Assembly: GCA_003599275.1 (NCBI GenBank)
Contig: QZJG01000074.1
Location: 5,352 to 69,351 of the forward strand
Direction of reading: 5' to 3'
Source: Nitrospiraceae bacterium
Lineage (GTDB): Bacteria > Nitrospirota > Thermodesulfovibrionia > UBA6902
DNA length: 64,000 bases
Of this stretch, positions 1 to 64,000 are shown one piece after another. How positions within the stretch are numbered: the first letter of the stretch is position 1; every line of letters starts with the position of its first letter. Made by a program: the position numbers and the translations under genes. A model generated the notes under the pieces. That model saw nothing but the letters and a program-made list of their open reading frames with translations, searched no databases and was not told the DNA's origin.

Positions 1-184
1 AAGGATAGGCGCCTGTGCCTGAGTGCGGCGTGTGGCACATTGCGCATCTTTCAAGGTCTCCGTCTCCGCCTCTTGCCGGCATCTTGTTGACGTCATGAGG
101 GGAGTCTTTGATTACGGCCATGGCAATCGAAGCAGTTCCGACTGTCAGCAGTATCAGCAATAGTATGCTTAACATTTTCTTCAT
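1..184 (-). CDS. c-type cytochrome of the multihaem family, N-terminal fragment; the gene continues beyond the window start
   Basis: Reverse-strand ATG at 182-184 lies 8 nt after GGAGG. It translates to MKKMLSILLLILLTVGTASIAMAVIKDSPHDVNKMPARGGDGDLERCAMCHTPHSG: a signal peptide, then CxxCH followed by PH, as in doubled-CXXCH cytochromes. It is truncated and absent from the ORF track. Confidence 0.6.
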   Translation of the reverse strand, partial: MKKMLSILLLILLTVGTASIAMAVIKDSPHDVNKMPARGGDGDLERCAMCHTPHSGTGAYP

Positions 185-521
185 ATTGAATACCTCCTTA
201 TTTTTTTCATTTCTTTAAACCTCCCTGAAATTAACTCCTCTTGTGTTGTTGAAACCATAAGCTTTTCTTTTTCCTGTCACCTCCTTCCAAGTCATAATCC
301 GCGCCGCATCCGGGTGCTGCATAAAAACGGGCGTGAAGTCTTTTGATTTTGCATTACGGATTATTGTCTTTGTAATTTTCATGGTTAATATTTTGATTGC
401 GAAAGCATGCGCCTTCGAATAAATGTAATCTTTGATAAAGCAAAGGATATGCCACGTTATTTTTGCTTTACAACCCCTTAAAAACAATGGGAAATTTATG
501 GACACCTGCAGGAATGACACT

Positions 522-563
522 TTTCACCTGGTGAAATCACCACCTCGGTTCCGTGATTTCACC
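522..563. repeat. cluster of dyad-symmetric TTTCACC/GGTGAAA motifs; candidate protein-binding site
   Basis: Read directly: a perfect 11-bp inverted repeat, GGTGAAATCAC (530-540) and GTGATTTCACC (553-563). An overlapping palindrome TTTCACC-T-GGTGAAA spans 522-536. The site is intergenic. Confidence 0.55.
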
Positions 564-605
564 AATTCACGATAAAACAGTAACCCTAATAACGGCAGTT
601 CATTT

Positions 606-732
606 ACCACAGAGGCACAGAGACACAGAGAAAACAACGGATTCCGGAAGCTTTGGTGTTACTCCCCTAATGAAGAATTGCTTCCGGTCTTTTCTCTTAT
701 TTTTCAACTCAGTGTCTCAGTGTCTCTGTGGT
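606..732. repeat. nested palindromic MITE/REP-like element (CACAGAG-type arms)
   Basis: The outer 25-nt arms, ACCACAGAGGCACAGAGACACAGAG (606-630) and its complement at 708-732, match at 22/25. An inner perfect 8-bp inverted repeat is CCGGAAGC (644-651) / GCTTCCGG (680-687). ORF 553..735 is just a translation of this element. Confidence 0.6.
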
Positions 733-835
733 TAACTGCTCTTTACAGATTCAGCCTTGCCAACTCATTACTTTCCAATTGTATTAAGTCAGTTTCTTTG
801 CTTTTGTAAGTGACATCGGCAATGTGATATATTAA

Positions 836-851
836 TGGCATATTAATTGCT
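836..851 (+). promoter_or_regulatory. sigma-54 (-24/-12) promoter candidate for the REC-PilZ gene
   Basis: TGGCATattaaTTGCT has the exact GG-N10-GC spacing and matches the consensus TGGCAC-N5-TTGCW at all but one core base. It lies 58 nt upstream of the ATG at 909. Confidence 0.55.
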
Positions 852-908
852 TTATGTTTAAGCACATTAAATGGAGCCGTTTGGGCCTTTCTTTAAATAA
901 AAATTATT

Positions 909-1595
909 ATGGTCAAAAAAATCCTTATAGTCGATGATGAGGCCCTGATACTCAGCGGCCTGTCAAAGTGCCTCGCAAACAGCAACACCGTAATAAAAAC
1001 CGTTGCAAACGGAGCTGATGCGCTCAAGGAAATCAGCTTATGTCCTTACGACCTCTGCTTTTTAGACGTCCGTCTTCCGGACACCAACGGTCTTTACCTC
1101 ATGAAAAAGATAAAGAGATTCTCTTCTGAAACCAAGGTCGTTATCATGACCGCCCATCCTTTAAGTGATGATCTGAGGAAGGAGGTTGAGGACAACGCCT
1201 TCAATTTTATCAGCAAGCCCTTTGACCTTTCACATATAAAGGCGATCGCCGAGCTGGCTTTGGGTAAAGACGGAAGCCGCAATGAGAGCCGTGCGTCCTG
1301 CGATCAGGAATTCAAAGAAGGAAGGCTGTTTTTGAGAAAACCGCTGGAAAAGACCATTGATTATTTTGCCGGCGTATTTGAAGGCGGGGAGCTGAAGCTG
1401 TTGACGCTCACGGGAAGTGTCATCGACATAAGCGACGGCGGGATCGGACTCAAAACCGGTTACAACCTCAAACCCGGTTATATGATAAGGTTCTCGGGTG
1501 AGACAATCCCTTACGAGGTGGGGGTCGTCAAATGGAGCATGCCTGCGGGGGACAATTCTTTCAGGGCGGGAATCGAGTTCATGAGAAGGGCTTAA
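909..1595 (+). CDS. response-regulator receiver domain fused to a PilZ (c-di-GMP binding) domain
   Basis: The N-terminus is REC-like (KILIVDDE...DLCFLDVRLPD...KP). The C-terminus carries the PilZ signatures RLFLR (RxxxR) and DISDGG (DxSxxG). Confidence 0.85.
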   Translation: MVKKILIVDDEALILSGLSKCLANSNTVIKTVANGADALKEISLCPYDLCFLDVRLPDTNGLYLMKKIKRFSSETKVVIMTAHPLSDDLRKEVEDNAFNFISKPFDLSHIKAIAELALGKDGSRNESRASCDQEFKEGRLFLRKPLEKTIDYFAGVFEGGELKLLTLTGSVIDISDGGIGLKTGYNLKPGYMIRFSGETIPYEVGVVKWSMPAGDNSFRAGIEFMRRA

Positions 1596-1680
1596 AAAAC
1601 AGGGTGTAGGGAATTAGGGTATAGGGGGTAGTTTGCGGCAGTTCCTGCTCCCTATACCCTAATTCCCTACACCCTGTTTT
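1596..1680. terminator. 31-bp perfect-stem hairpin built from GGGTRTA heptamers; bidirectional terminator between convergent genes
   Basis: AAAACAGGGTGTAGGGAATTAGGGTATAGGG (1596-1626) is the exact reverse complement of 1650-1680. The loop is 23 nt, with an A-run on the left and a T-run on the right. It fills the gap between the stop at 1595 and the stop at 1679-1681. Confidence 0.8.
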
Positions 1681-1900
1681 ATGATAATGCCTTAATCAGC
1701 ATCAGAATAATTCCAATATTCATAGTTACAAGGACGCCCATCATCCATTTAATAAGTTTTGTATCACTTTCAATTCTTGCAAGACGTTCTTCCTGTCCCA
1801 ACTCTGCCATAACTTTGGCCGCTTCCTTTGCCTTTTCATCAGGCGCCCCTGCCGCCCTTAACGCCTCATAAACTTCAGCAATCATTTTACTCATTATCAT
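1679..1900 (-). CDS. small coiled-coil protein with a C-terminal TM helix (DUF1640-like)
   Basis: The ORF reads ...EVYEALRAAGAPDEKAKEAAKVMAEL...IKWMMGVLVTMNIGIILMLI. The start is probably the ATG at 1894, 7 nt after GGGGG. Confidence 0.55.
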   Translation of the reverse strand: MIMSKMIAEVYEALRAAGAPDEKAKEAAKVMAELGQEERLARIESDTKLIKWMMGVLVTMNIGIILMLIKALS

Positions 1901-1980
1901 GCCCCCGCTTTTTTTAATATTGTTACGCCCTACTGTTTAACCGTAATACAAAAAAAAATTATTGTCAATTTATAAAGGCA

Positions 1981-2083
1981 GCGTATAGCGGGTAGGGAAA
2001 AACGACAAAAAATAGCATGTCGGGAGCTGCTTTTTTGTTTTTATACACGCTACCCCCTATACCCTAATTTCCTACACCCTGTT
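1981..2083. repeat. degenerate heptamer-repeat arms (G-rich left, C-rich right) flanking a short hairpin plus T-run
   Basis: The left arm is GCGTATAGCGGGTAGGG (1981-1997). The right arm is ACACGCTACCCCCTATACCCTAATTTCCTACACCCTG (2045-2081). The right arm is nearly identical to the right arm of the 1596-1680 hairpin. Confidence 0.5.
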
Positions 2084-3460
2084 TTATTCTATTCCAAACT
2101 TCTTTATCTGATATCTGAATGAATCATAACTTATCCGGAGGAGCTTTGCGGCAAGGGACCTGTTATTCCCCGTCCTCTGGAGCGCCTGCATTATCAGGTC
2201 TTTCTCCAATTCATCGAGCGAGACGCCTTCATCGGGGAGGACGCACCTGTGACTTGACTGGCATGTGGTCCTTACCGTCTCCAGCGGCAATTGAGAAGGG
2301 TCAATTAATTCGGAATTTTCCAGCACGACAAGCCGTTCAATGACGTTTTTCAGTTCCCTGACGTTGCCCGGCCACGTATAAGAAAGGAGTATCTTTTCAG
2401 CCTCGGGGGAAAAGCTTGCGGGATTGTTCTTTTTGTATTCCGCCTTGAAGTGTGAAAGAAAATGCCGCGCAAGAAAGAGTATGTCCTCTTTCCTCTCCCT
2501 CAGTGGAAGTATGTGCAGGGAAAAGGTGTTCAGCCTGTAAAACAGGTCCAGCCTGAAGTCCCCTTTTGCAACAGCGTCCTGAAGGTCCCTGTTTGTGGTG
2601 GCTATGACGGTAACTTCTATCGGTATCTCTTTTTTCCCGCCGATGCGTCTTATGGTCCTTTCTTCAAGCACCCTCAATAGCTTGCTCTGCAGGCCCATCT
2701 TCATGTCTCCTATTTCATCAAGGAGAATGGAGCCGCTGTTTGCCAGCTCAAAGAGTCCTTTCTTTTCAGACTTTGCGTCCGTAAAGGCGCCCTTTTCATA
2801 GCCGAAGAGCTCGCTCTCGAGGAGTGTTTCCGGGAGGGCGGTACAGTTGATGGTTATGAAAGGCGCGCATCTCAGGGTACTGTCGCTGTACAGCAGCGAA
2901 TGAACAAAGCGCGCCATAAGCTCCTTGCCGGTCCCGCTTTCACCCGTGATAAGCACGGTCGAGACGCCGGCGAGGGCGATCTTTTCGGCCTTTTCCCTCA
3001 GCTCCCTTATGACCCTGGATTCCCCGACGAGGTCCTTCTTGAAGGTGTCCAGGTATACCTTCCTCAGGTAATCGACCTCATGCTTGAGACTCCCCTTTTC
3101 GAGGAGCTTCTCTATGACAATTTTTACCTCGTCGATATTGAGGGGCTTTGTAAGATAATCCGTGGCGCCGAGCTTCATGGCCTTTACCGCGGTCTCTGCA
3201 GAGTCGTCCGCCGTGAGCATGACAACCTCTGCGTCTATCTCCCTCTCCCTGATCTCCTGGAGGATATCCAGACCGTTGGAATCAGGGATGTTTACATCCA
3301 GCATTATTACGTCGGGAGACCAGGAGCGTATTTTCTCGATGACCTCGTCGGCTTCGGTCACCGCCATCACCTCATAGCCCTGTTTTTTCAGGGACCTTGA
3401 AATCATCGAGATGATAAGCTCCTCGTCGTCCAGAAGAAAAATTTTACCTTTGCTTTTCAT
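2084..3460 (-). CDS. sigma-54-dependent response regulator (NtrC/AtoC family: REC + AAA+ + HTH)
   Basis: REC N-terminus, Walker A GESGTGKE, a GAFTDA (GAFTGA-type) sigma-54 contact loop, and a C-terminal Fis-type HTH. Confidence 0.95.
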   Translation of the reverse strand: MKSKGKIFLLDDEELIISMISRSLKKQGYEVMAVTEADEVIEKIRSWSPDVIMLDVNIPDSNGLDILQEIREREIDAEVVMLTADDSAETAVKAMKLGATDYLTKPLNIDEVKIVIEKLLEKGSLKHEVDYLRKVYLDTFKKDLVGESRVIRELREKAEKIALAGVSTVLITGESGTGKELMARFVHSLLYSDSTLRCAPFITINCTALPETLLESELFGYEKGAFTDAKSEKKGLFELANSGSILLDEIGDMKMGLQSKLLRVLEERTIRRIGGKKEIPIEVTVIATTNRDLQDAVAKGDFRLDLFYRLNTFSLHILPLRERKEDILFLARHFLSHFKAEYKKNNPASFSPEAEKILLSYTWPGNVRELKNVIERLVVLENSELIDPSQLPLETVRTTCQSSHRCVLPDEGVSLDELEKDLIMQALQRTGNNRSLAAKLLRISYDSFRYQIKKFGIE

Positions 3461-3470
3461 ATTTAAAATC

Positions 3471-3540
3471 AGGTGTAAGGCAGAGGTGGTAGCAGGTAGT
3501 TTTTTGTTCCCTACACCCTACTCCCTCTGCCCTACACCCT
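3471..3540. repeat. imperfect heptamer-based hairpin between the kinase and regulator genes
   Basis: AGGTGTAAGGCAGAGGTGGTAGCAGGTAG (3471-3499) faces CCCTACACCCTACTCCCTCTGCCCTACACCCT (3509-3540). About 24 of 29 positions are complementary. Confidence 0.5.
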
Positions 3541-3544
3541 TTCC

Positions 3545-4978
3545 CTAACTTTCCTTTCTGACCGGCAAAACGATCGTGAATGTTGTCCCCTTGCCCTGTT
3601 CGCTTTCTATGCTTATGCCCCCCCCGTGCTCTTCTACAATGCGCCTTGTAATGGCCAGCCCCATTCCCGTGCCTTTGGCCTTGGTAGTGAAAAAAGGCTG
3701 AAAGATCTTCTTCACCAGCTCCCTGTTGATCCCTTTACCGGTGTCGCCTATCTCTATCCTGATCGCTTTTCCATCGGGGTTGCGTGACGTATTGATGGTC
3801 AGGGTACCTCCGCCGGACATGGCGTCAACCGCATTCAGCAGAAGATTAAGAAACACCTGCTGCAACTGCATCTGGTCGGCCATTATGACCGGCAGCCTGC
3901 TGTCGAAATTTTTAACTACCGCGATCGCCTTTAAGCCGTTGCCGGATGAAGCCGACGGGATTTTGGTTGAAAACGTCATACATATGTCGATGATGTTGTT
4001 GACATTCGTTGGCGTAAGCTGGGGGACAGGCGGTTTTGCAAAATTAAGGAGCCCCTTTAACAGGGCGTCTATCCGTCTTACCTCGCCGATGACCTGCGTC
4101 AAGACAGTCCTGTCTTCCGCTGAAAGGCTGGAATCCTCCGAGAGGACTTCCATCGACACTTTGATGCCTGCCAGCGGGTTTTTGATTTCATGAGCAAGCC
4201 CGGTCGCTATCTCGCCGCACACCCTCAACTGCTCCGTCCTCTGCATGTTGAGTATCTGCTGTTTCAGAGAGCTTGCCATCTCATTAAAGGAAGCCGCGAC
4301 CTCGCCGAACTCGTCTTTCAGCGAAGCGACCCTGTAATCCAGGTCGCCTGCCTTCAATCTCCGCGTCGCATCGAGGATCGTATTGAGCGGCTCGGTGATC
4401 GCCTTTATAAAGATCAGGGACAGGACCGTCGCAAGGATGGGGCCGAGGGCCAGCACGATAAAAAGCGTAGACTTTGTGTCCGCTATCTTTTGCAGCGCCG
4501 ATCTGGTTTTTTCATCAAGCCTGCTGCTCGTCATTGTTATCATGCTGTTGACTTCCGCTATAAGGTCTTCACCGATCCTGAAGGCTTTTTCCGCTTTTGC
4601 GTGCAAAGCGCTGAAGTTGTCGCCCACGATCAGGATCCCGGTCACGGATTCCTTGTATTCATGTATATGACTTCTCAAGTCAACAAGCTTCTTCATCACT
4701 ATTTCATTGTGGTGGCAGTTAAAGCAGGTGTCCGCCACTTTCGCCATGTTGTTTATGGTCGTCAATATGGTTTTATTGTCCCGGTCTCTTGATTTGAGGT
4801 CTGTCTGTATCCTTGCAATATGTATCAGCAGATGTTCCCGCAGTATTTCAATCTGATGGAGTTTAATAAGGTTGTCAAGCCTGGATGTGGTGGTCTCGAT
4901 GGTGAAGATTACATAGACAGTCGCCAAAAAGAAGATCAGGGTAAAGAGCGCCAGTCCTGTGATGATTTTTTTCTTCAT
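3545..4978 (-). CDS. sensor histidine kinase (2 TM, periplasmic domain with CxxCH, HAMP, HisKA, HATPase)
   Basis: TM1 covers residues 7-27. CFNCH sits at residues 85-89 (nt 4712-4726). TM2 is at about residues 172-195, followed by a HAMP domain. The H-box is HEIKNPL and the ATPase carries a G-box (GTGMGL). Confidence 0.9.
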   Translation of the reverse strand: MKKKIITGLALFTLIFFLATVYVIFTIETTTSRLDNLIKLHQIEILREHLLIHIARIQTDLKSRDRDNKTILTTINNMAKVADTCFNCHHNEIVMKKLVDLRSHIHEYKESVTGILIVGDNFSALHAKAEKAFRIGEDLIAEVNSMITMTSSRLDEKTRSALQKIADTKSTLFIVLALGPILATVLSLIFIKAITEPLNTILDATRRLKAGDLDYRVASLKDEFGEVAASFNEMASSLKQQILNMQRTEQLRVCGEIATGLAHEIKNPLAGIKVSMEVLSEDSSLSAEDRTVLTQVIGEVRRIDALLKGLLNFAKPPVPQLTPTNVNNIIDICMTFSTKIPSASSGNGLKAIAVVKNFDSRLPVIMADQMQLQQVFLNLLLNAVDAMSGGGTLTINTSRNPDGKAIRIEIGDTGKGINRELVKKIFQPFFTTKAKGTGMGLAITRRIVEEHGGGISIESEQGKGTTFTIVLPVRKES

Positions 4979-5063
4979 CTATTATAAAGAGTTCTTCAGA
5001 AAGAATAGGATTACCGTTATAATAATAATCTCAGGCCCATTTCTGCAAGGGAAAAAAACGCGG

Positions 5064-5079
5064 GGCAAATTAAATGCCT
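5064..5079. promoter_or_regulatory. sigma-54-type -24/-12 element in the divergent intergenic region; orientation ambiguous
   Basis: The minus strand reads AGGCATttaatTTGCC. The plus strand reads GGGCAAattaaATGCC. Both keep GG-N10-GC because the core is palindromic, and the minus strand fits the consensus slightly better. Confidence 0.35.
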
Positions 5080-5113
5080 GATACAAAACAGGACGCAAGA
5101 CGAATGTTGTATA

Positions 5114-5122
5114 TGCTAAAAT
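5114..5122 (+). promoter_or_regulatory. extended -10 (TGcTAAAAT) sigma-70 promoter candidate for the 5158 operon
   Basis: TGCTAAAAT lies 36 nt upstream of the ATG at 5158. No good -35 element is present. Confidence 0.3.
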
Positions 5123-5157
5123 ATCAGGGTCTGAGGTTTGGAGCCAGGGGGTAATTG

Positions 5158-5727
5158 ATGTTGAACGTGATAAACAGGCGTTTCAGGACCGGCTTTATTG
5201 CCCTGATATCGTTGACGCTGATATCGGCGTTATTAATAAGCGCGATCGCTTTTTATTCTTATTCCGACAAAGAGCTGGGCGGGACTTACGGACAGAAAAT
5301 CGATACTATTTCCGAATTCAGGACGACCCTTGTAAAAGACTCCCTGCTGATATTCATACCGCCCGCCGTTATGGCCGTAATCTTTGTAATAACAGCCATT
5401 GTTCTGTATACCCACAGGATCGTCGGACCTCTGGTAAGGATAAAGGCCGTTACCCGGCAAATATCCGAAGGCGATTTCAACATACTTGTCAAGTTAAGAG
5501 AAAAAGACGCCATAATGCCCCTTGCGGATGCGCTGAATAAATTGTCCTCGGGATACAGAGAAAGATTTTCCATACTGGGCAAGGCCCTTGATGAAATGTC
5601 CAGGGACGCAGCGGAGATGCGGCAGGCCGTTGAAAGAGGAGATATGGAAGCAGCCGAAGCCAAAAGAGAAGAGTTAGGGAAAAAGGCCGGAGAGATAAAA
5701 ACCATGCTTTCCGGGATCAGGTTATGA
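5158..5727 (+). CDS. two-TM membrane protein with a HAMP domain and coiled-coil tail (no output domain)
   Basis: The ATG at 5158 lies 7 nt after GGGGG. Two hydrophobic helices are followed by a HAMP-like stretch, GPLVRIKAVTRQISEGDFNILVKLREKD. The stop overlaps the next start (ATGA). Confidence 0.7.
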   Translation: MLNVINRRFRTGFIALISLTLISALLISAIAFYSYSDKELGGTYGQKIDTISEFRTTLVKDSLLIFIPPAVMAVIFVITAIVLYTHRIVGPLVRIKAVTRQISEGDFNILVKLREKDAIMPLADALNKLSSGYRERFSILGKALDEMSRDAAEMRQAVERGDMEAAEAKREELGKKAGEIKTMLSGIRL

Positions 5728-6515
5728 AAAAAAGATTAATTGTCCCTCTGCTTCTTGTCATGGCCTCCATTATTATCGTGTACGCCGTGTTGGACAATCC
5801 GCACGACTTCTCCATGGAAGACTGCCAGCTCTGCCATCTGAATTACGAACAGGACCCTAAAAGACTGGCCATGCCCGTATCGGACCTCTGCAAAAGATGT
5901 CATGAGCAGATAAATGCGAAATCATCGCACCCTGTAAATATTTATCCGTCAAAGGCGGCAGTCCCTCCGGACCTGCCGTTGAGAAACGGGATGATAGCTT
6001 GCAGCACATGCCACGATATTCACAAAGAGAATTCCAATGTCTTCGGAGAAAAGACCTTCTTCCTGAGAAGACCGTATACGGGAAGGAGTTTTTGTCTCTC
6101 GTGTCATACTCAGGGGATAGATTTGACGAAGCATTCGGACACAATCGACACCGCCCACATGGGGAGCAGATTCAAAGTTACAGATCAGTCCGAGCCGCTC
6201 GATTCCATTTCCAAAGAATGCATCAGTTGCCACGGCGGCGTACTCGGCAAGAATGCGGTGTTCGGACTCGGCAGCGGAGTATGGACCCACGATGATCCAA
6301 CCCATTCTCATCCGATAGGCGTCGATTACGAAGAGAGCAGGACGGAAAGGAAGGACGCAAAATTAAAACCCATGTCCATGATCGACAAAAGGATAATATT
6401 TTTTGACGGGAAGATAGGGTGCGGGTCGTGTCATAACGTGTATTCTGAGTCTCAAATGTCCCTCGTGATGAGCAACAAGGGCAGCAGTCTCTGTCTTGCG
6501 TGTCATGAATTATAA
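5724..6515 (+). CDS. heptahaem c-type cytochrome with N-terminal signal/anchor
   Basis: Seven CxxCH motifs: CQLCH, CKRCH, CSTCH, CLSCH, CISCH, CGSCH and CLACH. The N-terminus is hydrophobic. Confidence 0.9.
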   Translation: MKKRLIVPLLLVMASIIIVYAVLDNPHDFSMEDCQLCHLNYEQDPKRLAMPVSDLCKRCHEQINAKSSHPVNIYPSKAAVPPDLPLRNGMIACSTCHDIHKENSNVFGEKTFFLRRPYTGRSFCLSCHTQGIDLTKHSDTIDTAHMGSRFKVTDQSEPLDSISKECISCHGGVLGKNAVFGLGSGVWTHDDPTHSHPIGVDYEESRTERKDAKLKPMSMIDKRIIFFDGKIGCGSCHNVYSESQMSLVMSNKGSSLCLACHEL

Positions 6516-6518
6516 AAG

Positions 6519-6583
6519 ACAGGGGGTAGTGTGTAGGGGGTAGTTTTTTCCGCTCCCTACCCCCTATGCCCTACACCCTAATT
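6519..6583. repeat. imperfect heptamer-based hairpin after the cytochrome gene
   Basis: ACAGGGGGTAGTGTGTAGGGGGTAG (6519-6543) faces CTCCCTACCCCCTATGCCCTACACCCTAATT (6553-6583), with a T-run in the loop. Confidence 0.5.
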
Positions 6584-6596
6584 TACGGGAGGAGTT

Positions 6597-7190
6597 ATGG
6601 AGCATAAGAGGAAACGGTACATCACAGATAAGGTTTATCAGTGGAGGCTGGCGTTACGGATCATATCCATCTGTTCTGTTTACCTGCTTTTGAACCTTGT
6701 ATTGTTCAATTATCTGTCCTACAGAAAAATCGAGTTTCTGAGATGGAAAATGAACCTGCCGTTTGAGACTACGGGTGAAATAGTCGAGCCTTACCTCATA
6801 TCCTCTACAGCGATAACAATGTCCCTTGCCGTGGCCACGCTTGTCATATACATAATCTTCATCCTCAATAAAACGTCAGGGCCGGTGTACAGACTGAAAG
6901 CGGACATGGAAAAAGCGGCAGACGGCGATCTTTCGACAAACATTTACCTGCGCAGCGGCGATGATTTCAAGGAAACGGCAAAAGACTGCAACAACATGGT
7001 ATTGTCACTGAGAGGCAGGTTTGCCCGTATAAAAGAAGGCTTCTCCTCAGCGGAAAAGTCCCTGGAAAAAATAGAGTATGTAAAAGACAGGCCGGAGATT
7101 GCCGCCAAAGAATGCAAAGCCCTTGCAGATACAATAGAGGCGTTAAAGAAAGAAATTTCATCCGTAAAGGTGGAAAATGCTGCAGGCTGA
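6597..7190 (+). CDS. second two-TM HAMP/coiled-coil membrane protein (paralogue of 5158..5727)
   Basis: The architecture matches 5158..5727 and the HAMP segment is similar (GPVYRLKADMEKAADGDLSTNIYLRSGDD). It overlaps the GspE-like start by 14 nt. Confidence 0.7.
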   Translation: MEHKRKRYITDKVYQWRLALRIISICSVYLLLNLVLFNYLSYRKIEFLRWKMNLPFETTGEIVEPYLISSTAITMSLAVATLVIYIIFILNKTSGPVYRLKADMEKAADGDLSTNIYLRSGDDFKETAKDCNNMVLSLRGRFARIKEGFSSAEKSLEKIEYVKDRPEIAAKECKALADTIEALKKEISSVKVENAAG

Positions 7191-8724
7191 CAAAAGGACC
7201 CCTGAAAAAAATCGCCGTCATCTGAAGGCCGAAGACCTGCCGAACGTCCCTCTTGTGATGAATGAGATATCGTCCCGTTTCATACGTGAAAACATGATCG
7301 TGCCCATAGATTTCAGGAACAATATTTTAAAGGTGGTAATGGCAAATCCCGGGGACAAAGCGACCATTGACGCCGTCAGGGTGGCGGCAGCGGCAGACGT
7401 CGAGGTATATTCAACCGGCCCGGACATCCTGGAAGAGTACATATCAAAGTTCTACGGGCAGGAGCCGCAGAATATAAACAAAATCATTGAGGACATCGGC
7501 GGAGAAGGTTTTGAATTCCTGAAAGACGATGAAGAAGACGTAGGACACCTCAAGGACCTCGCGTCAGAGGCCCCTATAATAAAACTCGTCAACATGCTCA
7601 TATCGAGGTCTGTCGAAAGCCGGGCCAGCGACATCCACATAGAGCCTTTTGAAGACGAGCTGAAGATCAGATACCGCATAGACGGCGTTTTATATGAAGT
7701 CGAATCGATACCCAAAAAACTGCAGGCGGCCATTATCTCGAGGATAAAGATAATGGCAAAGCTCAACATCGCTGAAAGGAGGCTGCCGCAGGACGGACGC
7801 ATCAAGCTCAAGGTCGCCGAGAGGGAGATAGACATGAGGGTCTCCACAATACCGGTGCTTTACGGTGAAAGCGTGGTAATGAGAATACTCAGCAAAGAAG
7901 GCATTGTCGTAGACCTGGACCTCCTCGGGTTTTCATCGCAGATGCTGTCCGCATTCAATCAGCTCATCAAAAAACCGAACGGCATCATACTGGTCACCGG
8001 GCCTACCGGCAGCGGAAAGACGACGACCCTTTACGGCGCCCTTGATAAAATAAATTCCCCGGACAGGAAGATCATCACCGTCGAAGACCCGATAGAGTAT
8101 CAGCTCAATGGAATAAACCAGATACAGATGAAACCGCAGATAGGCTTAAACTTTGCAACAACCCTCAGACACGTAGTCCGGCAGGACCCTGATATAATAA
8201 TGATCGGCGAAATCAGGGACCTCGAGACCGCCGAGATCGCCATACAGTCCGCCCTGACCGGACACCTTGTGTTTTCGACATTGCATACAAACGACGCCCC
8301 AAGCGCGATAACGAGACTTATCGACATGGGGCTTGAGAACTTTCTTCTTTCCTCCACCATCAGGGGAATACTGGCCCAGAGGCTTGTAAGGGTCATCTGC
8401 CCCGTGTGCAAAGAAATCGACACGTCAACGGCGGACCGGGAAGAGCTCGGGGTTTTGGGCATCGGCAGTGACGCGCCCCTTTATAAAGGCAGGGGCTGTG
8501 AGAAATGCACCCATACCGGTTATTACGGCAGGTCCGGGATATTCGAGCTGCTCGTCGTGACGGATGAAATACGAAGACTTGTCCTGAAGGACGCCGACTC
8601 CGGACAGATAAGGGAAGCGGCCAGAAAAGACGGCATGAAGACCCTGATGGAAGACGGCGCTGAAAAAATACGGTCGGGGGTCACAACCCTGAGCGAAATT
8701 TTGAAAGTAACGCAGGAGGCTTAA
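7177..8724 (+). CDS. gspE: type II secretion / type IV pilus assembly ATPase (GspE/PilB family)
   Basis: A T2SSE N-terminal domain, Walker A GPTGSGKTT, Asp and His boxes, and a C-terminal CPVC...CEKC zinc motif. The RBS is AAGGTGGA. Confidence 0.95.
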   Translation: MLQADKRTPEKNRRHLKAEDLPNVPLVMNEISSRFIRENMIVPIDFRNNILKVVMANPGDKATIDAVRVAAAADVEVYSTGPDILEEYISKFYGQEPQNINKIIEDIGGEGFEFLKDDEEDVGHLKDLASEAPIIKLVNMLISRSVESRASDIHIEPFEDELKIRYRIDGVLYEVESIPKKLQAAIISRIKIMAKLNIAERRLPQDGRIKLKVAEREIDMRVSTIPVLYGESVVMRILSKEGIVVDLDLLGFSSQMLSAFNQLIKKPNGIILVTGPTGSGKTTTLYGALDKINSPDRKIITVEDPIEYQLNGINQIQMKPQIGLNFATTLRHVVRQDPDIIMIGEIRDLETAEIAIQSALTGHLVFSTLHTNDAPSAITRLIDMGLENFLLSSTIRGILAQRLVRVICPVCKEIDTSTADREELGVLGIGSDAPLYKGRGCEKCTHTGYYGRSGIFELLVVTDEIRRLVLKDADSGQIREAARKDGMKTLMEDGAEKIRSGVTTLSEILKVTQEA

Positions 8725-8725
8725 A

Positions 8726-9922
8726 TTGGCTATCTTCTCGTACAAGGCCGCCTCCGCCGACGGGACTGTCGTAGAGGGTGTTCTGGAGGCTGCGGACGAG
8801 AGGGCAGCGGTCGAGAGGATCAAAAATTCCGGGGTCATCCTCCTGAAGATCGCCGCGCAGGGGGAAAAGACCGGGAAGAAATTACTGTTCAAAAAAACAT
8901 CAGGCGATGCGCTCCTTACGTTCACAACAGAGCTTTCCATCCTTTTGGCCGCAGGACTTCCCCTGGACAGGTCGCTGAATATACTCTCCGGAATTTCTGA
9001 AAGCGCAGAGATGAAAGGCGTGATCAGGACCATCCTGAAATCCATCCGGGAAGGCAGCTCGTTTTCCGAGGCCCTGCACAAGCATCCGAAAATATTCCCG
9101 AGGATTTATATAAACATAATAAAAGCCGGTGAGTCGGGCGGCGTGCTCAATGTGGTGCTGGACAAGCTGAATGAATTTCTTGAAACCACAAGAGAACTGA
9201 AAGAACATGTCATCTCTTCAATGATCTACCCTGTGATACTCCTTGCTACAGGCGGCATATCGATACTTATCCTCCTGACCTTTATGCTCCCGAAATTCAG
9301 CAAAATATTTTCGGAGCTCGGCGCATCGCTCCCCCTTTCCACACAAATGCTTCTCGCGTTCAGCAATGCAGTCAAGGCGTATTGGTGGTTCTTTCTGCTG
9401 TCCGCGGTCATAGGGGTAATGGCCTTCAGGAAATACATAGCCACCGAAAACGGCAGATACCGGTTTGATTCTTTTAAATTAAAGGTAATGGGAGACGTAA
9501 TAAGAAAACTCGAGACCGCGAGGTTCTGCAGGACGTTAGGCACCCTGCTGAAAAGCGGCGTGCCCATGCTCCAGGCGCTGAACAATGCAAAAGACGTTGT
9601 AAACAACCAGGCCATAGCCACAGCCATTGCTTCCGTGTCCAAAGGAGTCAAGGAAGGCAAAGGCATTACGGCTCCGTTGTCCGAAGCCGGGGTCCTGCCG
9701 CCGCTGGCCCTCTCGATGATACAGGTAGGCGAAGAAACGGGCCAGCTTGACAATATGCTGATCACGGTCGCAGTTACCTATGAAAAGAACCTGAAGGTCG
9801 CGATAAAGAGATTTATCAGCCTGCTTGAGCCTGCCATGATACTCGGAATGGGCCTGATAATAGGCTTTATAGTCCTCTCAATGCTCATGGGAATATTCAC
9901 CATATCGGAAGTACCGTTTTAG
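8726..9922 (+). CDS. gspF: type II secretion / type IV pilus inner-membrane platform protein (GspF/PilC family)
   Basis: TTG start 8 nt after GGAGG. The protein has the duplicated T2SSF domain architecture with three TM segments. The N-terminus is typical (MAIFSYKAASADG). Confidence 0.95.
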   Translation: MAIFSYKAASADGTVVEGVLEAADERAAVERIKNSGVILLKIAAQGEKTGKKLLFKKTSGDALLTFTTELSILLAAGLPLDRSLNILSGISESAEMKGVIRTILKSIREGSSFSEALHKHPKIFPRIYINIIKAGESGGVLNVVLDKLNEFLETTRELKEHVISSMIYPVILLATGGISILILLTFMLPKFSKIFSELGASLPLSTQMLLAFSNAVKAYWWFFLLSAVIGVMAFRKYIATENGRYRFDSFKLKVMGDVIRKLETARFCRTLGTLLKSGVPMLQALNNAKDVVNNQAIATAIASVSKGVKEGKGITAPLSEAGVLPPLALSMIQVGEETGQLDNMLITVAVTYEKNLKVAIKRFISLLEPAMILGMGLIIGFIVLSMLMGIFTISEVPF

Positions 9923-9926
9923 GAAA

Positions 9927-10073
9927 GCGTGTAGCGTATAGCGTGTAGCGTGTAGCGTGTATAAAAAAATTATGCGGAATGCAAGATTCATCCCGAATAT
10001 GTCGAGACCAATTTCAAATTTTAAATTTAAAAAAGACTTACCCTCTACACGCTACACGCTATACGCTACACGC
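9927..10073. repeat. 29-bp perfect-stem hairpin of GCGTRTA heptamers enclosing the start region of the first pseudopilin gene
   Basis: GCGTGTAGCGTATAGCGTGTAGCGTGTAG (9927-9955) is the exact reverse complement of 10045-10073. The 89-nt A/T-rich loop contains all candidate start codons. More CTACACG/CTACCCG heptamers follow up to 10140. Confidence 0.8.
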
Positions 10074-10574
10074 TTTCCCCTGCCCTCTACACGCTACACG
10101 CTCTTCCCTACCCGCTACCCGCTACACGCTACACGCTCTTCCCTGCGAAAGCAGGGCTTCACTCTGCTCGAGCTCATAATCGTAATGCTCATCGCCTCAC
10201 TCGTACTCGGACTTTCCACCGTTGTTTTTACCAATATGCTGCCGTCGGCAAGACTCGACGCAACGGTCAGGAAAATATCGGCCACCGTAAGACACGCCAG
10301 ATCGCTTGCAAAAGTCAACGGCGAAACGGAGAACGTCATAATAGACCTCGATGCAAGGAGGTTCGGGATGGAAGGCAGAGATTACGAAGCCATCCCCTCC
10401 GACATAAATATTAAAGTGCTGGACCCGCTGTCCGGAGAAACGAGCAGCGGAAAGTATACCCTGACTGTTAAGGCAACGGGCGGTATCGAAGGTGGGACCA
10501 TAGTAGTCTGGAGCAAAAAAAAGACCGTCCATATAGATATTGACCCGATTGTCGGAGCAGTGGTGGTTAAGTAA
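9957..10574 (+). CDS. GspH-like minor pseudopilin (prepilin-type G|FTLLE cleavage/methylation site); start uncertain
   Basis: RKQG|FTLLELIIVMLIASLVLGL is followed by a GspH-like body (ATVRKISATVRHARSLA). The only in-frame starts are GTG 9957, ATG 9972 and ATG 9999. Confidence 0.75.
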   Translation: MYKKIMRNARFIPNMSRPISNFKFKKDLPSTRYTLYATRFPLPSTRYTLFPTRYPLHATRSSLRKQGFTLLELIIVMLIASLVLGLSTVVFTNMLPSARLDATVRKISATVRHARSLAKVNGETENVIIDLDARRFGMEGRDYEAIPSDINIKVLDPLSGETSSGKYTLTVKATGGIEGGTIVVWSKKKTVHIDIDPIVGAVVVK

Positions 10575-10590
10575 GCAGCAAGGACAAGCA

Positions 10591-11079
10591 ATGCTGAATT
10601 TAACAACTTCAATAATTTCAAATCTCATATTTCAAATTTTAAATTTTAAATTTCAAAAAGACTTACCCCCTACTCCCTACTCTCTTGCCCCTTGCCCCTC
10701 CCGCAGGGCCGGCTTCACTCTGCTTGAAATCCTCGTGGCCCTTTCAATAACGGGCATTGCGCTTATAGTCGTGCTGCAGCTTTTTTCAGCCAATTTAAAG
10801 AATATCTCCGTCTCCGAAGACTATGTCTTCGCAGTCTCGAAAGCAGAGGCCCGGATGAGAGAGCTGCTGGAAGGTCAAAATCTCCAGGAGGGTTCATGGC
10901 GCGAGACCACGGCTGACGGATACAGGGTGGACATTGCCATAAAGAATTCTCAAAAGGAGAGGACGCAAAATCTGAAAGTGTCTCTCATGGAGATCGACCT
11001 GACAATACATTGGACAAACGCGGCAAAAGAGAGGTCGTTCACATTAAAATCAGCGAAGCTGGTAAAGAAAAGGGTGTAA
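10591..11079 (+). CDS. prepilin-type minor pseudopilin (GspI-like, tentative)
   Basis: The ATG at 10591 lies 6 nt after AAGGA. The cleavage site is SRRAG|FTLLEILVALSITGIALIVV. Confidence 0.7.
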   Translation: MLNLTTSIISNLIFQILNFKFQKDLPPTPYSLAPCPSRRAGFTLLEILVALSITGIALIVVLQLFSANLKNISVSEDYVFAVSKAEARMRELLEGQNLQEGSWRETTADGYRVDIAIKNSQKERTQNLKVSLMEIDLTIHWTNAAKERSFTLKSAKLVKKRV

Positions 11080-11089
11080 GGCAGAGACA

Positions 11090-11752
11090 ATGAACAATTC
11101 AAGATTCAAAATTCAAGATTCAAAATCTGATAACATTACTAATCTCAAATCCTCCTGCCCCCTACACCCTGCATCAAAAGGTTTCACCCTGCTTGAATTG
11201 ATGATCTCCATCACTATCCTCGGGGTCATTGTCCTGATCGTAAGCAGCGCCATGAAGGTGAGTTTCCGCTCTGTGAGCGCCGGGGAGAAAAAAATGGAGT
11301 CCCTCGAAAGGGTCCGGGCTTCCTTGAAAATTGTGGACTCGCAAATCCAGTCTTCAATCCCGCTCACTTACCTGACAGGCAGCGACCTTAAATACTATTT
11401 TTCCGGGCATAAGAGGTCTCTCAGGCTTTCAACAAATTATTCCCTGTGGAATGAAAACAGGGGATATGTCGTAGTTGCCTACAGAATTGTATCAGACGAT
11501 CACGGGAAAAAGTCTTTATATGCGTCTGAAAACATTGTAGGCGTCAAAGGTGAAAAAGAGGTGAAACTCCTCGACGGTCTTGACGAGATTTATTTTGAAT
11601 ACTTCTATACGGACCCGACGAAAACAGAAGGGGCATGGATAGAGGAATGGAAGTTTTTCAATTTTCCTGAAAAGATAAGATTAAACATAGTTGACGGGAC
11701 AAAGCGTTTTACCCTCGTCATGCCGTTGAGGGTAAGAAGTCTCGGCTTATAA
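11090..11752 (+). CDS. prepilin-type minor pseudopilin (GspJ-like, tentative)
   Basis: The only in-frame start is ATG 11090. The cleavage site is ASKG|FTLLELMISITILGVIVLIV. Confidence 0.7.
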   Translation: MNNSRFKIQDSKSDNITNLKSSCPLHPASKGFTLLELMISITILGVIVLIVSSAMKVSFRSVSAGEKKMESLERVRASLKIVDSQIQSSIPLTYLTGSDLKYYFSGHKRSLRLSTNYSLWNENRGYVVVAYRIVSDDHGKKSLYASENIVGVKGEKEVKLLDGLDEIYFEYFYTDPTKTEGAWIEEWKFFNFPEKIRLNIVDGTKRFTLVMPLRVRSLGL

Positions 11753-11804
11753 AACTGGAATACGGAAATAGCCTTCATAAATATGAAGACTTTATATAAA
11801 GCAT

Positions 11805-11834
11805 GTCATTCCCGCATATCTTTAGCGGGAATCC
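11805..11834. repeat. REP-like hairpin GTCATTCCCGC-N9-GCGGGAATCC
   Basis: Read directly. The same motif family recurs at 23147-23200, 24835-24858, 42713-42846 and 60155-60226. Confidence 0.65.
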
Positions 11835-11921
11835 ACCCTTCGCTCAGGATAACAGACGACCACCGAAGGACTCAGCGTAACCTGTACTCAGGACAGGCTC
11901 TGCCGAACCATGTATGCCCGA

Positions 11922-12080
11922 TTAATTGCCGCAGCAAATACGTCTCATTCTTTTCTTGCCTGTCGGCGATACGGACATGATAACATCCACCTTTTTTCCG
12001 CAGAGACTGCAGAGACGCGCTGACCCCTTCGCCTCGGCCCTTGCGGACACATCGGTCTTTGACTTCACTTTTCCGGCCAT
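11922..12080 (-). CDS. 52-aa basic Cys-rich (CxxC...CC) mini-protein, function unknown
   Basis: The ATG at 12080 lies 8 nt after a strong GGAGG. The product is MAGKVKSKTDVSARAEAKGSARLCSLCGKKVDVIMSVSPTGKKRMRRICCGN. The ORF track shows it only as part of the longer 11922..12179 frame. Confidence 0.5.
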   Translation of the reverse strand: MAGKVKSKTDVSARAEAKGSARLCSLCGKKVDVIMSVSPTGKKRMRRICCGN

Positions 12081-12354
12081 AATACTTACCTCCTCTCTTT
12101 TTATAACTTCCTGTACATACAAACATGACTTGCGCGCATTCGCCAGGCACACCGCTTCTTCACAAAAATGTGTCCTCATCTTCAGGATTTGAAAGTTGAG
12201 GAAACAGCAGGGCGGCGCTAATACGCAGCAAAATAATATAATTCAAACCTCAAAATATTGTCAAGGCCGCCAACTGTGCCGTGTCAAGCCCGGATTTTAA
12301 TCATCTGTATCTTGTGTATTGCAATACTGCCATGCAAAATTTTACGATTAACCT

Positions 12355-14748
12355 ATGGATGAACACACGTTCCGCGTACTTGAATTCGACAGGGTCCTCG
12401 AAATGGCTTCTGTGTTTGCCGTTACTGCGCCGGGAAAATACGCAGTTCAAAAAACAAAACCCCTCAAAAATATCGAAGAAGTAAAAAGGCGGACCGGCCT
12501 TGTATCCGAATGCCGGAATTTTCTTTCTGAAGGACGGTCTCCCGGCATAGAGCATTTCGACGACCTCACTCACCTGTTTCAGAAAATCAGGCCTGCCGAC
12601 GCAGTCCTTGCGCCCATGGAATTAAGGGCCTTCCTCCCGCTCTTCTATTCTTCATTCAACCTCAGGATATTAGGCGAAGGCACTTCATACCCCGGACTCG
12701 CCGGAATAGTTTCAGGGCTCATGACCCATCCGCATATCAGAAAGGCGATTGAGGGAGCAATAGACAGGGAAGGGAAAATCCGTGATGAGGCATCTCCGGA
12801 GCTCTCCCACATCCGGAGGACCATCAAGTCGATCGAGAACAGGATCAGGGGAATACTCGAAGTGATTTTGAAACAAAAAGAGATGGCGGCATACATGCAG
12901 GACTTCTATCTGGCAGAGAGGAACAACAGGTGGGTGGTCCCTGTGAAAAGGGGCTCCAAAGGGAATGTGCCGGGCGTAGTCCATGACATTTCAAATACCG
13001 GGGAGACAGTCTATGTCGAACCTTACGCCATTCAGATGCCGGGCAATGAGCTTGAATCTCTGCGGGCGGAAGAGAAACTTGAAGAATACAGGATACTAAG
13101 GGACCTGGCGTCCCTCGTGAGAGGGAGCCTTTCGGAAATTGAAGAGGATTACCGCATTGTTGCAAAGGTCGATGCATTGCAGGCCATAGCGGGCTTTTCA
13201 GGACAGATGGACATGGCGCCGCCTGAAATGACTGAAAAGAGTTATATGAAGATCATCAGGGGACGACATCCTCTCCTCTGGAAGACATTAAAAAAAGAAA
13301 GCCGTGAGGGGTCCCTTGTCCCGCTTGATGTCGAAACCGGCAGAGACCATTCGTGCATGGTAATTACCGGGTCCAATGCAGGCGGCAAGACAGTGACTCT
13401 CAAGACAATAGGCGTGCTGGCCCTCATGTCGCTTTCAGGGATGCACGTCCCTGCAGGCACGGGAACGGTAATCCCGTTTCTGAACAACGTTCTTGCGGAC
13501 ATCGGTGATGAGCAATCCATCGAACAGAACCTCTCCACCTTCTCGGCACACATCAAACGTATCTCCGGGATCATTCGCCGGAGCAGCGCCCACACGCTGA
13601 TTATTATTGACGAGCTCGGCACAGGCACAGACCCTGAACAGGGCGGAGCGCTTTCATGCGCCATTTTGAGGAAGCTGAAACAGCGGGGTGCGCTCACGCT
13701 TGTATCAACTCACCTCGGCACGCTCAAGGCTTTTGCCCATTCCGAGCCGGGCATGATAAACGCAGCCATGGAGATGAAGGAGACAAGCTCCAACGGAATC
13801 TCAACATACAGACCCACCTATAACCTTGTCATGGGAGAACCCGGGACATCACATGCCTTTGAGATTGCGGAATCACTCGGACTGGATGCCGACGTCATTG
13901 AAGAGGCAAGGGAATTCATCAAAGATGAGGGCGGGCGGATTGAATCGCTTATCACGGAGCTTAAACAGAAAACCGGGGACCTCGATAACAGGCTGAAGGA
14001 GACGGAAAAGCTGAAAATGGAAGTCGAGCATCTGAGGGCGGACCTGAAAGAAGAAAGCTCGCGTCTTAAAGCAATGGAAAAGGAAACACTGACAAAGGCG
14101 CTGAAGGACGCGGAAGAGGTTGTGCGCAAAACAAAGCGTGAGGCGCGGGACATTATCGAGACCCTGAAAAGGGCGACTCTCAAGGAGGCGGAAGAAGCGG
14201 CAATATCACTCGATAGAAAGCTCGATGAAATCGTGACCCTGCAAAAAGAGCATTCACCTGAAAAGGCCCTGCGGCTTAAAGAAGTCAGGGAAGGACAGCG
14301 TGTCTTCGTCAATACTTTCGGGAAACACGGCATAGTCAGGACGGTAAATGTGAGAACGCAAAGGTGCAGGGTAATAGTCGAAGGGAAAGAAATCACGGTC
14401 CCGCTCGATGAACTTTCAGGACCGTCAGCATCTCACACGCAGGTCCCAGCAGAAAAACGCAGGGACATGCCGCGATACACACATGCGGAGGCAACCGGAG
14501 ACATCAATATACCGGGGGAATTAAACGTCGTCGGCAAGCGCGTCGATCCTGCGTTATCTCTCATTGAACGCTACCTTAATGACGCATCACTGGCAGGTCT
14601 TGAGCGTATTAAAATAATCCACGGCATAGGCACAGGAATACTTTCAAAAGCGATAAGGGCTTATCTTAAAGACCATCCCCTCGTTGAAAGCTTCAGGAAA
14701 GGCGATGAAGACGAAGGCGGCGAGGCAGTGACTGTTGCGGCGCTGTGA
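12355..14748 (+). CDS. mutS2: endonuclease MutS2 (MutS ATPase + C-terminal Smr domain)
   Basis: Walker A GSNAGGKT, a long coiled-coil linker, and a C-terminal Smr domain (LNVVGKRVDPAL...IIHGIGTG). Confidence 0.95.
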   Translation: MDEHTFRVLEFDRVLEMASVFAVTAPGKYAVQKTKPLKNIEEVKRRTGLVSECRNFLSEGRSPGIEHFDDLTHLFQKIRPADAVLAPMELRAFLPLFYSSFNLRILGEGTSYPGLAGIVSGLMTHPHIRKAIEGAIDREGKIRDEASPELSHIRRTIKSIENRIRGILEVILKQKEMAAYMQDFYLAERNNRWVVPVKRGSKGNVPGVVHDISNTGETVYVEPYAIQMPGNELESLRAEEKLEEYRILRDLASLVRGSLSEIEEDYRIVAKVDALQAIAGFSGQMDMAPPEMTEKSYMKIIRGRHPLLWKTLKKESREGSLVPLDVETGRDHSCMVITGSNAGGKTVTLKTIGVLALMSLSGMHVPAGTGTVIPFLNNVLADIGDEQSIEQNLSTFSAHIKRISGIIRRSSAHTLIIIDELGTGTDPEQGGALSCAILRKLKQRGALTLVSTHLGTLKAFAHSEPGMINAAMEMKETSSNGISTYRPTYNLVMGEPGTSHAFEIAESLGLDADVIEEAREFIKDEGGRIESLITELKQKTGDLDNRLKETEKLKMEVEHLRADLKEESSRLKAMEKETLTKALKDAEEVVRKTKREARDIIETLKRATLKEAEEAAISLDRKLDEIVTLQKEHSPEKALRLKEVREGQRVFVNTFGKHGIVRTVNVRTQRCRVIVEGKEITVPLDELSGPSASHTQVPAEKRRDMPRYTHAEATGDINIPGELNVVGKRVDPALSLIERYLNDASLAGLERIKIIHGIGTGILSKAIRAYLKDHPLVESFRKGDEDEGGEAVTVAAL

Positions 14749-14793
14749 GAAGGCACTTGTAATGCGACGCCCTCGTATGCGACTATAATCACC

Positions 14794-15555
14794 ATGCTTG
14801 CGATATCCCTTCAATCAGGCAGCAACGGCAACTGCATGTATGTCGAAACTAAAGGCGTGAGACTGCTTTTTGACGCCGGTATCACGAGCGTTCAGGCGGC
14901 AGGCAGGCTTTCCGCCCACGGCATCAATATCAGGGACGTCAACGCCCTGATCATATCCCACGACCATGCCGACCACGTCCGTCATGCAGGGGTGTACCAG
15001 AGAAGATTCGGCCTGCCGGTGCATATAACCCCCTCGACAATGCAGAACGCCGCAAAGCGGCACGGCCTGGGGCAGATGGATGATATTAATTATTTCCGGT
15101 CGGGGGACGTCCTTAAATTCGGAGACGTTTCCGTGCATACCATCCCCTCGCCGCACGACGGCGTTGACGGGTCGGTCTTCGTGGTCTGCTCGGGCGACAA
15201 AAAGTTGGGGATATGGACAGACCTCGGTCATGTCTTCAAAGAGCTCTTTTCTCAAATCGCGTCTCTGGATGCTGTCTTCCTCGAAAGTAATTATGACCGT
15301 GAAATGTTGGCCAATGGGCCTTATCCCTGGTTTCTCAAGCAGCGGATACAGGGGCCGTCAGGCCATATCTCCAATGTGGAGGCCGCTGAACTTCTCCTGT
15401 CAGGCGGACGCCTGAAGTGGGCATGTCTGGCACATTTGTCAAAGCACAACAATAATCCCCATATAGCCCTTCAGACACACCGGCGGCTGATCGGGGATGC
15501 CCTTCCCCTGTATGTCGCAAGCCGGCACGAAGCTACAGGTGTAATGACCCTGTAA
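14794..15555 (+). CDS. MBL-fold metallo-hydrolase
   Basis: The HDHADH motif and overall beta-lactamase-fold sequence pattern. Confidence 0.85.
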   Translation: MLAISLQSGSNGNCMYVETKGVRLLFDAGITSVQAAGRLSAHGINIRDVNALIISHDHADHVRHAGVYQRRFGLPVHITPSTMQNAAKRHGLGQMDDINYFRSGDVLKFGDVSVHTIPSPHDGVDGSVFVVCSGDKKLGIWTDLGHVFKELFSQIASLDAVFLESNYDREMLANGPYPWFLKQRIQGPSGHISNVEAAELLLSGGRLKWACLAHLSKHNNNPHIALQTHRRLIGDALPLYVASRHEATGVMTL

Positions 15556-15566
15556 ATTACTCGTCT

Positions 15567-15893
15567 TTACTTGAATGTATTCAGGATATATCCCGCAATC
15601 TCCTTTGCCTCTTTATCGGGGATGGTATTTTCATCGAACTTGTTCATGCCGGGCCCGGGCTCCCGCATAATCTTTACGATATCCTCCTCGGTCTTGATAT
15701 TGTTCGCATCAAGGTCTTTTTTGTGCAGCGGCTTTGCCGGATTAACGGTATTACCGCCCCCGGGATGGCATAACGCGCAATTCTTATTGAATGACTCCTC
15801 TGCCATTTTCATTGACTTCCGGTCCGAGCAGGAAATCGCGAGAAACAGAAATATGCTTACTGCCAAAACAATTGTCACGGAAATTTTTTTCAT
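15567..15893 (-). CDS. small class-I c-type cytochrome, probable lipoprotein
   Basis: The ATG at 15893 follows GGAGAGAAGGG. The signal peptide has a lipobox (LAISC). A single CALCH motif is followed by a PGGGN stretch. Confidence 0.85.
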   Translation of the reverse strand: MKKISVTIVLAVSIFLFLAISCSDRKSMKMAEESFNKNCALCHPGGGNTVNPAKPLHKKDLDANNIKTEEDIVKIMREPGPGMNKFDENTIPDKEAKEIAGYILNTFK

Positions 15894-15919
15894 CCCTTCT
15901 CTCCTTTCCTGTTGAAGGA

Positions 15920-16495
15920 TCAATGCCCTCGGTGATGTGTATGCAGTTTTCTGAGGATCTTCACAGTGCTTGCCTGCGGGCCCTTCTCCCCCTGCTCTTC
16001 CCTGAAGCGGACCTCGGTGCCTACCTTGAGCCTGTCGAAACCGTCAAGCACGCTGTTTTTGTGAAAATATATCTCCCTCGCGCCGGACTCTTCGATAAAT
16101 CCATAGCCCTCCTCCGGGAAGAGTTTCGTAATCACACCATGCGGAAGAAGGTCGTGGTCTTTCACGTCGCCGGACTGAACAAACGCGAACTCCTCAATCT
16201 GCCGGGCCGCGTCGTCAAAGGCATGGTGGACTGCAACCAGTATATCTTCGTGGCTGTGATGAAGGGGATGCTCACGGCTCACAATTATCTGCTTTTCAGG
16301 CACATTGACCATTATGGTAGTTCTGAAGAGATTGCCGGTGTGGTGGTGCTTATGTGGTCTTTCGACCACGACACGGCAACTGGTGATCCTTGGGTAATAG
16401 ACCTCAAGTTTATCAGCCCGTTTCCTGATCTCTTCTTCGAGGACCTCTTTATAGAGATCAACGTCGCGCAATACAATCTGGAGAGGTGTTTCCAT
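15920..16495 (-). CDS. HPF/RaiA-family ribosome-associated protein fused to a cold-shock (CSD) domain
   Basis: The N-terminal part is RaiA-like (PLQIVLRDVDL...ITSCRVVVE). The C-terminal part is CSD-like (GYGFIEESGAREIYFHKNSV...GPQAS). I prefer the ATG at 16495 over the TTG at 16501. Confidence 0.85.
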   Translation of the reverse strand: METPLQIVLRDVDLYKEVLEEEIRKRADKLEVYYPRITSCRVVVERPHKHHHTGNLFRTTIMVNVPEKQIIVSREHPLHHSHEDILVAVHHAFDDAARQIEEFAFVQSGDVKDHDLLPHGVITKLFPEEGYGFIEESGAREIYFHKNSVLDGFDRLKVGTEVRFREEQGEKGPQASTVKILRKLHTHHRGH

Positions 16496-16501
16496 AAGCA
16501 A

Positions 16502-16530
16502 ATGGTATCAATGAATCCCCTGCGTGTCAA
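16502..16530 (-). promoter_or_regulatory. sigma-70 promoter candidate abutting the HPF-CSD start codon
   Basis: On the minus strand: TTGACA (16530-16525), a 17-nt spacer, then TACCAT (16507-16502). The ATG begins 7 nt after the -10 element. Confidence 0.4.
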
Positions 16531-16564
16531 GAGTTGCCCTGATAATTAAAATACAAATAAAAGC

Positions 16565-16866
16565 AAAAAAATAGAGTCATCATCCGGCTCAAACTCCTTT
16601 GGACAACTCCGCCGTAAACACGTGCTGCTTTTAATCACAACACCTTTGGGCAGCGTAACCAATTTGCCTTCAGATGGCTCTATAGGTTGCCTTTTAATGC
16701 GACTCCCGGGAGATTAAACGCTTGAGCTGACTTCTAAGTGGGTGCTTCGGCAGATGCTTCAGGCGTCCTTCATGGAAGGCATGCTCACCACATCCGACTC
16801 CCGCTCCCTAAGCTTATTGGCTTGGTCCTCAGGTCTAACCACCAGGGTATCGCAAGCTCCTTGTCT
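16565..16866 (-). ncRNA. candidate ~300-nt structured noncoding RNA or long leader; family unassigned
   Basis: The stretch is bounded by a near-consensus promoter (16873-16900) and a U7 run (A-run 16565-16571 on the plus strand). No ORF with an RBS is present. Several local hairpins are visible, for example CCUUC-CAU-GAAGG and the palindrome CUCCCGGGAG. Confidence 0.35.
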
Positions 16867-16872
16867 ATCTTT

Positions 16873-16900
16873 ATTTTAGCTCGAATTTATAACTTGTCAA
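16873..16900 (-). promoter_or_regulatory. near-consensus sigma-70 promoter
   Basis: On the minus strand: TTGACA (16900-16895), a 16-nt spacer, then TAAAAT (16878-16873). Confidence 0.55.
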
Positions 16901-17015
16901 GCCCCTGTTGATAACAAGGTCGAAACACTGGAATGGACCGTGGTCCTCAAGTTTCCATGCAGCAATACGATAAGAATATCAGGAGAGGTTCTCTCCTGGA
17001 AAGGAGTTGAGATAC

Positions 17016-17594
17016 ATGCTGGAAAGACCTGATATGGATTCGGGGCACCCTTTAAGAAAACTGTTCAGGAGCGCGCTTGAATACGGGTTCCGGCTGAACC
17101 CTACCGACAAGGAAGGTGTTGCCGACTATATCGAAGAGCAGATACTCTGCGAATTTATTAATCTCGACAACCTGTACAGGATAAAAGACGCAGAGGGAAG
17201 AAGCCTTGAAGATATGGCCGACATGCTTTCCGAAGGAGACATACTCCTGAACGCGCAGAGCTTTGACAGGGAATTCCAGGTCCATAAGCATATAGGAGAT
17301 TACACCCTCTTCATGTTAGGAATGTTCCCCTCGGCCCTTTGCGGCAGAAAGGGGAAAGAGCTGCTGCTTGGCAGTATTGTCGTCCCGGGCGCGAGCCTTT
17401 CCGAACTATATATATTGCAGGGCCGGCACTCTTACCGGATCGCCTCGGAATTCACCAACAGGGAGCTGTTCATGGAGTTGTCAATGAACTTCCAGAAATA
17501 CAGGGCGGTCATCGAGATCGTGAAGACGTATATCGATGCTCTGAGAAACAGCGAGTTTCTTAAGGCAAAAAAGATAATCGGCGGGACAGGTTAG
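17016..17594 (+). CDS. hypothetical cytoplasmic protein
   Basis: A long ORF. The ATG at 17016 lies about 10 nt after AAAGGAG. I recognise no domain. Confidence 0.55.
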   Translation: MLERPDMDSGHPLRKLFRSALEYGFRLNPTDKEGVADYIEEQILCEFINLDNLYRIKDAEGRSLEDMADMLSEGDILLNAQSFDREFQVHKHIGDYTLFMLGMFPSALCGRKGKELLLGSIVVPGASLSELYILQGRHSYRIASEFTNRELFMELSMNFQKYRAVIEIVKTYIDALRNSEFLKAKKIIGGTG

Positions 17595-17604
17595 GATTCT
17601 GATA

Positions 17605-17850
17605 TTACTCCCTGTCCATCCACTCGGGATCGAACTCTTTTAAGACGACGTTCTTCACTCTCTTGAATTTGTCCTTGAAACCGGGTATCAATTCAGCGAG
17701 GGTCATCTTCAGGGATTCAATCTCTATCTTCAGGGAGTCCACCCCTTCCTCAATATCAAGCTTGCCTTTCTCCGCTTCATCTCCTAAAAGTTTGACTTCC
17801 CTCTCCAGCAGTCCCAGTCTCTCCTCAAGTTCCAATTCCTTCTTTAACAT
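17605..17850 (-). CDS. 81-aa coiled-coil protein, function unknown
   Basis: The sequence is heptad-rich and acidic/basic (ELELEERLGLLEREVKLLGDEAEKGKLDIEEG). Confidence 0.45.
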   Translation of the reverse strand: MLKKELELEERLGLLEREVKLLGDEAEKGKLDIEEGVDSLKIEIESLKMTLAELIPGFKDKFKRVKNVVLKEFDPEWMDRE

Positions 17851-17996
17851 AAACTGTCACCTCCTCCACGGCCTTACTGTCTATTATCAAATCCCGCTCG
17901 GGATTGCAAATGATAAACGCAGGATTAAGTCTTTGGAGCGGATGCGGCACATTTGACATCAATGCAGTTTGTAGTAGTATTTGATTAGGGGCAATT

Positions 17997-19694
17997 ATGG
18001 TAGACGACCACGGGAACAAAGAGCATTTATTGCAGAATATGGAAGAAATGCGCCGGCAGCTCCTGGAAGTCGAAACATGTGAAATCGAATTCCAAAAGAT
18101 ACAGAAGAAGTATGAGAAGCTCCTCGACTCGGCCCCTGACGCCATGATTTTTGTAAACAGGGACCGCGAAATTGTTACGGTCAATGCGCAGTTCGAAACA
18201 ATGTTCGGATACGGCCAGGGTGAAATAATCGGCAGGGACCTTCATATACTGGTCCCGGAACGTTTCAGGGACAAACACCGCAATCACGTTGAAGATTTTT
18301 TTTCCAGTCCCAGGGTGCGTCAGATGGGCGCGGACTTTGAGCTGTATGCCCTGAAAAAAGACGGGACGGAATTCCCCGTCGATATCAGCCTCAGTTATTT
18401 GCAGATTGAAGGAGAGCTGATCGCCACCGCAGCCATCAGGGACATTACAAAACGCAAACAGATCGAGGAACAGGTCGAGACGAATTACCACGTCCAGAAA
18501 GTCATGAATTCCATGCTGAGGATATCGCTGGAACCGTTGTCGCTCGACGACCAGTTCGGCCGCATACTGGAGCTGATACTCACGGTCCCGCATCTCGCGA
18601 TGCAATCCAAAGGGGCCATTTACGTAGTGGAAGAAGACAAGCCGGCCCTCCTCGTAATGAAGGCCCACAGGGGATTTTCAGGGGAGGAAATTTTACCATG
18701 TGCGACGGTCCCTTTCGGCAAGTGCCTCTGCGGCGAGGCAGCGGCAGTCGCCGCATTGATCTACTCCGATCAGATTGACGACCGTCACGTGGTCCACTTT
18801 GAAGGGATGTTCCCTCACGGCCATTACTGCGTCCCGATCGTTTCCGGAGACAGACGCACCCTGGGATTGATCAACATATTTGTAAAAGAGGGACATAAAA
18901 GGATCAACGGCGAAGAGGAATTTCTTACCGCCGTGGCGACTACTCTTGCCGGCGTAATTGAGCACAACCGGACGGAACAGGAAAAAAGGCAGCTCCAGGA
19001 GCAGCTCCTGCAGGCTGAGAAACTCGCGGCCCTCGGGAGGTTTTCAGCAAACGTAGCACACGAAATACGGAATCCGCTGACCGCAGTCGGGGGGTTTGCA
19101 AGGAGACTGGACAAAAAGGTCCAGGAAGGGACAAAGGAAAAAGATTACGTAAGCTTCATAATATCCGAGGTCAGCAGGCTGGAAGTCATCCTGAGGAATG
19201 TGCTTACTTACTCAAAGGAGGTCAAGCCGCAGCTTGAGGAATTCGATATCCGTGACATCCTTGACAGGGTGCTGAGTTTAAATGAGGAGGCTTGCCGGGA
19301 GAGGGACATTTCAATAAATAAATCATACGGCGATGCGCCCCGGGTCCTCATTGATAAAGAACAGGTGCTTGAGGCGGTCGAAAACCTTATCCTGAACGCG
19401 ATAGATTCCATGCCTCGGGGCGGCACGCTCACTGCCGCAACGGACGTGGAGACGCACGAGGACAGGCCTTATGTGTGCGTAAGGATAAGCGACACCGGCA
19501 TCGGAATCCCGGAAGACAGATTAAATCTTATCTTTGAGCCTTTTTATACTACAAAGGTGCTTGAGAATGGCACGGGACTGGGTCTCTCCATATCCAAGAA
19601 AGTAGTCGAGTCTCTCGGAGGTTTCGTAAAGGTAGAGAGCGCCGTTGATAAAGGCTCCACCTTTACGCTCTGTTTCGTCTTGAGACCGGAATAA
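17997..19694 (+). CDS. cytoplasmic PAS-GAF sensor histidine kinase
   Basis: A PAS domain (DAMIFVNRDREIVTVNAQFETMFGY), a GAF-like middle region, an H-box (HEIRNPLTAV) and an HATPase domain (GTGLGLSISKKVVE). Confidence 0.9.
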   Translation: MVDDHGNKEHLLQNMEEMRRQLLEVETCEIEFQKIQKKYEKLLDSAPDAMIFVNRDREIVTVNAQFETMFGYGQGEIIGRDLHILVPERFRDKHRNHVEDFFSSPRVRQMGADFELYALKKDGTEFPVDISLSYLQIEGELIATAAIRDITKRKQIEEQVETNYHVQKVMNSMLRISLEPLSLDDQFGRILELILTVPHLAMQSKGAIYVVEEDKPALLVMKAHRGFSGEEILPCATVPFGKCLCGEAAAVAALIYSDQIDDRHVVHFEGMFPHGHYCVPIVSGDRRTLGLINIFVKEGHKRINGEEEFLTAVATTLAGVIEHNRTEQEKRQLQEQLLQAEKLAALGRFSANVAHEIRNPLTAVGGFARRLDKKVQEGTKEKDYVSFIISEVSRLEVILRNVLTYSKEVKPQLEEFDIRDILDRVLSLNEEACRERDISINKSYGDAPRVLIDKEQVLEAVENLILNAIDSMPRGGTLTAATDVETHEDRPYVCVRISDTGIGIPEDRLNLIFEPFYTTKVLENGTGLGLSISKKVVESLGGFVKVESAVDKGSTFTLCFVLRPE

Positions 19695-19737
19695 GGACCT
19701 TGAAGGCAAACGCAGGGTGTGCTCAAGGTCCTTTTGA
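19695..19737 (+). terminator. rho-independent terminator
   Basis: GGACCTTGA-N19-TCAAGGTCC is followed by TTTTGAG, directly after the kinase stop codon. Confidence 0.65.
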
Positions 19738-19775
19738 GAATGGATTGAATTCCGGGAGGACGACCGGAATTCACG

Positions 19776-21791
19776 TTACTCGAGTTTTGACATGAAGTTG
19801 TCGTATAATTTTTTCACGTAAGCCTTCTCCTCATCCGGCCCCATCTCAACGAACCTGTCAATCTTACTGCTCGTCTCCTCCGGTATCTCATCTAAAAATC
19901 TTGAAGGGACTGAAGGCGTTTCCTTTCCGTACTTTGTTCTGTGGTCAGTGTATGTAATGTAAAGCTCGTTCATCGCCCTTGTTATTCCGACGTAGAAGAG
20001 CCGTCTTTCTTCCTCGATACCTTCATCACTGTAAGCGGATTTTTTGTGCGGGAGGATGTCCTCCTCTGTGCCCGCTATGAATACCACGGGGAATTCCAGG
20101 CCCTTTGATGAGTGAAAGGAAATGAGGGTCACGCCGTGCCCGCCTTTTTCCTCCTTCTCTTCGATCATGTCCGTGAGCGCCATTGTCTCAAGGAAACCGT
20201 GAATTGAAGGCGAAGCGTCAGTTGACTCGTAATGGGTTATGGACTGGACGAACCCGTCGAGGTTCTCTATCCGGCCGTATGCAGCATCGGGGGTCTTATA
20301 GAGTTCGATTAAATAATCCTTGTAACTGATCTCTTCAATGAGCGCATTGAGCGTCATGCCCATGTCCCTGCCCTTCATGAACAAGTCGCGGTAACGGCTT
20401 ATGAGCTTGAAAAAGTCTTCAGCAGATGCGGCAGCCTTTGGGCTCAATGCGGTAATCCCGCCTGCCTTGCCAAAGGCTTCGAGAAGCCCCGTTGAATCAG
20501 AGCGGGCAAAATCCGAAAGCTTGCTGATGGCCGAAGGACCGAGTCCTCTCTTCGGCACATTTGCCGCTCTTAAAAGACTCATGTCGTCGGAAGGATTTGC
20601 AATGATCTTGAGATACGCTGCGAGGTCTTTGATCTCAGTGCGCTCGAAATAGCTTGTCCCGCCCACAACAGAATAGGGGATCCTCTTGCTTCTAAGCGCC
20701 TCTTCAAAGGGCCTTGAAAATGTATTCGCCCTGTAGATGACCGCCATACTCTCGTATGGAATGCTCTTCCCGTCTTTCATCATCGAGATCCTGTCGGCAA
20801 CCCACTCCGCCTCGTCTTCGGTATCGACGGCCCTGAATATGTTGACCTTTGTGCCGTCACCCCTTTCCGTCCAGAGGGATTTTTCCATCCTCCTCGTGTT
20901 GTTTTTTATCACGCCGTTTGCAGCCTTGAGTATATGGCTGAAGGACCGGTAGTTCTGTTCAAGCCTCACAGTCACAGTGCCGGGGAAGTCTTTTTCAAAA
21001 TCGAGGATATTCCCGATGTCCGCGCCCCTCCATCCGTAAATGGACTGGTCGTCGTCGCCGACAACGCAGAGGTCCTTCCTCTCTCCGGCCAAAAGTTTGA
21101 TGAAATTATACTGGACGCGGTTCGTGTCCTGATACTCGTCTACCATTAAATATCTGAAACGCTCCCTGTATTTTTCGAGTACGACGGGATGCTCCCTGAA
21201 AAGTTTCAGCGTAAGCAGGAGGAGGTCATCGAAGTCGAGGGCATTCATGGACTTCAGCGCCTCGCAGTATCGCGGATGAATTATCTCCGAGGCCTCTTCC
21301 ACAGGGTCACCGGGAGCAGGGGACTCAGTCGATGTAAAATCATTCTTCGCCCTGCTTATCCTTTCGAGTATGGACTCCGCCTTGAAACTCTTATCGTAGA
21401 ACCTGATTTCCGACATGATGTTCCTCAGGAGTGAAACCTGGTCCGATGTGTCGTAGATAGTGAAGTCCTTTCTGTAACCGATGTGCTCTATCTCGCGTCT
21501 CAAAATCCTGAGGCAGAGGGAATGAAATGTAGAGATGACCGGCGAGCCGTTCCCGCCCTTTACCATGGTCTTTACCCTTTCCTTCATCTCCCTCGCGGCC
21601 TTGTTTGTAAAAGTGACTGCCAGGACAGACCCTGCCGGGACGCCTGTGTGTATGAGGTAAGCTGTCCTCATTGTTATCACCCTCGTCTTGCCCGAACCTG
21701 CCCCGGCGAGGATGAGGAGCGGGCCGTCAGTGTGCAGTACAGCTTCCTTTTGCCTTGGATTAAGGCGCGCTATTTCTCTGTAGATGTCCAT
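19776..21791 (-). CDS. UvrD/PcrA/Rep-family superfamily-1 DNA helicase
   Basis: Walker A AGAGSGKTRV, the DEYQDT motif, and typical helicase motifs III-VI. Confidence 0.95.
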   Translation of the reverse strand: MDIYREIARLNPRQKEAVLHTDGPLLILAGAGSGKTRVITMRTAYLIHTGVPAGSVLAVTFTNKAAREMKERVKTMVKGGNGSPVISTFHSLCLRILRREIEHIGYRKDFTIYDTSDQVSLLRNIMSEIRFYDKSFKAESILERISRAKNDFTSTESPAPGDPVEEASEIIHPRYCEALKSMNALDFDDLLLLTLKLFREHPVVLEKYRERFRYLMVDEYQDTNRVQYNFIKLLAGERKDLCVVGDDDQSIYGWRGADIGNILDFEKDFPGTVTVRLEQNYRSFSHILKAANGVIKNNTRRMEKSLWTERGDGTKVNIFRAVDTEDEAEWVADRISMMKDGKSIPYESMAVIYRANTFSRPFEEALRSKRIPYSVVGGTSYFERTEIKDLAAYLKIIANPSDDMSLLRAANVPKRGLGPSAISKLSDFARSDSTGLLEAFGKAGGITALSPKAAASAEDFFKLISRYRDLFMKGRDMGMTLNALIEEISYKDYLIELYKTPDAAYGRIENLDGFVQSITHYESTDASPSIHGFLETMALTDMIEEKEEKGGHGVTLISFHSSKGLEFPVVFIAGTEEDILPHKKSAYSDEGIEEERRLFYVGITRAMNELYITYTDHRTKYGKETPSVPSRFLDEIPEETSSKIDRFVEMGPDEEKAYVKKLYDNFMSKLE

Positions 21792-21803
21792 GTGTGTGCC
21801 CGG

Positions 21804-22904
21804 TTATACGTTAAAAAGAAAATGCATCACATCGCCGTTAGAGACGACATACTCCTTGCCTTCCGTGCGAAGTTTGCCTGCAATGCGCGCCCCGGCTTCT
21901 CCCTCATGCTCAATAAAACTGTCATACCCTATGACCTCGGCCCGGATAAAACCGCGTTCGAAATCATCGTGAATTACTGCGGCGGCCTTCGGCGCCTTCC
22001 ATCCGCGCTCGATGGTCCAGGCACGGACCTCTTTGACACCGGCGGTAAAATAACTGATCAGACCGAGTGCGTGATAACCGTGGTTAATTATCTGGTCGAG
22101 CCCGCCTTCAGATACGCCGAGGGCTTCGAGAAATTCATTGCGCTCTTCATCGCTCATCCCGGACATTTCCTCCTCGATCTTTGCGCAGATCTTCACCGAA
22201 TGTGAATTCTGTTCTGCCGCAAACTTATGGACAGCCTTAACATGTTCGTTGTCCTCACCAAGGCCTTCTTCATCGACATTGGCCGCGTATATCACCGGCT
22301 TCATAGAGATGAGGCGTATTTCTCTGATCAGCTCCATGAAAGCATCTGAGTCGCGTTCATTAAAACTGCTTGCAGGCTTGCCGGTGTTGAGATGATCGAG
22401 CGCCCTCCTTGCCATGTCGAGCAGCGGCTGAATTTTTTTATCTCCCCTTGCCTGTTTATCAAGGCGTGATATCCTGTTTTCAAGTGTCTGAATATCGGCG
22501 AGTACCAGTTCTGTGTTGATAACTTCAATATCGCGCAGCGGACCAACGCTGCCGTCAACGTGAATTATCGATTCGCTTTCAAAGCATCGAACAACATGCA
22601 CGATCGCCGACGTTTCCCTTATATGCGAAAGGAACTGGTTGCCGAGTCCTTCGCCTTTTGAAGCCCCCCTCACAAGACCCGCAATGTCGGTAAACTCCAC
22701 AATCGCGTTCTGTATCCTTTGAGGATTTACGATGTCCGACAGCCGGTCCAGGCGCTTGTCCGGAACAGCAACTATCGCCTTATTGGGTTCTATGGTGCAA
22801 AACGGGTAATTTGCAGCCGCGGCATTCTGGGCCTTGGTGAGCGCATTGAACAGTGTCGATTTCCCCACATTCGGAAGGCCGACGATTCCTATACTTAAAG
22901 CCAT
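21804..22904 (-). CDS. ychF: redox-regulated ATPase YchF
   Basis: MALSIGIVGLPNVGKSTLFNALT with an AAGGAG RBS, and a C-terminal TGS-like domain. The ORF-track start at 22919 actually covers the RBS. Confidence 0.95.
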   Translation of the reverse strand: MALSIGIVGLPNVGKSTLFNALTKAQNAAAANYPFCTIEPNKAIVAVPDKRLDRLSDIVNPQRIQNAIVEFTDIAGLVRGASKGEGLGNQFLSHIRETSAIVHVVRCFESESIIHVDGSVGPLRDIEVINTELVLADIQTLENRISRLDKQARGDKKIQPLLDMARRALDHLNTGKPASSFNERDSDAFMELIREIRLISMKPVIYAANVDEEGLGEDNEHVKAVHKFAAEQNSHSVKICAKIEEEMSGMSDEERNEFLEALGVSEGGLDQIINHGYHALGLISYFTAGVKEVRAWTIERGWKAPKAAAVIHDDFERGFIRAEVIGYDSFIEHEGEAGARIAGKLRTEGKEYVVSNGDVMHFLFNV

Positions 22905-23110
22905 GATGATCTCCTTCAATAATTTATTTAATTCAAGTTATTGCTGCATGAAATATGGGAAGAAGGTAATGTTAAAGCGAGGCATCAAAAAGGGGTTTGG
23001 TGTACCCTTGATTTCAAAGCATGCTGTTTACTACTTCCTGTATTTTCCCATCAATCCGATAAAGACGACTTACAGTTTACTACAAAGCTGCTGAATATTT
23101 CTAATCCTCT

Positions 23111-23200
23111 GTAAGGACGAACGGTCGTTCGCCCTTACGTGCTTCCGGATTCCCGCTCAAAAGATTGCCAACAGTAGGTGCTTTAGGCACGGGGATGACA
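23111..23200. repeat. two REP-like units downstream of the FAD gene: GTAAGGACGAACGGTCGTTCGCCCTTAC and GGATTCCCG...CGGGGATGACA
   Basis: Read directly. The first unit spans 23111-23138 and the second 23147-23200. Confidence 0.55.
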
Positions 23201-23225
23201 ACTTAAAACAAACCCTACGTACCCT

Positions 23226-24746
23226 TCATCCAAGACAGCTCTCCACAGCCTTTATGGCATCGGCTGCCGAGCTCGTTATACCGCCTGCATATCCCGAACC
23301 TTCACCTATCGGGTACAGGTTTTTTATATTTACGGACTCGTATTTTTCGCTGCGTTTAATTCTTACCGGACAGGACGTCCTTGTTTCCGCGCCTAACAAT
23401 ATCGCGTGATCTGAAACAAATAATGGGTAATACTCTTTCCATTCATTAAATGCTGACAAAAGTGCGCCGCCAATAAATGCCGGGAAGATCTCTTTCATAT
23501 CCGCGGTCTCAGCCCCCATCCTGTAAGAATTTTTATTCAAGTCGGCAGTGACTCTCCCGTGCAGAAAATCCATCAGGTTCTGAGCAGGGGCCCTCCATCT
23601 TCCGCCTCCGGCATTAAATGCCTTGCGCTCTATTTCCTTTTGGAACTCAATGCCGGCCAATGGGTCCGTTGCTCCATAATCATCCGTATGACAGGTCACA
23701 ACGATTGCTGAATTGGAGAATGCCGAGGCCCTGCCCGAGTAGCTCATACCGTTTACAACCAGCAGGCCCTCTTCAGATGAAGCATTTATTACCTCACCCC
23801 CGGGGCACATGCAGAAGGAATAGACCCCACGCCCTATTTTTCGATTGGTGTATGTGAAAGAATAATTGGCGGCCCCTATGCCGGGGAAGTCCTTATATTT
23901 ATCTCCATATCTTATGAGATTAATGATCTCAGCGGGATGCTCTATTCTCACGCCTATGAAGATCGGCTTCTGCTCAATGGCAATGCCTTTATCGCGGAGC
24001 ATTTGAAATGTATCACGCGCGGAATGTCCCGGCGCAAGAAAGATAATTGAAGAACGATATTCCATATTCCCGTTTATCACGAAGCCTATGGCGCTGTCGT
24101 CTGAAATAAGCAGGTCCGTCATTTTTGAGTTGTAATGTATCTCGCCGCCTCTATCGAGGATATAGCTCCTCATGTTTTTTACTATCCTGCACAACACATC
24201 TGTCCCTAAATGGGGTTTACTGATGTACCTTATTTCTTCAGGCGCGCCGAATTTAATGAAAGTATCCAGCACCCTGTCCGCATATCGCGAATTCTTTGGC
24301 CTGGAAAACAGCTTCCCGTCCGAATATGAACCGGCCCCGCCTTCGCCGAACTGGATATTTGACTCAGGGTCCAGTTCTCTTTCTTTAATAAATCGTTGAA
24401 CATCGATGGAGCGCTCTTCTATTTTTTTGCCTCTTTCAAATATCAGAGGTTTAATCCCGTGATCAATAAGCTCAAGGGCTGCGAACATACCCGCAGGACC
24501 AAAGCCTATTATGATGGGCCTCTCCATGATGTTCGCTGGTTTATTGTTCGGTTTTATTTTTTCCGCGTAGGCCGGAAAGTGCTCGCTGTTTTCGAAGCTG
24601 TCAGGAACGCTTACCGCTATTGAGATGTCGTAGTAGAACTGTTCTTTACTGCCCGCGTCAAGTGACTTGCTCAGGATTTTAGTGAATTGAATATCGTCTT
24701 CGCTGATGTTCAGCTTTTGCGAAGCGGCCCTTACATATTCATCCAC
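23226..24746 (-). CDS. FAD-dependent oxidoreductase (COG2509-type NAD(FAD)-utilising dehydrogenase)
   Basis: A dinucleotide fold (IIIGFGPAGMFAALEL) after a ~75-aa N-terminal domain. The length and C-terminal region are typical of this family. Confidence 0.8.
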   Translation of the reverse strand: MDEYVRAASQKLNISEDDIQFTKILSKSLDAGSKEQFYYDISIAVSVPDSFENSEHFPAYAEKIKPNNKPANIMERPIIIGFGPAGMFAALELIDHGIKPLIFERGKKIEERSIDVQRFIKERELDPESNIQFGEGGAGSYSDGKLFSRPKNSRYADRVLDTFIKFGAPEEIRYISKPHLGTDVLCRIVKNMRSYILDRGGEIHYNSKMTDLLISDDSAIGFVINGNMEYRSSIIFLAPGHSARDTFQMLRDKGIAIEQKPIFIGVRIEHPAEIINLIRYGDKYKDFPGIGAANYSFTYTNRKIGRGVYSFCMCPGGEVINASSEEGLLVVNGMSYSGRASAFSNSAIVVTCHTDDYGATDPLAGIEFQKEIERKAFNAGGGRWRAPAQNLMDFLHGRVTADLNKNSYRMGAETADMKEIFPAFIGGALLSAFNEWKEYYPLFVSDHAILLGAETRTSCPVRIKRSEKYESVNIKNLYPIGEGSGYAGGITSSAADAIKAVESCLG

Positions 24747-24834
24747 CCCGTCCTTTTCAACCGGTAGCCGCAGATTGCTTATTATCAGGTCCAGAAGTCG
24801 CCTCCAACTTTTTTGTTACTCCGGCAATTAAATC

Positions 24835-24858
24835 GTCATTCCCGCTTGTCGGGAATCC
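24835..24858. repeat. REP-like hairpin GTCATTCCCG-cttgt-CGGGAATCC
   Basis: Read directly. A second hairpin, GCCGG..CCGGC, follows at 24873-24906. Confidence 0.6.
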
Positions 24859-24982
24859 TTGCTAAAGAAAGATGCCGGACAAGTTCGGTACGAATCTCTG
24901 ACCGGCATGACTCCGGGTTGTTAATTGCCGTAATAATTGATATACAGTGACATAATTATTGCATTAAATGGTGGTTTAATGT

Positions 24983-25006
24983 AGGGGCGAACAGCCGTTC
25001 GCCCTC
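24983..25006. repeat. REP-like hairpin GGGGCGAAC-agcc-GTTCGCCC
   Basis: Read directly. It belongs to the same motif family as 23111-23138. Confidence 0.55.
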
Positions 25007-25018
25007 CTATTGCGTTAA

Positions 25019-25762
25019 ATGTTACAATGCTTCATGACTCACGAAAAATCAACATTTGCGACCGTGGAGATTCCTCCCTATCTTGTGAACAAACATTATG
25101 ACGACCGCTATTTCGATGTGGTCAATGCACTTGAAGAAGCGAAGCACATCTTTTTTCAGGGCACGGGAATCATGGATGTCCTTTCTGCCGCAGGCCCGGG
25201 GCGAAAAGAGTTCATTATAGGTGAAACCGGCTTCGGCGCAGGCCGTCTGCTCATCGCCCTCATGGATTTTCTGGACAATTGCGGCATCACTGATATCGCT
25301 GTCACCTACAATTCCGTTGAGCTGCATCCGGTCACTTCCGAACGGATGGCTTCCATTCTCAGTGGATTCAGGACAGAGGCCGGTCCGCTCATTGACCTGC
25401 TTGTCCAGGCCTACAGCCGCGTTGAAATTTCAAGACCTGGGTGGCATAAGATACACCTCACCCGGCCTTTCGGCATCGTGACCCTGGACCTCTGGATCGG
25501 CGAGGCGCTTGAAATGGTCCATGCACTCACAACTCCCTGTGACGCATGGTTTCTGGATGGTCATGGCCCAAAGAAAAACCCCGCCATGTGGCGGTATGAG
25601 CTTCTTATGGCAATCGGAGAAAAAACAGTGCCCGGCGGGACCGTTGCCACATTTACAGTTGCCGGAGAAGTTCGACGCGGACTTACTGATGCCGGGTTTA
25701 CTGTTGAACAGCGACCTGGGTTTGGCGGGAAGAAAGCGGTGCTTAAGGGGATGAAGTTGTAG
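25019..25762 (+). CDS. stand-alone MnmC-type SAM-dependent tRNA (mnm5s2U34) methyltransferase domain (DUF752)
   Basis: GETGFGAGRLLIAL ... DAWFLDGHGPKKNPAMW ... TFTVAGEVRRGLTDAGF. These are the hallmarks of the MnmC methyltransferase half. No DAO oxidase half is present. Confidence 0.8.
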   Translation: MLQCFMTHEKSTFATVEIPPYLVNKHYDDRYFDVVNALEEAKHIFFQGTGIMDVLSAAGPGRKEFIIGETGFGAGRLLIALMDFLDNCGITDIAVTYNSVELHPVTSERMASILSGFRTEAGPLIDLLVQAYSRVEISRPGWHKIHLTRPFGIVTLDLWIGEALEMVHALTTPCDAWFLDGHGPKKNPAMWRYELLMAIGEKTVPGGTVATFTVAGEVRRGLTDAGFTVEQRPGFGGKKAVLKGMKL

Positions 25763-25991
25763 GTGCGGGTATTGCAGACAAAAAGGGTCCCTATTTATTC
25801 CTCTGTGTATCTGTAAAGAGAGTAGACCTGACCCTGCTCGCTGTGTAATTTCAGACGAGCTCGTGCTCCATTTGTTAAGCAATTATTTGAACGGGTTATA
25901 TCAGTTCTATTTTAATAAAAAAGACTGTTTCTGCTATACTCTTTTTGTTGCTTAATAATAATATGGATTGACATAGAGTGAATCAATAACG

Positions 25992-27290
25992 ATGGCAAAA
26001 ACAACAAAACGCAAACCACGCAGACAAGCCCCTGCTCATGCAAGCAGTATGATTCACGAAGACCAGATAAATTACATTGCCGCAACGCCAAGAAAACAGC
26101 GTGTTTCAACCGTAGCTGCGTCCAGGAAATATGCGGTCGCGTTTGTCAGCGGTGCCAAAAGCATTGCTAAGGGCTGGTTGAAAACATTCAATTTGGAAAA
26201 CGCTGTTGGTTTCGGACTGCCGGAAATCGATGACCGCTATCATATTTGGCGCGTTCCCTTAGTGAAGTCGGGAACAAAAGAAAGAATCGGCGAAGTTGTC
26301 ATTGATGCATATACTTCACTGGTTTCCGTCAATGAAACTACCGCACCAGAAGTTATAGAAGCCCGATTGCTTGGCCGGAACCCGGCAGAGAAACTTACAC
26401 AGCGCGCAAACGGCAATTCTACGCAAAGCCTGATTTCATTTATTCGTAACACCATAATTTTCGGCGATAGTGAACAGGCGTTATTGGATATGCCATCTCA
26501 ATCGGTGGATTTAGTATTCACCTCGCCGCCCTATTACAACGCACGTCCGGAATATGAAGACTACCTTTCTTACGAAAGCTATTTACTCAAAATGCGCCGA
26601 ATTATCCACAATTGCCACCGAGTTTTAGGCGAGGGTCGTTTCTTTGTTATGAATATCTCTCCTGTTTTGATCCGGAGAGCAAGTCGCAACGAAGCATCCA
26701 AGCGAATAGCAGTACCTTTCGACATGCATAAAATCTTCATTGAAGAAGGTTTCGATTTTATTGACGACATTCATTGGGTTAAGCCAGAAGGTGCGGGCTG
26801 GGCTACCGGACGCGGACGCCGTTTTGCCGCAGACCGCCAACCACTTCAATATAAAGCGGTTCCCGTTACAGAATATGTTTTGGTCTACCGTAAACACACG
26901 GACAAATTGATCGATTGGAACATTCGAAATCATCCAGATCAACGAGCAGTAAAGGAGTCGAAGATCACTGGGGAATACGATACAACTAATCTGTGGCGTA
27001 TCCATCCAGCGTTTCATTCAGAACATCCGGCGGTTTTTCCAATAGAACTGGCTAAAAGAGTCATCAAGTACTACTCTTTCAAGAACGATGTTGTGTTAGA
27101 CCCGTTCGCAGGGACGGGAACCGTTGGACGTGCTGCCGCAAGCCTGGATCGTCGGTTTGTGCTAATAGAAAATGAACCTAAATATATTAAAATCATTTGC
27201 ACAGAGATGCCGGATTGGTTGGGTGCTGCTACGAAGGATGTTCTTTTCATCGGCTGTCAAGCGCCAGACACCGCATCTATTTTACTATAA
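25992..27290 (+). CDS. beta-class N4-cytosine/N6-adenine DNA methyltransferase with a ~150-aa N-terminal extension
   Basis: Motif IV SPPY (nt 26523-26534) comes before motif I DPFAGTGT (about nt 27100), which is the beta-class order. SPPY favours m4C. Confidence 0.9.
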   Translation: MAKTTKRKPRRQAPAHASSMIHEDQINYIAATPRKQRVSTVAASRKYAVAFVSGAKSIAKGWLKTFNLENAVGFGLPEIDDRYHIWRVPLVKSGTKERIGEVVIDAYTSLVSVNETTAPEVIEARLLGRNPAEKLTQRANGNSTQSLISFIRNTIIFGDSEQALLDMPSQSVDLVFTSPPYYNARPEYEDYLSYESYLLKMRRIIHNCHRVLGEGRFFVMNISPVLIRRASRNEASKRIAVPFDMHKIFIEEGFDFIDDIHWVKPEGAGWATGRGRRFAADRQPLQYKAVPVTEYVLVYRKHTDKLIDWNIRNHPDQRAVKESKITGEYDTTNLWRIHPAFHSEHPAVFPIELAKRVIKYYSFKNDVVLDPFAGTGTVGRAAASLDRRFVLIENEPKYIKIICTEMPDWLGAATKDVLFIGCQAPDTASILL

Positions 27291-28417
27291 TGAAATCTAC
27301 CTCCATTAATTTGTCCGATTTGCTGCCAAAAAACTTTGACGCTTTGCTCGAATGCAAAGGGGTAACTTTCATCAAGCGGGCGGGCGAAGACAGTGTTCGG
27401 CAAGTTGTTATTGATGTCCTTTGCGGAAACAACCTTCGCGCGTCCACAGAACATTTGACTCGCCTGCGGCTGGGGAAACTAAATGCTGCCACATTTATGG
27501 TCTATTTGTTGGGAGTACACGCAGTTAAAGAATTTGGACGCACAATTCCTCTAATGGCCTTTAAAACTATCACTGGACGAGCCTCTAAATCAGAAAAGGA
27601 ACTCTGTCAATGGATGATCGGGCTGACGAAAAAAGGCGTCCAAAACATTTTGCGCGATGACAAAAAGCAACTTGAGAAATATACAGAATCTTTTGCCGCC
27701 AATTTGAAGGTGCTCGCCACAGAGACCGAGAAGGAATCAGGCAAATTACAATGCTGCGTCAAATATGCCAATGGCAAGGAGTCAGTTCTGGATTGGCACG
27801 ATATGTTGAGTTTGTTCTGCACAATTGGCAGCCAAACTCTGGCTATTCGCGGCTCAGAAAAGAGCACTTATGGGAAACTTTTCGAAAGACTCGTCTTGGG
27901 CAGTGTGCTGGTAGCATTGGGATTTGAGCAAACCATATATCCGCCAAAGAAAACTTCAAAGGTGTTCTGGCTCTCAAGTAAAATCGGTGAGCGTGAAGCC
28001 GATGCAACTTTGTTAGTCGCTCCAGGACAGGCAGTTCGTTTTGATCTGGGCTTTATTGGTCGCGGGAACCCAGAAATTACGAAAGACAAGGTCTCACGTT
28101 TTGAACGTAATCTGGAAATCAACAAGCAAACATATCACTCTGCTACGTGCATTATTGTTGACCGAGTAGGTGACGGATCGGGATTAGAGGAACAGGCCAA
28201 ACGTGCCGGAGCGCGAGTGATCCAAATGAGTATGAGCTACTGGCCTATAGAACTGGCGAAATGGCTTTCAACCAAGTTCGAACATGAATCTGATATTGCT
28301 AATTGCAATGCGACGAAATTGCCTGCCCTTTTGAAGAAAAAACTTGCTGCTGTGTCGTTCGAGAATTTTGTCCGAGGGCTCACTATCTGCGAGGCGGGAA
28401 ACGACTTGGATACTTAA
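27290..28417 (+). CDS. putative type II restriction endonuclease partner of the methyltransferase
   Basis: The start overlaps the methyltransferase stop (TAATG). The protein is about 375 aa with no recognised enzymatic domain. It has candidate acidic/Lys motifs (GKLFERLV, EREADATL, DLGFIG...EITKDK). The assignment is positional. Confidence 0.5.
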   Translation: MKSTSINLSDLLPKNFDALLECKGVTFIKRAGEDSVRQVVIDVLCGNNLRASTEHLTRLRLGKLNAATFMVYLLGVHAVKEFGRTIPLMAFKTITGRASKSEKELCQWMIGLTKKGVQNILRDDKKQLEKYTESFAANLKVLATETEKESGKLQCCVKYANGKESVLDWHDMLSLFCTIGSQTLAIRGSEKSTYGKLFERLVLGSVLVALGFEQTIYPPKKTSKVFWLSSKIGEREADATLLVAPGQAVRFDLGFIGRGNPEITKDKVSRFERNLEINKQTYHSATCIIVDRVGDGSGLEEQAKRAGARVIQMSMSYWPIELAKWLSTKFEHESDIANCNATKLPALLKKKLAAVSFENFVRGLTICEAGNDLDT

Positions 28418-28494
28418 GATATGGATACTTAGCTCTGTCCTAAACTTTTCATCTTACCTCAATTACCGCCGGGCGTTTTTTTGTCGTGGTTTGA

Positions 28495-30366
28495 TTACTG
28501 AAGGACAGTCAGCAGACCTTCCAGCTCTTCCTCAAACTCTTTTGTCCTGCCTTCAACCTCCGCGCGCAGCAGGTCAAGCTTTGAAAAAAGGGAGTCGAGT
28601 CCGGCCTTTGAATCGTGGAGCTTTTTTGTGAGTATTTTAATGGCTTGCCCGTCATTCTTAAGGTAGGCCTCTATAATTTCCCGGTTGTCCCGCTCGATCA
28701 TTTCTTCCAGCTTAACAATTTCTTTTTCCGCTTCATCAATGCTCTTTTGCAGGGCGCCCATTGTTTTTGATTTTTTATTCAGCAGCTCCGCCCGTTCTCG
28801 CCTGAGCTGTTTTTTATTGATGGAATTGTTCCGGGACTTCGGTTTTTTGAGGCGGGACACACCGGAATCATTTTCACTCTTCCAGCCGACACGGTCAAGG
28901 AAGTCCTGATACGTTCCTTCGAATAAAGTCACTTTCCCATCATCAAAGACAATCAGGCGCGTGGCCAGCGCGTGAAGCATCATTTCACTGTGAGTCACTA
29001 TAATTACAGAGCCGTTGAACTCAGCCAGGGCCTCAACCAGGGAATCATTGGATTCCATATCAAGATGGTTTGTCGGCTCATCCAACACGAGCATGTTGGA
29101 GGGGCTGACGAGCAGCTTGCCAAGCAGCACACGGCTCTTTTCGCCTCCGGAAAGGACACTGATCTTTTTTAACGCATTGTCCCCGGGAAACATCATAATG
29201 CCGCAAATTTTGCGGGCCGCGCCCCGGCTGCCGTCGGGATGCACGTCTATAATTTCTTCTTCAACGGTTTTGTGCAGGCTGAGGCGGTTTATATTGGTCT
29301 GGCCGAAATAGGCCATCTGCAGCTGATCATGATGACTGACATCGCCGGTTTTGGTTTTCAGCTCTTTTGCAAGCAGATTCAGCAGTGTTGTTTTTCCCTT
29401 GCCGTTTTTGCCGATAATGGCTATGCGGTCCTTCTTTCCCACTGAAAAGCTCAAACCGTCAATCAGGGGAGGACCGTCACTGTCAAATGAAAAAGATATG
29501 TCCCTTACCTCCATCAGCATTTTCCCTGTAAAAGACGCTGACCTGAACGCAAAGTCAAGATTCCTTATCTCCGTCAATTTTTCAAGGCTCCCTTTTCTCT
29601 GCAGGGCCTTTACCCGTGACTGAACGGCCCTGGCCTTGCTTGCCTTTGCCCTGAACCTGTTTATGAATTCCTCTGTTTCCCTGCGCTTCTTGTCATCATT
29701 CACCCTGGTCTTCTCGTGTATCTCTTCCTCCATCAGCAGCTGCTGATATACCTTGTCGGTCGGTCCGGCCTCTTTCCGCATCTTGCACCGGTGGATGGCC
29801 ATCGTGTGCGTAGTCACGCCGTCCATGAAATCACGGTCATGGGTAATAATTATGAGCTCCTTCTTCCAGTTGCGCAAAAACTGTGTAAGCCAGCGAAGCG
29901 AGATAATATCAAGGTAGTTGGTAGGCTCGTCGAGCAGGAGAAGATTGGGGTCGGAGACGAGCGCCTTTGCAAGATTTAAACGGACCTGGTATCCCCCTGA
30001 TAAATCCAGTGGATTGAGACTGAAATCTTCCAGGGTAAAACCGAGTCCCGTAAGAATGATTTCCGCCTTATATGTCTCATCGATGCCGTCCTCGTTGTCC
30101 CGGAGACTCAGGCACGCCTCCTTCAGCACAGTGTCTTCAGAGAAGCTGATATGCTGTGACAGATGACCTATCATATATCCGTTTGGAATGCTGATACATC
30201 CTGAATCAGGGTGTTCCTGCCCTAATATCATTTTAAAGAGAGTGGTTTTGCCGTGCCCGTTTCTGCCGACAAGGCCTACGCGTTCACCCGGATTAAGGGT
30301 AAAACCGGCCTTCTCAAAAATGACCTGACGACCATAACATTTATCCAGGTTATTTACCTGTATCAT
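28495..30366 (-). CDS. ABC-F family ATPase (two ABC cassettes, C-terminal coiled coil)
   Basis: The start is MIQVNNLDKCYG at 30366. Cassette 1 has GRNGHGKTT/LSGGYQ and cassette 2 has GKNGKGKTT/LSGGEK. The 119-codon upstream extension in the ORF track has no support. Confidence 0.95.
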   Translation of the reverse strand: MIQVNNLDKCYGRQVIFEKAGFTLNPGERVGLVGRNGHGKTTLFKMILGQEHPDSGCISIPNGYMIGHLSQHISFSEDTVLKEACLSLRDNEDGIDETYKAEIILTGLGFTLEDFSLNPLDLSGGYQVRLNLAKALVSDPNLLLLDEPTNYLDIISLRWLTQFLRNWKKELIIITHDRDFMDGVTTHTMAIHRCKMRKEAGPTDKVYQQLLMEEEIHEKTRVNDDKKRRETEEFINRFRAKASKARAVQSRVKALQRKGSLEKLTEIRNLDFAFRSASFTGKMLMEVRDISFSFDSDGPPLIDGLSFSVGKKDRIAIIGKNGKGKTTLLNLLAKELKTKTGDVSHHDQLQMAYFGQTNINRLSLHKTVEEEIIDVHPDGSRGAARKICGIMMFPGDNALKKISVLSGGEKSRVLLGKLLVSPSNMLVLDEPTNHLDMESNDSLVEALAEFNGSVIIVTHSEMMLHALATRLIVFDDGKVTLFEGTYQDFLDRVGWKSENDSGVSRLKKPKSRNNSINKKQLRRERAELLNKKSKTMGALQKSIDEAEKEIVKLEEMIERDNREIIEAYLKNDGQAIKILTKKLHDSKAGLDSLFSKLDLLRAEVEGRTKEFEEELEGLLTVLQ

Positions 30367-30570
30367 AATTATCCCTTCTTTGTTCCGGAACAAATTGCTA
30401 TCGGTTTTAAACAGCCCAGGCGGTTGAAACAGGTGGAACGGACCTTTTACTTTTCGCTCTTCCGGACATTCGCGGTTTAATTCAGGCAGCGGATTACTAT
30501 ACCTTAAATCTGATAAAAAAAGGAAATACGCGGAGCCGTGCCCATCCCGATTTTTATCTGAACACAAGTC

Positions 30571-30601
30571 TTGAAACTTTTTGAAATAAAACGGGTATAA
30601 T
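30571..30601 (+). promoter_or_regulatory. sigma-70 promoter candidate for the SWIB gene
   Basis: TTGAAA, a 19-nt spacer, then a perfect TATAAT (30596-30601). The spacer is longer than optimal. Confidence 0.3.
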
Positions 30602-30653
30602 ATCTGACCCCGGAAGGTAATTCCATTTAAATCTAATATGAAGGAGTTAAAAA

Positions 30654-30980
30654 ATGGCAGAAGCAAAAGGACTGAACAAACCGGTAAAGCTGAAAAAAGA
30701 TCTTGCGGAGTTTCTTGGAGCAACGGAACTTCCCAGGACGGAGATCACCAAAAAACTGTGGGACTATATTAAAGCGAATAAACTTCAGACTAAGACCGAA
30801 AACGGAAAGCCCGAGAACGCAGGCAAGTTTATTGTGGCAGACGCTAAACTGCTCCCGATCTTCAGAAACACAAAATCCACAAGCAAATCAGGCGCGCTCA
30901 CTGACCTTACAAATCTGAATGAAGGCCAAACGATCAACATGATGCAGATGGCCGCTGTTGTTGCTGCAAACATAGAATAA
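30654..30980 (+). CDS. SWIB/MDM2-domain protein
   Basis: AAGGAG RBS. LAEFLGATELPRTEITKKLWDYIKANKLQ is a typical SWIB core. Confidence 0.85.
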   Translation: MAEAKGLNKPVKLKKDLAEFLGATELPRTEITKKLWDYIKANKLQTKTENGKPENAGKFIVADAKLLPIFRNTKSTSKSGALTDLTNLNEGQTINMMQMAAVVAANIE

Positions 30981-30994
30981 TAGAATAAGCCGAT

Positions 30995-31033
30995 AGCGCC
31001 GGGCCTGCACATGAATAACGCAGGCCCGGCGCT
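30995..31033 (+). terminator. 14-bp perfect GC-rich hairpin after the SWIB gene (no T-tract)
   Basis: AGCGCCGGGCCTGC (30995-31008) pairs with GCAGGCCCGGCGCT (31020-31033). Confidence 0.4.
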
Positions 31034-31060
31034 GCTTGCAGTTCAGACCGGAGAATTATT

Positions 31061-31531
31061 ATGACCAATAATGATATCCTGCGCCGTGTCCGCTACGCCT
31101 TCGACTTTAACGATTCGAAGATGATCGCGTTGTTCGGCCTGGCTGATCATCAGGTAACGCGGGAGCAGATCAGCAATTGGTTAAAAAAAGATGATGACCC
31201 CTCGTATCAGGAATGCAGCGACTCTGAGATGGCGATCTTCCTGAATGGTTTAATTATCGACAGACGAGGCAAAAAAGAAGGGCCGCAACCCGGGCCGGAG
31301 CAGCGTTTGACCAATAATATCATTTTCAAAAAATTAAGGATCGCATTAAACCTGAAGGCCGAAGACATATTGGAAATTCTGGGCCTTGCCGGCATGCGCA
31401 TCAGTGAACACGAATTGAGCGCGTTTTTCCGCAGGCCGGACCATAAACACTACCGTGAATGTAAAGACCAGGTCCTGCGCAATTTCCTGAAAGGTGTACA
31501 GCTTAAATATCGCCCTGATACGGCGATGTGA
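31061..31531 (+). CDS. DUF1456 (YehS-like) protein
   Basis: The N-terminus is MTNNDILRRVRYAFDFND and the protein has a duplicated-domain layout. Confidence 0.75.
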   Translation: MTNNDILRRVRYAFDFNDSKMIALFGLADHQVTREQISNWLKKDDDPSYQECSDSEMAIFLNGLIIDRRGKKEGPQPGPEQRLTNNIIFKKLRIALNLKAEDILEILGLAGMRISEHELSAFFRRPDHKHYRECKDQVLRNFLKGVQLKYRPDTAM

Positions 31532-31558
31532 TGCATTTTCTTTTCAACGCGTAAAAAT

Positions 31559-31945
31559 ATGTCCGCAGGAGACAATAAAATGAATCCACACGCAATCCCC
31601 GATGAGGTAATATTTAATCTTTGCACAACGGTCCTTCCCGGTTTCCGTAAGATCATGAAGAACCTTGAAGGAGTTGATCACGAGCTGTCTTCCCATGCTT
31701 TTGCCCTGCACCTTATGGAATTAGGGAGAGAGCAGATGTCCGAGGTTGCCGACCCGAGCGAGAAGGACGTTGAGCTGATGACCGGATATATAGAGTCACT
31801 GGATTATGATAATGCGGAGAAGGCTTTTTTCACCGCATTTGCCGGCGGCTGCGTACTGGGGCTGGTAATCATAAATGAACTGGCCCGGGAGGATTTCAGC
31901 AGGGCGCTCCGCCTGATAGAGGATTTTACCCGGAAGGAGTTTTAG
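31559..31945 (+). CDS. hypothetical protein
   Basis: ORF only. The start is uncertain (31559 or 31580). Confidence 0.45.
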   Translation: MSAGDNKMNPHAIPDEVIFNLCTTVLPGFRKIMKNLEGVDHELSSHAFALHLMELGREQMSEVADPSEKDVELMTGYIESLDYDNAEKAFFTAFAGGCVLGLVIINELAREDFSRALRLIEDFTRKEF

Positions 31946-32039
31946 CGGGGCCACTTCTGATATCTGCATCTATGTGCTCTGGTTTTTTGTATTGTTGTCT
32001 TTACCTGTGAAATCTGTGGATATCCCTGTCGTTTTTAGG

Positions 32040-32441
32040 TTAGTGGAACTTTTCCCTGCTTTTCCGGGTTGTTTTCTTTGGAGAAGCTTTTCTCTCTTTA
32101 GCTACAGCAGGTTTGGCGGGCCTGACTTTTTCCGACCTTATGGCAATGTCCTCTTTAGTACCAAGCGCCGGGCCTTGTACCTCTATCTCTTCGACTGCGG
32201 TTGCATAATTTTCCTTGTCCCGCCCGGCAAACCTCGGCATTGTTCCTTCAACCTCTTCAAGGATCTCCTTTTCCGCAATCATCGGTTCTTCTCCTTCGGG
32301 CTCCTCTATGTCCTGACTGGCATGTCTTGTAAGCACTATCCTCTCAGCATCAATCCAGTTCTCAAAATCTCTGCCGCCGATGCCTCCACTTTTTTTATAG
32401 AGTTCATGAGCCACCTTTGCTATTTCTTCATGCAGGTCCAT
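32040..32441 (-). CDS. DUF2934-domain protein with an acidic/basic low-complexity tail
   Basis: The N-terminus is IAKVAHELYKKSGGIGGRDFENWIDAERIV. Confidence 0.7.
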   Translation of the reverse strand: MDLHEEIAKVAHELYKKSGGIGGRDFENWIDAERIVLTRHASQDIEEPEGEEPMIAEKEILEEVEGTMPRFAGRDKENYATAVEEIEVQGPALGTKEDIAIRSEKVRPAKPAVAKERKASPKKTTRKSREKFH

Positions 32442-32514
32442 TTATTACCTCCCGTATATTACTTTATAAAACTATATCACGTCTGTAATACAATTCAACT
32501 CCGATATGAAACAG

Positions 32515-35500
32515 TCAATATCCCCTCTCGTTCACGGTGAACATGCAGGCCCCGGAATATACAAGCCCGGTCGAGCCGTCGATGCTGAGAAAGGTCCCTT
32601 CTCTCACCTCATAGTTTCCTATGACGGCATAAGGAGTGCCGTCCTCATCAGTCATAATGGCCATGTCCGGACAGCCGACGACAGCGGTGAGATCGAATTT
32701 CTGCGAGAGGATCGCGGCATGAGATGTTGCACCGCCGACAGATGTAACGATGCCGTCTATCTCCGGCATCACCGATACATCCTGGGTGCTCGTCTCTTTT
32801 CGGAGGAGTATGATCGGCTGTTTTGTGTCGTCCCGCAGTCTGCGGACCCGTCCCGGAGCAGCGGCAAAGGCGGCCACCCCGCTGAGCGCCCCGCCGTTCA
32901 TCCCGACGCCCCGGCCGATCACGTTTGATTCCATTTTGCATATCTCGTGGAATTTTTTTGTAAGGCCCCTGTGAAACTCCATCCTCCTGGTCTGAAGTAT
33001 ATATATCGCTCTCTTACCGTCGCCTGTGACATAAACGGATTCCACCTCCTGAGGGATGCCGCCCATCGCGGCTTCTATTTTGTCCGATACTTCCCTGTAC
33101 AGGTTGAAAAGCGCCGGGTCGTTCTCTTCGAGACTGTCGCCCCGGTCCGACTGTTCACGCGCAAGCGGACGGTTGATCATTCTCCCGTATACAATGTCGT
33201 CACCGGTTGCCGACTCCCTGATCTCGCCATATATCCCTTTTTCGAGGCCCTGCGGCTTCCTTGTGAAAAAGACGGCGGCGCCCGCGCCCCTTTTGTTGCC
33301 GTATATCATCTGCATGAGCGTCACGGACGTTCCCCAGTGGTCCGATACGTTCATTGCTTCCCTGAATTGAACGGCCCTTTCGCCATACCACGATTTATAG
33401 ACCGCCTTTATGGATTGGCTCAATTGCTCAAATACGTCCGAAGGTATTTTATGTCCCTTGCCGGACAATATGCCGAGATATCCGGAGACGATCTTTTTTA
33501 TGCCTCCGGCGTCAAGGTCGCGTATCTCATTCACATGGCAGTGATTCAACACCTCATCCTTCAGCGCTTCAAAAAGGTCCGGCTCCGCTTCAAAGACGAC
33601 GGCAGCATACTGCTCCACAAATCTCCTGTATGAATCCCATGCGAGCCATTCATCGCCTGAAGCCCCGATGAACCCCTCAAGTGTCTCGCTGTTGATGCCG
33701 CAGTAGAGTATCGTTGAAAGCATCCCCGGCATTGATATATACGAGCCGCTCCTTACGGAAAGAAACAGGGGATTATGTCTGCCGCCGAATCTGCAGCCGG
33801 TGCGCGTCTCTATTACCCTGACCGCCTCCCTGAGCGACTGCATAAAATCTTCGGACCCTGAATAGTCTTCATACGTTTTTGTCATTGCCGAAGAAAAGAT
33901 GCTCCCATGAGGCACCGTCAGGCCGAGCTCTTTGAGCACGACAAGATTTTTTGCCTTGCTGCCGATAAACGGGGCGAGGCGCGCGGCATCTCCGGATGAC
34001 AGATCATGCAGCGAAAACCATTCCCTTTTCTCTTCTTCATACTCCGCAGGCCCGGCCTCGATGTCTTCCCCGTTCCTGACCGCGGACAAAAGCGCCTTTA
34101 TTAAACTGTTCAGCAGCCTGTCAAGCTCCTCGGTCCCCGTTACATTGCTTATCATGTCCCGCATGATGACATCCGAGGCCTTGTTGACAAAGTTCTCATC
34201 ATGGACACCAATGCTTTTCAGGAAGGGAGGAAGGTCTTCAGGGCCGCATGTCGCTAATATTTCCATAAGGGGCCCGTGAAACGTCCTGTATAGAAGCTCC
34301 ACCATCCATGTGAGCTCCTTCTGCCAGAGCCTGAGCAAGTCGATCACCTGCGAGAGATGGAGCCTGTTTGTCTTTATGATCGCGACAACCTCCGAGACGA
34401 CCGCGTTGCCGAGGTCCTGGTACCTGAAAAACCGGTCGATCCCGCCGAGGCCCATTAAGCGCTCCTGCAAAGCATCCGCGTTTAAACTTCCACCCTTTGC
34501 CCCGATCTCCACGATCATCTCCTCAAACAGCAGGCGCACCCGTTCTTCCAGCCTGAAGGCATCGGCAAGCGCGTCGAACTTGGGTTCGTGATAGTAGCCC
34601 ATCACGGAAGGAATGCCGAAGGCTATGTGCCTTTTGAAAAACAGGGACTCCTGCGGCTCCGTCTTCTGCGGCGATGTGAAAATTTCTTTGAGTTTATTCA
34701 GACGCTCCAGCATATCTGAAAATCCGGTCGCAGGATGTTCCGCATGTGCAATGCCGCTCAGGGAATACTTCTTCAATATTTCCCCGTAGAGACGGCATAC
34801 GAGGATTATCTTGCCTCTTATCTCCTCTGAAAATTGCGCTGTCTGAAGATGCATCTCAAATGTCTCATCGGAAATGGAAAGGATTTTATGGAAATCGATG
34901 TCCCGCCCGTCGAAGATCCCAAGCTCCTCAAAAAGCGGCCTCAAGGCCGAAGAATAACTCTTCAGCAATTCAGGATTTAAATTAATGCGGACTTCCTCCG
35001 GTACCCTGCCTTTCAAGACATCCGCATCGCCGCGCACCCAGGCGCTTATAACGGCCTCTATGATGGGAATATTGTTTGTGCTCGCGTTGGCATGGACCTG
35101 TTTTCGTAAAAAATAGATGACGGGGTCATTCCCCCATGAATCTATTTCAGTGGAAAGCTCCCTGATCCTGCCCGAGGCGCCTACCTCGTTGAAGTAGACG
35201 GGGAGCCTTTTCAGCAGCATGTGATGGAGCAGAAAGTCCTTTCCCGTGTCCACTGAATTCAGATACGCGGAGACCTCCCTCTGGAATAGCCTGTCATCAG
35301 GAATAAATACTCCGCTTACATGGAGATTGCATATCAGATGGACCAGCACATCACGGAGCTTTACCGGCTCAAGCCCCACAACAGTGAGAAAACCCGACAG
35401 CCTTTTCAGGTGGAGGGGGTTGGTCAATTCGGCCCAGGTCTCATCGGAAAAACCCGCTATCCCCGGGGGCGGCACTTTTATTTTTTTCAGGATGTTTTTA

Positions 35501-36879
35501 TATGTCTCTATAAGGTCGGGGCCGCCGCTTTTGAGAATGAGTCCGGCCACATCCCTGTTGAAGACGATATCGTCCTGCATCCCGGTCCTGCCGAGGGTAA
35601 CGAGCAGACCCGCGCAGGCAACGTTCCGCTTCAGGGACAAGAGCCTCTTCATCAGCTCCTTGAAACTTATAATAGCCGGCCCGCGGACGTCCCTCAACCT
35701 GCTTAAAGACTCTAACTCTCCAATGGCCGTCGCCAGTGTTCCGTCATCTATTTTCTCAGCACCTTCATTTAAAACCGTGAAGAATGCCCTGGTCATCCCC
35801 ATGCGGTCAAGAACGCCGACATCGAGGCTGTGGATTATGCCGATAATCTCCGGAAGCAGGGCGCCTTTGTTCAGCAGGTCTTCGGCGTTCCCGATCTTTT
35901 CGATCAGAACTTCCCTGCTGCCTTCAGAAAATTCTTCCAATTGTAAAACACTTTTTTCATCGAGGCGGCTTTTAAGCGCCGCGATCGTCTCCTCACGTAT
36001 TACCGGCGCAGACCGCGCCTCTGTCGCGATTGAGGACAAAAGTATTTTGACGAGAGGGACCAGATCAGACCCCGGCAGTTTTACGTTTATAAGGCTTATG
36101 ACCCGCAGGACCTGCCTGGGCCGCGAAAAGAGGTTTGTCCGCGCGGAGCATGCCTCTGCCAGCCAAGTGTCGACTACAGTCGCCAGCCGTGCGTTTTCGG
36201 TCTCATTTTCGAGCGGTAATTCAATGAACGAAAGGGCGTTGGACAGCGCCCGCTCCTTCGAACCTTCGCCGGCATATTCGCAGGCCCTGAAAAGAAAGCG
36301 GGACAATAGTCGGTGCCATACATAGAATGCGTCCCTTATATACCAGAAAAGATTTTTTGAGAAGCTGTTTATGTCCTCCGAAAGTGGTCCCCAGTTCTTC
36401 TTCGTTGAAAATATCGCTGAGATGAGAGACTCGGCCTTTTTCCTCAACCCTTCCTGTTCCCTGACGGATTCACCAAGTATCTTGAAATTCGTCCCCTGAA
36501 GGTCCGCCGATATTTCAAGCGCCGAGACGTACAGACCGCCCATCTCCTCTTTCTTCAGAAGGAACGTGCCGATGTGCCTGCCGTTTTGGACCACATCGAG
36601 CTGCAGATTCCTGGCGTCTTCGATGACCGCAGGGGCGGCCCTGAGATGGAAATACCCGTCTGTTATCTCATCCCTCGTTATTTCTGTCCCGCCCTGGATA
36701 AGGCATATAAAATACTTTCCGGCCGGCATAGGGATAATCGTCCCCTCAAAGTTGACTGTCCCTCCTCTTTCAGACATGCAGAAATCCTTCATAACGAGGG
36801 CCGTGATCGTCCCCTTATATCCTGTGGCGATAGTGCCCGTCAGATAGTCGAGGGAGCATATGTTGAATGAGTCATCCAT
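32515..36879 (-). CDS. 1454-aa protein: unknown ~950-aa N-terminal region + PPDK-type nucleotide-binding (ATP-grasp) domain + PEP-utilising phospho-His swivel domain; no PEP/pyruvate TIM-barrel domain
   Basis: Residues from about 950 read GSKAKNLVVLKELGLTVPHG, LFLSVRSGSYISMPGMLSTILYCGIN, TLMQMIYGN, FTRKP..GEIRESATGDDIVYG and ILQTRRM. The swivel is ILLRKETSTQDVSVM...GGATSHAAILSQKFDLTAVVG, with its His codon at 32719-32721. The ORF ends 68 residues after the His. Confidence 0.85.
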   Translation of the reverse strand: MDDSFNICSLDYLTGTIATGYKGTITALVMKDFCMSERGGTVNFEGTIIPMPAGKYFICLIQGGTEITRDEITDGYFHLRAAPAVIEDARNLQLDVVQNGRHIGTFLLKKEEMGGLYVSALEISADLQGTNFKILGESVREQEGLRKKAESLISAIFSTKKNWGPLSEDINSFSKNLFWYIRDAFYVWHRLLSRFLFRACEYAGEGSKERALSNALSFIELPLENETENARLATVVDTWLAEACSARTNLFSRPRQVLRVISLINVKLPGSDLVPLVKILLSSIATEARSAPVIREETIAALKSRLDEKSVLQLEEFSEGSREVLIEKIGNAEDLLNKGALLPEIIGIIHSLDVGVLDRMGMTRAFFTVLNEGAEKIDDGTLATAIGELESLSRLRDVRGPAIISFKELMKRLLSLKRNVACAGLLVTLGRTGMQDDIVFNRDVAGLILKSGGPDLIETYKNILKKIKVPPPGIAGFSDETWAELTNPLHLKRLSGFLTVVGLEPVKLRDVLVHLICNLHVSGVFIPDDRLFQREVSAYLNSVDTGKDFLLHHMLLKRLPVYFNEVGASGRIRELSTEIDSWGNDPVIYFLRKQVHANASTNNIPIIEAVISAWVRGDADVLKGRVPEEVRINLNPELLKSYSSALRPLFEELGIFDGRDIDFHKILSISDETFEMHLQTAQFSEEIRGKIILVCRLYGEILKKYSLSGIAHAEHPATGFSDMLERLNKLKEIFTSPQKTEPQESLFFKRHIAFGIPSVMGYYHEPKFDALADAFRLEERVRLLFEEMIVEIGAKGGSLNADALQERLMGLGGIDRFFRYQDLGNAVVSEVVAIIKTNRLHLSQVIDLLRLWQKELTWMVELLYRTFHGPLMEILATCGPEDLPPFLKSIGVHDENFVNKASDVIMRDMISNVTGTEELDRLLNSLIKALLSAVRNGEDIEAGPAEYEEEKREWFSLHDLSSGDAARLAPFIGSKAKNLVVLKELGLTVPHGSIFSSAMTKTYEDYSGSEDFMQSLREAVRVIETRTGCRFGGRHNPLFLSVRSGSYISMPGMLSTILYCGINSETLEGFIGASGDEWLAWDSYRRFVEQYAAVVFEAEPDLFEALKDEVLNHCHVNEIRDLDAGGIKKIVSGYLGILSGKGHKIPSDVFEQLSQSIKAVYKSWYGERAVQFREAMNVSDHWGTSVTLMQMIYGNKRGAGAAVFFTRKPQGLEKGIYGEIRESATGDDIVYGRMINRPLAREQSDRGDSLEENDPALFNLYREVSDKIEAAMGGIPQEVESVYVTGDGKRAIYILQTRRMEFHRGLTKKFHEICKMESNVIGRGVGMNGGALSGVAAFAAAPGRVRRLRDDTKQPIILLRKETSTQDVSVMPEIDGIVTSVGGATSHAAILSQKFDLTAVVGCPDMAIMTDEDGTPYAVIGNYEVREGTFLSIDGSTGLVYSGACMFTVNERGY

Positions 36880-36902
36880 GGTGAAAAAAGGAGACGGTTA
36901 TT

Positions 36903-38249
36903 TTATTTGGGAAGGATGAAATAGAAATTGTTTCCGTAATGGGTCGGCTCATAACCCGCCACCCCGCCGTGTATCTCTACGGCGTTTTTGATGAAGGACA
37001 GGCCGTGACCGGTGCCGGGCTGGGTCGCTACGTTGTTGCCGCGATATCCTTCCTCAAACAGTTTCTCCCTGTCTTCGAGGGGGATATGCGGACCGGTGCT
37101 GAAGACATTGAATTTTACGCCGTCCCTGCCCTCGCCGAAAAAATCCTTTTTGATCTCGTGCCCGTAAGAGATATATTTAAGCGTCTCGCCCGAATCGCCC
37201 GTTACGGACTGGGTGTATTTGACCGCATTCGAAAAGAGATTTGCATAAACCTGCGCTATCAGTCCCACATCGACAACGGTTATAATTTCGGCTTCGGGGA
37301 TGCCGCTGAGACGGTCATTGACTGAGATGCCCATCTTTCTGAACTGCTCGATATACCTCTCGATCTGAGGCTGTACGACATCGATTTTAATGTTGCAGGG
37401 CTTTGTGCGAAGTGTGAGCCGGCCCTGGTCGAAATGACTTTTCCTGAAAAGCGTCTCGATAAAGAGACTCATGTTCTTGTAATGCTTCTCTATATTCTCC
37501 AGCTCCGAATTCAACCCCTGGTTTATATCGGTCATCTCCTTAAGAAAATTTTTCATGCAGGCCTCGTCGCAAAGCCCCCCCGATGATTTTTCGGCGAAGA
37601 CCTTCTCCATCTCGATGTTCTTCATTATCTTTCTTCTGAGGCCCCTGAGGAAAAGCCTGTAAACCATATTGGGGACTATGATGTTATGCTCGATATCGGC
37701 TACAAGGGAGCGGATGAATTTCAGGTGTTCGATGTTCTTCTCGACGAGAAACTTGTTGTGTATGTTGAACCCGATGCGGTTTGCGTACTTCTGGAAGAAA
37801 AGGACCCTGTGCTCATCGAGGTCTTTGACGGGATAGATCTCGAGGAAGCCGAGGACATCGTCTTTTGTCTCAAAAGGGAGCTGTTCAATCAGCGGCTCCT
37901 TTCCCCGGATCGTCATGACAAGGCTGTTCCTTGCCGTATAATAAGGCCGGGAACCGGGTCTTATATCATCGGGCGGCGGCGAAAACAATACATCTTTCCC
38001 TTCTTCCGTCTTGGCAATAAGTATCAGGGAATTAAGTTTGGGGTCCACGATGTAAAGACGCGCGTCGAGGTCAAAAAAACTCCGTGGGATCGCGACGCAC
38101 AACGCATAAAGGTCCTCGATGCCGTCGAATTCCTGGGCAAGATCGAAAAAGGTCATTATGGCGTTGTTCTCTTCAGGGGTAAAATCATAGACCTCGTAAT
38201 CTTCTTTTTTGCTTTCTATACGTTCGAGTATGTGTTTTATATTTTCCAT
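36903..38249 (-). CDS. cytoplasmic GAF-domain histidine kinase-like protein (orphan)
   Basis: I prefer the start MENIKH at 38249. The N-terminal half is GAF-like. A possible H-box is ADIEHNIIVP. The N-box is LFSNAVKYT and the G-box is GTGHGLSFIKNAVE. It ends 23 nt before the 1454-aa gene. Confidence 0.75.
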   Translation of the reverse strand: MENIKHILERIESKKEDYEVYDFTPEENNAIMTFFDLAQEFDGIEDLYALCVAIPRSFFDLDARLYIVDPKLNSLILIAKTEEGKDVLFSPPPDDIRPGSRPYYTARNSLVMTIRGKEPLIEQLPFETKDDVLGFLEIYPVKDLDEHRVLFFQKYANRIGFNIHNKFLVEKNIEHLKFIRSLVADIEHNIIVPNMVYRLFLRGLRRKIMKNIEMEKVFAEKSSGGLCDEACMKNFLKEMTDINQGLNSELENIEKHYKNMSLFIETLFRKSHFDQGRLTLRTKPCNIKIDVVQPQIERYIEQFRKMGISVNDRLSGIPEAEIITVVDVGLIAQVYANLFSNAVKYTQSVTGDSGETLKYISYGHEIKKDFFGEGRDGVKFNVFSTGPHIPLEDREKLFEEGYRGNNVATQPGTGHGLSFIKNAVEIHGGVAGYEPTHYGNNFYFILPK

Positions 38250-38330
38250 AAAATATTGCCGGGGAAGGCCGTAAATCGAAAGGATCAAGAGTCCCGCCCG
38301 CCTGCTCAATTCTACCACAATTATAGCATC

Positions 38331-39119
38331 TTATATCCTGGCCTCTTTCAAGGCTTCTCCGCACGCGCATTTTCTCTGTTCGGGAATCAGGGCAAACGTC
38401 TCCTTAAGGAGGGACTTGATTTTTTCGGTCGAGGCCTTCATCGCCTCCATGACTTCCGCTACGGTGAGTTTTCTCCTGTTTATCCCTGCCGCATAGTTTG
38501 CGACCACGGAGACACCTGAATAACATATTTCCAGCTCTCTTGCGAGTGAGGCCTCAGGCATGCCGGTCATGCCGACAACGTCTCCGCCGAGCATGCCGAA
38601 GCTCCTTATTTCGGACGCGGTCTCAAGCCTCGGCCCTTCAACGGCAACATATGTCCCAGCCTCTTTAACAGAGACACCGGCCCGCTTTGCCGCTTTTAAA
38701 AATATTCGCCGGAGCTCGGGACAATAAGGCCCGGTGAAGTCTATATGTACGACCCCGCCCTCGCCGTCATAAAAAGTAGAGGCCCTGTTTTTCGTCATAT
38801 CCAGTATCTGGTCCAGGATCACGATGTCCCCGGGTTTTAGTCCTTTCCTGATGCCGCCCACCGCGCTGACAGACAGAATTCTTTCGACGCCGAGTTTTTT
38901 GAAACCCCAGATATTCGCCCTGTAGTTGATCATATGCGGAGGGATATTGTGATGCTTCCCGTGGCGCGGCAGGAAGATGATTTCTCTGTCGCCAAATTCA
39001 CCGATCAGATATTGATCTGAAGGTCTGCCGAAAGGGGTGTTGACCCTTTTCGATTTCTTCAGAACGAGGCCCCTGATTTCATATAATCCGCTTCCACCGA
39101 TTACGCCCGTCTTTGACAT
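38331..39119 (-). CDS. mtnP: S-methyl-5'-thioadenosine phosphorylase (MTAP)
   Basis: GVIGGSGLY, FLPRHGKHHNIPPHMINYRANIW, and PNP/UDP-family motifs throughout. Confidence 0.9.
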   Translation of the reverse strand: MSKTGVIGGSGLYEIRGLVLKKSKRVNTPFGRPSDQYLIGEFGDREIIFLPRHGKHHNIPPHMINYRANIWGFKKLGVERILSVSAVGGIRKGLKPGDIVILDQILDMTKNRASTFYDGEGGVVHIDFTGPYCPELRRIFLKAAKRAGVSVKEAGTYVAVEGPRLETASEIRSFGMLGGDVVGMTGMPEASLARELEICYSGVSVVANYAAGINRRKLTVAEVMEAMKASTEKIKSLLKETFALIPEQRKCACGEALKEARI

Positions 39120-39213
39120 AATGCACTCCTTTTATGTTAAATAAAAAAGACCGTAACTTTTAAATTCTAAATAATAAGGCTGAATTAAAGCAAAGGATTT
39201 TTTCCGGACTGAT

Positions 39214-40605
39214 ATGCCGATAATTCCAGAGGAGCTTTTTTCAAAGATTATTAAACGGGCGCTGTCAAGGGGCGGTGATTATGCGGATGTATTTGCAGAG
39301 CATGAGACCCCCCTGTCAATACAGCTTGAAGATGATAAGATTGAGAAGATCGTCTCCGGTTCGGATTCCGGCGTGGGGGTGAGGGTAATTTACGGAGACA
39401 GGTCGGCGTATGCTTACAGTAATGATTTTTCAAAAGATTCCCTGTTAGGCATTGCCGATGCGGTCAGCAGGGCCGTAAAGGAAGGCAGCGTAAAAGATGT
39501 GGCCCTTGATTTAAGAAAGGCCGTTGCCCCGGTCGATTTCAAAATAAAATACAACCCCCGCAATGTCGGTATAGAAAAAAAGCTCTCGCTTGTAGAAAAT
39601 GCCAACAAGGCCGCAAGAGGTGTCGGCTCCAGGATCAAACAGGTAACAGTGATTTACAGAGACACCATTCAGAATGTTTGCATCGCAACATCAGACGGGA
39701 CCATAGCCGAGGATGAACGCATTTATACGGTTGCCCTGGTCCAGGTGGTTGCTTCGGAGGGCGATAAACTTCAGACCGGGTACGAACCGGTCGGAGGATT
39801 TGCGGGGTTTGAACTTTTCGAAGAGAACCCGATGGATGAAATAGCAGTTATTGCTGCTCAGAAGGCTGTAACGATGCTGAATGCAAGAAAGGCGCCCGGA
39901 GGCAGAATGCCGGTTGTAATTTCAGCCAGGGCGGGGGGTACAATGATTCATGAGGCCATCGGACATGGTTTGGAAGCTGACCTTGTCCAGCAGGGGTTGT
40001 CTGTGTATACCGGCAAGACAGGACAACAGATTGCTTCTCCCCTGATTACTATCCTGGATGATTCGACACTTCCAAACAAACGAGGATCCTTCAGGTTCGA
40101 CGATGAGGGAATCGTTTCGCAGCGGACGGTCCTGGTTGAAAAAGGGGTACTCGTTGGTTATATGTATGACAGGCTGACGGCCATGAAAGACGGTGTCGCA
40201 TCAACCGGCAATGGAAGGCGCCAGTCATATAAGGACAGGCCGATTCCGAGGATGACCAACACTTTTATAGCTCCAGGTAAAGGTGACCCTGAGGAAATTA
40301 CAAGATCGGTGGAGAAAGGTCTTTTTGTCAGAAAAATGGGTGGAGGGCAGGTCAACACCGTAACGGGAGAATTTGTCTTTGAAGTCTCCGAGGGCTATAT
40401 GATAGATAAAGGGAAAATTGGGGAGCCGGTGAGGGGCGCTACGCTTATCGGGAACGGGCCGGAAGTCCTGAAGTCAATCGATATGGTAGGCAACGACCTG
40501 GGTTTTGCCATAGGGACCTGCGGTAAGGATGCACAGGGGGTCCCTGTCTCCGATGCCATGCCCACAGTCCGGATCCCCGAGATGGTTGTAGGTGGCGAAG
40601 TATAA
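39214..40605 (+). CDS. tldD: metalloprotease TldD
   Basis: The HEAIGHGLE motif, a C-terminal GGGQVNTVTGEFVF stretch, and a length typical of TldD. Confidence 0.95.
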   Translation: MPIIPEELFSKIIKRALSRGGDYADVFAEHETPLSIQLEDDKIEKIVSGSDSGVGVRVIYGDRSAYAYSNDFSKDSLLGIADAVSRAVKEGSVKDVALDLRKAVAPVDFKIKYNPRNVGIEKKLSLVENANKAARGVGSRIKQVTVIYRDTIQNVCIATSDGTIAEDERIYTVALVQVVASEGDKLQTGYEPVGGFAGFELFEENPMDEIAVIAAQKAVTMLNARKAPGGRMPVVISARAGGTMIHEAIGHGLEADLVQQGLSVYTGKTGQQIASPLITILDDSTLPNKRGSFRFDDEGIVSQRTVLVEKGVLVGYMYDRLTAMKDGVASTGNGRRQSYKDRPIPRMTNTFIAPGKGDPEEITRSVEKGLFVRKMGGGQVNTVTGEFVFEVSEGYMIDKGKIGEPVRGATLIGNGPEVLKSIDMVGNDLGFAIGTCGKDAQGVPVSDAMPTVRIPEMVVGGEV

Positions 40606-40864
40606 GGGAAGTTGTGCTTAATATAAACACAATAGATGTATTTATGATACATCTAAAAATATAACCACGCTGTTTTTTCAGGAAAAATCGTTTGGTATCT
40701 AATTTGCTATACTTCCTGCTCATAAGCTTTTAAAGGTTAAAGAAGGCCAATTTAAACTCTTGCCGTCAGGTATTCTCTTATGAATATAAGCTTGAGATTA
40801 TCTTTCGGCCTGTTGAGACAATCCGAAAGAAAGAGTACCAAACAATCAGGATATTTGAGAAGAA

Positions 40865-41779
40865 ATGAGGTTTTTCAGGTCTAAAATGAGGCTGCAGAAT
40901 ACATTAAAAAAAGAAATTGTCATAACAGGCAAAGGTCTTCATACGGGTCATGATATTAATATGAGACTCAGACCCGCGCCAAGGGACACCGGCGTCATCT
41001 TTATAAGAATCGACAAGGGAAATACGAAAATCAAGGCGGGCGTAAGCTCGGTCGTCGATACAACTTTTGCCACCACTCTTGCAGCTGAAGGCGTAAGGGT
41101 AGGAACGGTTGAACATCTTTTGGCCGCTTTTTCAGGTCTTAATATAGATAACGTATACGTCGAACTTGACGGCCCCGAAGTGCCCATAATGGACGGTAGC
41201 GCCCTGTTTTTTGTAAATATGCTGATGGCAGCCGGAATAGCCAAACAGGGAAAAACCGTGTCATTCATAAGGATACTTGAGCCGATAGCCATTATGGAGG
41301 GACAAAGCCAGATAGCAGTCACCCCTTACGAAGGCACAAGAATAACGTATCGCCTTTTTTACACACATCCGGCCTTCGGAGAACAAAGACTGGGGGTCGA
41401 CATCACGAGAATGAATTTCGCTAATGAACTGGCTCCGGCAAGGACATTTGGGTTCTTAAGGGATGTCGAGATGCTGAAATCGAAAGGTTTGGCAAAAGGG
41501 GGATCGCTGGAAAATGCGATTGTGCTTGGTGAAAAAGATGTTTTAAACGGTAACAAACTCAGATTCAAGGATGAATTTGTCAGACATAAGATACTTGACG
41601 CTGTGGGAGATATCTCATTAATAGGACTGCCGATTTACGGACATATCATCGCAAATAAATCCGGGCATACCCTGCATATTAAACTGCTCAGGAAAATCCT
41701 CTCCTGCAGGGAATCATGGGAACTTGTTTCAGAGCCTTTCATTACGCCTTCGGCTTCCGGTGTAGCTGCTCAGGTCTGA
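40865..41779 (+). CDS. lpxC: UDP-3-O-acyl-N-acetylglucosamine deacetylase
   Basis: TLKKEIVITGKGLHTG and FVRHKILDAVGDISLIG. The start may instead be the second ATG at 40886. Confidence 0.95.
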   Translation: MRFFRSKMRLQNTLKKEIVITGKGLHTGHDINMRLRPAPRDTGVIFIRIDKGNTKIKAGVSSVVDTTFATTLAAEGVRVGTVEHLLAAFSGLNIDNVYVELDGPEVPIMDGSALFFVNMLMAAGIAKQGKTVSFIRILEPIAIMEGQSQIAVTPYEGTRITYRLFYTHPAFGEQRLGVDITRMNFANELAPARTFGFLRDVEMLKSKGLAKGGSLENAIVLGEKDVLNGNKLRFKDEFVRHKILDAVGDISLIGLPIYGHIIANKSGHTLHIKLLRKILSCRESWELVSEPFITPSASGVAAQV

Positions 41780-41827
41780 GTCAAACGTAAGTTTCATTCT
41801 TGTGTACACTAATCAAACGGAATATGC

Positions 41828-41866
41828 AAAAAAAGAGCTGTCCCATCTATCGAGGATGGGACAGCT
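41828..41866 (-). terminator. rho-independent terminator of the Lys/Ala mini-gene
   Basis: AGCTGTCCCATC-N7-GATGGGACAGCT (41836-41866) is followed on the minus strand by a U7 run (A-run 41828-41834). Confidence 0.7.
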
Positions 41867-41887
41867 TAGCTCCTGAACGATAATGCG

Positions 41888-41977
41888 TTATTTCTTTTTC
41901 TTTGCAGGTGCTTTCTTAGCAGCAGCTTTCTTCGGAGCTGCTTTCTTTTTTGCAGCGGCTTTCTTTGTGGCGGCCAT
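41888..41977 (-). CDS. 29-aa Lys/Ala-rich (histone-H1-like) basic mini-protein
   Basis: The ATG at 41975-41977 (rc) lies 7 nt after GGGGGTG. The product is MAATKKAAAKKKAAPKKAAAKKAPAKKKK. A terminator follows. It is below the ORF-track size cut-off. Confidence 0.55.
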   Translation of the reverse strand: MAATKKAAAKKKAAPKKAAAKKAPAKKKK

Positions 41978-42020
41978 TCGTTTTCACCCCCTTTCCTCTC
42001 CCAGTATATGGGAGTAAGTT

Positions 42021-42575
42021 CTAAAGTCTTCCTAAAAGCAGTATCTTCTTTGTATTTAAAAGCTTTTTGAGATTGCGATCTCCGCTTTTTTTCTTTGTCT
42101 TATATTCTGCCTGATTCATTATTGTATGGCGAATTTCCCTGCCGAATCTTTTTTCAATGTCCCCGAGAATTTTGTCTATATTGTTTGAATCGGAGACAAC
42201 AAACAAATCAAGCGAAGGGAGATTTGTATCGTCCACATACGGTCCGTATATAAAGGAGGCTTTTGTATCAGAAGCTGTCAGTACGGATTTGAGTGCTCCC
42301 GGAAGTCCCAGGGATTTTGCGATCAATCCTTTCAGTTCGGGGAAGAGGGAAGAGTTCCTGTTGGCTTTGAAATATTTGAGATTGCCCTTTTTCTCACTTG
42401 TAACGAGGTCCATCTTTTCGAGTTTATCGAGCTCCCGTTTTATCCCGGAAGCATTTTTATTTGTCAGCCGGGCAATCTCTCTCATATAAAACTTTTCCTC
42501 AGGATTGTTAAACAACAGGGACATGATGTCGGCCCTGATACCTGATGTAAAAAGTTTCTCTAACATAACCTGCAT
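42021..42575 (-). CDS. winged-helix (ArsR-like) DNA-binding protein with a C-terminal nucleotidyltransferase-like domain
   Basis: The N-terminus is ADIMSLLFNNPEEKFYMREIARLTNKNASGIKRELDKLEKMDLV. The C-terminal assignment is tentative. Confidence 0.55.
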   Translation of the reverse strand: MQVMLEKLFTSGIRADIMSLLFNNPEEKFYMREIARLTNKNASGIKRELDKLEKMDLVTSEKKGNLKYFKANRNSSLFPELKGLIAKSLGLPGALKSVLTASDTKASFIYGPYVDDTNLPSLDLFVVSDSNNIDKILGDIEKRFGREIRHTIMNQAEYKTKKKSGDRNLKKLLNTKKILLLGRL

Positions 42576-42712
42576 ATAATTTATATAAAAAAAAAACTCT
42601 TGTCAAGAAAAAAATGCAAAATAGAAACAAAGAGATACTTTTTGTAAACAATCTTATTGTTGCAGATAATGATACTATTGTTGACAATTAATAAACAGCC
42701 TATATCAAGATC

Positions 42713-42846
42713 GTCATTCCCGATGTAGTAATCGGGTCAAAGCGACTCTGGCGTAGACTCGCAACGAGAATCCGATTCCTTCCAATGACCTGAATTCCCG
42801 CCGGCACCTGCCCTCGAATGCAGTAGTCGGGGGCGGAAATGACGGA
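42713..42846. repeat. composite REP-like element (GTCATTCCCGA...ATCGGG; GAATTCCCGCC...GGGCGGAAATGAC)
   Basis: Read directly. It is intergenic and lies upstream of the radical SAM gene. Confidence 0.55.
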
Positions 42847-42872
42847 CATGGGTATTGTGCTATAATTCCCCT

Positions 42873-43880
42873 ATGAAAGAAGCAATGTTTTATGAAAAAA
42901 TCGAGAAGAGGAAAATCAAATGTTTCCTCTGCGCGCACAACTGTCTGATCCTGGAAGGCAGGCGGGGCATTTGCGGCGTTCGTGAAAACAGGGAAGGCAC
43001 GCTTTACAGCCTCGTGTACGGAAAGCTTGCGTCCATGAACATCGATCCAATAGAAAAAAAACCGCTCTTCCATTTCCATCCCGCTTCAACCTCTCTTTCA
43101 ATTTCAACCGTCGGGTGTAATTTCAGATGTAAGCACTGCCAGAATTATGGTATATCCCAATTCCCGAAATTGCACACTGAAATACCCGGAGAAAATGTTA
43201 CTCCCGAAGCAGTAGTCGCTTACGCTCAAAAATCAGGGAGCAAAAGTATTTCTTACACCTACACCGAGCCGACGATATTTCTGGAATTTGCGCTTGACTG
43301 CGCAAAGCTTGCGCACGGCAAGGGGATTAAAAATGTATTTGTCAGCAACGGGTACACGAGTCCGGAAGCGACGAAGGCCATCGCCCCTTTCCTTGACGGC
43401 AACAATATAGACCTCAAGGGTGATGACGACTTCTATAGAAAAATATGCGGCGCAAGACTTCAGCCCGTTCTGGATACGATAAGACTTATGAAAGAATTGG
43501 GGATATGGGTTGAAATTACGACGTTAATTATCCCATCATATAATGACTCTGAAAAAACCATAAACGGCATAATAGATTTTATTCTGTCCGTGGACCCTGC
43601 CATCCCATGGCATGTGTCCCGGTTTTATCCGACATATCAGCTTCTGGACCAGCCCGGGACGCCGGTAAGTAGTTTACTGTGGGCAAGGGAACAGGGAATG
43701 AGAAGAGGACTCAAATACGTTTACACCGGCAATGTCCCCGGCGAAGGAGGAGAAAATACATATTGTCCGGAGTGCGGGGAGCTCCTGGTAGAGCGTTTGG
43801 GTTATCAGATTAAACAGAACAGGATAATTGAGGACCGCTGCTTTAGATGTGCAGCAGGAATCGAAGGAGTCTGGAGGTAA
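42873..43880 (+). CDS. amrS: AmmeMemoRadiSam-system radical SAM enzyme
   Basis: An N-terminal CFLCAHNCLI...CGVREN stretch and the radical SAM motif CNFRCKHCQN. The family-typical C-terminus reads YCPECGELLVER...CFRC. Confidence 0.85.
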   Translation: MKEAMFYEKIEKRKIKCFLCAHNCLILEGRRGICGVRENREGTLYSLVYGKLASMNIDPIEKKPLFHFHPASTSLSISTVGCNFRCKHCQNYGISQFPKLHTEIPGENVTPEAVVAYAQKSGSKSISYTYTEPTIFLEFALDCAKLAHGKGIKNVFVSNGYTSPEATKAIAPFLDGNNIDLKGDDDFYRKICGARLQPVLDTIRLMKELGIWVEITTLIIPSYNDSEKTINGIIDFILSVDPAIPWHVSRFYPTYQLLDQPGTPVSSLLWAREQGMRRGLKYVYTGNVPGEGGENTYCPECGELLVERLGYQIKQNRIIEDRCFRCAAGIEGVWR

Positions 43881-43886
43881 AAAAAT

Positions 43887-44537
43887 ATGGACAACAAACT
43901 GAGGGACGAAATACTGGAGCTTCTGTGGGCCATGAGAGAAAAAGGTTCAAAAAGCTTTTCCGGGGTAGTCAGGGATGTCAACGATAACAAGGCGTCGGAT
44001 GTTTTAAGGAAAATGGAAAAGTCCGGACTTGTCATGATTTCCAGCGATGACGTTGAATTGACCGATAAAGGCGAAGCCCGTGCGAGAGACCTGACAAGAC
44101 GGCACCGCCTTGCCGAAAGACTGTTTCATGACGTGCTCGAAGTCGGGATGGAGGAAAGCGAAGAGACCGCCTGCGAAATAGAACATTTCCTTTCCCCTTC
44201 CGTCACCGACAGCGTATGCTCATTTCTTGGGCACCCGCCAACCTGTCCCCATGGGAAACCCATACCCCGCGGCGAATGCTGTTCAAAATACAGAAACGAA
44301 GTGAAGCCGCTGGTCATGCAGTTAAAGGAGCTCGATATCGGCTCCAGGGGCAGGATTGTCTTTATTAAGCCCTCTGAAGATTCAAGACTTGAACGTCTTG
44401 CGTCCATGGGGATGCTGCCCGGCAGCATTATCAAACTGAAACAGAAGAGACCTTCATTTGTATTAGAGATCGACGAGACAACCCTTGCTGTAGACGGTCT
44501 GATAGCGGAAGAGATTTACGTTAAAGAGCAGAGATAA
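43887..44537 (+). CDS. DtxR/MntR-family metal-dependent regulator with a C-terminal FeoA domain
   Basis: RRHRLAERLFHDVL, EIEHFLS, CPHGKPIP, and a FeoA-like tail (GRIVFIKP...LASMGMLPGSIIKL). Confidence 0.9.
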   Translation: MDNKLRDEILELLWAMREKGSKSFSGVVRDVNDNKASDVLRKMEKSGLVMISSDDVELTDKGEARARDLTRRHRLAERLFHDVLEVGMEESEETACEIEHFLSPSVTDSVCSFLGHPPTCPHGKPIPRGECCSKYRNEVKPLVMQLKELDIGSRGRIVFIKPSEDSRLERLASMGMLPGSIIKLKQKRPSFVLEIDETTLAVDGLIAEEIYVKEQR

Positions 44538-44586
44538 ACTGTAGCAGAAGGAAGATGCTCCTTGATAGTATCATTGGGGCAGTCCA

Positions 44587-46020
44587 TTAATTTAACGTCG
44601 GCGCAAGCTCGGCGAGCCTTTTCCGTGCATGTCTTCCGAGTTCGGTATCGGGAGCAATTTGCAACTGGTACCGGTACTCTGAAACCGCTGTTCTGACATC
44701 GCCTGTTTTGTCATAGCAAATTCCGAGAAGGCCGTGCACCTCAGGATGCTTTGGCGCTGCCTCCGAGAAATTTTTGAGGTGCGGGACCGCTTCCCTGTAG
44801 CGCTTCAGATGGAAATGACTTTTCCCTAATCCCAGGTGGGTCTGTGCGTGATTGGGAAAGAGGTCGAGACTCTTTTTGAATTCTTCCACCGCCTGCCTGT
44901 AATTTTCCCGGTAATAATTAACGAGGCCAAGTCCATAATAGGAAGGCTGGTGACCGGTCTCGACCGAAAGTGCCTTGCGGAATGATTTTTCCGCCTCAGG
45001 GTAATCTTTCTGCCGGAGTTTTATGAAACCCATCAGATTGTAAAAAGAGGGCTGTAATGCATCAAGTTTAATCGCCTTTTTCAGACTCTCTTCGGCTGCG
45101 TCAAAATCCTCTTTCTGATAATAATTTTCCGCCTCGTCATAAATATAGTAGACCTTATTGATTTCCCGAACCCTTTCAGTCTCATCCAGGAAACGCCCTG
45201 CGAATTTGCCGTCGTCTTTAATACTGTAAGGAGGCAGCTCGTTTATCATGGACTGGATTTCGCTGATCCTGACTTCAGCCCTCGGGTGTGTTGACAGCAT
45301 CTCAGTGACGAAATTGTCTTCCGAGCGGGACTTACCCATTCTTTTCAAATAATCATCCACCGACTTTTCAAGGACCTTATGGGCGCCTATCGCCTCATGC
45401 GCATCATAACCGAGCCTTGCCATGTATTTAACGCCGAGCCGGTCAGCCTGTATCTCCTGCTCTCTGTCATAACTGAGCAGTAAAAGGCTGCTCCCTATCG
45501 CGCCTACAGTAAGAAGGGCGTCGCTTCCTCCCTTCCCTTCGAGCGCGACGGAACCGATCGCAAGCCCCAATTGCTGAAGGGTAAGACGCGAGATCCTCTG
45601 TGCAGTATGTCTCGCCATAACATGACCGATCTCATGGCCCACGACGGCTGCAAACTGTGCCTCGTTTTCCATATCGCTGAGAAGGCCCCTTGTAATGGCC
45701 ACATAACCCGGAAGGGCGAAGGCATTGGGCAACGAGGTATTCTGGATGTGAAATTTAAAGGGGAGATACGGTCTCTCCGAATTCTGCCATAACTCCTTTA
45801 CAATTGATTCAAGATAAGATTCGAGCGGCCTGTCACTATAATATCCCCCGAACTCCCACTGTAATGAAGGGGCGGAATCCTTCCCGATATCGAGCTCCTG
45901 TTCCTCGCTTACGAGCATCAATTCGCGCTCGCCCGTAACAGGGTTTACTGCGCAGGAGACAAAGAGAGGAAGAAGGATTATGACAAATATCCCAATAAGT
46001 ATTTTATTCCCTATATTCAT
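44587..46020 (-). CDS. M48-family Zn metalloprotease with C-terminal TPR repeats (BepA-like)
   Basis: A signal peptide, the HEIGHVMARH motif, and at least four TPR-like repeats at the C-terminus. Confidence 0.9.
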   Translation of the reverse strand: MNIGNKILIGIFVIILLPLFVSCAVNPVTGERELMLVSEEQELDIGKDSAPSLQWEFGGYYSDRPLESYLESIVKELWQNSERPYLPFKFHIQNTSLPNAFALPGYVAITRGLLSDMENEAQFAAVVGHEIGHVMARHTAQRISRLTLQQLGLAIGSVALEGKGGSDALLTVGAIGSSLLLLSYDREQEIQADRLGVKYMARLGYDAHEAIGAHKVLEKSVDDYLKRMGKSRSEDNFVTEMLSTHPRAEVRISEIQSMINELPPYSIKDDGKFAGRFLDETERVREINKVYYIYDEAENYYQKEDFDAAEESLKKAIKLDALQPSFYNLMGFIKLRQKDYPEAEKSFRKALSVETGHQPSYYGLGLVNYYRENYRQAVEEFKKSLDLFPNHAQTHLGLGKSHFHLKRYREAVPHLKNFSEAAPKHPEVHGLLGICYDKTGDVRTAVSEYRYQLQIAPDTELGRHARKRLAELAPTLN

Positions 46021-46224
46021 TTTGCACCTTTCTACCCATCTGCTTTTTAATTGATTCTGCCGTTCCGGAAAATCTCTATGCCCATCTCCCGGTATTTATA
46101 ACGTTGAGTCCGTCAATGTTTTATATGTTAACCAATTTCCCCGTGAAGTCAAGACGTGCCTTGTTTTTTTGGCCGGGACATGCTATCCTTTTGATAGTTT
46201 TTACCATACCAGTGGATTTAATTG

Positions 46225-46256
46225 AAAAGAGTGGGCCTTCCCACTCTTTTGTTTTT
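46225..46256 (+). terminator. intrinsic-terminator-like hairpin in the rimP-nusA leader (possible attenuator)
   Basis: AAAAGAGTGGG-cctt-CCCACTCTTTT forms an 11-bp stem, followed by GTTTTT. It ends 5 nt before the rimP ATG. Confidence 0.5.
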
Positions 46257-46260
46257 AGCG

Positions 46261-46725
46261 ATGAATATTGAAGAGTTAAAGAAAAAGATAACCGGGCTCA
46301 TTGAGCCGGTGATAAGTACTCTTGGGGCCGATCTTGAGGACGTGGAATTCAACAAGATGGGCGGAAAGGGGCTTTTGAGGGTCTTTGTCGACAAGCCGGA
46401 AGGGGTCACTATCGATGACTGTGAACGCGTCAGCCGGGAGATAGAGACAGCGCTCGACGTGGAAGACCTCATCCCTTTTCCATATGTCCTTGAGGTGTCA
46501 TCGCCCGGTCTCGACAGGCCGCTTAAAGGACCTAAGGACTTCAAACGTTTTACCGGAAAGACCATAAGGGTCACTACCAGCAGCCCTATTGAGCTGCAGA
46601 CTTTTTTCATCGGGAAGATCGCGGTGGCCGATGATGACGGAATTGTTCTTTTTTTGCCAAAAGACAGGAGAGTCATTATCCCTTATGAGAACATTTCAAA
46701 GGCAAGGCTGGAGGTGGAGATATAA
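46261..46725 (+). CDS. rimP: ribosome maturation factor RimP
   Basis: IEPVISTLGADLEDVEF...LLRVFVDKPEGVTIDDCERVSREIE. The ORF-track TTG at 46222 would place the hairpin inside the coding sequence. Confidence 0.85.
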   Translation: MNIEELKKKITGLIEPVISTLGADLEDVEFNKMGGKGLLRVFVDKPEGVTIDDCERVSREIETALDVEDLIPFPYVLEVSSPGLDRPLKGPKDFKRFTGKTIRVTTSSPIELQTFFIGKIAVADDDGIVLFLPKDRRVIIPYENISKARLEVEI

Positions 46726-47838
46726 ATGAACCGGGAACTTATTCACATTATAGAACAGATGAGCAAGGAGAGAGGCATTCCGAAGGGATCCATAATCGGA
46801 ACGCTGGAATCCGCCCTTTTGTCCGCCGTGAGAAAGAAGTACGGGCTGAAACCGGAAATAAATATAAAGATCGATGAAAAGTCAGGCGATATCCGGATAA
46901 CGGCACTGAAGAAGATCGTTGAAAAGGTTTCAACCCCCATGGAGGAGATATCTCTTAAAGACGCCCTGGCAATAGATCCCGCAAAGGTACTGGATGATAT
47001 GGTAGATTCCCCATTTCCGATTGAGAACTTCGGCAGGATTGCGGCCCAGACCGCAAAGCAGGTCCTCTTCCAAAGGGTAAGAGAAGCTGAGAAGGAGGCC
47101 ATCTTCGGGGAATATAAGGACAAGGCCGGCCAGATAGTCAGCGGTGTGGTCATGCGCAAGGAAAAAGGATACTACTATGTCGCGCTGGGCAGGGCCGAGG
47201 CTACGCTGCCTATTAAATCCACACTGCCGACGGAGAACCTTAAGAGGGGAGAAACGGTCAGGACTTACATTGAAGAGGTCAAGGTAACTCCGAAAGGCCC
47301 GGTTATCCTGCTTTCGAGGACGCACCCGAATTTTGTGGCCGAGCTCTTCAAGATGGAGATCCCCGAGATTTATGAGGGGTTAGTCGTGATCAAGAATATT
47401 GTAAGGGAAGCAGGTGACCGGACAAAACTGACGGTCTCTTCAAAAAATCCCATGGTGGACCCTGTCGGGGCCTGCGTGGGCATGAAAGGCACGCGCGTAC
47501 AGTCCATTGTGAGGGAACTGAAAGGCGAAAGGATCGATATAATCCCCTGGACGGATGACCCGAGGGTGCTCATTGCAAAGGCCCTGAGCCCTGCTGCGGT
47601 TGAGAGCATCGGCATCAATGAAGAGGAGAAAACGGCGATGGTCGTTGTAAATGACCAGCAGCTCTCCCTGGCAATCGGCAAAAAGGGGCAGAACGTCAGG
47701 CTGGCGATGAAGCTCACAGGATGGGACATCGATATTATCAGCGAGACGGAATATAGCAAGATGAGAAAGGGAGAGATCGAGGAGCAGTTGGAAGAGCTTC
47801 GTAGTGAAAGAGAGAAACAGGACCAGGAGAAAGAATAA
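46726..47838 (+). CDS. nusA: transcription termination/antitermination factor NusA
   Basis: N-terminal, S1 and two KH domains can be recognised (for example GACVGMKGTRVQSIVREL). Confidence 0.95.
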   Translation: MNRELIHIIEQMSKERGIPKGSIIGTLESALLSAVRKKYGLKPEINIKIDEKSGDIRITALKKIVEKVSTPMEEISLKDALAIDPAKVLDDMVDSPFPIENFGRIAAQTAKQVLFQRVREAEKEAIFGEYKDKAGQIVSGVVMRKEKGYYYVALGRAEATLPIKSTLPTENLKRGETVRTYIEEVKVTPKGPVILLSRTHPNFVAELFKMEIPEIYEGLVVIKNIVREAGDRTKLTVSSKNPMVDPVGACVGMKGTRVQSIVRELKGERIDIIPWTDDPRVLIAKALSPAAVESIGINEEEKTAMVVVNDQQLSLAIGKKGQNVRLAMKLTGWDIDIISETEYSKMRKGEIEEQLEELRSEREKQDQEKE

Positions 47839-47854
47839 AGACTTGATTAAAACC

Positions 47855-47881
47855 AAATAGGGCAGACATTGCCCTATTTTT
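47855..47881 (+). terminator. rho-independent terminator after nusA
   Basis: AAATAGGGC-agacatt-GCCCTATTT followed by a T-run. Confidence 0.7.
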
Positions 47882-47882
47882 A

Positions 47883-50018
47883 ATGTCGATGGAAAAGGTC
47901 AAAAACCTCACCCATAAAAAACCCTCAGGTTACAGCCCTCAGGCAACAAAAGACACCCCTGTTCAATATGTCAAAGGAGTCGGTCCCGCGCGCGCCAGGC
48001 TCCTGGAACGTCTCGGCATCGGGACCCTCGAAGAAATGCTTTTCTATTTCCCCTGGCGTTATGAAGACAGGAGGGACCTTAAAAAGATCAGCGACCTCCG
48101 ATACGGTAATATTGAAACAACCATGTGCGAAGTCGTGTCGGCTGAAGTAATCACTACGCCTAAAAAGAGGATGAAGATATTCGAGCTGACCGTCACCGAC
48201 AAAACAGGCTTTCTGAAATCAAAGTGGTTCAACCAGCCTTACCTGGAAAGATATTTTAAAAGAGGGCAGAAGGTCATTTTAAGCGGGGCTGTAAAAGGCA
48301 ATCCATATTCCATGACCGGAGCTGAGATGGAAAATCCCGATTTCGAGCTTGTCGGCGAGGAAGATACCTTTATCCATACCTCAAGGATTGTCCCTGTATA
48401 TAAAGCCACGGAAGGGATCTCTCCAAAACAGATCAGGACGCTCATGTTCAGCGCAGTGAATAATTATTTATCCATAATTGATGATTATCTGCCCGAAGAC
48501 ATATTAAAAAGAAACGGCCTGGAACCATTGCGCCGGGCAGTGAAGGAGACACATTTCCCGGAGGAATTCAGCGACATAAACGTCTTAAACAGGGCTTCAA
48601 GCCCTGCCCATAAGCGCCTTGCATTCGATGAATTTTTCCTGCTTGAACTCGGGCTCGCGCTTTTGAAAAAAAGAGAGACACTGGAGAAAGGCATCAGCTT
48701 TGAGGACAAAGGTGTTCTTGTAAACAGGTTTCTCAAGAGTCTCCCCTTCGAGCTGACCGGCGCACAGAAAAGGACCATCGACCGGATAAAAGATGACATG
48801 CTGAGGCCTCTTCCCATGAACAGGCTCGTTCACGGCGATGTCGGTTGCGGCAAGACCGTTGTTGCCCTCGTATCTATGCTGATCGCTGTTGAAAACGGGT
48901 ATCAGGCCTGCCTCATGGCCCCCACTGAAATTCTTGCCGAGCAGCATTTCATAAACATACACGGGGTGGTCGAGGCCCTCGGTCTGAATGCCGTACTGCT
49001 TACATCAGGCAGCAAAGGTAAATCCCTCGATGATATTTCTCAGGGAAGCGCACAGATCATCATTGGGACCCATGCGCTGATCCAGGAGCAGGTGAAATTC
49101 AAAAATCTCGGCCTTGCAATAATAGATGAACAACACAGGTTCGGAGTCGTTCAGAGGGCGGACCTCAGGAGCAAGGGGCCCAATCCCGACATACTCATCA
49201 TGACCGCAACGCCGATACCCAGGACCCTGGCCCTGACATTATACGGAGACCTCGACATCTCAATAATAGATGAACTTCCCGCCGGAAGAAAACCGGTTAT
49301 CACAAAGGTATTTTTCCCTAATCAGAAGGACAGGATTTATTCCCTCATTAAAGACGAACTTGCCAAAGGCAGACAGGTGTACATTGTATATCCGCTTATC
49401 GAAGAGTCCGAGAAACTGGACCTCAAATCCGCTATCGAGGGCTATGAGGCATTCAGGAAAATCTGTCCTGAAAACAAAATAGGTCTGGTCCACGGTAAAA
49501 TGCATCGCGATGAAAGGGAAACCGTCATGGCGCAGTTCAAGTCAGGTAATATTGATATACTTGTGGCGACAACGGTCATCGAAGTAGGGATAGACGTTCC
49601 CAATGCATCGCTCATGCTGATTGTCCACGCCGAGAGGTTCGGGCTTGCGCAACTGCACCAGTTGAGGGGAAGGACCGGGAGAGGCGCTCATGATTCTTAC
49701 TGTCTGCTCATGGCATATCCGCCTTTCAGTGAAGAAGCTAAAAGGCGTCTCAAGGCAATGGAGTCCACAGGCGACGGTTTCAAGATTGCAGAAGAAGACC
49801 TTGCAATACGGGGCCCGGGCGATTTCTTCGGCACGCGGCAGTCGGGAATTCCCGATTTGAAAATTGCTGATATAATACGGGACATAAACGTACTTGAGAA
49901 TGCGAGAAAAGAGGCGTTCGCTTTTATTGATACGGGACCGGATTTCAATAAATATCCCCTGCTCAGTAAGACGTTAAAAAAGAAATGGATGGGCAGGCTG
50001 GAGCTAATCAGGAGTTAA
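47883..50018 (+). CDS. recG: ATP-dependent DNA helicase RecG
   Basis: A wedge domain, Walker A GDVGCGKT, the DEQHRFG motif and a TRG motif region. Confidence 0.95.
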   Translation: MSMEKVKNLTHKKPSGYSPQATKDTPVQYVKGVGPARARLLERLGIGTLEEMLFYFPWRYEDRRDLKKISDLRYGNIETTMCEVVSAEVITTPKKRMKIFELTVTDKTGFLKSKWFNQPYLERYFKRGQKVILSGAVKGNPYSMTGAEMENPDFELVGEEDTFIHTSRIVPVYKATEGISPKQIRTLMFSAVNNYLSIIDDYLPEDILKRNGLEPLRRAVKETHFPEEFSDINVLNRASSPAHKRLAFDEFFLLELGLALLKKRETLEKGISFEDKGVLVNRFLKSLPFELTGAQKRTIDRIKDDMLRPLPMNRLVHGDVGCGKTVVALVSMLIAVENGYQACLMAPTEILAEQHFINIHGVVEALGLNAVLLTSGSKGKSLDDISQGSAQIIIGTHALIQEQVKFKNLGLAIIDEQHRFGVVQRADLRSKGPNPDILIMTATPIPRTLALTLYGDLDISIIDELPAGRKPVITKVFFPNQKDRIYSLIKDELAKGRQVYIVYPLIEESEKLDLKSAIEGYEAFRKICPENKIGLVHGKMHRDERETVMAQFKSGNIDILVATTVIEVGIDVPNASLMLIVHAERFGLAQLHQLRGRTGRGAHDSYCLLMAYPPFSEEAKRRLKAMESTGDGFKIAEEDLAIRGPGDFFGTRQSGIPDLKIADIIRDINVLENARKEAFAFIDTGPDFNKYPLLSKTLKKKWMGRLELIRS

Positions 50019-50029
50019 GAGGAGGGACC

Positions 50030-50344
50030 ATGATAGACAGAATAAGAAGAAGCCTGAACACGGGACTGGACCGCGTCAAATGGTTCGCGACATTCCTTGC
50101 CGAAAGGACCAAAGCCGAGACGTCAATTGCAAAGCTCCTTTATCAGAGCAGCAAGCTTGAGGACAGGATAGACGATCTCTACCGGGACATCGGCAGGCGG
50201 GTCATGGAGCTAAACGAAAAAGGAGAGAAATCCGTATTGAAGGATTTTGTCGTTCAGCAGGCGCTCGGTGAAATAAAGCACATGAGAGAGGCCTCGGATG
50301 AATTCAGAAATCAGGCACGGGACCTCAGCAAGCTGCCGGAATGA
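50030..50344 (+). CDS. 104-aa coiled-coil protein, unknown function
   Basis: The ATG at 50030 follows GAGGAGGG. The stop overlaps the prepilin peptidase start (ATGA). Confidence 0.55.
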   Translation: MIDRIRRSLNTGLDRVKWFATFLAERTKAETSIAKLLYQSSKLEDRIDDLYRDIGRRVMELNEKGEKSVLKDFVVQQALGEIKHMREASDEFRNQARDLSKLPE

Positions 50345-51147
50345 CGCTCTATATTTTCACCTTTGCGCTGGGCGCGGTAATAGGCTCTTTCCTTAATGTC
50401 TGCATTTACCGCATGCCAAGAGGCCTGTCTGTAGTAAGACCTTCCTCGCGATGCCCCTCATGCGGCGCCCCGATAAAATTTTACGACAACATCCCGCTAT
50501 TAAGTTACATGATGCTTATGGGAAGGTGCAGGACGTGCAGGGCCAAACTGTCCGCAAGATATCCCCTCGTGGAATTCCTCAATGCCGCTTTATACGTCAT
50601 CGTGCTTAACAGGTCCGGTTTTGACTCACCACTGGTTTTATTGGTCTACTGCATATTTGTTTCAGCTCTTGTGGTGATTTTCTTTATAGACATCGACTAT
50701 CAGATAATACCCGACGTCATAACGCTGCCCGGTATCGTCCTTGCCGTTGCCCTCGGCTCCACGATACTTCCCGATCCGTTTTTCCGGACGGACTTGCTTG
50801 GATGGAAATCATCTCTTGCCGGCTTTTTGGCAGGGGGAGGTTCTTTTTATCTTATAGCGGTGCTTGGGAAAGCGATACTGAAAAAAGACGCGATGGGCGG
50901 AGGCGACATAAAAATGATGGCAATGGTTGGCGGGCTATTGGGATGGAAGGGAGTAATCCTGACGACTTTCATGGGAAGCCTGTTCGGCTCGGTCATCGGG
51001 GTCGCTCTTATCCTGTTAAAAGGGAGAGAGTGGGGATCAAGAATACCCTTCGGCCCATATCTTGCCGTCGGCGCTTTGACAAGTCTCTTCTGGGGGCAGG
51101 ACATTATGATGTGGTATCTCCCGGATGGGGCTATAATTCTTCCCTGA
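50341..51147 (+). CDS. prepilin peptidase / N-methyltransferase (A24 family, PilD/GspO)
   Basis: CPSCGAPIKFYDNIPLLSY, the GGGDIKMMA motif, and multiple TM helices. Confidence 0.95.
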   Translation: MTLYIFTFALGAVIGSFLNVCIYRMPRGLSVVRPSSRCPSCGAPIKFYDNIPLLSYMMLMGRCRTCRAKLSARYPLVEFLNAALYVIVLNRSGFDSPLVLLVYCIFVSALVVIFFIDIDYQIIPDVITLPGIVLAVALGSTILPDPFFRTDLLGWKSSLAGFLAGGGSFYLIAVLGKAILKKDAMGGGDIKMMAMVGGLLGWKGVILTTFMGSLFGSVIGVALILLKGREWGSRIPFGPYLAVGALTSLFWGQDIMMWYLPDGAIILP

Positions 51148-51964
51148 TCCTCATGAACGAGGGGAACCTTGGGGTCCCGGACTCATAAAACCCGTAATGC
51201 TTGAAGGTTATCAACGAACCGATGGGGGGCGGATTCTCCCTGACTTTATCGGAAAAACCAGTGCCTATTTTGAACCTCGTTCGAGTGCCGGGCAATTCCA
51301 CCAGCAAAGAGCCCATTCTGCCCTCGTTTCTTCCTTCTCCGGCAACATGCCCGATCACCACGGCCTCTATGTCGAAATAGCTTTTGACTTTCAGGATGTC
51401 CCCGCTTCTGCCCTTTGTATAAGGAGAACCGGGTCTTCTGAGGATGATCCCTTCGCCTCCCAGTCCTTCCACCCTTTTCAATTCCTGCTGTAGATGCCTG
51501 CTGTTTTCAACGGGGAAGTGCTCGATGACAAAGGCATATCCGGAAGGATGCTTTGCAAACCAGTCCGCCGCGAGTTTCAGCCGCTCTTCAAAGCCCCCCG
51601 GTGCCCCCGGGACATCGAATACGGCGAATTTCAATGCCAGCCAGCCGTCATGGGCCTCCTGCTTTTTGACTATGCCGACGGTTTTCTCAAAGGTATTTCT
51701 GCCTCCCCATATTTCACCTTCGACAGCAAAGTCCGGAAAATTCCCGACAAACTCCGGGGGAGGCTGAAACAGCGCCCCGTTCTTCGAGAGCAGTTGCCTG
51801 CCGTCCCAATAGCCCCTTACGCCATCAAGTTTTTCGCTCATCAGCCAGCCTGAGACATCAATGTCTTCCTCATATACTTGAGGCAACATGATGTCCAGGG
51901 CATATGCGCCCGGCCACGCAAAGGCAATGAGAAACAGGAATGGAATGAGCGTCCTTTTAAACAT
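51131..51964 (-). CDS. minimal ATP-dependent DNA ligase with a signal peptide (LigE type)
   Basis: An N-terminal signal (LIPFLFLIAFAWPGAYA) and the adenylation motif SEKLDGVRGYWDG. The protein has only the nucleotidyltransferase and OB domains, about 255 aa when mature. Confidence 0.85.
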   Translation of the reverse strand: MFKRTLIPFLFLIAFAWPGAYALDIMLPQVYEEDIDVSGWLMSEKLDGVRGYWDGRQLLSKNGALFQPPPEFVGNFPDFAVEGEIWGGRNTFEKTVGIVKKQEAHDGWLALKFAVFDVPGAPGGFEERLKLAADWFAKHPSGYAFVIEHFPVENSRHLQQELKRVEGLGGEGIILRRPGSPYTKGRSGDILKVKSYFDIEAVVIGHVAGEGRNEGRMGSLLVELPGTRTRFKIGTGFSDKVRENPPPIGSLITFKHYGFYESGTPRFPSFMRIREEL

Positions 51965-51984
51965 GTTAGTATTTTGCAGTCCGG

Positions 51985-52263
51985 TCAGGATCTGTTCCGG
52001 TAATACAGTAAAATATCAATCAGCACCATGAGGCCGTTGATGATATATAGAATGATCACAAGATCGAAGTTATAGAAGGTCTTATGCATGATGCCCGCTA
52101 AATATCCAAGAAACACTATGTATAAAAACACAACGCTTTTGCCGGAATTCGACTTTGATTTGTATGATTTGTAAATCGAAAAAGGCCAGGCAAAGCCGAA
52201 GCACAATAACATGGTGATTTCAAAAATACTCATGCGGTATTTTACCTGTTTGTAATAAAACAT
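51985..52263 (-). CDS. small 3-TM membrane protein, PQ-loop/SemiSWEET-like (tentative)
   Basis: TM1 is followed by WPFSIYKSYKSKSNSGKS, then TM2 and TM3. The layout resembles PQ-loop proteins. Confidence 0.45.
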   Translation of the reverse strand: MFYYKQVKYRMSIFEITMLLCFGFAWPFSIYKSYKSKSNSGKSVVFLYIVFLGYLAGIMHKTFYNFDLVIILYIINGLMVLIDILLYYRNRS

Positions 52264-52277
52264 GTTTTCTGTTATTT

Positions 52278-52952
52278 TTGATTGTGCCCGGAAAATGGAA
52301 TAACATTTATAATCAGGCCTGGTTCCCGCGCGTCTTCCCCTTTGCTGTCTTCATGGCATTTATAATGCTGGAGTCCGCAATAACAGAGCATGTTTATCTG
52401 ATCTACATCGCAAAGACAGTTGTTGTCGGGCTTATCCTGCTGCACTTCAGGGACAGGTATTCCGAGATAAGCCTTGGCGCCTCACTGAAAGACATTATTA
52501 TCGCAGTCGTATTCGGAATCGCAGTATTTGTTTTGTGGATAAATATGACATGGGACTTTGCAGTCATAGGTCAGCCGGGGAACAATGACCCTTACACTAT
52601 GCTCGGCAAAGGAATTCTTTATCCGGCGATCTTCTTCCGCATATTCGGCGCATCGGTAGTGGTGCCTGTTATGGAGGAGCTCTTCTGGAGGTCTTTTGTA
52701 ATAAGATGGCTTGATAATAAAAACTTTATGTCTGTGCCCATCGGGACCTTCAGCCTTCAGTCTTTTTTGATAACCGTTCTGCTCTTCGGCTCGGAGCACA
52801 ATTTATGGCTGGCAGGCATCGCTGCAGGGATCTTATACAACCTGCTTCTTTACTACAGAAAAAGCATTTTTCTGTGCATCATTTCGCACAGTGTAACAAA
52901 TTTTATTCTTGCCATATATGTGCTTTATTCAGGAAAGTGGATGTTCTGGTAA
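52278..52952 (+). CDS. CPBP (CAAX protease/bacteriocin-processing) family intramembrane protease
   Basis: EELFWRSF (EExxxR), SEHNLW and SHSVTNF motifs set in a polytopic membrane protein. Confidence 0.8.
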   Translation: MIVPGKWNNIYNQAWFPRVFPFAVFMAFIMLESAITEHVYLIYIAKTVVVGLILLHFRDRYSEISLGASLKDIIIAVVFGIAVFVLWINMTWDFAVIGQPGNNDPYTMLGKGILYPAIFFRIFGASVVVPVMEELFWRSFVIRWLDNKNFMSVPIGTFSLQSFLITVLLFGSEHNLWLAGIAAGILYNLLLYYRKSIFLCIISHSVTNFILAIYVLYSGKWMFW

Positions 52953-53051
52953 AAGAGGTCCCTTTCCTTCTCAATTTTTGAAAGAAGCTCGGCAAGTAAC
53001 CTCTTTGGCATGGGATTATCCGAAGACTGTTCAATGGCATAAGGGAGATTC

Positions 53052-53699
53052 TTACTCCCTCTTCCTTCTCAACCTCTTGCTTCCCACAAGTACAGCCGCC
53101 CCTGCCGCAAGCATCGCGAGCGATCCCGGCTCCGGCGCCATCGGCGCCCCTGCGGCTATACCCACGCCCGCTTCCGTCTCGTAGCCCCAGGCAAGGGCTA
53201 ATAATCGACCAGGTACCTTTTCAGTCTGCACCCACCCATAATGATTACCGGGAATCTTCAAACCAAAATATCCGGTAGTTGCTATGTTGAGTTGCGAAGA
53301 GCCTTTAAAAGTCAAACCATCTCCAATTATTTCGCCTTCAGCAAACCCACCCTCCCATTCCTTCCATCCCATGTACGCAACCTGATAATCACTGTCACTA
53401 GTATATACAGTCGTTGAACTGCCCCAATACCTCTGATACCACATGCTTTGAAATCCTTCTGTAACGCCAAGCTGTTCAGATGCCGGTTTTGTGATATCCA
53501 AATAGCTGCTCCATTCCGGCTGCCAGCAATTCCCCCCTGGTTCCGGCCTCTCACACCAGACAAACGGCCCATCATACCTCACCGTATATGCATAAGCGTC
53601 CGTCCCCGCAGCTAACGCCGCTGCTCCTGCAAAACCTGCCAGGCCAAGTACTGCTGTCTTTTCCATAAGCTTTTTGCTTTCTTCTCTCTTTTTCATCAT
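53052..53699 (-). CDS. secreted PEP-CTERM sorting-domain protein
   Basis: A signal peptide, and a C-terminal PEPGSLAMLAAGAAVLVGSKRLRRKRE (PEP motif, TM helix, basic tail). The RBS is AGAGGAGGG. Confidence 0.85.
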   Translation of the reverse strand: MMKKREESKKLMEKTAVLGLAGFAGAAALAAGTDAYAYTVRYDGPFVWCERPEPGGNCWQPEWSSYLDITKPASEQLGVTEGFQSMWYQRYWGSSTTVYTSDSDYQVAYMGWKEWEGGFAEGEIIGDGLTFKGSSQLNIATTGYFGLKIPGNHYGWVQTEKVPGRLLALAWGYETEAGVGIAAGAPMAPEPGSLAMLAAGAAVLVGSKRLRRKRE

Positions 53700-53741
53700 C
53701 ACCCTCCTCTATGATTATGTTTCAGGAATATAATCAAATAG

Positions 53742-53757
53742 AGCAAGATCGAGGCCA
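53742..53757 (-). promoter_or_regulatory. sigma-54 (-24/-12) promoter candidate for the PEP-CTERM gene
   Basis: The minus strand reads TGGCCTcgatcTTGCT with correct GG-N10-GC spacing. It lies about 40 nt upstream of the start codons. Confidence 0.5.
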
Positions 53758-53929
53758 GATACAGGGAATAAATTAATTGTTAAGAATTAACAGGATGGCT
53801 TTTCGCGCTATATATAAAGGGGTGCGACGCAAGTTGACGCAAGATCCACTAAACGCAGCGTAACTCTTCGGGAATAAACATCAATATTGGCCTGCAACTT
53901 TTGTCTTGAAAGCAAAAAAAGTTGCAGCC

Positions 53930-55204
53930 CTATTTCCGTACCCTCACCGTATTTCCATGCGCCTCAAGGCCTTCAACATCGGCGAGCGTCTCAACGGTTT
54001 TTGCGAGGGCGCTGAATCCCTCTTTCGTGGCGTTGATAAGGCTGGTGCGTTTTATGAAATCATAAACGCCGAGCGGTGAGGAGAAGCGGGCCGTGCCGCT
54101 TGTGGGAAGAGTATGGTTCGGTCCGGCGGCATAATCGCCGAGAGGCTCCGTCGCCCATTGACCGAGGAAGATCGCCCCGGCATTTTTTATTCCGGGCAAT
54201 AATGCTGACGGGTTTTTTGTCATTACTTCAAGGTGCTCCGGCGCTATATGGTTTGCAATATCAACAGCGGCATCGATATCCTTTGTTATAATTATCGCGC
54301 CGTATTTACCAAGGGATTTCTTTGCTATCTCTTTTCGCACAAGACTTTTCAATCTGACTTCCGTTTCTTTTTTCACCTTTTCCGCAAGCTCTGCAGAATC
54401 GGTAAGCAATACAGATGACGCCATTTCATCATGCTCCGCCTGACTGAGAAGGTCGGAGGCGATGAAGGAAGGATCGGCTGTTTTATCGGCAATGATCAGA
54501 ATCTCACTGGGACCGGCGACCATATCGATGCCGACGTCGCCGAAGGCCATCCTCTTTGCAACCGCAACAAAGATATTGCCGGGACCGACAATCTTGTCCA
54601 CCTTTTTAATCGTCTCCGTGCCATAAGCAAGCGCAGCCACTGCCTGCGCCCCGCCGATCCTGTAGACCTCTTTTACATTCAGCAGCTTTATTGCAAATGC
54701 TACATAAGGGTTTATCTTTCCCCCCGGAGTCGGAACGCACAACGCGATCTCTTTGACGCCCGCTACCTGCGCCGGGATGACATTCATCAAAACAGTAGAC
54801 GGATATGCGGCCTTTCCTCCCGGGACATACACGCCGACCCTTTCGAGAGGCCGTATTATCTGTCCTACCGTGACGCCGTTCTCTGAAAACTCCCACGACC
54901 TTTCCTTCTGGCATTCGTGGAAGGTCCGTATCCTTTTCGCCGCGTGCTTCAGCGCCTGAGAAAAATTATTTTCAACCTTCTGCGCCGATGCTTCGATCTC
55001 TTTCTGACTGACAGCAAGCGATTTTAATTTTATTAAATCAAATTTTTCAGTATACCGTTTAACGGCGTCGTCCCCCTGCCGTTTAACATCAGCAATAATC
55101 TTCCTGACGGTTTTCTGTATGTCGTCTTCGATGCTTGAAGCAGAGGCCCTCTTTCTTAACAATTCCATGAAAGGTTGAATATCATGCCACTTGAGTATTC
55201 TCAT
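53930..55204 (-). CDS. hisD: histidinol dehydrogenase
   Basis: Family-wide similarity, including SQAEHDEMA and [13 protein letters not shown]. Confidence 0.95.
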
Positions 55205-56451
55205 TTCACTCTCCTTATTCTGGCCCCGAGCTTTTCCAGCTTCTCTTCTATCTTTTCATAGCCCCTGTCGAGGTGGTACACCCTGTCAATGACGGTCGTC
55301 CCTTCTGCCGCAAGACCCGCTACGACAAGCGATGCGCTCGCGCGAAGGTCCGTTGCCATCACAGGCGCGCCCTTGAGCGATCCGACCCCTTTTACCGTGG
55401 CCGTCGATCCTTCCACCTTTATATCGGCGCCCATCCTCCTCAGCTCCGCCACATGCATAAACCTGTTCTCAAATATATTTTCCGTGATAAGGCTCGTGCC
55501 GTCGGCAATCGACATCATTGTCATGAACTGCGCCTGCATGTCGGTAGGAAAACCGGGATAAGGCACCGTTTTTATGTCCACGGCAGACAATCTTTCCGCT
55601 CCCCTAACCATGAGTTTACCTGTCTTCTGTTTGATTTTGACACCGGCCTCCTGCATTTTGTTGATGACCGCATCGAGATGTTCCGGCCTGCATTTATTAA
55701 TTTTTACATCTCCCTTCGTAACGGCGGCAGCCGCGATAAACGTCGCCGTCTCTATCCTGTCGGGTATGGCCGCATAATTTAGCGGTTCGAGTCCTGCAAC
55801 TCCGTTGATTTTAATGACGCTCGTGCCCGCGCCCTGGATATCGGCCCCCATGGATATCAATGCATCGGCAAGGTCTGTGACTTCAGGTTCACATGCGGCA
55901 TTTTCAAGGACAGTGGTCCCGTCGGCGAGGGTCGCGGCCATCATCAGGTTTTCAGTCCCCGTCACAGTCGGCATGTCAAAATATACAGTCGCCCCCCTCA
56001 GCCGTCTGGCCTTTGCTTCAATATATCCTTCCGACAAAGTGATCTTTGCACCCATCTTTTCCAGCCCCATAATATGCAGGTTAATGGGTCTTGCGCCTAT
56101 TGCACAGCCGCCGGGCAGGGACACTTTTGCCCTGCCTGTCCGTGCAAGCAGGGGGCCAAGGACAAGCACCGATGCCCTCATCGTCTTGACGAAATCATAC
56201 GGCGCATCGAATGATGTTAATTTTTTTGTCAGCAGCAGGATACTGTTGTCTTCAATATGAAACCCGAAGCCGAGATGCGCCAGCAGTTTGCCCATAGTCA
56301 TCACATCACGGAGGTGAGGGACATTCCCTATAACATTTTCCCCTGAGCTTAAAATAGCGGCGGTCATGAGCGGCAGCACGGCATTCTTCGCGCCGCTGAC
56401 AGTCACCTCACCGTGCAATCTGACTCCGCCTGTGATTTCTATTTTGTCCAT
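55201..56451 (-). CDS. murA: UDP-N-acetylglucosamine 1-carboxyvinyltransferase
   Basis: [27 protein letters not shown] and an active-site Cys region ([12 protein letters not shown]). Confidence 0.95.
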
Positions 56452-57575
56452 TAAAGAAACGAGGTCTCGAACACCTCGTTAAACCTGGGCGCGAGGGGAA
56501 TAAAAGCGCCCAGCACGTCCGGATCGAAATGCCCGGGCATCGTCCTGCCGTCGCCTTCGGTAATTATCCTGAATGCTTCATCATGCCCTGTCGCCGGCTT
56601 ATACGGTCTCTCGCTCCTCAAAGCATCATACTGATCGACCAGCATTACTATTCTGCCTTCTCTGGGTATCTCCTCGCCCTTTAATCCCGCCGGATATCCG
56701 GTCCCGTCCCAGCGCTCATGATGGGTAAGCGCTATCGACTCGGCCATTTGCAGCACCGGGTGAGTGGAGCCGAAAAGGATCTTCTGCCCGTGCAACGTGT
56801 GCGCTTTGACCACTTCGAATTCCTCGAATGTAAGCGTACCCTTTTTGAAAAGCAGGTTCCCGGTTATTTTTATTTTTCCGATGTCATGCAGGGGGCTTGA
56901 ATGTTTCAGAAGCTGAACGAATTCAGCAGGCAATTTCATTTTTCTGGCAATCAGCTCTGAGAGGACCCCTATCCTCATCACGTGCAGTCCCTCTTCGTAA
57001 TCCTTGAATTCAGCGATGGTCGTCAACCGCCTGACCAGATCACGGCTGAAATTTTCAGCTTTTTCCTTCGCCACTTCCAGGTCCTGCGTCCTTTGTCTGA
57101 TCATATCTTCGAGATAATGCCTGTAATGCTCCCTGAATTTAATCAGGTTTTTGTGCTGGACCGCTTTTTTGACCGCATGGACCAGGTAATCGGAATGAAA
57201 AGGCTTGAGGATAAAATCGAAGGCGCCTCTCCTGATTGCGGCCACTGCCAGGCTCAGGTCGGCATACGCGGTCATAAGGATCACCGGAAGATGGGGATTG
57301 AGACTGTGTATTTTATCGAGGAGCTCAATGCCGGACATATCCGGCATCTTAATATCGGTCAATACTACATTGATGTTGTTTTCCTTTATCCTGTCCAGGG
57401 CCTCGTTTGCGCTGCCGCATGCGATCACATTATACTTGTATTCGGTCAGGACCAGTTTCGTTGCATCGAGGAGGTCCCTGTCGTCATCCACCAGAAGAAT
57501 GCTGTTGCCGGGTGTCGGTTCCATTGAGTGGAATATTTTACCATAATCAGCCGCTGATAAATCTTTTTTTTGCAA
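56451..57575 (-). CDS. response regulator with an HD-GYP phosphodiesterase domain
   Basis: A REC domain ([11 protein letters not shown]...[12 protein letters not shown]) plus HD..., [11 protein letters not shown]. Confidence 0.9.
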
Positions 57576-57593
57576 AATTTAATGCAAAAAAAA
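57564..57593. promoter_or_regulatory. A/T palindrome T8GCA-N8-TGCA8 in the divergent promoter region
   Basis: TTTTTTTTGCA aaatttaa TGCAAAAAAAA, read directly. It lies between the HD-GYP regulator and the PAS-GAF genes. Confidence 0.35.
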
Positions 57594-57678
57594 TCTTACG
57601 ACAAACCAAATCTGCTTTTTACCGCCATGATATAGTAAAATTTATAATTATTTATCTTTTCACCGGGAGTAAATCAAT

Positions 57679-59796
57679 ATGTTCAATTGGTTGGGAAAAA
57701 CATACCGGCAGATTCTCGATAACATGCCGGACGGAGTGTATGTTGTGGATCCGGGACAGAGAATTCAATACTGGAACAGGGCAGCGGAGTCCCTGACCGG
57801 AATTTCAGCAGACAACGCGACCGGAAGGGCTTTTACCGAAGCAGGCATTAAATACGAAGATGAAAAAGGCAATCCCGTACAGAATTTTGAATACCCTGCA
57901 GCCCTCTGTCTCCAGGAGAAAGGCCCCGTCGGCAGAAATTTTCACCTCATAACAAAGGACAACGGGAAAATACCTGTTGAGGAAAATGCCTCGCCGCTGT
58001 ACGTCAAAGGAAAAATGGAAGGGGTGATAGTCGTTGTCAGAGACATCTCGCATTCCATTCAGGCGGCAGAGCTTCGTATGAAGAATGAAAAAAAGGAGAG
58101 GCTGATCCCGATATGCGGCTGGTGCAAGAAAATCAGGAGCGATGAAAATTACTGGGAGCAGCTTGAGACCTACCTCACAAAAGAGGGGTTCGGCATCTTC
58201 ACTCACGGGATGTGTCCCTCCTGCGCTGAGAAGATCTTCGAGAAAAAGGTGTATCTCGAGAGTTACCAGCAGATATGCAGGGCGATAAGCGCAAGCATTA
58301 CGCTCGATGAAGTATTGCAGCTTATAGTAAAGAACGTGGTAAAGGTCATGAACGTCAAGGCGAGCCTGCTGCGGCTGCTCAACAGGGACACGAGGCAGCT
58401 CGAGCTTGCCGCATATTACGGGCTGAGTAAGAAATACGCCGATAAGGGCCCCGTTAAATACGACGGAAGCATCGATGACGCGCTCGCCGGGCAGACCGTG
58501 TCCGTATATGACATAGCCGAGCATCAGGACTCGCAGTATTACAAAGAGGCAAAAGAAGAAGGGATCAGGAGCATCCTTTCCATACCTCTGCGATTTGAAA
58601 AAGAAGTGATAGGCGTGCTCAGGATGTATACGACCGAGCCAGTGAAATACACCGAAGACGACTTGAAATTCATAACGGCGATTGCCGAGCAGGGCGCTAC
58701 GGCGATAGTAAACGCGAGACGTTTTGAAAAAGCCGTATCGAGGGAAAAAGAATATCTCAGGGCCTTTGAAGAAATCACAAAGGCGGTAGGCTCCACCTTG
58801 CATGTCAATGAAGTGCTGAACCTGATCGTGAAAAAAATCCCGCAGGTGATGGGGTTAAAAGGAGGCTCGCTCCGTCTTCTGAACAGGGAAAACAAGCAAT
58901 TAGAGCTCGCAGCCTATTACGGACTGAGCAAGAAATACGCCGATAAAGGTCCTGTGGCTTATGATGCGAGCATTGACGACGCAATAGCAGGCAAATCCGT
59001 CTCGGTGTTCGAGATAGCGGAGCACAAGGACTCAAAATATTACAAAGAGGCGCAGGAAGAAGGCATCAAGAGTATCCTGTCCGTACCAATGCGTTTCCAG
59101 AATGAGGTCACGGGCGTGCTCAGGTTATATACGGACAGGCCCGTCCGGTACAACGAAGAAGACCTGAGATTCATGGAAGCGATTGCAGAGCAGACGGCAA
59201 TAGCGATCGTCAATGCGAAATATTTTGAAACAGCCTTATCCAGGGAAAAAGAATACCTCAAGGTGTTTCAGGAAGTGACGAAGGCGCTCAGCTCCACCCT
59301 TCATGTAAGTGGAGTGCTGGATATGATAGTGAGGAAAATCCCGGAGGTAATGAAGCTGAAAGCGGCCACCATACGCCTTCTCGATCCTACGGGAAAGAAG
59401 CTCAGGCTTGTCGCTGCCTCAGGTCTCAGCGACAAATATCTGAACAGGGGGCCGGTGGACACCGAAGAAAATATAATCGAGGCGCTCAATGAAAAGCCTG
59501 TGGCCATTTACGATGTTACAACCGACAGGAGGGTCCGGTACCAGAAAGAGGCGGCAGAGGAAGGGATCAAGAGTTTACTCACCCTGCCTATCATTGCGAG
59601 GGGGAAGGTGTTGGGCATATTAAGACTTCTCACCGGCGAGCCGAGAAAATTCTCGCAGCAGGAAATAGACTTTGCGGCCTCACTTGCCGAACAGAGCGGA
59701 ATAGCCATAGAGAACGCCACCATGTATGAAAAGACAAAAAAGGAATACGACGACATGATGCAATTTGTTGACGGCGCGTTTTTTGAGAAAGAGTAG
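57679..59796 (+). CDS. PAS domain + Cys4 motif + three tandem GAF domains; no recognisable output domain
   Basis: A PAS domain (MPDGVYVVDPGQRIQYWNRAAESLTGI). The Cys4 segment is ICGWCKKIRSDENYWEQLETYLTKEGFGIFTHGMCPSC (nt 58114-58224). Three GAF units of 167 aa follow. Confidence 0.85.
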   Translation: MFNWLGKTYRQILDNMPDGVYVVDPGQRIQYWNRAAESLTGISADNATGRAFTEAGIKYEDEKGNPVQNFEYPAALCLQEKGPVGRNFHLITKDNGKIPVEENASPLYVKGKMEGVIVVVRDISHSIQAAELRMKNEKKERLIPICGWCKKIRSDENYWEQLETYLTKEGFGIFTHGMCPSCAEKIFEKKVYLESYQQICRAISASITLDEVLQLIVKNVVKVMNVKASLLRLLNRDTRQLELAAYYGLSKKYADKGPVKYDGSIDDALAGQTVSVYDIAEHQDSQYYKEAKEEGIRSILSIPLRFEKEVIGVLRMYTTEPVKYTEDDLKFITAIAEQGATAIVNARRFEKAVSREKEYLRAFEEITKAVGSTLHVNEVLNLIVKKIPQVMGLKGGSLRLLNRENKQLELAAYYGLSKKYADKGPVAYDASIDDAIAGKSVSVFEIAEHKDSKYYKEAQEEGIKSILSVPMRFQNEVTGVLRLYTDRPVRYNEEDLRFMEAIAEQTAIAIVNAKYFETALSREKEYLKVFQEVTKALSSTLHVSGVLDMIVRKIPEVMKLKAATIRLLDPTGKKLRLVAASGLSDKYLNRGPVDTEENIIEALNEKPVAIYDVTTDRRVRYQKEAAEEGIKSLLTLPIIARGKVLGILRLLTGEPRKFSQQEIDFAASLAEQSGIAIENATMYEKTKKEYDDMMQFVDGAFFEKE
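58261..59763 (+). repeat. intragenic tandem triplication (3 x 501 bp) encoding the GAF units
   Basis: LELAAYYGLSKKYADKGPV starts at nt 58399 and again at 58900. The diverged LRLVAASGLSDKYLNRGPV starts at 59401. Units 1 and 2 are highly similar at the protein and DNA level. Confidence 0.8.
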
Positions 59797-59797
59797 C

Positions 59798-59821
59798 CGC
59801 AGGCCTTGGCCTGCGTTTTTT
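59798..59821 (+). terminator. rho-independent terminator
   Basis: CGCAGGCCTTGGCCTGCG followed by TTTTTT, directly after the stop at 59796. Confidence 0.75.
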
Positions 59822-60035
59822 AATCCCCTCTCCCCGGTCCGTTTCTCTTCCTGTTTTTCGCCTGAGAGTCATTATATCTCCGGCGTGCCTCAGGGGAAAT
59901 AGTGACCCTGTCCCTGACATTCAGTCTGAAGCTGAGAATAGATTGAGTTGCCGGAGCAGACTCCGCAGCTTCCCTGGTTGCAACAGGATAAATTCTTTCG
60001 TTTGTCCCCGGTCCGCTTATCGCCTCGATATCCAT
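59820..60035 (-). CDS. 71-aa hypothetical protein (weak call)
   Basis: The ATG lies 5 nt after AAGGA. No domain is recognised. The DRVTISPEARRRY segment is only vaguely FlgM-like. Confidence 0.3.
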   Translation of the reverse strand: MDIEAISGPGTNERIYPVATREAAESAPATQSILSFRLNVRDRVTISPEARRRYNDSQAKNRKRNGPGRGD

Positions 60036-60154
60036 TTTTCCTTACCTGAAGTATGAGTAGCTTATTTTAAAACTTTTCAAGGCGGATGTCATTATTTTTT
60101 TTACACCCGCCCGGCACTGAAAACGCAAGCAATTGGATCCAGCTATAGTGTGAT

Positions 60155-60226
60155 TGTCATTCCGGCAGTCCTTAAGCCGGAATCCGGTCTTTTGTATTTC
60201 TTGATTCCCGACAAGCGGGAATGACA
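60155..60226. repeat. REP doublet / MITE-like element TGTCATTCC...GGGAATGACA
   Basis: Two internal hairpins, GTCATTCCGGC-N10-GCCGGAATCC and GATTCCCG-acaa-GCGGGAATGAC, sit inside outer inverted termini. Confidence 0.65.
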
Positions 60227-60354
60227 TTTGCTGCTTTCTTACCCATAAGTTTATCGCACAATCATACGGGCCCTGCCCTTTGCTCTGATCATCAAAAATA
60301 AATTATAATATCAATCTTAAGATACTTACTAAATTTTTCAGAGGAGATAAAAAA

Positions 60355-61305
60355 ATGTACAGACCTGAAATCAAAGTTATAGACTGCTCCGTGCGTGACG
60401 GAGGGTTGATGAATAAGTGGCAGTTTTCCGATTCTTTTGTATGCAAGGTTTATACGGCCTGCAGCGAGGCGGGCGTCGATTATATGGAGATCGGTTATCT
60501 GAGCTCGGAGTCGGCTTTTTCAAGGGCCGAAGTAGGTCCGTGGAAGTTTTGCGCTGAAGAAGATATCAAACGCATCATAGGCAAGAGTGAAAAGAGGATC
60601 AAGCTTTCGGCGATGGCCGATATCGGGCGCATTGATTATCAGGACATCCCTCACAAATCCGAGAGCTCGCTGGACATGATAAGGGTTGCGTGTTACGCGC
60701 ATCAGACCGACGCGGCCATAGACCTGGCTCATCACTGCATAGACAAAGGGTATGAGACGACCATTAATCTTATGGCGGTCTCGACCGTGGGTCTGCGGGA
60801 GCTGGATGAAGCGCTTGACGATCTGTCCAAAAGCCGGGTACCGATAATTTATGTAGTGGACAGCTTCGGCGCCTTCTATTCCGAAGACATAGATATGCTT
60901 GCAAAGAAATACATGGAGCGCCTGCCCGGCAAGACCATAGGGATCCATTGCCACAATAATCAGCAATTGGCCTTTGCCAATACCATATCGGCGATCATTT
61001 CCGGAGTCAATTACCTTGACGCAAGTTTATACGGCATCGGACGCGGCGCCGGCAACTGTCCCCTGGAGCTCCTTATCGCGTTCCTGAAGAACCCCAAGTT
61101 TAAAGTGCGTCCGCTTATCGATGCCATAGAAGCTGAGATACTTCCATGGACCGAAAAGATCGATTGGGGGTACTATATCCCTTACATGATCACAGGCGTC
61201 CTGAACCAGCACCCGCGCACCGCCATGGCGCATATGGAGTCGGACAAAAAGAACAAGGTCACGCAATTTTTTGACCAGATGACGAACGCTTCCGACCTTG
61301 ACTAA
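60355..61305 (+). CDS. HMGL-like (DRE-TIM metallolyase / pyruvate carboxyltransferase) aldolase-family enzyme
   Basis: VIDCSVRDGG, an HCHNN motif, and GAGNCPLE. The substrate is not assignable. Confidence 0.75.
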   Translation: MYRPEIKVIDCSVRDGGLMNKWQFSDSFVCKVYTACSEAGVDYMEIGYLSSESAFSRAEVGPWKFCAEEDIKRIIGKSEKRIKLSAMADIGRIDYQDIPHKSESSLDMIRVACYAHQTDAAIDLAHHCIDKGYETTINLMAVSTVGLRELDEALDDLSKSRVPIIYVVDSFGAFYSEDIDMLAKKYMERLPGKTIGIHCHNNQQLAFANTISAIISGVNYLDASLYGIGRGAGNCPLELLIAFLKNPKFKVRPLIDAIEAEILPWTEKIDWGYYIPYMITGVLNQHPRTAMAHMESDKKNKVTQFFDQMTNASDLD

Positions 61306-61323
61306 AGCTGGGAATATCCATGT

Positions 61324-61794
61324 CTAAAAAACCGCGGCGAGCCTCTCGACCGCCTTGCGTAAACGGATGACCAGGACCTGGTTCAGCCCTTTTAATATCT
61401 TTATCGCGATATGGGGATACTTATCAATAATGGTTTCCAGCGCCTCGTGTCTGAGGATGATCAGCTCTGAATTCTCAAGGGCCTCGACGGTCGTTGAACG
61501 CGGCTGTCTGCGGTCTGCGAGGGAGAGCTCTCCCACAAAAGACCCCTTCCCGAGGATTGCGACCACGATCTGCTTGTCTTTGAATTCCGTCTGCTTCTTT
61601 ACTTCAAGGTGGCCGTAGCTTATAAAACCCACAAAGTCCGCCGGGTCCCCCTCGCGGAACACGGTCGCCCCTTTGGGATAATCGACCGCTTCCATATAAG
61701 GGATAATCTTTCCCACTTCATCCTCATCGAGAAGATGAAAGAGGATCAATTCCCCCCTCGATTTACAAACAAGTTCTTTTATATCTGCGGCCAT
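61324..61794 (-). CDS. stand-alone cyclic-nucleotide-binding domain protein
   Basis: FREGDPADFVGFI..., GSFVGELSLADRRQPRSTTVEALE (the phosphate-binding cassette). Confidence 0.85.
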   Translation of the reverse strand: MAADIKELVCKSRGELILFHLLDEDEVGKIIPYMEAVDYPKGATVFREGDPADFVGFISYGHLEVKKQTEFKDKQIVVAILGKGSFVGELSLADRRQPRSTTVEALENSELIILRHEALETIIDKYPHIAIKILKGLNQVLVIRLRKAVERLAAVF

Positions 61795-61830
61795 AAAATA
61801 ATCCTTCCGTCATCAATAATCAGGGCTGGA

Positions 61831-62466
61831 TCACTTCCTTGCCGGCGCGCCTGCATCTTCAAGCGCCTTTATCTCTTCGACTTTGCTCTTCATTTTCCGG
61901 ACAAGTCCTTCATAGGATTCCCTGACGATAATCTGGTTGTACTGGCTCCTGTAAGTGCTGATGAAACTTACGCCTTCTATTACCACGTCATAGACCCACC
62001 ATTTGTCCCCTTTCAGCAGGACCCTGTACTCAATGGGGATTTTAACGTTCTTTGTAACGATTGTCGTATCGACCACACCCGTTTTTCCGTCTTCCCTAAA
62101 CGACTCCTTATCGTAGGTGATTTTTTCATCGGTGTAACTCTCGATCTTCCCGATGTAAGATTCAATTAACAATTCCGAGAAAATGCCGGTGAATTCCTTT
62201 TTTTCTTCAGGCGTCCTTTTGGGCCAGTGCGTAGCAAGAGAGCGCCGGGACATCTCTTCAAAATCAAACCTGTTTTTTATAAGCGCCGTTATCTTTTCCC
62301 GTCTCTCCTGTTTCTTCCCGGACAGGCCCTTGTCCTTTAATGTTTCGATGACGGCATCGACCGTCGACTTTATCGCCTCAGTGGGGGCTGGCACGGCATA
62401 AGCCGGAACAGAAAAAATCAACGCAAAAATCACTGCCGCAACAAACGTCCATGCAATCTTCATCAA
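61831..62466 (-). CDS. mlaC: MlaC/Ttg2D-family periplasmic phospholipid-binding protein
   Basis: A signal peptide, then FDFEEMSRRSLATHWPKRTPEEKKEFTGIFSELLIESY. Confidence 0.8.
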   Translation of the reverse strand: MMKIAWTFVAAVIFALIFSVPAYAVPAPTEAIKSTVDAVIETLKDKGLSGKKQERREKITALIKNRFDFEEMSRRSLATHWPKRTPEEKKEFTGIFSELLIESYIGKIESYTDEKITYDKESFREDGKTGVVDTTIVTKNVKIPIEYRVLLKGDKWWVYDVVIEGVSFISTYRSQYNQIIVRESYEGLVRKMKSKVEEIKALEDAGAPARK

Positions 62467-63845
62467 TTGCCCTCCTCTGAAGGGATTTCTTCTCCGGACA
62501 ACCCGGAGGCCTGCAACACATTGGCGTGACCCATGTTGAAATTATAAACAGACCTGATATATTCCTCTTTCATCTTTCCATATGCCGCTATTGCATCGGC
62601 GGCGTCCTTGGCCTCTCCGATTCCCATATCATAATTCATCACGGCCCCGATCATCCATTTCCTCGCGGCCCGAAAGGCCTTCCCGGTCGCTTCAATGTCC
62701 TCTTTTGCCTCTATCAATTCCCTGTAGGATTTCTCTACCTGCAGCGGGATGCCGATCTCGGCAAATTCACGGAGCCTTTCGAGTTTGATATAATCCGCGC
62801 GCGCACGGCGCACATGCGAATCCGTTATGCCGAAATCCGCGCTCCATTTCAGTCCGAGGGCCGCGCCTCCGGCACTATGCCTGAAGAAATCGTAAATCCA
62901 GGGGTTAGTCACCCTGTCTCTCCCGGTGGCGTCCGAATATGAGTAAAATGCGGCAGCGAATATGTTCGGATAATAATCGGTCTCCGTCATATTGATGAGC
63001 GCCTCTTTTGCCTTCAGGCCTTCCCTGAGCTGTGTGAATTCAGGCCTCAATTCCCTGCTCTTAGCAGAGTAAAAACCCAGCTCTTCAACCACGACGTCCA
63101 CGGGCTCCAGGGTCTCATCCTTCAGGGTAAATCCGGCGTCTTGCCCCAAACCCGTAAAAGTGCGGAGCGCCGACTTGCTGAGAGCGAGGTTCTTTTTCAC
63201 TTCCTCCCTGGACTTAGCCAAGAGCCCCTGGTATGTTTCGAGCTTGTGAAGGTCCAGTTCGGTAGCGGATTCCGAGCCGGCCTCTATCAGCCTCTTTGTC
63301 CGCTTCATTGTAGAGTCAAGATATCCCTGGATCTCGTCAATCAGTTTTTCCCCTTCCAGTGCCGCAAGGTGGCCGTAGTAATACTGTTTTATCTCAAGGG
63401 CCACATCCGTGCTTTTTTGCCTGACCCTCGATTTTTCTACGCTGATACCGTGTGAGGCCGCCTTTTTTGCCTCGGTGATCTTTCCGAAAGTGTACAGGGG
63501 CTGGATGACTTTTACGTCAGCGCTGCCGAAGACGCCGAGCCCCTCGACCCTGTCATTCCTGAAATCGGAGGCCACCTGGTCGCCCCTTGCATTTGGCGCA
63601 GGCCCGAACAGGGTAATAAGCTCAAGCTGGGGCCATTGATAGCCTTCCGCCTCTTCAAGCCTTGTCTTCGCTATTTCGACCTCCTGCTGCTGCTCTTTTA
63701 TTTGAGGGCTGAATTTCAATGCCATCCGGACAAGTTCATCAAGCGAATAAGCAGGGACATCCTGCGACAAGGCTTTAAAAGGCATGCATATAATGACGAG
63801 GACCAGGACAGTCATGAACTTACATCTTATCTTGCGGTCATACAT
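62463..63845 (-). CDS. TolC-family outer-membrane efflux protein
   Basis: The ATG at 63845 lies 7 nt after AAGGAG. There is a signal peptide and a duplicated OEP repeat pattern. It overlaps the MlaC-like start by 4 nt. Confidence 0.85.
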   Translation of the reverse strand: MYDRKIRCKFMTVLVLVIICMPFKALSQDVPAYSLDELVRMALKFSPQIKEQQQEVEIAKTRLEEAEGYQWPQLELITLFGPAPNARGDQVASDFRNDRVEGLGVFGSADVKVIQPLYTFGKITEAKKAASHGISVEKSRVRQKSTDVALEIKQYYYGHLAALEGEKLIDEIQGYLDSTMKRTKRLIEAGSESATELDLHKLETYQGLLAKSREEVKKNLALSKSALRTFTGLGQDAGFTLKDETLEPVDVVVEELGFYSAKSRELRPEFTQLREGLKAKEALINMTETDYYPNIFAAAFYSYSDATGRDRVTNPWIYDFFRHSAGGAALGLKWSADFGITDSHVRRARADYIKLERLREFAEIGIPLQVEKSYRELIEAKEDIEATGKAFRAARKWMIGAVMNYDMGIGEAKDAADAIAAYGKMKEEYIRSVYNFNMGHANVLQASGLSGEEIPSEEGN

Positions 63846-63897
63846 ATGTACTCCTTTGTCATTGATCATCTCTTCTCGGCCGGTCCCTAACCCTTTT

Positions 63898-64000
63898 TTA
63901 GGGTTTCTCTTTTTCGAAAATATATTTACCGATAAGCTCTTCCAGTTCTATGGCCGATTCGGTCTCGGTAATCTCTCCGTCCGCCTTTATATATTCTGAA
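63898..64000 (-). CDS. C-terminal fragment of an upstream gene in the TolC/MlaC operon (identity unknown)
   Basis: An open frame reads ...SEYIKADGEITETESAIELEELIGKYIFEKEKP, with its stop at 63898-63900. It runs off the window end. Confidence 0.4.
   Translation of the reverse strand, partial: SEYIKADGEITETESAIELEELIGKYIFEKEKP

Follow-up and report, generated by a model that had tools for sequence, protein, structure and literature searches.

Separate periplasmic proteins that serve as co-sensors of membrane transducers are exemplified by TorT/TorS, with feedback from TorC, and by LuxP/LuxQ, while sensory rhodopsin II and HtrII form a pair in which the transducer is a 2-TM HAMP protein. Multihaem cytochromes are clustered in the OmcE nanowire loci of Desulfuromonadia, whose published gene content is the OmcE subunit, a large beta-barrel protein, and two each of multihaem cytochromes and beta-propeller lipoproteins (10.1101/2025.10.22.684050). 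In Shewanella, the surface display of MtrC and OmcA is T2SS dependent, and an atypical T2SS, OxpG, is present in Geobacter (PMC1974784).

The locus studied here lies in a window of 64 kb, by which we mean the whole stretch of DNA that was analysed. Its source is an uncultured organism known from a fragmented MAG. The host lineage belongs to the subsurface Nitrospirota. The region is interpreted, with a probability of roughly 0.6, as a mosaic of three modules joined in one Nitrospirota lineage rather than a single new machine, and is best read as a redox-sensing accessory cassette and a haem kinase/NtrC circuit co-expressed with T2SS core genes. All eleven ORFs named in the original prediction were confirmed, and the ORF coordinates reproduced its run of eight co-directional ORFs with junctions of -4 nt, -14 nt and +1 nt.

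The HAMP/heptahaem/HAMP cassette

The first three of these ORFs form a widespread cassette, referred to below as the trio, that appears to be undescribed.

5155..5727, plus strand: HAMP1, stand-alone HAMP protein of small size with 2 TM helices, narrowly missing the Pfam HAMP threshold
5724..6515, plus strand: heptahaem c-type cytochrome with seven CxxCH and an N-terminal signal peptide or anchor
6521..6579, no strand: heptamer-repeat hairpin in the cytochrome/HAMP2 spacer
6597..7190, plus strand: HAMP2, paralogue of HAMP1 by hhalign

The HAMP nature of the flanking proteins is supported by the following data. HAMP1 scored 24.3 bits against the Pfam HAMP profile (cut-off 25, E 3.9e-5), and HAMP2, which had no match in Pfam, was aligned by hhalign as a full-length paralogue of HAMP1 (probability 99.8%, E 7e-28), as had been proposed. 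The conserved motifs of these proteins are (H/K)RI(A/S)GPL..R, GDL, R..D and LA..LN. The AF2 model of HAMP2 consisted of four helices, namely two TM helices, a HAMP-like helix-connector-helix and a C-terminal helix; its best-ranked Foldseek matches were HAMP domains, though not significant, and its database annotation is "methyl-accepting chemotaxis protein." HAMP1 belongs to a stand-alone family of 114 clusters at 50% identity (E<=1e-10), nearly all of its 150 best matches being about 165 to 220 aa long. Both proteins end about 60 residues past the HAMP domain with no kinase or MCP signalling domain, and no recognisable output domain was found with domain profiles.

The cytochrome contained exactly seven CxxCH motifs, in agreement with the original prediction. 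All seven, together with seven further distal His residues, showed no or almost no variation across 38 homologues (202 homologues were found), and all seven haems appear to be bis-His, as is typical of electron-transfer cytochromes. The HAMP1 and cytochrome genes overlapped by 4 nt in 47 of 71 loci, which suggests translational coupling. Since the periplasmic loops of the HAMP proteins are only about 28 residues long, the heptahaem cytochrome may be the redox co-sensor that serves them in the periplasm. A HAMP bundle formed by the two paralogues would then signal to the cytoplasmic side in what redox state the periplasmic electron-transfer chain is, and the signal probably feeds into the kinase/NtrC circuit. 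This sensing role is proposed from domain content.

Occurrence of the cassette in other genomes

Both HAMP genes flanked the cytochrome gene in at least 65 of 80 loci from Nitrospirota, Desulfobulbia and Aminicenantes. Co-occurrence of the HAMP proteins with GspE and GspF had been the expectation; the usual partner was instead the cytochrome, and GspE lay within 2.5 kb downstream of the trio in only 6 of the 70 loci having at least 3 kb of downstream sequence. The cassette is normally part of extracellular-electron-transfer gene clusters. Its usual place was downstream of OmcE-like cytochrome and NHL-propeller genes (present in 17 and 18 loci, respectively, mostly upstream and co-directional), and secretion genes were almost never adjacent. 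One such cytochrome, of 216 aa in L003, was a full-length OmcE homologue (E 1.8e-31). The neighbouring gene set agrees with the published composition of the OmcE cluster (preprint 10.1101/2025.10.22.684050); an unannotated gene of 530 to 664 aa was found in the same clusters as the OmcE-like, NHL and multihaem genes, and our guess is that it encodes the beta-barrel protein of the published cluster.

This location, beside further multihaem cytochromes, would also suit a cassette that is an electron-transfer component and not a sensor. The heptahaem cytochrome would then relay electrons from the inner membrane to OmcE-type cytochromes, while the 2-TM proteins would serve to anchor or arrange it, or link it to the quinone pool. 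The apparent bis-His ligation of the seven haems and the missing output domain of the HAMP proteins are consistent with such a role. It was nevertheless considered rather unlikely, as the TM helices contained no conserved His and no other cofactor-binding pattern and the conserved part of these proteins is the HAMP signature; to our knowledge, signal transducers are the only other proteins in which HAMP domains occur. Furthermore, kinase/NtrC pairs are frequently adjacent to the cassette (a kinase in 23 and NtrC in 22 of the 80 trio loci), which favors the redox-sensing interpretation.

The secretion genes

The remaining five ORFs of the run encode a GspE-type ATPase, a GspF-type platform protein and three prepilin-type proteins bearing G|FTLLE, assignments that were upheld by profile matches and motifs.

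7177..8724, plus strand: GspE secretion ATPase (TIGR02533, 677.6; equivalog cut-off 630.25)
8726..9922, plus strand: GspF platform protein (Pfam T2SSF, 203 bits)
9922..10137, no strand: MITE-like repeat element in the gspF-gspH spacer, with 40-nt arms (95% complementary) and 13 copies of CTACACG
9957..10574, plus strand: GspH-like minor pseudopilin (N_methyl), mature part from 10155, start codon uncertain
10540..11079, plus strand: GspI-like minor pseudopilin (TIGR01707, 39.9; cut-off 44.35), mature part from 10711
11090..11752, plus strand: GspJ-like minor pseudopilin (N_methyl), mature part from 11180
50341..51147, plus strand: prepilin peptidase A24 (A24_N_bact, 116 bits; Peptidase_A24, 72 bits)

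GspF fell below the TIGR02120 cut-off (384 versus 424). The likeness of the three prepilin-type proteins to GspH, GspI and GspJ was likewise below curated cut-offs (XpsH and GspH for the first), while homologues of the GspJ-like protein carry PF11612 T2SSJ. The MITE-like element extends into the gspH reading frame, and the pseudopilin ORFs contain repeat-derived stretches of 30 to 60 codons upstream of the cleavage site; the ORF starts are uncertain because these upstream parts are translated heptamer repeats. The prepilin peptidase, the only one in the window and distant as predicted, is the sole further gene there with a relation to T2SS/T4P.

The standard Nitrospirota T2SS operon has the order G-D-E-F-H-I-J-K-L-M and was seen in eight metagenome loci; L085-L087 show the order E-F-H-I-J-K-L-M. 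Identities to the L085 system were 75% for GspE, 63% for GspF, 41% for GspH, 48% for GspI and 54% for GspJ, and by sequence comparison gspE-F-H-I-J are assigned as orthologues of ordinary Nitrospirota T2SS genes. They represent the middle segment of an ordinary T2SS operon, placed directly behind the cassette in this lineage. The order HAMP1-cytochrome-HAMP2-gspE-F, whose conservation had been put forward for checking, recurred in six other species-level genomes (L001/L007, L005, L006, L008, L009 and L023), with H-I-J following wherever the contig reached that far, and in these loci HAMP2 and gspE overlapped by up to 14 nt or lay up to about 80 nt apart.

The original prediction was of a minimal pseudopilus machine of GspE, F, H, I and J, operating with no secretin, major pseudopilin or GspL/M, in which the HAMP proteins serve as platform partners and which is dedicated to the heptahaem cytochrome. 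Several data are in its favor. Queries for GspD, G, K, L and M from Nitrospirota found nothing in the 64-kb window by tblastn, no secretin was found by Pfam among the large remaining ORFs of the window, and only three prepilin motifs occurred in the whole 64 kb, so that the predicted absence of these components from the window was borne out. In addition, HAMP2 and gspE overlap by 14 nt, the order is kept in the six other genomes, and gspJ is followed by a non-T2SS gene or mutS2 in the sub-lineage of the window, L001, L005 and L006.

Against this, the trio occurred with no T2SS gene in about 70 loci and was found in none of about 13 complete T2SS loci. In two of the fused relatives (L008 and L009), the secretin gene gspD directly follows gspJ, and in L008 gspM and gspL are also adjacent. 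The genes are closely orthologous to those of complete systems, and 64 kb of a fragmented MAG cannot prove that a gene is absent from the genome. GspL docks on the N1 domain of GspE in canonical systems, and in the window this domain showed no extra divergence, its similarity being 53 to 64% to genomes with an adjacent GspL and 62% to L008/L009. A reduced machine, and the replacement of platform partners by HAMP proteins, are therefore unsupported in view of the HAMP-cytochrome co-occurrence, the T2SS orthology and the ordinary GspE N1 domain, and this interpretation is regarded as very improbable. The remaining T2SS parts are probably located elsewhere in the genome, although a GspD query against metagenomes returned no close orthologue.

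A different possibility is that the juxtaposition has no meaning, a rearrangement having left a T2SS fragment behind the cassette as a mere neighbour or as a decaying remnant. The T2SS operon is indeed rearranged in this lineage, with gspD behind gspJ in L008 and L009 and with K, L and M missing beside gspJ in four genomes, and repeat elements have invaded both the spacers and the pseudopilin leaders. Decay is disfavored by dN/dS values of 0.04 to 0.22 across all eight genes, which indicate purifying selection at a dS of about 0.7 or higher. Despite these nearly saturated synonymous sites, the tight HAMP2-gspE junction was kept in all fused loci that have it on the contig. T2SS genes also lay near other trio copies, in a different arrangement in L035 and as gspG 17 nt upstream in L034, which hints that the juxtaposition is more than accidental. 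A meaningless association thus seems quite improbable. Given the recurrence of the order in six other genomes and the purifying selection acting on every one of the eight genes, it is plausible that in this lineage the secretion genes are co-expressed with the cytochrome module; the likely physiological sense would be a secretion machine expressed together with the extracellular-electron-transfer programme.

Regulatory genes and promoters

The third module lies to the left of the cassette.

2..184, minus strand: 5' part of a c-type cytochrome gene of the OmcE family, which runs off the window edge (translation MKKMLSILLL...AMAVIKDSPHD...CAMCHTPH)
440..454, minus strand: sigma-54-type -24/-12 element TGGCATATCCTTTGC, one mismatch, about 255 nt upstream of the OmcE-like gene
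603..735, no strand: palindrome of octamer repeats with 28-nt arms (86% complementary), between the two divergent sigma-54-type promoters
836..850, plus strand: sigma-54-type -24/-12 element TGGCATATTAATTGC, 58 nt upstream of the REC-PilZ gene
909..1595, plus strand: REC-PilZ gene, response-regulator receiver domain (Response_reg, 90 bits) and PilZ-like domain
1596..1680, no strand: hairpin with 36-nt arms of heptamer repeats (94% complementary), directly 3' of the REC-PilZ stop
2084..3460, minus strand: NtrC-type sigma-54 enhancer-binding response regulator (REC, Sigma54_activat at 211 bits, AAA_lid_14, HTH_8)
3545..4978, minus strand: two-TM sensor histidine kinase with periplasmic CxxCH, then HAMP, HisKA and HATPase_c by domain matches
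4995..5023, plus strand: sigma-70-like promoter candidate TTCAGA-17-TATAAT upstream of HAMP1, 10/12 matches

The regulatory module pairs an NtrC-type activator with a membrane histidine kinase that has a haem-c site in its periplasmic part. The periplasmic CxxCH attributed to the kinase was located as CFNCH at residue 85; it is retained by the closer orthologues L006, L010 and L032 and was present in only 4 of the 23 kinases neighbouring trio loci. The NtrC-type activator was recognised by its REC, Sigma54_activat and HTH_8 architecture. For the REC-PilZ gene, the receiver part of the earlier assignment stood firmly, and the PilZ part relies on a sub-threshold match (17.6 bits, cut-off 22.5) and on visible RLFLR (RxxxR) and DISDGG (DxSxxG) motifs. 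The 61-aa OmcE-like fragment gave matches to 9yuq_N, a nanowire subunit of the OmcE type (E 4.8e-8), and to 7tfs_A, the OmcE of G. sulfurreducens (E 0.013).

The near-consensus -24/-12 promoter reported before the REC-PilZ gene was recovered with one mismatch to TGGCAC-N5-TTGC. The same extended form, TGGCATAT-N3-TTGCTTTAT, occurs in the site at 440, and the two near-identical sites occupy a single 380-nt spacer, each directed at its own flanking gene. They would constitute two divergent sigma-54-type promoters near the circuit, one before REC-PilZ and one before the OmcE-family gene, and are candidate targets of the NtrC-type activator; the palindrome between them could represent an enhancer site or a repeat element. 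A sigma-54-type site likewise precedes the REC-PilZ orthologue in L039, and in L003, L039, L057 and L060 similar sites stand before the trio itself, before REC genes and before cytochrome genes that are OmcE-like or large. In the window, no sigma-54 site was found before the cassette on the cassette strand. The cassette and gspE-F-H-I-J are probably one transcript from the sigma-70-type promoter at about 5000, which the large hairpins in the cytochrome/HAMP2 and gspF/gspH spacers could break or attenuate.

Comparison with known systems

The secretion genes share the gspE-F-H-I-J order with canonical Nitrospirota T2SS loci (L085-L087, L106-L108, L122-L126 and L147) and are 41 to 75% identical to L085; GspE passes TIGR02533, and a prepilin peptidase is encoded in the window. 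They differ in that the HAMP-cytochrome-HAMP cassette stands in place of the upstream gspG and gspD, the downstream gspK, L and M are absent from the window, and the pseudopilin frames carry the 30- to 60-codon repeat-derived stretches before the cleavage site.

In related loci, the cassette comes directly after OmcE-like, NHL-propeller and multihaem genes, in keeping with the OmcE clusters, and in the window itself the start of an OmcE-like gene, cut by the edge, is 5 kb from the cassette. The C-terminal third of the heptahaem cytochrome (100 aa) resembles OmcE-type subunits (E 1e-9), whereas the protein has seven haems instead of four and gave no significant Foldseek match to the OmcE fold (E 2.6). 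The published description of these clusters makes no mention of HAMP proteins or a T2SS (10.1101/2025.10.22.684050).

The pairing of a 2-TM HAMP transducer of negligible loop with a separate extracytoplasmic cofactor protein recalls TorT/TorS, LuxP/LuxQ and HtrII. In contrast to these, the cassette transducers stop about 60 residues past HAMP with no kinase or MCP domain and are present as two paralogues, and their partnership with the cytochrome is a putative one.

As for Shewanella MtrC/OmcA and Geobacter OxpG, a T2SS is tied to extracellular-electron-transfer proteins. There the connection comes from genetics and phenotypes, no fused operon being involved, whereas in the window it consists of gene linkage only. 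The link between cassette and T2SS is confined to one lineage, yet suggestive, and the surface display of MtrC and OmcA in Shewanella may be taken as a precedent for a connection between a T2SS and extracellular electron transfer.

Gene content of the locus

The locus comes from an uncultured Nitrospiraceae MAG, and its cytochrome matches locus tag C4560_14460, on a 72-kb contig, with 100% identity. The open reading frames and junctions of the original prediction were all recovered, and the features are as follows.

Features of the locus (window coordinates)
909-1595, plus strand: REC domain with a C-terminal PilZ-like part carrying RxxxR and DxSxxG motifs; PilZ match below threshold (17.6 vs 22.5 bits)
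2084-3460, minus strand: NtrC-type activator, by domain matches
3545-4978, minus strand: HAMP histidine kinase with two TM helices and CFNCH in its periplasmic part
5155-5727, plus strand: HAMP1, a 2-TM protein with a HAMP match near threshold
5724-6515, plus strand: heptahaem cytochrome, seven CxxCH
6597-7190, plus strand: HAMP2, homologous to HAMP1 over its full length (hhalign) and without a Pfam match
7177-8724, plus strand: GspE, exceeding the TIGR02533 cut-off
8726-9922, plus strand: GspF, Pfam T2SSF
9957-11752, plus strand: three G|FTLLE proteins, GspH/I/J-like by prepilin motif and profile matches
from 12355: mutS2, the next gene after the pseudopilins
50341-51147: prepilin peptidase, A24_N_bact and Peptidase_A24

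Apart from the prepilin peptidase, motif scan, tblastn and Pfam detected no other T2SS or type IV pili gene in the 64 kb. A 73-aa ORF at 1679-1900 (minus strand), between the REC-PilZ and NtrC genes, is a putative gene whose T2SSF match was at chance level (E 0.021).

The secretion genes are part of an ordinary T2SS

GspE scored 677.6 bits with TIGR02533 (cut-off 630.25) and 477.7 bits with T2SSE, while GspF matched Pfam T2SSF at 203 bits over two repeats and fell below the cut-off of the NCBIfam equivalog (384 vs 424). GspH, GspI and GspJ were below the curated HMM cut-offs, yet they are orthologous to genes of L085, a Nitrospirota locus with a complete system. The identities to L085 were 75% (GspE), 63% (GspF), 41% (GspH), 48% (GspI) and 54% (GspJ). 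Homologues of the third pseudopilin bear the T2SSJ domain, and in L085 and two further Nitrospirota loci with ordinary T2SS (L086 and L087) they stand in the order gspE-F-H-I-J-K-L-M, with gspD and gspG a few kb further on in L085. From this order and the identities to L085 it was deduced that the window holds genes 3-7 of a standard T2SS operon. The T2SS part of the locus is ordinary.

The absences in the original prediction held for the 64 kb. GspD was found neither by tblastn nor as a Secretin domain in the large ORFs; GspG gave no tblastn match, and the three prepilin motifs present are all H/I/J-like. GspK, GspL and GspM were likewise absent from the window by tblastn. GspL and GspM are present in L008, a relative discussed below, and in all complete T2SS loci.

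A metagenome scan with a GspD alignment returned 70 loci. As a search for the secretin of the window MAG it gave, among full-length matches, at most 58% identity and none from the source metagenome. Eight of the loci read gspG-D-E-F-H-I-J-K-L-M plus one further gene, preceded in five of the eight by a kinase/NtrC pair; L114 and L122 have the same genes, but gspD is encoded on the other strand, as is gspG in L122. The trio was absent from all of these ordinary T2SS loci, L085-L087 included. In the metagenome loci L123-L126 and L147, complete T2SS operons directly follow a co-directional histidine kinase/NtrC-type pair whose regulator is 37-39% identical to the window NtrC, and among such loci T2SS may often be under sigma-54 control.

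In canonical T2SS the N1 domain of GspE binds GspL. The original prediction had proposed that the HAMP proteins replace the usual platform partners, an idea that found no support here: the window GspE N1 shares 53-64% identity with its counterpart in genomes where gspL is adjacent and 62% with that in L008 and L009, and nothing in these values points to adaptation toward a different partner. The possibility that the N-terminus of GspE is an MshEN domain that binds c-di-GMP was also rejected, since by inspection the sequence resembles an ordinary T2SS N1 domain.

The HAMP-heptahaem-HAMP cassette

The trio of HAMP1, heptahaem cytochrome and HAMP2 is an independent and widespread cassette. A cytochrome scan with one genome per GTDB species gave 203 relatives, of which the best 80 were examined together with four context loci. 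In at least 65 of the 80, tblastn with the window proteins showed the cytochrome immediately flanked by a HAMP1-like gene on its upstream side and a HAMP2-like gene on its downstream side; most of the other loci are at contig ends or at the sensitivity limit. In 47 of 71 loci the upstream HAMP gene runs 4 nt into the cytochrome gene, and the HAMP proteins are co-inherited with the cytochrome and probably translationally coupled to it. Most cassette loci are from Nitrospirota, and the others are from Desulfobulbia, one Nitrospinae MAG and Aminicenantes. Full-text literature searches, which covered the combination of HAMP, multihaem, T2SS and sigma-54 components, brought up no account of the cassette or of its tie to OmcE-type clusters (a paper on a sulfur-respiration selenocytochrome was unrelated). 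The cassette is apparently undescribed so far.

The assignment of the flanking proteins to HAMP is supported by the following data. HAMP1 scored 24.3 bits against Pfam HAMP (cut-off 25), and the HAMP signature, a helix-connector-helix with a conserved Pro, GDL and DE..LA..N.M, directly follows a TM helix and is kept across 69 and 68 family members. The paralogy of HAMP2 and HAMP1 extends over the full length (hhalign 99.8%, E 7e-28). The AF2 model of HAMP2 (TM1, TM2-AS1, connector, AS2, C-terminal helix) has a topology that fits HAMP, and HAMP domains of Aer2 and Af1503 ranked first in Foldseek at an E of ~1, which is not significant. A PDB sequence search with HAMP1 gave chance coiled-coil matches only. 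The two TM helices lie ~28 residues apart, and ~60 helical residues follow the HAMP region, in which Pfam and NCBIfam revealed no kinase, MCP, cyclase or phosphatase output domain. These small proteins make up a separate family, with 114 clusters at 50% identity (E<=1e-10) and lengths of ~165-220 aa in nearly all of the best 150 matches listed. The database label "methyl-accepting chemotaxis protein" is unjustified, the proteins being too short and devoid of an output domain. Binding of haem b by the TM helices was rejected as well, because the TM histidines are not conserved.

The cytochrome family comprises ~200 members of 255-290 aa that share all seven haem sites together with seven other conserved histidines, and the heptahaem cytochrome has an N-terminal signal peptide or anchor. 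It is distinct from OmcE, which would be ~200-230 aa with four CxxCH and full-length likeness: the heptahaem protein has seven CxxCH, and its likeness to OmcE is confined to the C-terminal 100 aa (E 1e-9). Foldseek with the AF2 cytochrome model (pLDDT 77.5) returned no significant match, OmcE being at E 2.6.

Extent of the fusion to gspE

The order of trio and then gspE-F, with H-I-J where the contig reaches, was confined to loci whose cytochrome shares at least 64% identity with that of the window. It recurs in six further species-level genomes (L001/L007, L005, L006, L008, L009 and L023), and the gspE fusion is a lineage-specific variant. Beyond gspJ the loci differ: a 274-aa sulfotransferase-like gene follows in L001, L005 and L006, mutS2 in the window, and the gspD secretin in L008 and L009, with convergent gspM and gspL next in L008. 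Since gspD in L008 and L009, and gspM/gspL in L008, lie beyond gspJ, the T2SS locus of the fused lineage was deduced to be rearranged, not reduced. These same genes speak against the originally predicted reduced machine, and what looked like a "secretin-less minimal pseudopilus" most likely represents an ordinary T2SS that has been split.

Against L005, L006, L001 and L008, dN/dS was 0.04-0.10 for gspE and gspF, 0.06-0.22 for gspH/I/J and 0.06-0.22 for the trio, with dS from ~0.7 to saturation. All eight genes are maintained, and their order has outlasted a long divergence.

A probable sigma-54 circuit

Two near-identical sigma-54-type elements lie in the 380-nt spacer that separates the OmcE-like gene from the REC-PilZ gene, each directed at its flanking gene.

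Sigma-54-type elements of the spacer
454 to 440, minus strand: TGGCATATCCTTTGCTTTAT, toward the OmcE-like gene
836-850, plus strand: TGGCATATTAATTGCTTTAT, toward REC-PilZ

Both strands of the 64 kb together have only six such sites when no more than one mismatch is allowed. By our own estimate from this rate, chance is unlikely to have put two of them in a single spacer, both in the correct orientation. Comparable sites precede the OmcE homologue, REC gene, NHL gene and trio of the Aminicenantes locus L003, the REC-PilZ orthologue of L039, and large OmcE-containing cytochromes of L057 and L060. A sigma-54 promoter before HAMP1 in the window was rejected, as the sole GG/GC pair is wrongly spaced; the trio there has a sigma-70-like candidate, TTCAGA-17-TATAAT, at 4995-5023. 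The OmcE-family gene at the left edge of the window and its sigma-54-type promoter (440-454, ~255 nt upstream) had been missing from the first list of features.

The regulator has the domains of its class (REC 94.9 bits, sigma-54 AAA+ 211.2, HTH_8 47.2). The sigma-54 contact loop is usually GAFTGA, and in the window protein (residues ~232-237) it reads GAFTDA. The haem motif of the kinase occurs in 4 of 23 neighbouring kinases, all closer orthologues, and the regulatory pair is ordinary except for this haem site. As for the predicted REC-PilZ protein, the REC part was confirmed and the PilZ part, a candidate c-di-GMP receptor, stayed sub-threshold, with RLFLR and DISDGG motifs in its sequence. 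Rfam found no families in the whole window or, at permissive settings, in 1-12.5 kb, c-di-GMP/cGAMP riboswitches included; spurious matches to miRNA hairpins fell on the palindrome at 1596-1680.

Repeats and pseudopilin leaders

Palindromes of heptamer or octamer repeats occupy nearly all intergenic spacers of this locus (603-735, 1596-1680, 3509-3540, 6521-6579, 9922-10137, 10614-10699 and 11096-11126). In each, a G-rich arm (for example GGGTGTA or GCGTGTA) and a C-rich arm enclose an AT-rich centre made up of ATTCAAA-type repeats. The first 12.4 kb contain five inverted repeats of 20 nt or more, against a single weak one in the remaining 51.6 kb. Like elements occur in the cytochrome/HAMP2 and gspF/gspH spacers of L005, L006 and L008, and in L009 (10795-11280) a small ORF is inserted in the cytochrome/HAMP2 spacer with GGGGAGAGGG-type palindromes on both sides. 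The elements look like a MITE/REP-type family or cyanobacterial STRR heptamers, and a role in mRNA stability or attenuation is possible.

The pseudopilin frames are open for 20-60 codons before G|FTLLE (9957-10154, 10591-10710 and 11090-11179), the nearest in-frame starts lying 52-66, 40 and 30 codons away; long open leaders were also seen in L005, L006, L008, L009, L035, L086, L087 and L106. The leaders are translated repeats, and the gene behind one and the same leader cassette varies from genome to genome: the GspI leader of the window is similar to that of L006 GspH, and its GspJ leader to the leaders of GspH in L005 and GspJ in L087. Either the system tolerates prepilin leaders of unusual length, or translation truly begins at non-canonical starts.

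Proposed role of the cassette

We propose that the heptahaem cytochrome acts as a periplasmic redox-sensing partner of the two HAMP paralogues, which would form a HAMP bundle. The signal would pass to the kinase/NtrC circuit and from there to the sigma-54 promoters that precede OmcE-like cytochrome genes and REC-PilZ, and in the fused lineage the T2SS core genes would ride on the cassette transcript. The main alternative is that the cassette is an electron relay, which would suit a cytochrome resembling an ordinary electron carrier of the bis-His type.

Outside the fused lineage, two or three arrangements are suggestive of a link between trio and T2SS, in numbers too low to infer selection. 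In L035 (Nitrospirota; cytochrome 39% and GspE 70-72% identical to those of the window), gspG-E-F-H-I-J lies on the opposite strand 5.7 kb from the trio with a REC-PilZ orthologue in between, and an OmcE-like and an NHL gene are downstream. In L034 (Desulfobulbia), a gspG homologue ends 17 nt before HAMP1. A PilB/MshE-like ATPase after the trio of L079 was judged by its sequence to belong to another system.

A further reading is that in this Thermodesulfovibrionia lineage the T2SS was recruited to export OmcE-type filaments or their surface partners, with the HAMP-heptahaem-HAMP unit directly coupling periplasmic redox state to GspE/F motor activity or assembly. We regard this as improbable. 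It was retained because the fused lineage, L035 and L034 have T2SS genes near the trio in three different arrangements, the neighbourhood includes an OmcE-like gene, and the HAMP proteins lack a recognised output. A functional link has a precedent in Shewanella, where the display of MtrC and OmcA depends on the T2SS (PMC1974784), and export of OmcS/OmcE filaments is disputed between a pilus/T2SS "pump" model and a porin-based model (preprint). If true, recruitment would constitute genomic evidence for the disputed pseudopilus export of cytochrome nanowires.

Regulation and export of multihaem nanowires and surface cytochromes are still debated. The analysis defines a conserved three-gene unit around a heptahaem cytochrome and clears away the misleading minimal-pseudopilus lead. 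Wired to T2SS core genes in the fused lineage, the cassette is a concrete candidate redox sensor of the extracellular-electron-transfer apparatus, and that lineage offers a natural experiment on T2SS involvement.

Comparison with OmcE-type clusters

The neighbours of the cassette were collected by gene clustering over +/-6 kb and by targeted searches. At least 22 of 70 loci have an extra small cytochrome gene behind HAMP2. Histidine kinases (23 of 80 loci) and NtrC-type regulators (22 of 80) frequently stand either immediately behind HAMP2 in convergent orientation or upstream in divergent orientation. Co-directional upstream genes encode NHL beta-propellers (18 loci) and OmcE-like cytochromes (17 of 80), and unannotated proteins of 530-664 aa accompany these clusters in at least 10 loci. 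At the left edge of the window, a gene cut by that edge (184 to 2, minus strand) encodes a 61-aa cytochrome N-terminus matching 9yuq_N, an OmcE-type nanowire subunit structure (E 4.8e-8), in an alignment that includes the AMAVIKD.xHD and CxxCHTPH stretches. Judged by this gene start, the window fits the OmcE-cluster association of the cassette. The 216-aa cytochrome of L003 is a full-length homologue of 9yuq_N (E 1.8e-31) and of 7tfs_A, the OmcE of G. sulfurreducens (E 1.2e-27).

The published minimal OmcE cluster consists of OmcE, a large beta-barrel and two each of multihaem cytochromes and beta-propeller lipoproteins, in the vicinity of resB/ccsB (preprint 10.1101/2025.10.22.684050). The neighbour set of the cassette resembles this cluster, and L003 is like it also in that ResB and a Cytochrom_C_asm protein adjoin.

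Follow-up and report, generated by a model that had tools for sequence, protein, structure and literature searches.

REP/BIME elements of E. coli and Pseudomonas are short extragenic palindromes located at the ends of genes in operons, and some of them stabilise the upstream mRNA or terminate transcription. The CTCTT units of the Neisseria opa genes represent another type of short repeat, namely coding repeats that cause phase variation. Heptamers in hmw1A of H. influenzae are also phase-variable coding repeats (PMC12721329). Dispersed heptamers with a preference for four units are known as GGGAATC in Xanthomonas, GGGGAYT in Nostoc and the STRR of heterocystous cyanobacteria (Rehm et al. 2015, PMC4692102). 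In Coxiella burnetii, the 23S rRNA intervening sequence (IVS) contains tandem GACAGAT units in 2-3 strain-variable copies just upstream of an ORF, and RNase III cuts the IVS at the first heptamer repeat (PMC4990558). Finally, the Rickettsia palindromic elements (RPEs; Ogata et al. 2000, 2002), as summarised in PMC10969869, are units of ~150 bp in ten families of fixed sequence that are inserted in frame into unrelated housekeeping genes.

Here, we analysed a 64-kb stretch of DNA (the window) from a Nitrospiraceae bacterium of the Thermodesulfovibrionia. Searches of the whole window for CSCTAYNCSCTA revealed 18 matches versus 0.15 expected (100 shuffles). All of them fell within positions 1615-10679, and the remaining 53 kb contained none, in agreement with the initial annotation, which had confined the motif to the first ~11 kb. 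TRF detected period-7 arrays at 3509-3540, 6521-6580, 9926-9961, 10045-10137 and 10664-10699 and heptamers rich in A and T at 10614-10657 and 11097-11123; the arrays mix different, imperfect units (72-93% matches). The density of seven sites in 9.6 kb compares with a genome mean of one per ~90 kb. At all seven sites, the G-rich arm starts 0-6 nt past the upstream stop codon or spans it. The unit type (GGG versus GCG) varies among sites while complementarity is kept inside each site, as had also been described. The sites and the associated genes are as follows:

1596..1680, no strand assigned: site 1, heptamer-built hairpin in the spacer between convergent genes
1981..2083, minus strand: site 2, degenerate two-armed copy (z -2.0)
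3471..3540, minus strand: site 3, hairpin (-43.2 kcal/mol, z -6.6)
6519..6583, plus strand: site 4, hairpin (z -2.6)
7177-8724, plus strand: gspE-like ATPase (T2SSE, 2.5e-143)
8726-9922, plus strand: gspF-like platform protein (T2SSF, 1.5e-60)
9926..9961, plus strand: G-rich arm of site 5, (AGCGTGT)5, 5.1 copies, 93% matches
9972..10154, plus strand: loop ATG of site 5 and predicted translated leader of pseudopilin 1
10591..10710, plus strand: site 6, pseudopilin 2 leader with in-frame heptamers
11065..11085, plus strand: G-rich arm of site 7 (z -2.3 for the site 7 hairpin)
11090..11179, plus strand: loop ATG of site 7, AT-rich heptamers (11096-11126) and C-rich arm (11150-11172)

All seven sites had initially been described as intergenic hairpins. 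This description suits sites 1, 3 and 5 as far as folding is concerned, but the degenerate sites 2, 4 and 7 fold little better than their shuffled versions (z -2.0 to -2.6), and site 6 has neither a significant hairpin (z -0.4) nor a convincing G-rich arm. The two stems reported as perfect are indeed so, although their lengths of 31 and 29 bp were slight underestimates: site 1 folds with 36 consecutive pairs (-68.2 kcal/mol, z -13.4) and site 5 (9926-10075) with 34 (-77.9 kcal/mol, z -9.0), a mirrored variant unit being included in the stem of the latter.

Site 1 separates the convergent genes of a response regulator (909-1595, plus strand) and a 73-aa ORF (1679-1900, minus strand), and its G-rich arm begins 6 nt past the TAA stop. 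Because U-runs follow the stem on both strands (4 U on the plus and 6 U on the minus strand), its sequence looks like that of a bidirectional terminator between convergent genes. A simple terminator scan did not return this site, the loop and stem of which exceed the limits of the scan. No U-run follows the stem at the other window sites. Site 2 is situated just downstream of the stop of a sigma-54 response regulator gene (2084-3460, minus strand), and its outer arm is almost a copy of the site 1 arm (97% identity over 36 nt). Site 3 fills the spacer between this gene and the histidine kinase gene (3545-4978, minus strand), while site 4, located between a multihaem cytochrome gene (5724-6515) and ORF 6597-7190, is followed by a strong Shine-Dalgarno sequence.

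Sites 5-7 belong to a secretion/pilus operon, the context of which is given by the gspE-like and gspF-like genes (7177..9922). At site 5, the gspF stop (TAG, 9920-9922) is followed 3 nt further on by the G-rich arm, and the ~13 units of the C-rich arrays (10040-10140) form three 35-nt blocks, of which the first pairs perfectly with this arm. At site 6, AT-rich heptamers (10614-10657) precede a solitary C-rich array (10660-10699), and both are in frame. Pseudopilin 2 ends inside the G-rich arm of site 7, which covers its final codons and TAA stop as well as the Shine-Dalgarno-like AAGGCAGAG of pseudopilin 3, and the segment 11090..11179 reads as the leader of pseudopilin 3. The C-rich arms of these three sites are not intergenic, contrary to the earlier description, since they are found inside ORFs 9972-10574, 10591-11079 and 11090-11752, in frame with N_methyl prepilin motifs at residues 59-81, 37-62 and 29-51 (pseudopilins 1, 2 and 3, respectively). 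The leader of pseudopilin 1, whose start codon lacks a Shine-Dalgarno sequence, reads MRNARF...STRYTLYATRF...RKQG, followed by FTLLE. We count the leaders as translated because the nearest possible start codon (ATG, GTG or TTG) lies at least 53, 41 and 31 codons before the cleavage glycine in the three pseudopilins; the C-rich arms of sites 5-7 are thus predicted to be translated as extra-long cleavable leaders. Forced leaders of at least 20 aa were found in 54 of the 228 pseudopilin genes of related loci, and a prepilin peptidase gene is present in the genome.

A key question is whether the family is specific to this locus, as the initial annotation had suggested. The genome-wide count that it proposed gave ~35 sites on 20 contigs versus ~1 expected by chance, a large excess that extends beyond this locus. 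Strict family arrays numbered 34 versus 0-1 in third-order Markov simulations, and reversed sequence contained 3 arrays versus 28 in the real sequence. By the criterion that the initial annotation had itself set, the locus-specific reading fails because of these ~35 sites on 20 contigs and the presence of the family in related genomes, while the view of the elements as a REP/STRR-like family of tandem 7-nt units holds genome-wide. At a TRF score of at least 40, 165 rows had period 7, 91 had period 14 and 16 had period 8, with none of period 6. Inverted pairs of arrays numbered 27 for period 7 versus 0 for period 6, and the modal array length was four units. By these sequence comparisons, the window sites are best described as one sequence family of a genome-wide class, with dozens of heptamer families in the genome. 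The earlier idea nevertheless contains a kernel of truth, as copies of a given family tend to lie close together: two adjacent heptamer sites are of the same family ~2 times as often as random pairs, and other clusters of the window's family occur at C42:360-8900 and C68:10225-13342. Paired arms of the family are present on contigs C9 and C42. No Rfam family matches the heptamer elements.

The similarity to the class of Rehm et al. 2015 (PMC4692102) is considerable: both consist of 7-nt tandem units of about four copies distributed genome-wide far above chance, both show frequent convergent pairs able to form stem-loops, and both adjoin stop codons and occupy the spacers of co-directional ORFs. 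In contrast to that class, many unrelated unit sequences coexist here, most of them without G-tracts, the units that occupy fixed slots change from one congener to another, the large versions include an IVP gene (see below), and the host lineage is Nitrospirota. Moreover, the class of Rehm et al. is under-represented in coding regions, whereas ~14 of the ~35 family sites in this genome are predicted to be translated in frame.

Indeed, approximately 13 of the ~35 sites occupy co-directional and 2 convergent junctions; ~7 are in frame mid-gene (in CobB, HisC, Nnr, TPR-glycosyltransferases and a 4Fe-4S protein), and another ~7 are in frame before an export signal or prepilin motif, so that co-directional junctions and translated positions each account for roughly 40%. 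Copies are also found at nuo, flagellar and tRNA junctions and in core operons elsewhere in the genome. For a copy in the middle of a conserved enzyme gene, translation is unavoidable. The G-rich strand contains TAG in all three frames, whereas no frame of the C-rich strand is closed, and this strand can be read on into the downstream gene. With REP/BIME, the elements share the form of short palindromic repeats at gene ends within operons, but REP/BIME are strictly extragenic, whereas in-frame copies exist here in CobB, HisC, Nnr and pilin leaders, the units are tandem, about half of the arrays are single-armed and translation is possible. REP/BIME are also associated with RAYT transposases, and the suggested search for a RAYT/TnpA-REP gene found only one Y1/RAYT-type gene in this 88.6% complete genome (Y1_Tnp + DnaA_C, on C74), which is not flanked by heptamer arrays, and the heptamer elements have no linked transposase. 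RPEs resemble the present family as small palindromic repeats read through as extra peptide segments, but they have no 7-nt periodicity, no placement at stop/start junctions and no known cargo gene; the family arrays described here are 14-100 nt of 7-nt units with no long shared consensus.

A cargo gene is found in the larger versions. All testable genes of this genome encoding IVP (23S-rRNA-intervening-sequence protein, Avd-like) lie between inverted heptamer arrays (4/4, flank inverted-repeat scores of 31-58); the gene at C42:3874-4350 and three others are enclosed by terminal inverted repeats. Among the IVP genes of five relatives, 15 of 21 reached a score of at least 29, compared with 0 of 400 random windows. 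Two IVP arm pairs (L128 and L132) belong to the window's own family, and the seven window sites have no IVP gene or other ORF cargo. As in the 23S rRNA IVS, the terminal inverted-repeat stem of the large copies encloses a four-helix-bundle IVP/S23p ORF; however, the IVS resides in an rRNA helix, whereas every copy examined in this genome lies within a protein-coding gene or in the spacer between two such genes or two tRNA genes.

Another important question is whether the sites are regulatory RNA hairpins selected in the operon for termination or mRNA segment stability, as the initial annotation had first proposed, or for translational coupling, which we consider possible but unlikely. The high stability of sites 1, 3 and 5, the G-rich arm abutting the upstream stop at every window site, and the site 7 stem that includes both this stop and the downstream Shine-Dalgarno sequence are consistent with such a role. 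The closest relative, L012 (GspF 86% identical), provides evidence in both directions. Sites 4 and 5 are occupied there too, the former by a G-rich array only (one arm) and the latter by different units, and pseudopilin leaders are repeatedly occupied in relatives; however, sites 3, 6 and 7 are missing from L012, where adjoining genes touch or overlap and short leaders (MSARVQG, MKLQKQG) are encoded. The site 3 position is a 15-nt spacer, the pseudopilin 2 leader at the site 6 position is the short MSARVQG, and at site 7, the pseudopilin 2 and 3 genes overlap as ATGA. The occurrence of the family within enzymes and at the junctions of nuo, flagellar and tRNA genes, the lack of a partner arm within 700 nt for about half of the family arrays, the unfolded site 6 and the restriction of terminator-type U-runs to site 1 also argue against operon-specific regulation.

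Phase-variation switches, in which slippage of a single 7-nt unit between the ATG and the mature pseudopilin would shift the frame, are improbable. As in opa and hmw1A, the unit length is not divisible by 3, and the arrays overlap or precede the region of surface-protein genes that encodes the signal peptide and are flanked by the start codon and the mature part; the long C-rich array of site 5 (13 units) and the heptamer-dependent switching documented in H. influenzae (PMC12721329) would also fit. Nevertheless, most arrays are short (3-5 units) and imperfect, and essential cytoplasmic enzymes, for which switching would be detrimental, contain the same arrays. The HisC slot, although empty in one genome, holds exactly 4 units across the genus with a unit sequence that differs by genome, and all four pilin arrays in this genome and the L012 copy are in frame, with no off-frame allele seen.

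G-quadruplex-forming regulatory repeats, as proposed for the Xanthomonas and Nostoc heptamers, are even harder to reconcile with the data. Arms of the GGGTGTA type conform to the G3N4 motif if they have at least 4 units, as at sites 1, 3 and 4, and the four-unit preference is that of Rehm et al. 2015 (PMC4692102), but the GCG-type G-rich arm of site 5, (AGCGTGT)5, has no G-tract, most other families do not fit the four-G-tract motif either, the four-unit mode is equally strong without any G3/C3 run (70/169 versus 31/62), and two-armed sites would give a competing 34-36-bp duplex. The suggestion that the repeats mark a horizontally acquired module is the least credible: the limitation of the family to the first 11 kb of the window and its patchiness (11 of 40 related genomes) would suit it, but the GC content of the first 12 kb (0.468-0.488 versus 0.476 for the genome) and its skews are like those of the genome and of the remainder of the window, conservation of the gene cluster and of its order extends throughout Thermodesulfovibrionales and beyond (gspE-gspF-pseudopilin in ~80 related genomes), the family also resides in core operons elsewhere, and neither integration scars nor a gspE/gspF phylogeny in conflict with the species tree was seen at the locus.

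Taken as a whole, the sequences suggest that these are probably fast-turning-over, largely selfish elements tolerated at junctions and in dispensable peptides, with RNA hairpins as a possibly co-opted by-product. The window sites would represent one family (units GGGTRTA, GGGAGTA and GCGTGTA) of a tandem-heptamer class whose basic element, an array of about four 7-nt units, occurs solo or in inverted pairs that give hairpins, and whose larger versions would carry the four-helix-bundle IVP gene in the loop. Because the G-rich strand has stop codons and the C-rich strand is open, the elements would be tolerated at operon junctions, in cleaved leaders and in permissive enzyme loops. They appear to be gained, lost and rewritten between close relatives and to spread preferentially to nearby junctions, and for this reason, we read them as mainly selfish or neutral rather than as an operon device. 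The long perfect stems of sites 1, 3 and 5 should form hairpins in transcripts; a hairpin at the convergent junction would act as a terminator, and those inside operons would be substrates of RNase III, the gene of which (rnc) is present in the genome, or stabilisers of 3' ends. The stem of site 7, hiding the Shine-Dalgarno sequence and spanning the upstream stop, would couple pseudopilin 3 translationally to pseudopilin 2. Against this reading, selection for pairing, and not a recent inverted duplication, could have produced the 34-36-bp perfect stems with mirrored variants, and the recurrent occupation of pseudopilin leaders may indicate a function rather than mere tolerance.

The heptamer arrays, tandem 7-nt units of the GGGTRTA, GGGAGTA or GCGTGTA type in a G-rich arm with a complementary C-rich arm, lie in a genome of 3.05 Mb (74 contigs, 47.6% GC), of which the window covers contig C9:5352-69351. 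Bare coordinates are window positions. The genes of the first 12 kb are as follows.

909-1595, + strand: response regulator
1679-1900, - strand: 73-aa ORF
2084-3460, - strand: sigma-54-type response regulator
3545-4978, - strand: histidine kinase, partner of the sigma-54-type response regulator
within the first 12 kb: HAMP-domain protein
5724-6515: multihaem cytochrome
6597-7190: unknown ORF
7177-8724: gspE-like gene
8726-9922: gspF-like gene
9972-10574, 10591-11079 and 11090-11752, + strand: three pseudopilin genes (pseudopilins 1, 2 and 3) with an N_methyl motif

The repeats exist and, as the initial annotation had stated, are restricted to the first 11 kb of the window: CSCTAYNCSCTA gave 18 matches against 0.15 expected, all within 1615-10679, and the period-7 arrays were recovered by TRF. 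Their predicted folding differs strongly from site to site.

Predicted folding of the seven heptamer sites
Site 1, 1596-1680: dG -68.2 kcal/mol, z -13.4, 36 consecutive pairs
Site 2, 1981-2083: z about -2.0
Site 3, 3471-3540: dG -43.2 kcal/mol, z -6.6
Site 4, 6519-6583: z about -2.6
Site 5, 9926-10154, folded as 9926-10075: dG -77.9 kcal/mol, z -9.0, 34 consecutive pairs including a mirrored variant unit
Site 6, 10591-10710: z -0.4, no folding above chance
Site 7, 11065-11179: z about -2.3

Rfam returned only sub-threshold matches at site 1, to miRNA-precursor models, which amounts to "a long hairpin". The C-rich arm of site 5 (10039-10144) is triplicated in ~35-nt blocks of five units each, giving the single G-rich arm three alternative partners. 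Other repeat families are also present. The hairpin at 600-735 has arms of CACAGAGA and TCTCTGTG 8-mers and a loop of ~70 nt that contains a second small hairpin, and a copy of another palindromic repeat (gtcattcccgc...gcgggaatcc) lies at 11805-11845, downstream of pseudopilin 3; translated copies of this palindrome elsewhere in the genome read HSRESGNPE, for example in a reverse transcriptase on contig C72. An exact-protein look-up of GspF for other assemblies of the strain and an exact 34-mer scan of metagenome contigs gave no match.

A locus-specific structured RNA had been proposed for these sites, which the genome-wide motif count does not support, since the window family totals about 35 sites on 20 contigs, with further clusters at C42:360-8900 and C68:10225-13342. 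Strict arrays number 34 in the genome against 0-1 in third-order Markov simulations, and a flexible array definition yielded 28 against 3 in a reversed-sequence control. Strict definitions were kept because a loose two-unit motif with flexible spacing matched the reversed-sequence control (132 matches) more often than the real genome (61). The family is one of many built from dozens of different heptamer units: at a TRF score of at least 40, period 7 accounts for 165 rows and period 14 for 91, while periods 6 and 8 account for 0 and 16, respectively. Unit relatedness was measured by direct pair distances; single-linkage clustering at one mismatch chained nearly all families into one cluster and was abandoned. 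The local clustering of same-family copies is real, with the unit family shared by neighbouring sites in 31% of cases versus 16% for random pairs, and sites 1 and 2 have almost identical outer arms. Among relatives, the window unit type is present in 11 of 40; one congener has 69 unit-type matches, and five of the ten other searched congeners have none. A stop-codon rule for the units was also discarded: a stop in at least one strand is enriched (73% vs 52% expected), not clean across families. The suggested foreign origin of the module finds no sign in composition, and the gene cluster is kept in about 80 related genomes. The check for a RAYT link revealed one Y1_Tnp gene in the genome, with flanks free of repeats.

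Read in the transcript orientation in which the G-rich arm comes first, this arm starts 0-6 nt past the upstream stop codon, or contains the stop, at all seven window sites.

Positions of the window family in the genome (approximate tally of roughly 35 sites)
Co-directional gene junctions, about 13: nuoJ-nuoK, fliE-fliF, after flgG
Convergent junctions, 2
Mid-gene and in frame, about 7: CobB, HisC, Nnr, a 4Fe-4S protein, a BPL_N-domain protein, two TPR-glycosyltransferase paralogues
Ahead of an export signal and in frame, about 7: four pilin-like genes, two NHL lipoproteins, a cytochrome
Between two tRNA genes, C27:40290-40375: a two-armed copy

In copies within ORFs, the C-rich strand is always the sense strand. 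About half of the family's arrays stand alone, with no complementary array in the 700 nt around them, and thus the array, not the hairpin, is the elementary unit. At C42:358-965 (locus L001), a G-rich arm lies just 5' of the GTG start of a 372-aa 4Fe-4S protein and its C-rich partner 533 nt downstream, mid-gene. The N-terminal ferredoxin half is bracketed by the two arms and may represent cargo of an element that has become joined, in frame, to the domain downstream.

Contrary to what had been stated, the seven sites are not all intergenic: the C-rich arms of sites 5-7 fall within the pseudopilin ORFs downstream of gspF, where an ATG in the loop of the hairpin precedes them and the G|FTLLE cleavage motif follows in the same frame. 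The nearest ATG, GTG or TTG lies 53, 41 and 31 codons from this motif in pseudopilins 1, 2 and 3, respectively, and a prepilin peptidase is encoded near window position 50.6 kb. The openness of the C-rich leaders is partly automatic, because no reading frame of CCCTACA-type repeats contains a stop codon (in the complement, TGTAGGG, each frame has TAG). The AT-rich loop segments are likewise open in exactly the frame needed. In related gspEF clusters (loci L012-L091), 54 of 228 pseudopilin genes (24%) have a forced leader of at least 20 aa, with every possible start at least 20 codons away from the cleavage glycine, and many of these long leaders are made of other repeat families, e.g., KCKMQN/FAICI and NPPIPPF..KGG. 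AT-rich heptamer arrays (AATTTCA, ATTCAAG) occupy hairpin loops at 10614-10657 and 11096-11126 and at 7290-7320 of L012, the closest relative's locus, and are translated into NFKFQK-type leader segments. The loop-plus-leader cassette of pseudopilin 2 was found again on pseudopilin 1 of this relative, which suggests exchange between the 5' ends of paralogous pilins. CTG was considered as an alternative start, being present just 5' of the pseudopilin 1 leader and of one lipoprotein signal peptide on C42; this CTG belongs to the CCCTG that ends the element and is out of frame at pseudopilin 3.

Comparison with L012, whose GspF is 86% identical to that of the window, revealed rapid turnover. Site 3 is absent there, leaving a 15-nt spacer. 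Site 6 is missing too, with the stop running straight into the start (TAAATG) and MSARVQG as the leader, and so is site 7, where the genes overlap as ATGA and the leader is MKLQKQG. Site 4 is represented by the G-rich array only, and site 5 by an element with other units (GGTTGTA, GGGAGTA) whose leader is similar to that of the window's pseudopilin 2. In HisC of nine congeners (loci L111-L119), the same codon slot holds four heptamer units, and the unit depends on the genome.

Content of the HisC slot
This genome, C19:50813-50833: CTACTCC
G006: CTTATCC
G008 and G005, decayed in two others: CCCGTCA
Two genomes: nested 26-nt palindrome
One genome: empty

With the position kept and the unit genome-dependent, positions can therefore persist while their content is rewritten in concert, and the HisC pattern looks like concerted rewriting at a fixed position. 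Phase variation by unit number is disfavoured by imperfect units, by copies in essential enzymes and by the fixed four units of HisC. The G-quadruplex idea put forward for heptamers by Rehm et al. (PMC4692102) fares poorly, as it leaves the GCG-type arms unexplained and the four-unit mode is equally strong in families without a G-tract.

The elements are scattered through the genome, lie close against gene junctions, are compatible with the reading frame and are not stable between relatives, and the mid-gene copies must be translated. They would persist where they are harmless, in exact stop/start gaps, in leaders that are cleaved away and in permissive loops. Two-armed copies probably fold in RNA. 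Site 1 has U-runs on both strands and would act as a terminator for the two convergent genes. Stems of 34-36 bp have the length that RNase III accepts, and such stems could divide the transcripts of operons into segments or stabilise them; the genome has an RNase III gene. The stem of site 7 takes in the stop codon of pilin 2 together with the Shine-Dalgarno sequence of pilin 3 and would thereby couple the translation of the two genes.

Another association concerns genes for the 23S-rRNA-intervening-sequence protein, a four-helix bundle (IVP, PF05635). Five clear genes are present, and all four with both flanks on the contig lie between inverted tandem-repeat arms, with a different unit in each.

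C42:3874-4350 (L001): IVP gene with GGGTGTA-type arms
C5:71037, C2:102609 and C43:28164: other IVP genes
C51:4: IVP gene at a contig end, one flank visible

In a Pfam scan of one copy, the IVP at C42:3935-4309 also matched the bAvd-like PF22296. Flank inverted-repeat scores in the genome are 31-58, whereas 400 random windows all stayed below 29. A score of at least 29 was also obtained for 15 of 21 IVP genes in five relatives, with arms that include AGCGTATAGCGTGTAGCGTGTA in G035 and GGGTGTAG-type in G006. A literature search on IVP and heptamers found a single paper, on Coxiella, in which the stem of the 23S rRNA intervening sequence encloses an S23p ORF preceded by a variable number of GACAGAT heptamers, with RNase III cutting at the first repeat (PMC4990558); the IVP genes here are likewise wrapped between inverted heptamer arms. 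Contig C72 carries, at 991-2673 (L123), a reverse transcriptase of the diversity-generating-retroelement type that ends in a MutS_I domain; its two neighbouring proteins have YYDFYVRCVRGGQ-type, variable-region-like terminal tails.

It is conceivable, if rather unlikely, that the arrays are non-autonomous footprints of an undescribed mobile or self-rewriting element whose autonomous form would be an Avd-like IVP gene in inverted heptamer arms. This form would be the entity known until now only as a 23S rRNA intervening sequence. By an IVP-dependent process, stop/start junctions and fixed coding slots would receive about four units at once, either as new copies or in place of older ones, and a reverse transcriptase or RNase III-processed hairpin RNA might take part. 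The 7-nt period would make insertions non-polar, one strand stopping three frames and the other being open; as the open strand is so in all three frames, a change in unit number could re-tune the frame.

In the literature, the closest parallels are heptameric simple-sequence repeats, both those of Xanthomonas and Nostoc and STRR (PMC4692102), the IVP-bearing rRNA intervening sequences (PMC4990558) and, as regards insertion in frame, the palindromic elements of Rickettsia (PMC10969869). In none of these three systems do junction geometry, translated leaders, rewriting of slots and an IVP cargo occur together. As a practical consequence, gene callers will truncate the window pseudopilins or assign them odd N-termini, and PTPYTLH-type repeats will appear in enzymes. 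The over-representation of heptameric repeats in bacterial genomes has been noted for about 20 years without explanation (cited in PMC4692102). The present data offer handles on such repeats: a fixed arrangement at junctions, in which the arm with stops in three frames lies at the upstream stop and the arm open in three frames is read into the next gene; their translation as prepilin leaders of 31-53 residues and as enzyme loops; a conserved coding slot in HisC with a genome-specific unit and four units retained; and a strong tie of heptamer arrays to the orphan IVP/Avd-like family and hence to rRNA intervening sequences.

Follow-up and report, generated by a model that had tools for sequence, protein, structure and literature searches.

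Heptamer repeats encode unusually long leaders of three minor pseudopilin genes in a Nitrospiraceae bacterium and look like tolerated repeat DNA

The gene cluster and its three minor pseudopilins

The window, i.e., the whole 64,000-nucleotide stretch of Nitrospiraceae DNA that was analysed, harbours a cluster in which gspE and gspF are directly followed by H-, I- and J-like genes. The cluster and a prepilin peptidase gene in the same window are listed below.

7177-8724, + strand: GspE-like assembly ATPase with T2SSE and MshEN domains (Pfam T2SSE, E = 2.5e-143)
8726-9922, + strand: GspF-like platform protein (Pfam T2SSF, E = 1.5e-60); its stop codon TAG (9920-9922) adjoins a hairpin
9972-10574, + strand: gene 1, GspH-like minor pseudopilin; Gly(-1) codon 10155-10157, mature protein of 138 aa
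10591-11079, + strand: gene 2, GspI-like minor pseudopilin; 41-aa leader, Gly(-1) codon 10711-10713, mature protein of 121 aa
11090-11752, + strand: gene 3, GspJ-like minor pseudopilin; 31-aa leader MNNSRFKIQDSK..., Gly(-1) codon 11180-11182, mature protein of 189 aa
50341-51147, + strand: bifunctional prepilin peptidase (A24_N_bact and Peptidase_A24, E = 8.8e-34 and 7.1e-20), the enzyme expected to remove the leaders

Genes 1-3 are intact GspH-, GspI- and GspJ-like minor pseudopilin genes. Their products share the class III features (Gly at -1, Phe at +1, Glu at +5 and a hydrophobic stretch), with the cleavage sites RKQG/FTLLELIIVML.. (gene 1), RRAG/FTLLEILVAL.. (gene 2) and ASKG/FTLLELMISI.. 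(gene 3). An earlier reading made from the sequence only had recognized these canonical sites, and all three proteins indeed match Pfam N_methyl (28.6-32.8 bits, cut-off 21.2) as well as TIGR02532. The best NCBIfam matches run in the order H-I-J, all of them below cut-off: the curated GspH model scores 38.7 bits against a cut-off of 80 for gene 1, the GspI model 39.9 against 44.35 for gene 2, and the GspJ model 17 against 64.85 for gene 3, which also matches PRK08808 with 27.3 against 295 bits. A PDB sequence search with the three mature proteins yielded no matches. The mature parts are conserved: almost all orthologues of genes 1 and 2 have mature proteins of 138 and 121 aa, respectively, G(-1), F1 and E5 are invariant, and mature-part identity to the relative L081 amounts to 77%. 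The 64-kb window contains no other prepilin genes, and gspG, gspK and gspD do not adjoin the cluster; L081 has the same E-F-H-I-J order, likewise without G, K or D.

The source annotation (JGI, P0001) starts gene 1 at the internal ATG 10186. We reject this start, which drops the invariant G/FTLLE motif kept in all homologues. The case matters for gene calling, as finders that presume short pilin leaders will miss such genes.

Start codons and leader length

In each of the three genes ATG, GTG and TTG are absent within 30 codons of the G/FTLLE motif. The in-frame canonical starts of gene 1 are ATG 9999, ATG 9972 and GTG 9957, which correspond to leaders of 53, 62 and 67 aa, and the nearest ones of genes 2 and 3 are ATG 10591 (41 aa) and ATG 11090 (31 aa), respectively. 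The sequence-only reading had arrived at the same lengths, but it missed two further in-frame TTG codons of gene 2 (10540 and 10549), which lie within the 3' end of gene 1 and are both devoid of a Shine-Dalgarno (SD) sequence. A moderate SD, AAGGA, is located about 7 nt 5' of ATG 10591, and SD pairing is mid-range at ATG 10591 (-5.1 kcal/mol) and ATG 11090 (-5.4 kcal/mol); none of the candidate starts of gene 1 has an SD sequence. We infer that translation most likely begins at ATG 9972 (or ATG 9999) in gene 1, ATG 10591 in gene 2 and ATG 11090 in gene 3.

Counted to the nearest or conserved ATG, the leaders comprise 31-62 aa, are hydrophilic and bear net charges of +10, +3 and +3 (genes 1-3). 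Prepilin leaders are cytoplasmic and cut at the cytoplasmic face (PMC4471445, PMC10191384), and their length is given as 6-26 (to about 30) aa (PMC4471445), a range that the leaders of genes 1 and 2 (41-62 aa) exceed.

In gene 1, the leader region can be read without a stop in two frames out of three, and hence the open reading frame of this gene alone is weak evidence. One might thus consider that translation starts at a non-canonical codon beside the cleavage site (CTG 10143 in gene 1, similar codons elsewhere), the upstream open frame being an accident of stop-free repeats. The in-frame CTG occupies positions 10143-10145, not 10141-10143 as previously read; initiation at this codon would give gene 1 the textbook leader MRKQG/F, exactly as an ATG in its place would. 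The C-rich heptamers are open in three frames, and the missing SD at the upstream candidates of gene 1 also speaks for such a start. Yet the CTG itself lacks an SD (+1.9 kcal/mol), and a scan for the near-cognates CTG, ATT, ATC and ATA within 15 codons of the site found none in gene 2, while in gene 3 the nearest is an ATT at -16.

Repeats and hairpins at the gene starts

The leader DNA is repeat DNA, as the sequence-only reading had maintained, and arrays with a period of 7 nt were mapped in all three genes.

9922-9955, + strand: 5' stem arm of gene 1, within the G-rich heptamer array AGCGTGT; TAG stops are present in the arm
9962-10038, + strand: A/T-rich loop of 77 nt with ATG 9972, ATG 9999 (loop centre), ATG 9979 and the core AATTTCAAATTTTAAATTTAAAAAAGACTTACCC
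10039-10144, + strand: C-rich heptamer array CTACACG/CTACCCG of about 13 units, reading ..PSTRYTLYATRF.. in translation and stop-free in all frames
10141-10156, + strand: CCCTGC-GAAA-GCAGGG hairpin over the codons LRKQG, containing the in-frame CTG 10143-10145
10614-10699, + strand: repeats of the gene 2 leader, with AATTTCA-type units (x6.3, 10614-10657) followed by TACTCCC x2.7 and CTTGCCC x2.3
11071-11086, + strand: G-rich arm of gene 3, GGGTGTAAGGCAGAG, overlapping the gene 2 stop TAA (11077-11079) and an SD-like AAGG; pairs with 11152-11170

In gene 1, tandem arrays of AGCGTGT (x5.1 at 9926-9961) and CTACACG (x13.3 at 10045-10137) flank the A/T-rich loop, and a stem straddles the start of the gene. 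This stem is perfect, as claimed before, and measures 34 bp (9922-9955 / 10045-10078) rather than 29 bp; its first base is also the final base of the gspF stop codon, and the 3' arm falls within the open reading frame. The fold of 9915-10175 has a minimum free energy of -91.3 kcal/mol (z = -9.2), which none of 200 shuffles equalled, and it ranks as the most extreme among 107 regions tested. An irregular unit is mirrored exactly in both arms. ATG 9972 and ATG 9999 fall into the loop, as does ATG 9979 in frame +1, and only GTG 9957 is in the stem. Uninterrupted double-stranded RNA of at least about 20 bp, the criterion applied for RNase III, occurs in gene 1 only, with its 34 bp. The small CCCTGC-GAAA-GCAGGG hairpin was found where it had been described.

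The A/T-rich core is common to the leaders of genes 1 and 2 (families D3 and D4), in agreement with the sequence-only reading, and the 5' part of the gene 2 leader and the gspH leader of the relative L041 share about 90% identity. An imperfect stem had also been attributed to gene 2, but the fold of this region is at chance level (z = -0.2). The leader of gene 3 contains AT-rich heptamers (11096-11126, with ATTCAAG x3.9 at 11097-11123) and the C-rich arm 11152-11170; its imperfect stem does exist, but is modest, with z = -1.6 and 14 of 200 shuffles folding equally well. Among the three genes, only the gene 3 stem covers an SD-like AAGG together with the stop of the upstream gene.

Hairpins of the same family occur elsewhere in the window at four ordinary intergenic sites, where the elements do not include the downstream starts; no strand is assigned to them.

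1596-1680: heptamer hairpin with GTAGGGN / NCCCTAC arms at an ordinary intergenic site, directly 3' of a stop codon
1978-2078: another heptamer hairpin of this family, AGCGTATAGCGGGTAGGG ... ACACGCTACCCCCTATACCC
3472-3545: heptamer hairpin of the same family, flanked on either side by a minus-strand gene; it does not include the downstream start codon
6521-6580: heptamer hairpin of the same family, in the gap from the cytochrome gene to ORF 6597; a strong SD (GGGAGGAG) comes after it, and the ATG is not part of the element

The motif CCTACNCCCTACNCC has 17 matches against 0.69 expected, which amounts to seven elements spread from 1.6 to 11.2 kb. As is characteristic of REP and MITE elements, many imperfect-palindrome copies are present at intergenic sites of one genome; their arms consist of tandem arrays that vary in length. 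A permissive Rfam scan of 9700-11400 found no known RNA family, a promoter and terminator scan of 5500-12500 gave nothing above shuffled expectation, and a search for sigma-54 motifs yielded nothing near the cluster.

Long leaders in related genomes

The comparison covered an ingroup of 105 H/I/J-type genes from the window and about 42-44 related genomes (L001-L042 are named as species genomes; L081 and L082 are identical in sequence). In 47 of the 105 genes ATG, GTG and TTG are missing within 15 codons of G/F. Walking upstream, a start precedes a stop in 46 of these 47 genes in frame 0, compared to 14 in frame +1 and 10 in frame +2 (controls 24/94; Fisher p = 4e-18), and the proximal 15 codons contain no stops in frame 0 versus 17 and 24 in the control frames. 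The outgroup, too, includes 34 pseudopilin genes out of 133 in which a leader of more than 15 aa stays in frame, a start preceding a stop in 34/34, and the usual leader lengths assumed in the sequence-only reading were thus too narrow. Given that the frame is open up to the start in 46 of 47 genes, the long leaders of the related genomes are almost certainly translated. Non-canonical initiation, which predicts that about three quarters of the frames stop first, is at odds with these counts and with the conservation of the upstream ATGs and first codons across species; we regard it as very unlikely, with CTG 10143 of gene 1 as a possible exception.

The starts themselves are shared among species. 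A gspJ start of the form ATGAAYAAT.. (MNNS/L) is common to the window, L081, L006, L010 and L005, where it opens in-frame leaders of 31, 57, 30, 49 and 50 aa, respectively. Likewise, gspH starts with ATGCARRATGCA in L001, L006, L007 and L010, and ATG 9972 of the window has the related ATGCGGAATGCAAGAT. ATG 9972 and ATG 11090 are therefore conserved across species, and the repeat-rich middle of the leader varies in length, always in frame. Short leaders of 5-7 aa are found in the closest relatives for gspI (L041, L081) and gspJ (L041), with an ATGA stop/start overlap on gspI, which suggests that the long leaders were gained by expansion or replacement of the 5' end.

Tandem repeats (period 5-16 nt, nearly all 7) make up 19.4% of leader bases versus 1.16% of the rest of the loci, an enrichment of about 17-fold. 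They are present in 20 of 48 long leaders, and all 20 repeat-bearing leaders have an in-frame start; the alignment of orthologues suggested in the sequence-only reading accordingly bears out both long leaders and repeats beyond the window. The long leaders are hydrophilic, net positive in 45 of 48 cases (mean +3.3) and do not contain a stretch resembling a membrane span.

Since 7 nt is not divisible by 3 and in all three leaders of the window the tracts separate the start from the gene body, slippage might switch the tip pseudopilins on and off, the tracts acting as contingency loci. The sequence-only reading had proposed this, and part of its premise stands: in a simulation, genes 2 and 3 lose all in-frame starts when the length changes by 7 or 14 nt, as does gene 1 with -7 and +14. 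Moreover, array length differs among species (for gspJ, the array of L081 exceeds that of the window by 78 nt), and phase variation by heptamer repeats is known (PMC12721329). Yet the perfect tracts in the leader frames extend to 2.6-2.9 units, the longest of all (3.3 units) being in a non-coding arm, and the arrays are about 75% matched. ATG 9979 rescues gene 1 after +7 and -14, the length differences between species are multiples of 3, and the 20 repeat-bearing leaders of the relatives include no off alleles. Classical phase variation at genes 1-3 is unlikely, and contingency loci in this sense are improbable to a high degree.

The same counts bear on whether the genes are decaying or the repeats a product of faulty assembly. 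Repeats are difficult to assemble, the source annotation truncates gene 1, and the missing gspG, gspK and gspD might hint at decay. A wrong heptamer count, however, breaks the frame two times out of three, while the frame is intact in 3/3 genes of the window and 20/20 leaders of relatives. The three open reading frames are full-length, with mature lengths that match the orthologues and invariant residues retained, and the same architecture recurs in assemblies obtained independently from other species (L041 and L081 among them), rendering pseudogenes or artefacts extremely improbable.

The A/T-rich start module is better conserved than the coding body. It was also considered as a generic genomic repeat, an idea that we discarded, as the module occurs only at pseudopilin starts (window, L041, L081). 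Gene 3 matches L081 at 100% over the first 38 nt of its leader, but at only 70% in the mature DNA, a pattern not expected of a purely neutral stretch. Hairpin architecture is kept in gspH of L041 and gspJ of L081, where the units differ yet are still complementary; no hairpin is found in the orthologues of L003, L006, L007, L010, L011 and L020. A start-enclosing hairpin was rejected as a shared feature of the 48 long-leader genes, with a mean of 13.4 enclosing pairs versus 14.6 in arm-wise shuffles and no gene at p <= 0.05. Within the same loci, regions upstream of pseudopilin genes show no significant excess of structure over other intergenic regions (30% versus 14% with z < -3, p = 0.20). 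Scanning metagenomes with mature GspH for strain-level copies retrieved only distant relatives, and exact-protein look-ups for P0001, gene 3 and GspF returned no contig.

Tolerated repeats and regulatory RNA as explanations

The leaders appear to be a disposable part of the protein in which repeat DNA is tolerated, and not a new machine. Probably, heptamer and hairpin repeats of the intergenic type expanded into the cytoplasmic, cleaved and barely constrained leader, and translation starts at the upstream ATGs. Of the possibilities raised by the sequence-only reading, colonisation of a tolerated leader by repeats is the best supported, by the intergenic copies at four sites of the window, the 17-fold repeat enrichment and the frame open in 46/47 genes. 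Translation would yield prepilins with leaders of 62 (or 53), 41 and 31 residues, in which an A/T-rich heptamer module at or just after the start would be followed by C-rich heptamers of the intergenic-hairpin family. Such a class III leader would remain cytoplasmic and be removed after Gly(-1) by a prepilin peptidase, presumably the one encoded at 50341-51147. Because the leader is cytoplasmic and cut off, its sequence and length would be barely constrained, and the repeats may be nearly neutral. The C-rich arm has no stop in any frame, and the residues it would encode (P, T, R, Y, L, H) are all neutral or basic, in keeping with the positive-inside rule; selection would need only to hold the leader open and in frame with the start codon.

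Alternatively, the repeat hairpins might be functional cis-regulatory RNA and not passengers, which we consider unlikely. The 34-bp duplex could serve as an RNase III-type substrate or as a stabiliser of the gspEF 3' end, leading to a low level of gspH, and the gene 3 stem could mask the SD up to the moment when it is melted by ribosomes at the end of gene 2; repeat number would tune expression. Support comes from the outstanding fold of gene 1 (z = -9.2, top of 107 regions), whose stem reaches from the last base of the gspF stop into the open reading frame, from the gene 2 stop and SD-like AAGG within the gene 3 stem, and from the start module conserved above the coding body. The hairpins of L041 and L081, which retain their architecture with different complementary units, fit in as well, and complementary but divergent arms (window versus L041) could reflect selection for structure. 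Against this stand the lack of significant structure in gene 2, the absence of hairpins from many orthologues, and the missing enrichment both of start-enclosing pairing and of structure upstream of pseudopilin genes; templated copying from one arm to the other would account just as well for the mirrored irregular unit. Sequestration of start sites by the hairpins, as formulated in the sequence-only reading, is not sustained, given that the gene 1 ATGs lie in the loop, that of the three folds only that of gene 1 is significant, and that the 48 genes show no excess of enclosing pairs.

An elaborate form of regulation appears more doubtful still: the paired arrays, with a G-rich arm ahead of the start codon and its C-rich complement within the coding leader, would be a selected, clade-specific device, whose duplex is processed in an RNase III-like manner or melted by upstream ribosomes and thereby sets tip-protein stoichiometry. 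Changes of 7 nt would tune or stochastically switch each minor pseudopilin, and the cleavable leader would be the only protein site able to embed such an RNA device. If the hairpins were regulatory, they would represent a new mode of embedding an RNA control element in an open reading frame. With tolerated repeats as the preferred explanation, two putative secondary effects are plausible, namely that the 34-bp stem lowers or processes gspH mRNA, and that the gene 3 stem couples translation of gene 3 to that of gene 2.

Comparison with known systems

The three prepilins resemble T2SS GspH/I/J and type IVb prepilins in their hydrophilic, positively charged leader with Gly as its last residue, in the FTLLE and hydrophobic helix behind it, in their location beside gspE and gspF, in the dedicated A24 peptidase of the genome and in a cytoplasmic leader, which is presumably removed here, too. 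In contrast to these systems, the leaders of the window comprise 31-62 aa rather than 6-26 (to about 30) aa (PMC4471445) and consist of low-complexity repeat DNA that is probably translated; unlike T2SS GspH/I/J, the genes stay below the NCBIfam cut-offs, and gspG, gspK and gspD are not nearby. We found no report in the literature of repeat-encoded pseudopilin leaders or of such leaders longer than 30 aa. Prepilin leaders can exceed the textbook 6-30 residues by far while being kept in frame across dozens of uncultured species, and they can apparently consist of translated repeat DNA, which bears on what the prepilin peptidase and SRP/Sec targeting tolerate.

In-frame insertions of Rickettsia palindromic elements (RPEs), MITEs and REPs likewise represent palindromic DNA of the intergenic type that is absorbed in open reading frames and, in our case presumably, translated where tolerated (PMC10969869). 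While an RPE is a fixed element of about 150 bp, the repeats of the window are 7-8-nt tandem arrays with lineage-specific sequences, and they gather in a segment that would later be cleaved off, leaving the mature protein unchanged. The locus provides a clean natural example of selfish or slippage-prone DNA lodged in coding sequence at no charge to the mature protein.

For the hairpins, the closest regulatory precedent is hmw1A of Haemophilus influenzae, where (ATCTTTC)n in the 5'-UTR and a G-rich arm form a long hairpin that is cut by RNase III and controls expression (PMC12721329). Both cases feature a heptamer array with a complementary purine- or pyrimidine-rich arm and a long mRNA hairpin upstream of or at the start of a gene for a surface structure. 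The hmw1A hairpin, however, resides wholly in the 5'-UTR, has at least 10 perfect units and proven phase variation (PMC12721329), whereas in the window the 3' arm is inside the coding leader, perfect tracts do not exceed 3.3 units and the hairpin is a predicted one. The literature yielded no report of this heptamer hairpin family in Nitrospirota.

Finally, heptanucleotide repeats such as TAACTGA of Beggiatoaceae and cyanobacteria (PMC4679880), the Geobacter elements (PMC2700814) and the cyanobacterial STRR share with the window a period of 7 around the starts of genes that often lack an SD. They differ in being upstream of the start, untranslated, composed of unrelated units and without an inverted complementary array; in both groups, copy number varies by 7-nt steps between relatives.

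Gene cluster and cleavage sites

Downstream of gspE and gspF lie three prepilin-type genes, the best family matches of which are, in sequence, GspH, GspI and GspJ, all under the curated cut-offs (genes 1, 2 and 3, or gspH, gspI and gspJ). Each carries a canonical cleavage motif (RKQG|FTLLE, RRAG|FTLLE and ASKG|FTLLE, respectively), with the Gly(-1) codon at 10155, 10711 and 11180. By sequence, the gene products fall within the definition of type IV prepilin-like proteins, and their genes have a gspE-gspF context. No further prepilin genes were found in the 64-kb window, which also harbours a bifunctional prepilin peptidase.

Secretion and regulatory genes of the window
2084-3460, minus strand: sigma-54-dependent response regulator of a PilS/PilR-like pair
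3545-4978, minus strand: HAMP histidine kinase of the same pair
7177-8724: GspE-like ATPase
8726-9922: GspF-like platform protein
9972-10574, plus strand: gene 1
10591-11079, plus strand: gene 2
11090-11752, plus strand: gene 3
50341-51147: bifunctional prepilin peptidase

The PilS/PilR-like pair (2084-4978, minus strand) adjoins the cluster, and no sigma-54 promoter motif was found upstream of gspE or the pseudopilin genes. Immediately 5' of gspE, and overlapping its start, is an ORF of ~190-197 aa (window 6597-7190; positions 1-286 of L081, a locus from a closer relative). The window ORF has no Pfam match; the ORF might encode a part of the system that has gone unrecognised.

Start codons and leader lengths

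The sequence-only reading had claimed that the nearest canonical start codons of the three genes imply unusually long leaders, and an in-frame scan for ATG, GTG and TTG bears out its census. Gene 1 can start at GTG 9957, ATG 9972 or ATG 9999 (for a leader of 67, 62 or 53 aa, respectively), gene 2 at ATG 10591 (41 aa), with additional TTG codons at 10540 and 10549 within the end of gene 1, and gene 3 at ATG 11090 as its sole in-frame start (31 aa). Pairing with a Shine-Dalgarno (SD) sequence is mid-range at ATG 10591 and ATG 11090, and none was found at the candidate starts of gene 1. Throughout the gene 1 leader only one frame of three is closed, and the ORF evidence for this gene, taken alone, is weak. 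We favour ATG 9972, and thus a 62-aa leader, since the sequence there (ATGCGGAATGCAAGAT) resembles the gspH start ATGCARRATGCA of the related loci L001, L006, L007 and L010.

Near-cognate codons (CTG, ATT, ATC, ATA) are absent within 15 codons of the gene 2 cleavage site. In gene 1, an in-frame CTG (10143-10145) occupies the spot where an ATG would yield a textbook MRKQG|F leader. The public JGI call for this gene (P0001, 129 aa) begins at the internal ATG 10186 and loses the cleavage motif as well as some of the N-terminal helix. Such 5' ends are handled wrongly by automatic annotation, and the long leaders have practical consequences for gene annotation.

Long leaders in related genomes

GspH homologues were aligned and used to scan the species genomes of GTDB, which yielded 42 related loci (L001-L042, from Thermodesulfovibrionia, other Nitrospirota and Syntrophorhabdus) and 38 outgroup loci; L081 was obtained by protein look-up. 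Among the 105 H/I/J-type genes of the window and L001-L042, a canonical start lies within 15 codons of G|F in 58 and is absent in 47. For the latter, to gauge whether the long leaders are translated, we walked upstream from codon -15 and scored whether a start was met before a stop in frame 0 and in the two control frames. This was the case for 46/47 genes in frame 0, compared to 14/47 and 10/47 in the control frames (Fisher p = 4e-18), and the proximal 15 codons contained no stops in frame 0, versus 17 and 24 in the controls. Non-canonical initiation beside the cleavage site predicts an upstream frame that behaves like the control frames; frame 0 does not, and this explanation is unlikely. 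In the outgroup, 34 of 133 genes have long leaders, all 34 open to a start. Repeat-encoded long leaders are real and common in the clade.

Start codons are conserved across species, while the middle of the leader varies in length. The gspJ start ATGAAYAAT (MNNS/L) is common to the window, L081, L006, L010 and L005, where the leaders measure 31, 57, 30, 49 and 50 aa, respectively. Cytoplasmic leaders are required to be positive, hydrophilic and not membrane-spanning-like (PMC4471445, PMC10191384), and the long leaders comply: they are hydrophilic, lack a membrane-spanning-like stretch and carry a net positive charge in 45 of 48 genes. In genes 1-3, leader length exceeds the range of 6-26 to ~30 aa described for type IV prepilins (PMC4471445), and our literature search turned up no account of pseudopilin leaders that are repeat-encoded or >30 aa long.

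One gspH orthologue, in the Syntrophorhabdus MAG locus L034 (~3970-4010), lacks any canonical start in frame; its cleavage site coincides with an ATG that is shifted by one base from the reading frame (ccATGGGTTTACC). This anomaly could stem from a frameshift or a sequencing error, or the leader could be extremely short.

Repeat content and origin of the leaders

In the window the leaders are period-7 arrays, as identified by Tandem Repeats Finder.

Period-7 arrays at the pseudopilin genes
9926-9961: AGCGTGT, five units
10045-10137: CTACACG, thirteen units
10614-10657: AATTTCA, six units
11097-11123: ATTCAAG, four units

Within the A/T-rich array of gene 2 (10629-10657), the two units whose sixth base could put TAA in frame have C instead (CAA, Gln), and TAA-containing units are confined to the other two frames.

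Tandem repeats with periods of 5-16 make up 19.4% of leader-coding bases across the related genomes, compared to 1.16% of the remaining 339 kb; outgroup leaders reach 3.9%. Repeats are present in 20 of 48 long leaders, nearly all with period 7 and lineage-specific units. Other leaders in the relatives are built from REP-like palindromes, which read ..NPPIPPFTKGG.. or ..SPSPHPSPHRGEGWGEG.. in translation.

Judged by the closest relatives, the long-leader state of the window is derived: leaders measure 7 aa each for gspI and gspJ of the related locus L041 and 5 aa for gspI of L081, and in both loci an ATGA combines the gspI start with the stop codon of the preceding gene. The gspI leader start of the window shares ~90% DNA identity with the gspH leader of L041 (window 10590-10635, L041 3887-3932), and modules of the leader therefore move from one paralogue to another. 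Between the window and L081, the gspJ array differs by 78 nt, a number divisible by 3. The A/T-rich start module of gene 3 matches L081 at 38/38 nt (window 11090-11126, L081 3919-3956), compared to 70% identity in the mature part.

More broadly, leader start modules are common to paralogues and species at ~90-100% DNA identity, versus 70-81% for mature coding DNA. The A/T-rich module is found only at pseudopilin starts, and its conservation above that of mature DNA hints at a nucleotide-level function, e.g., as an initiation region.

Neutral repeats or regulatory hairpins

Three mechanisms had been proposed: colonisation by repeats of a region tolerated because it is cleaved off, hairpins sequestering the starts, and an on/off switch by 7-nt slippage. 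Colonisation of the discarded leader is what fits the frame test, repeat enrichment, intergenic copies and derived state best; the leader repeats are probably mostly neutral.

The gene 1 stem is perfectly paired, as claimed, but longer than had been stated (34 bp, 9922-9955 with 10045-10078), and the fold of 9915-10175 is highly structured (z = -9.2). The weaker stems proposed for the other genes fared less well: structure in the gene 2 region is not significant (z = -0.2), and the gene 3 stem is present but modest and interrupted (z = -1.6). No Rfam family matched. Start sequestration is not supported: the gene 1 ATGs sit in a 77-nt loop, with ATG 9999 at its centre, start-enclosing pairing in 48 long-leader genes is not above controls, and regions 5' of pseudopilin genes show no significant excess of structure over other intergenic regions. 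A narrower variant may apply to gene 3, the stem of which includes the gene 2 stop codon and an SD-like AAGG and would permit translational coupling with gene 2.

Slippage is workable on paper, as genes 2 and 3 lose their start upon any 7- or 14-nt change; for gene 1, ATG 9979 restores a start after +7 and -14 changes. Yet, perfect tracts in the leader ORFs span only 2.6-2.9 units and 20/20 repeat-bearing orthologues have an in-frame start, rendering such a switch unlikely. The gene 1 duplex might plausibly be an RNase III substrate; as its 3' arm falls within the ORF, a cut in the duplex would separate start codon and gene body. An irregular unit is mirrored exactly in both arms, and the orthologous L041 hairpin employs other units with complementarity retained; either pairing was selected, or the arms were copied from each other. 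Overall, we grant the hairpins a minority chance of being a regulatory device.

Rickettsia RPEs are likewise palindromic repeats absorbed in frame (PMC10969869), whereas here the repeats are confined to a discarded segment. Other start-proximal repeats share the period-7 habit (PMC4679880, PMC2700814), and the nearest precedent for the gene 1 duplex is the heptamer-repeat hairpin of Haemophilus influenzae hmw1A (PMC12721329), but in gene 1 the 3' arm falls within the ORF.

Hairpin families outside the leaders

Heptamer hairpin repeats are not special to pseudopilin genes. Hairpins of GTAGGGN / NCCCTAC-type heptamers also occur at 1596-1680, 1978-2078, 3472-3545 and 6521-6580 (17 matches to the search pattern versus 0.69 expected), and at these four sites the element is preceded by a stop codon and followed by the next start, as at 6521-6580 with its strong SD and ATG outside the element. 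The C-rich arm always lies beside the downstream gene, because the reverse complement of G-arm/loop/C-arm has the same order. This arm is stop-free in all frames and encodes only neutral or basic residues, and TAG occurs in the G-rich arm; such an element is therefore pre-adapted for read-through where a gene begins.

CCCTAC-type hairpins are strongly clustered, with seven elements in ~10 kb (1596-11170), in the neighbourhood of the two-component, cytochrome and gspEFHIJ genes, and virtually none in the remaining 52 kb (11200-64000); no compositional anomaly is present.

Other lineages possess their own hairpins of tandem 7-8-nt units paired with reverse-complement units (e.g., GACACGGA x4 / CCGTTTCA x4), often entirely within the leader ORF: in L007 and L010 (~4420-4530), in L008 (3877-4012), and 5' of gspH/I/J in L019, L025, L027 and L031. 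We found no description of this recurring "inverted tandem array" architecture in the literature. In the window, GTCATTCCCGCATATCTTTAGCGGGAATCCA (11806-11840) is an apparent member of the GTCATTCC...GGAATCCAG palindromic repeat family, which in L001, L002 and L004 lies within or 5' of pseudopilin leaders. Finally, inverted octamer arrays (CACAGAGR ... CTCAGTGT; 28-nt arms, 86% complementary) at 603-735, with 439-454 and 836-851, occupy the divergent spacer between an ORF (215-520, minus strand) and a response regulator gene (909-1595, plus strand), flanked by two outward-facing sigma-54-type promoter-like motifs (minus strand, TGGCATATCCTTTGCT; plus strand, TGGCATATTAATTGCT).
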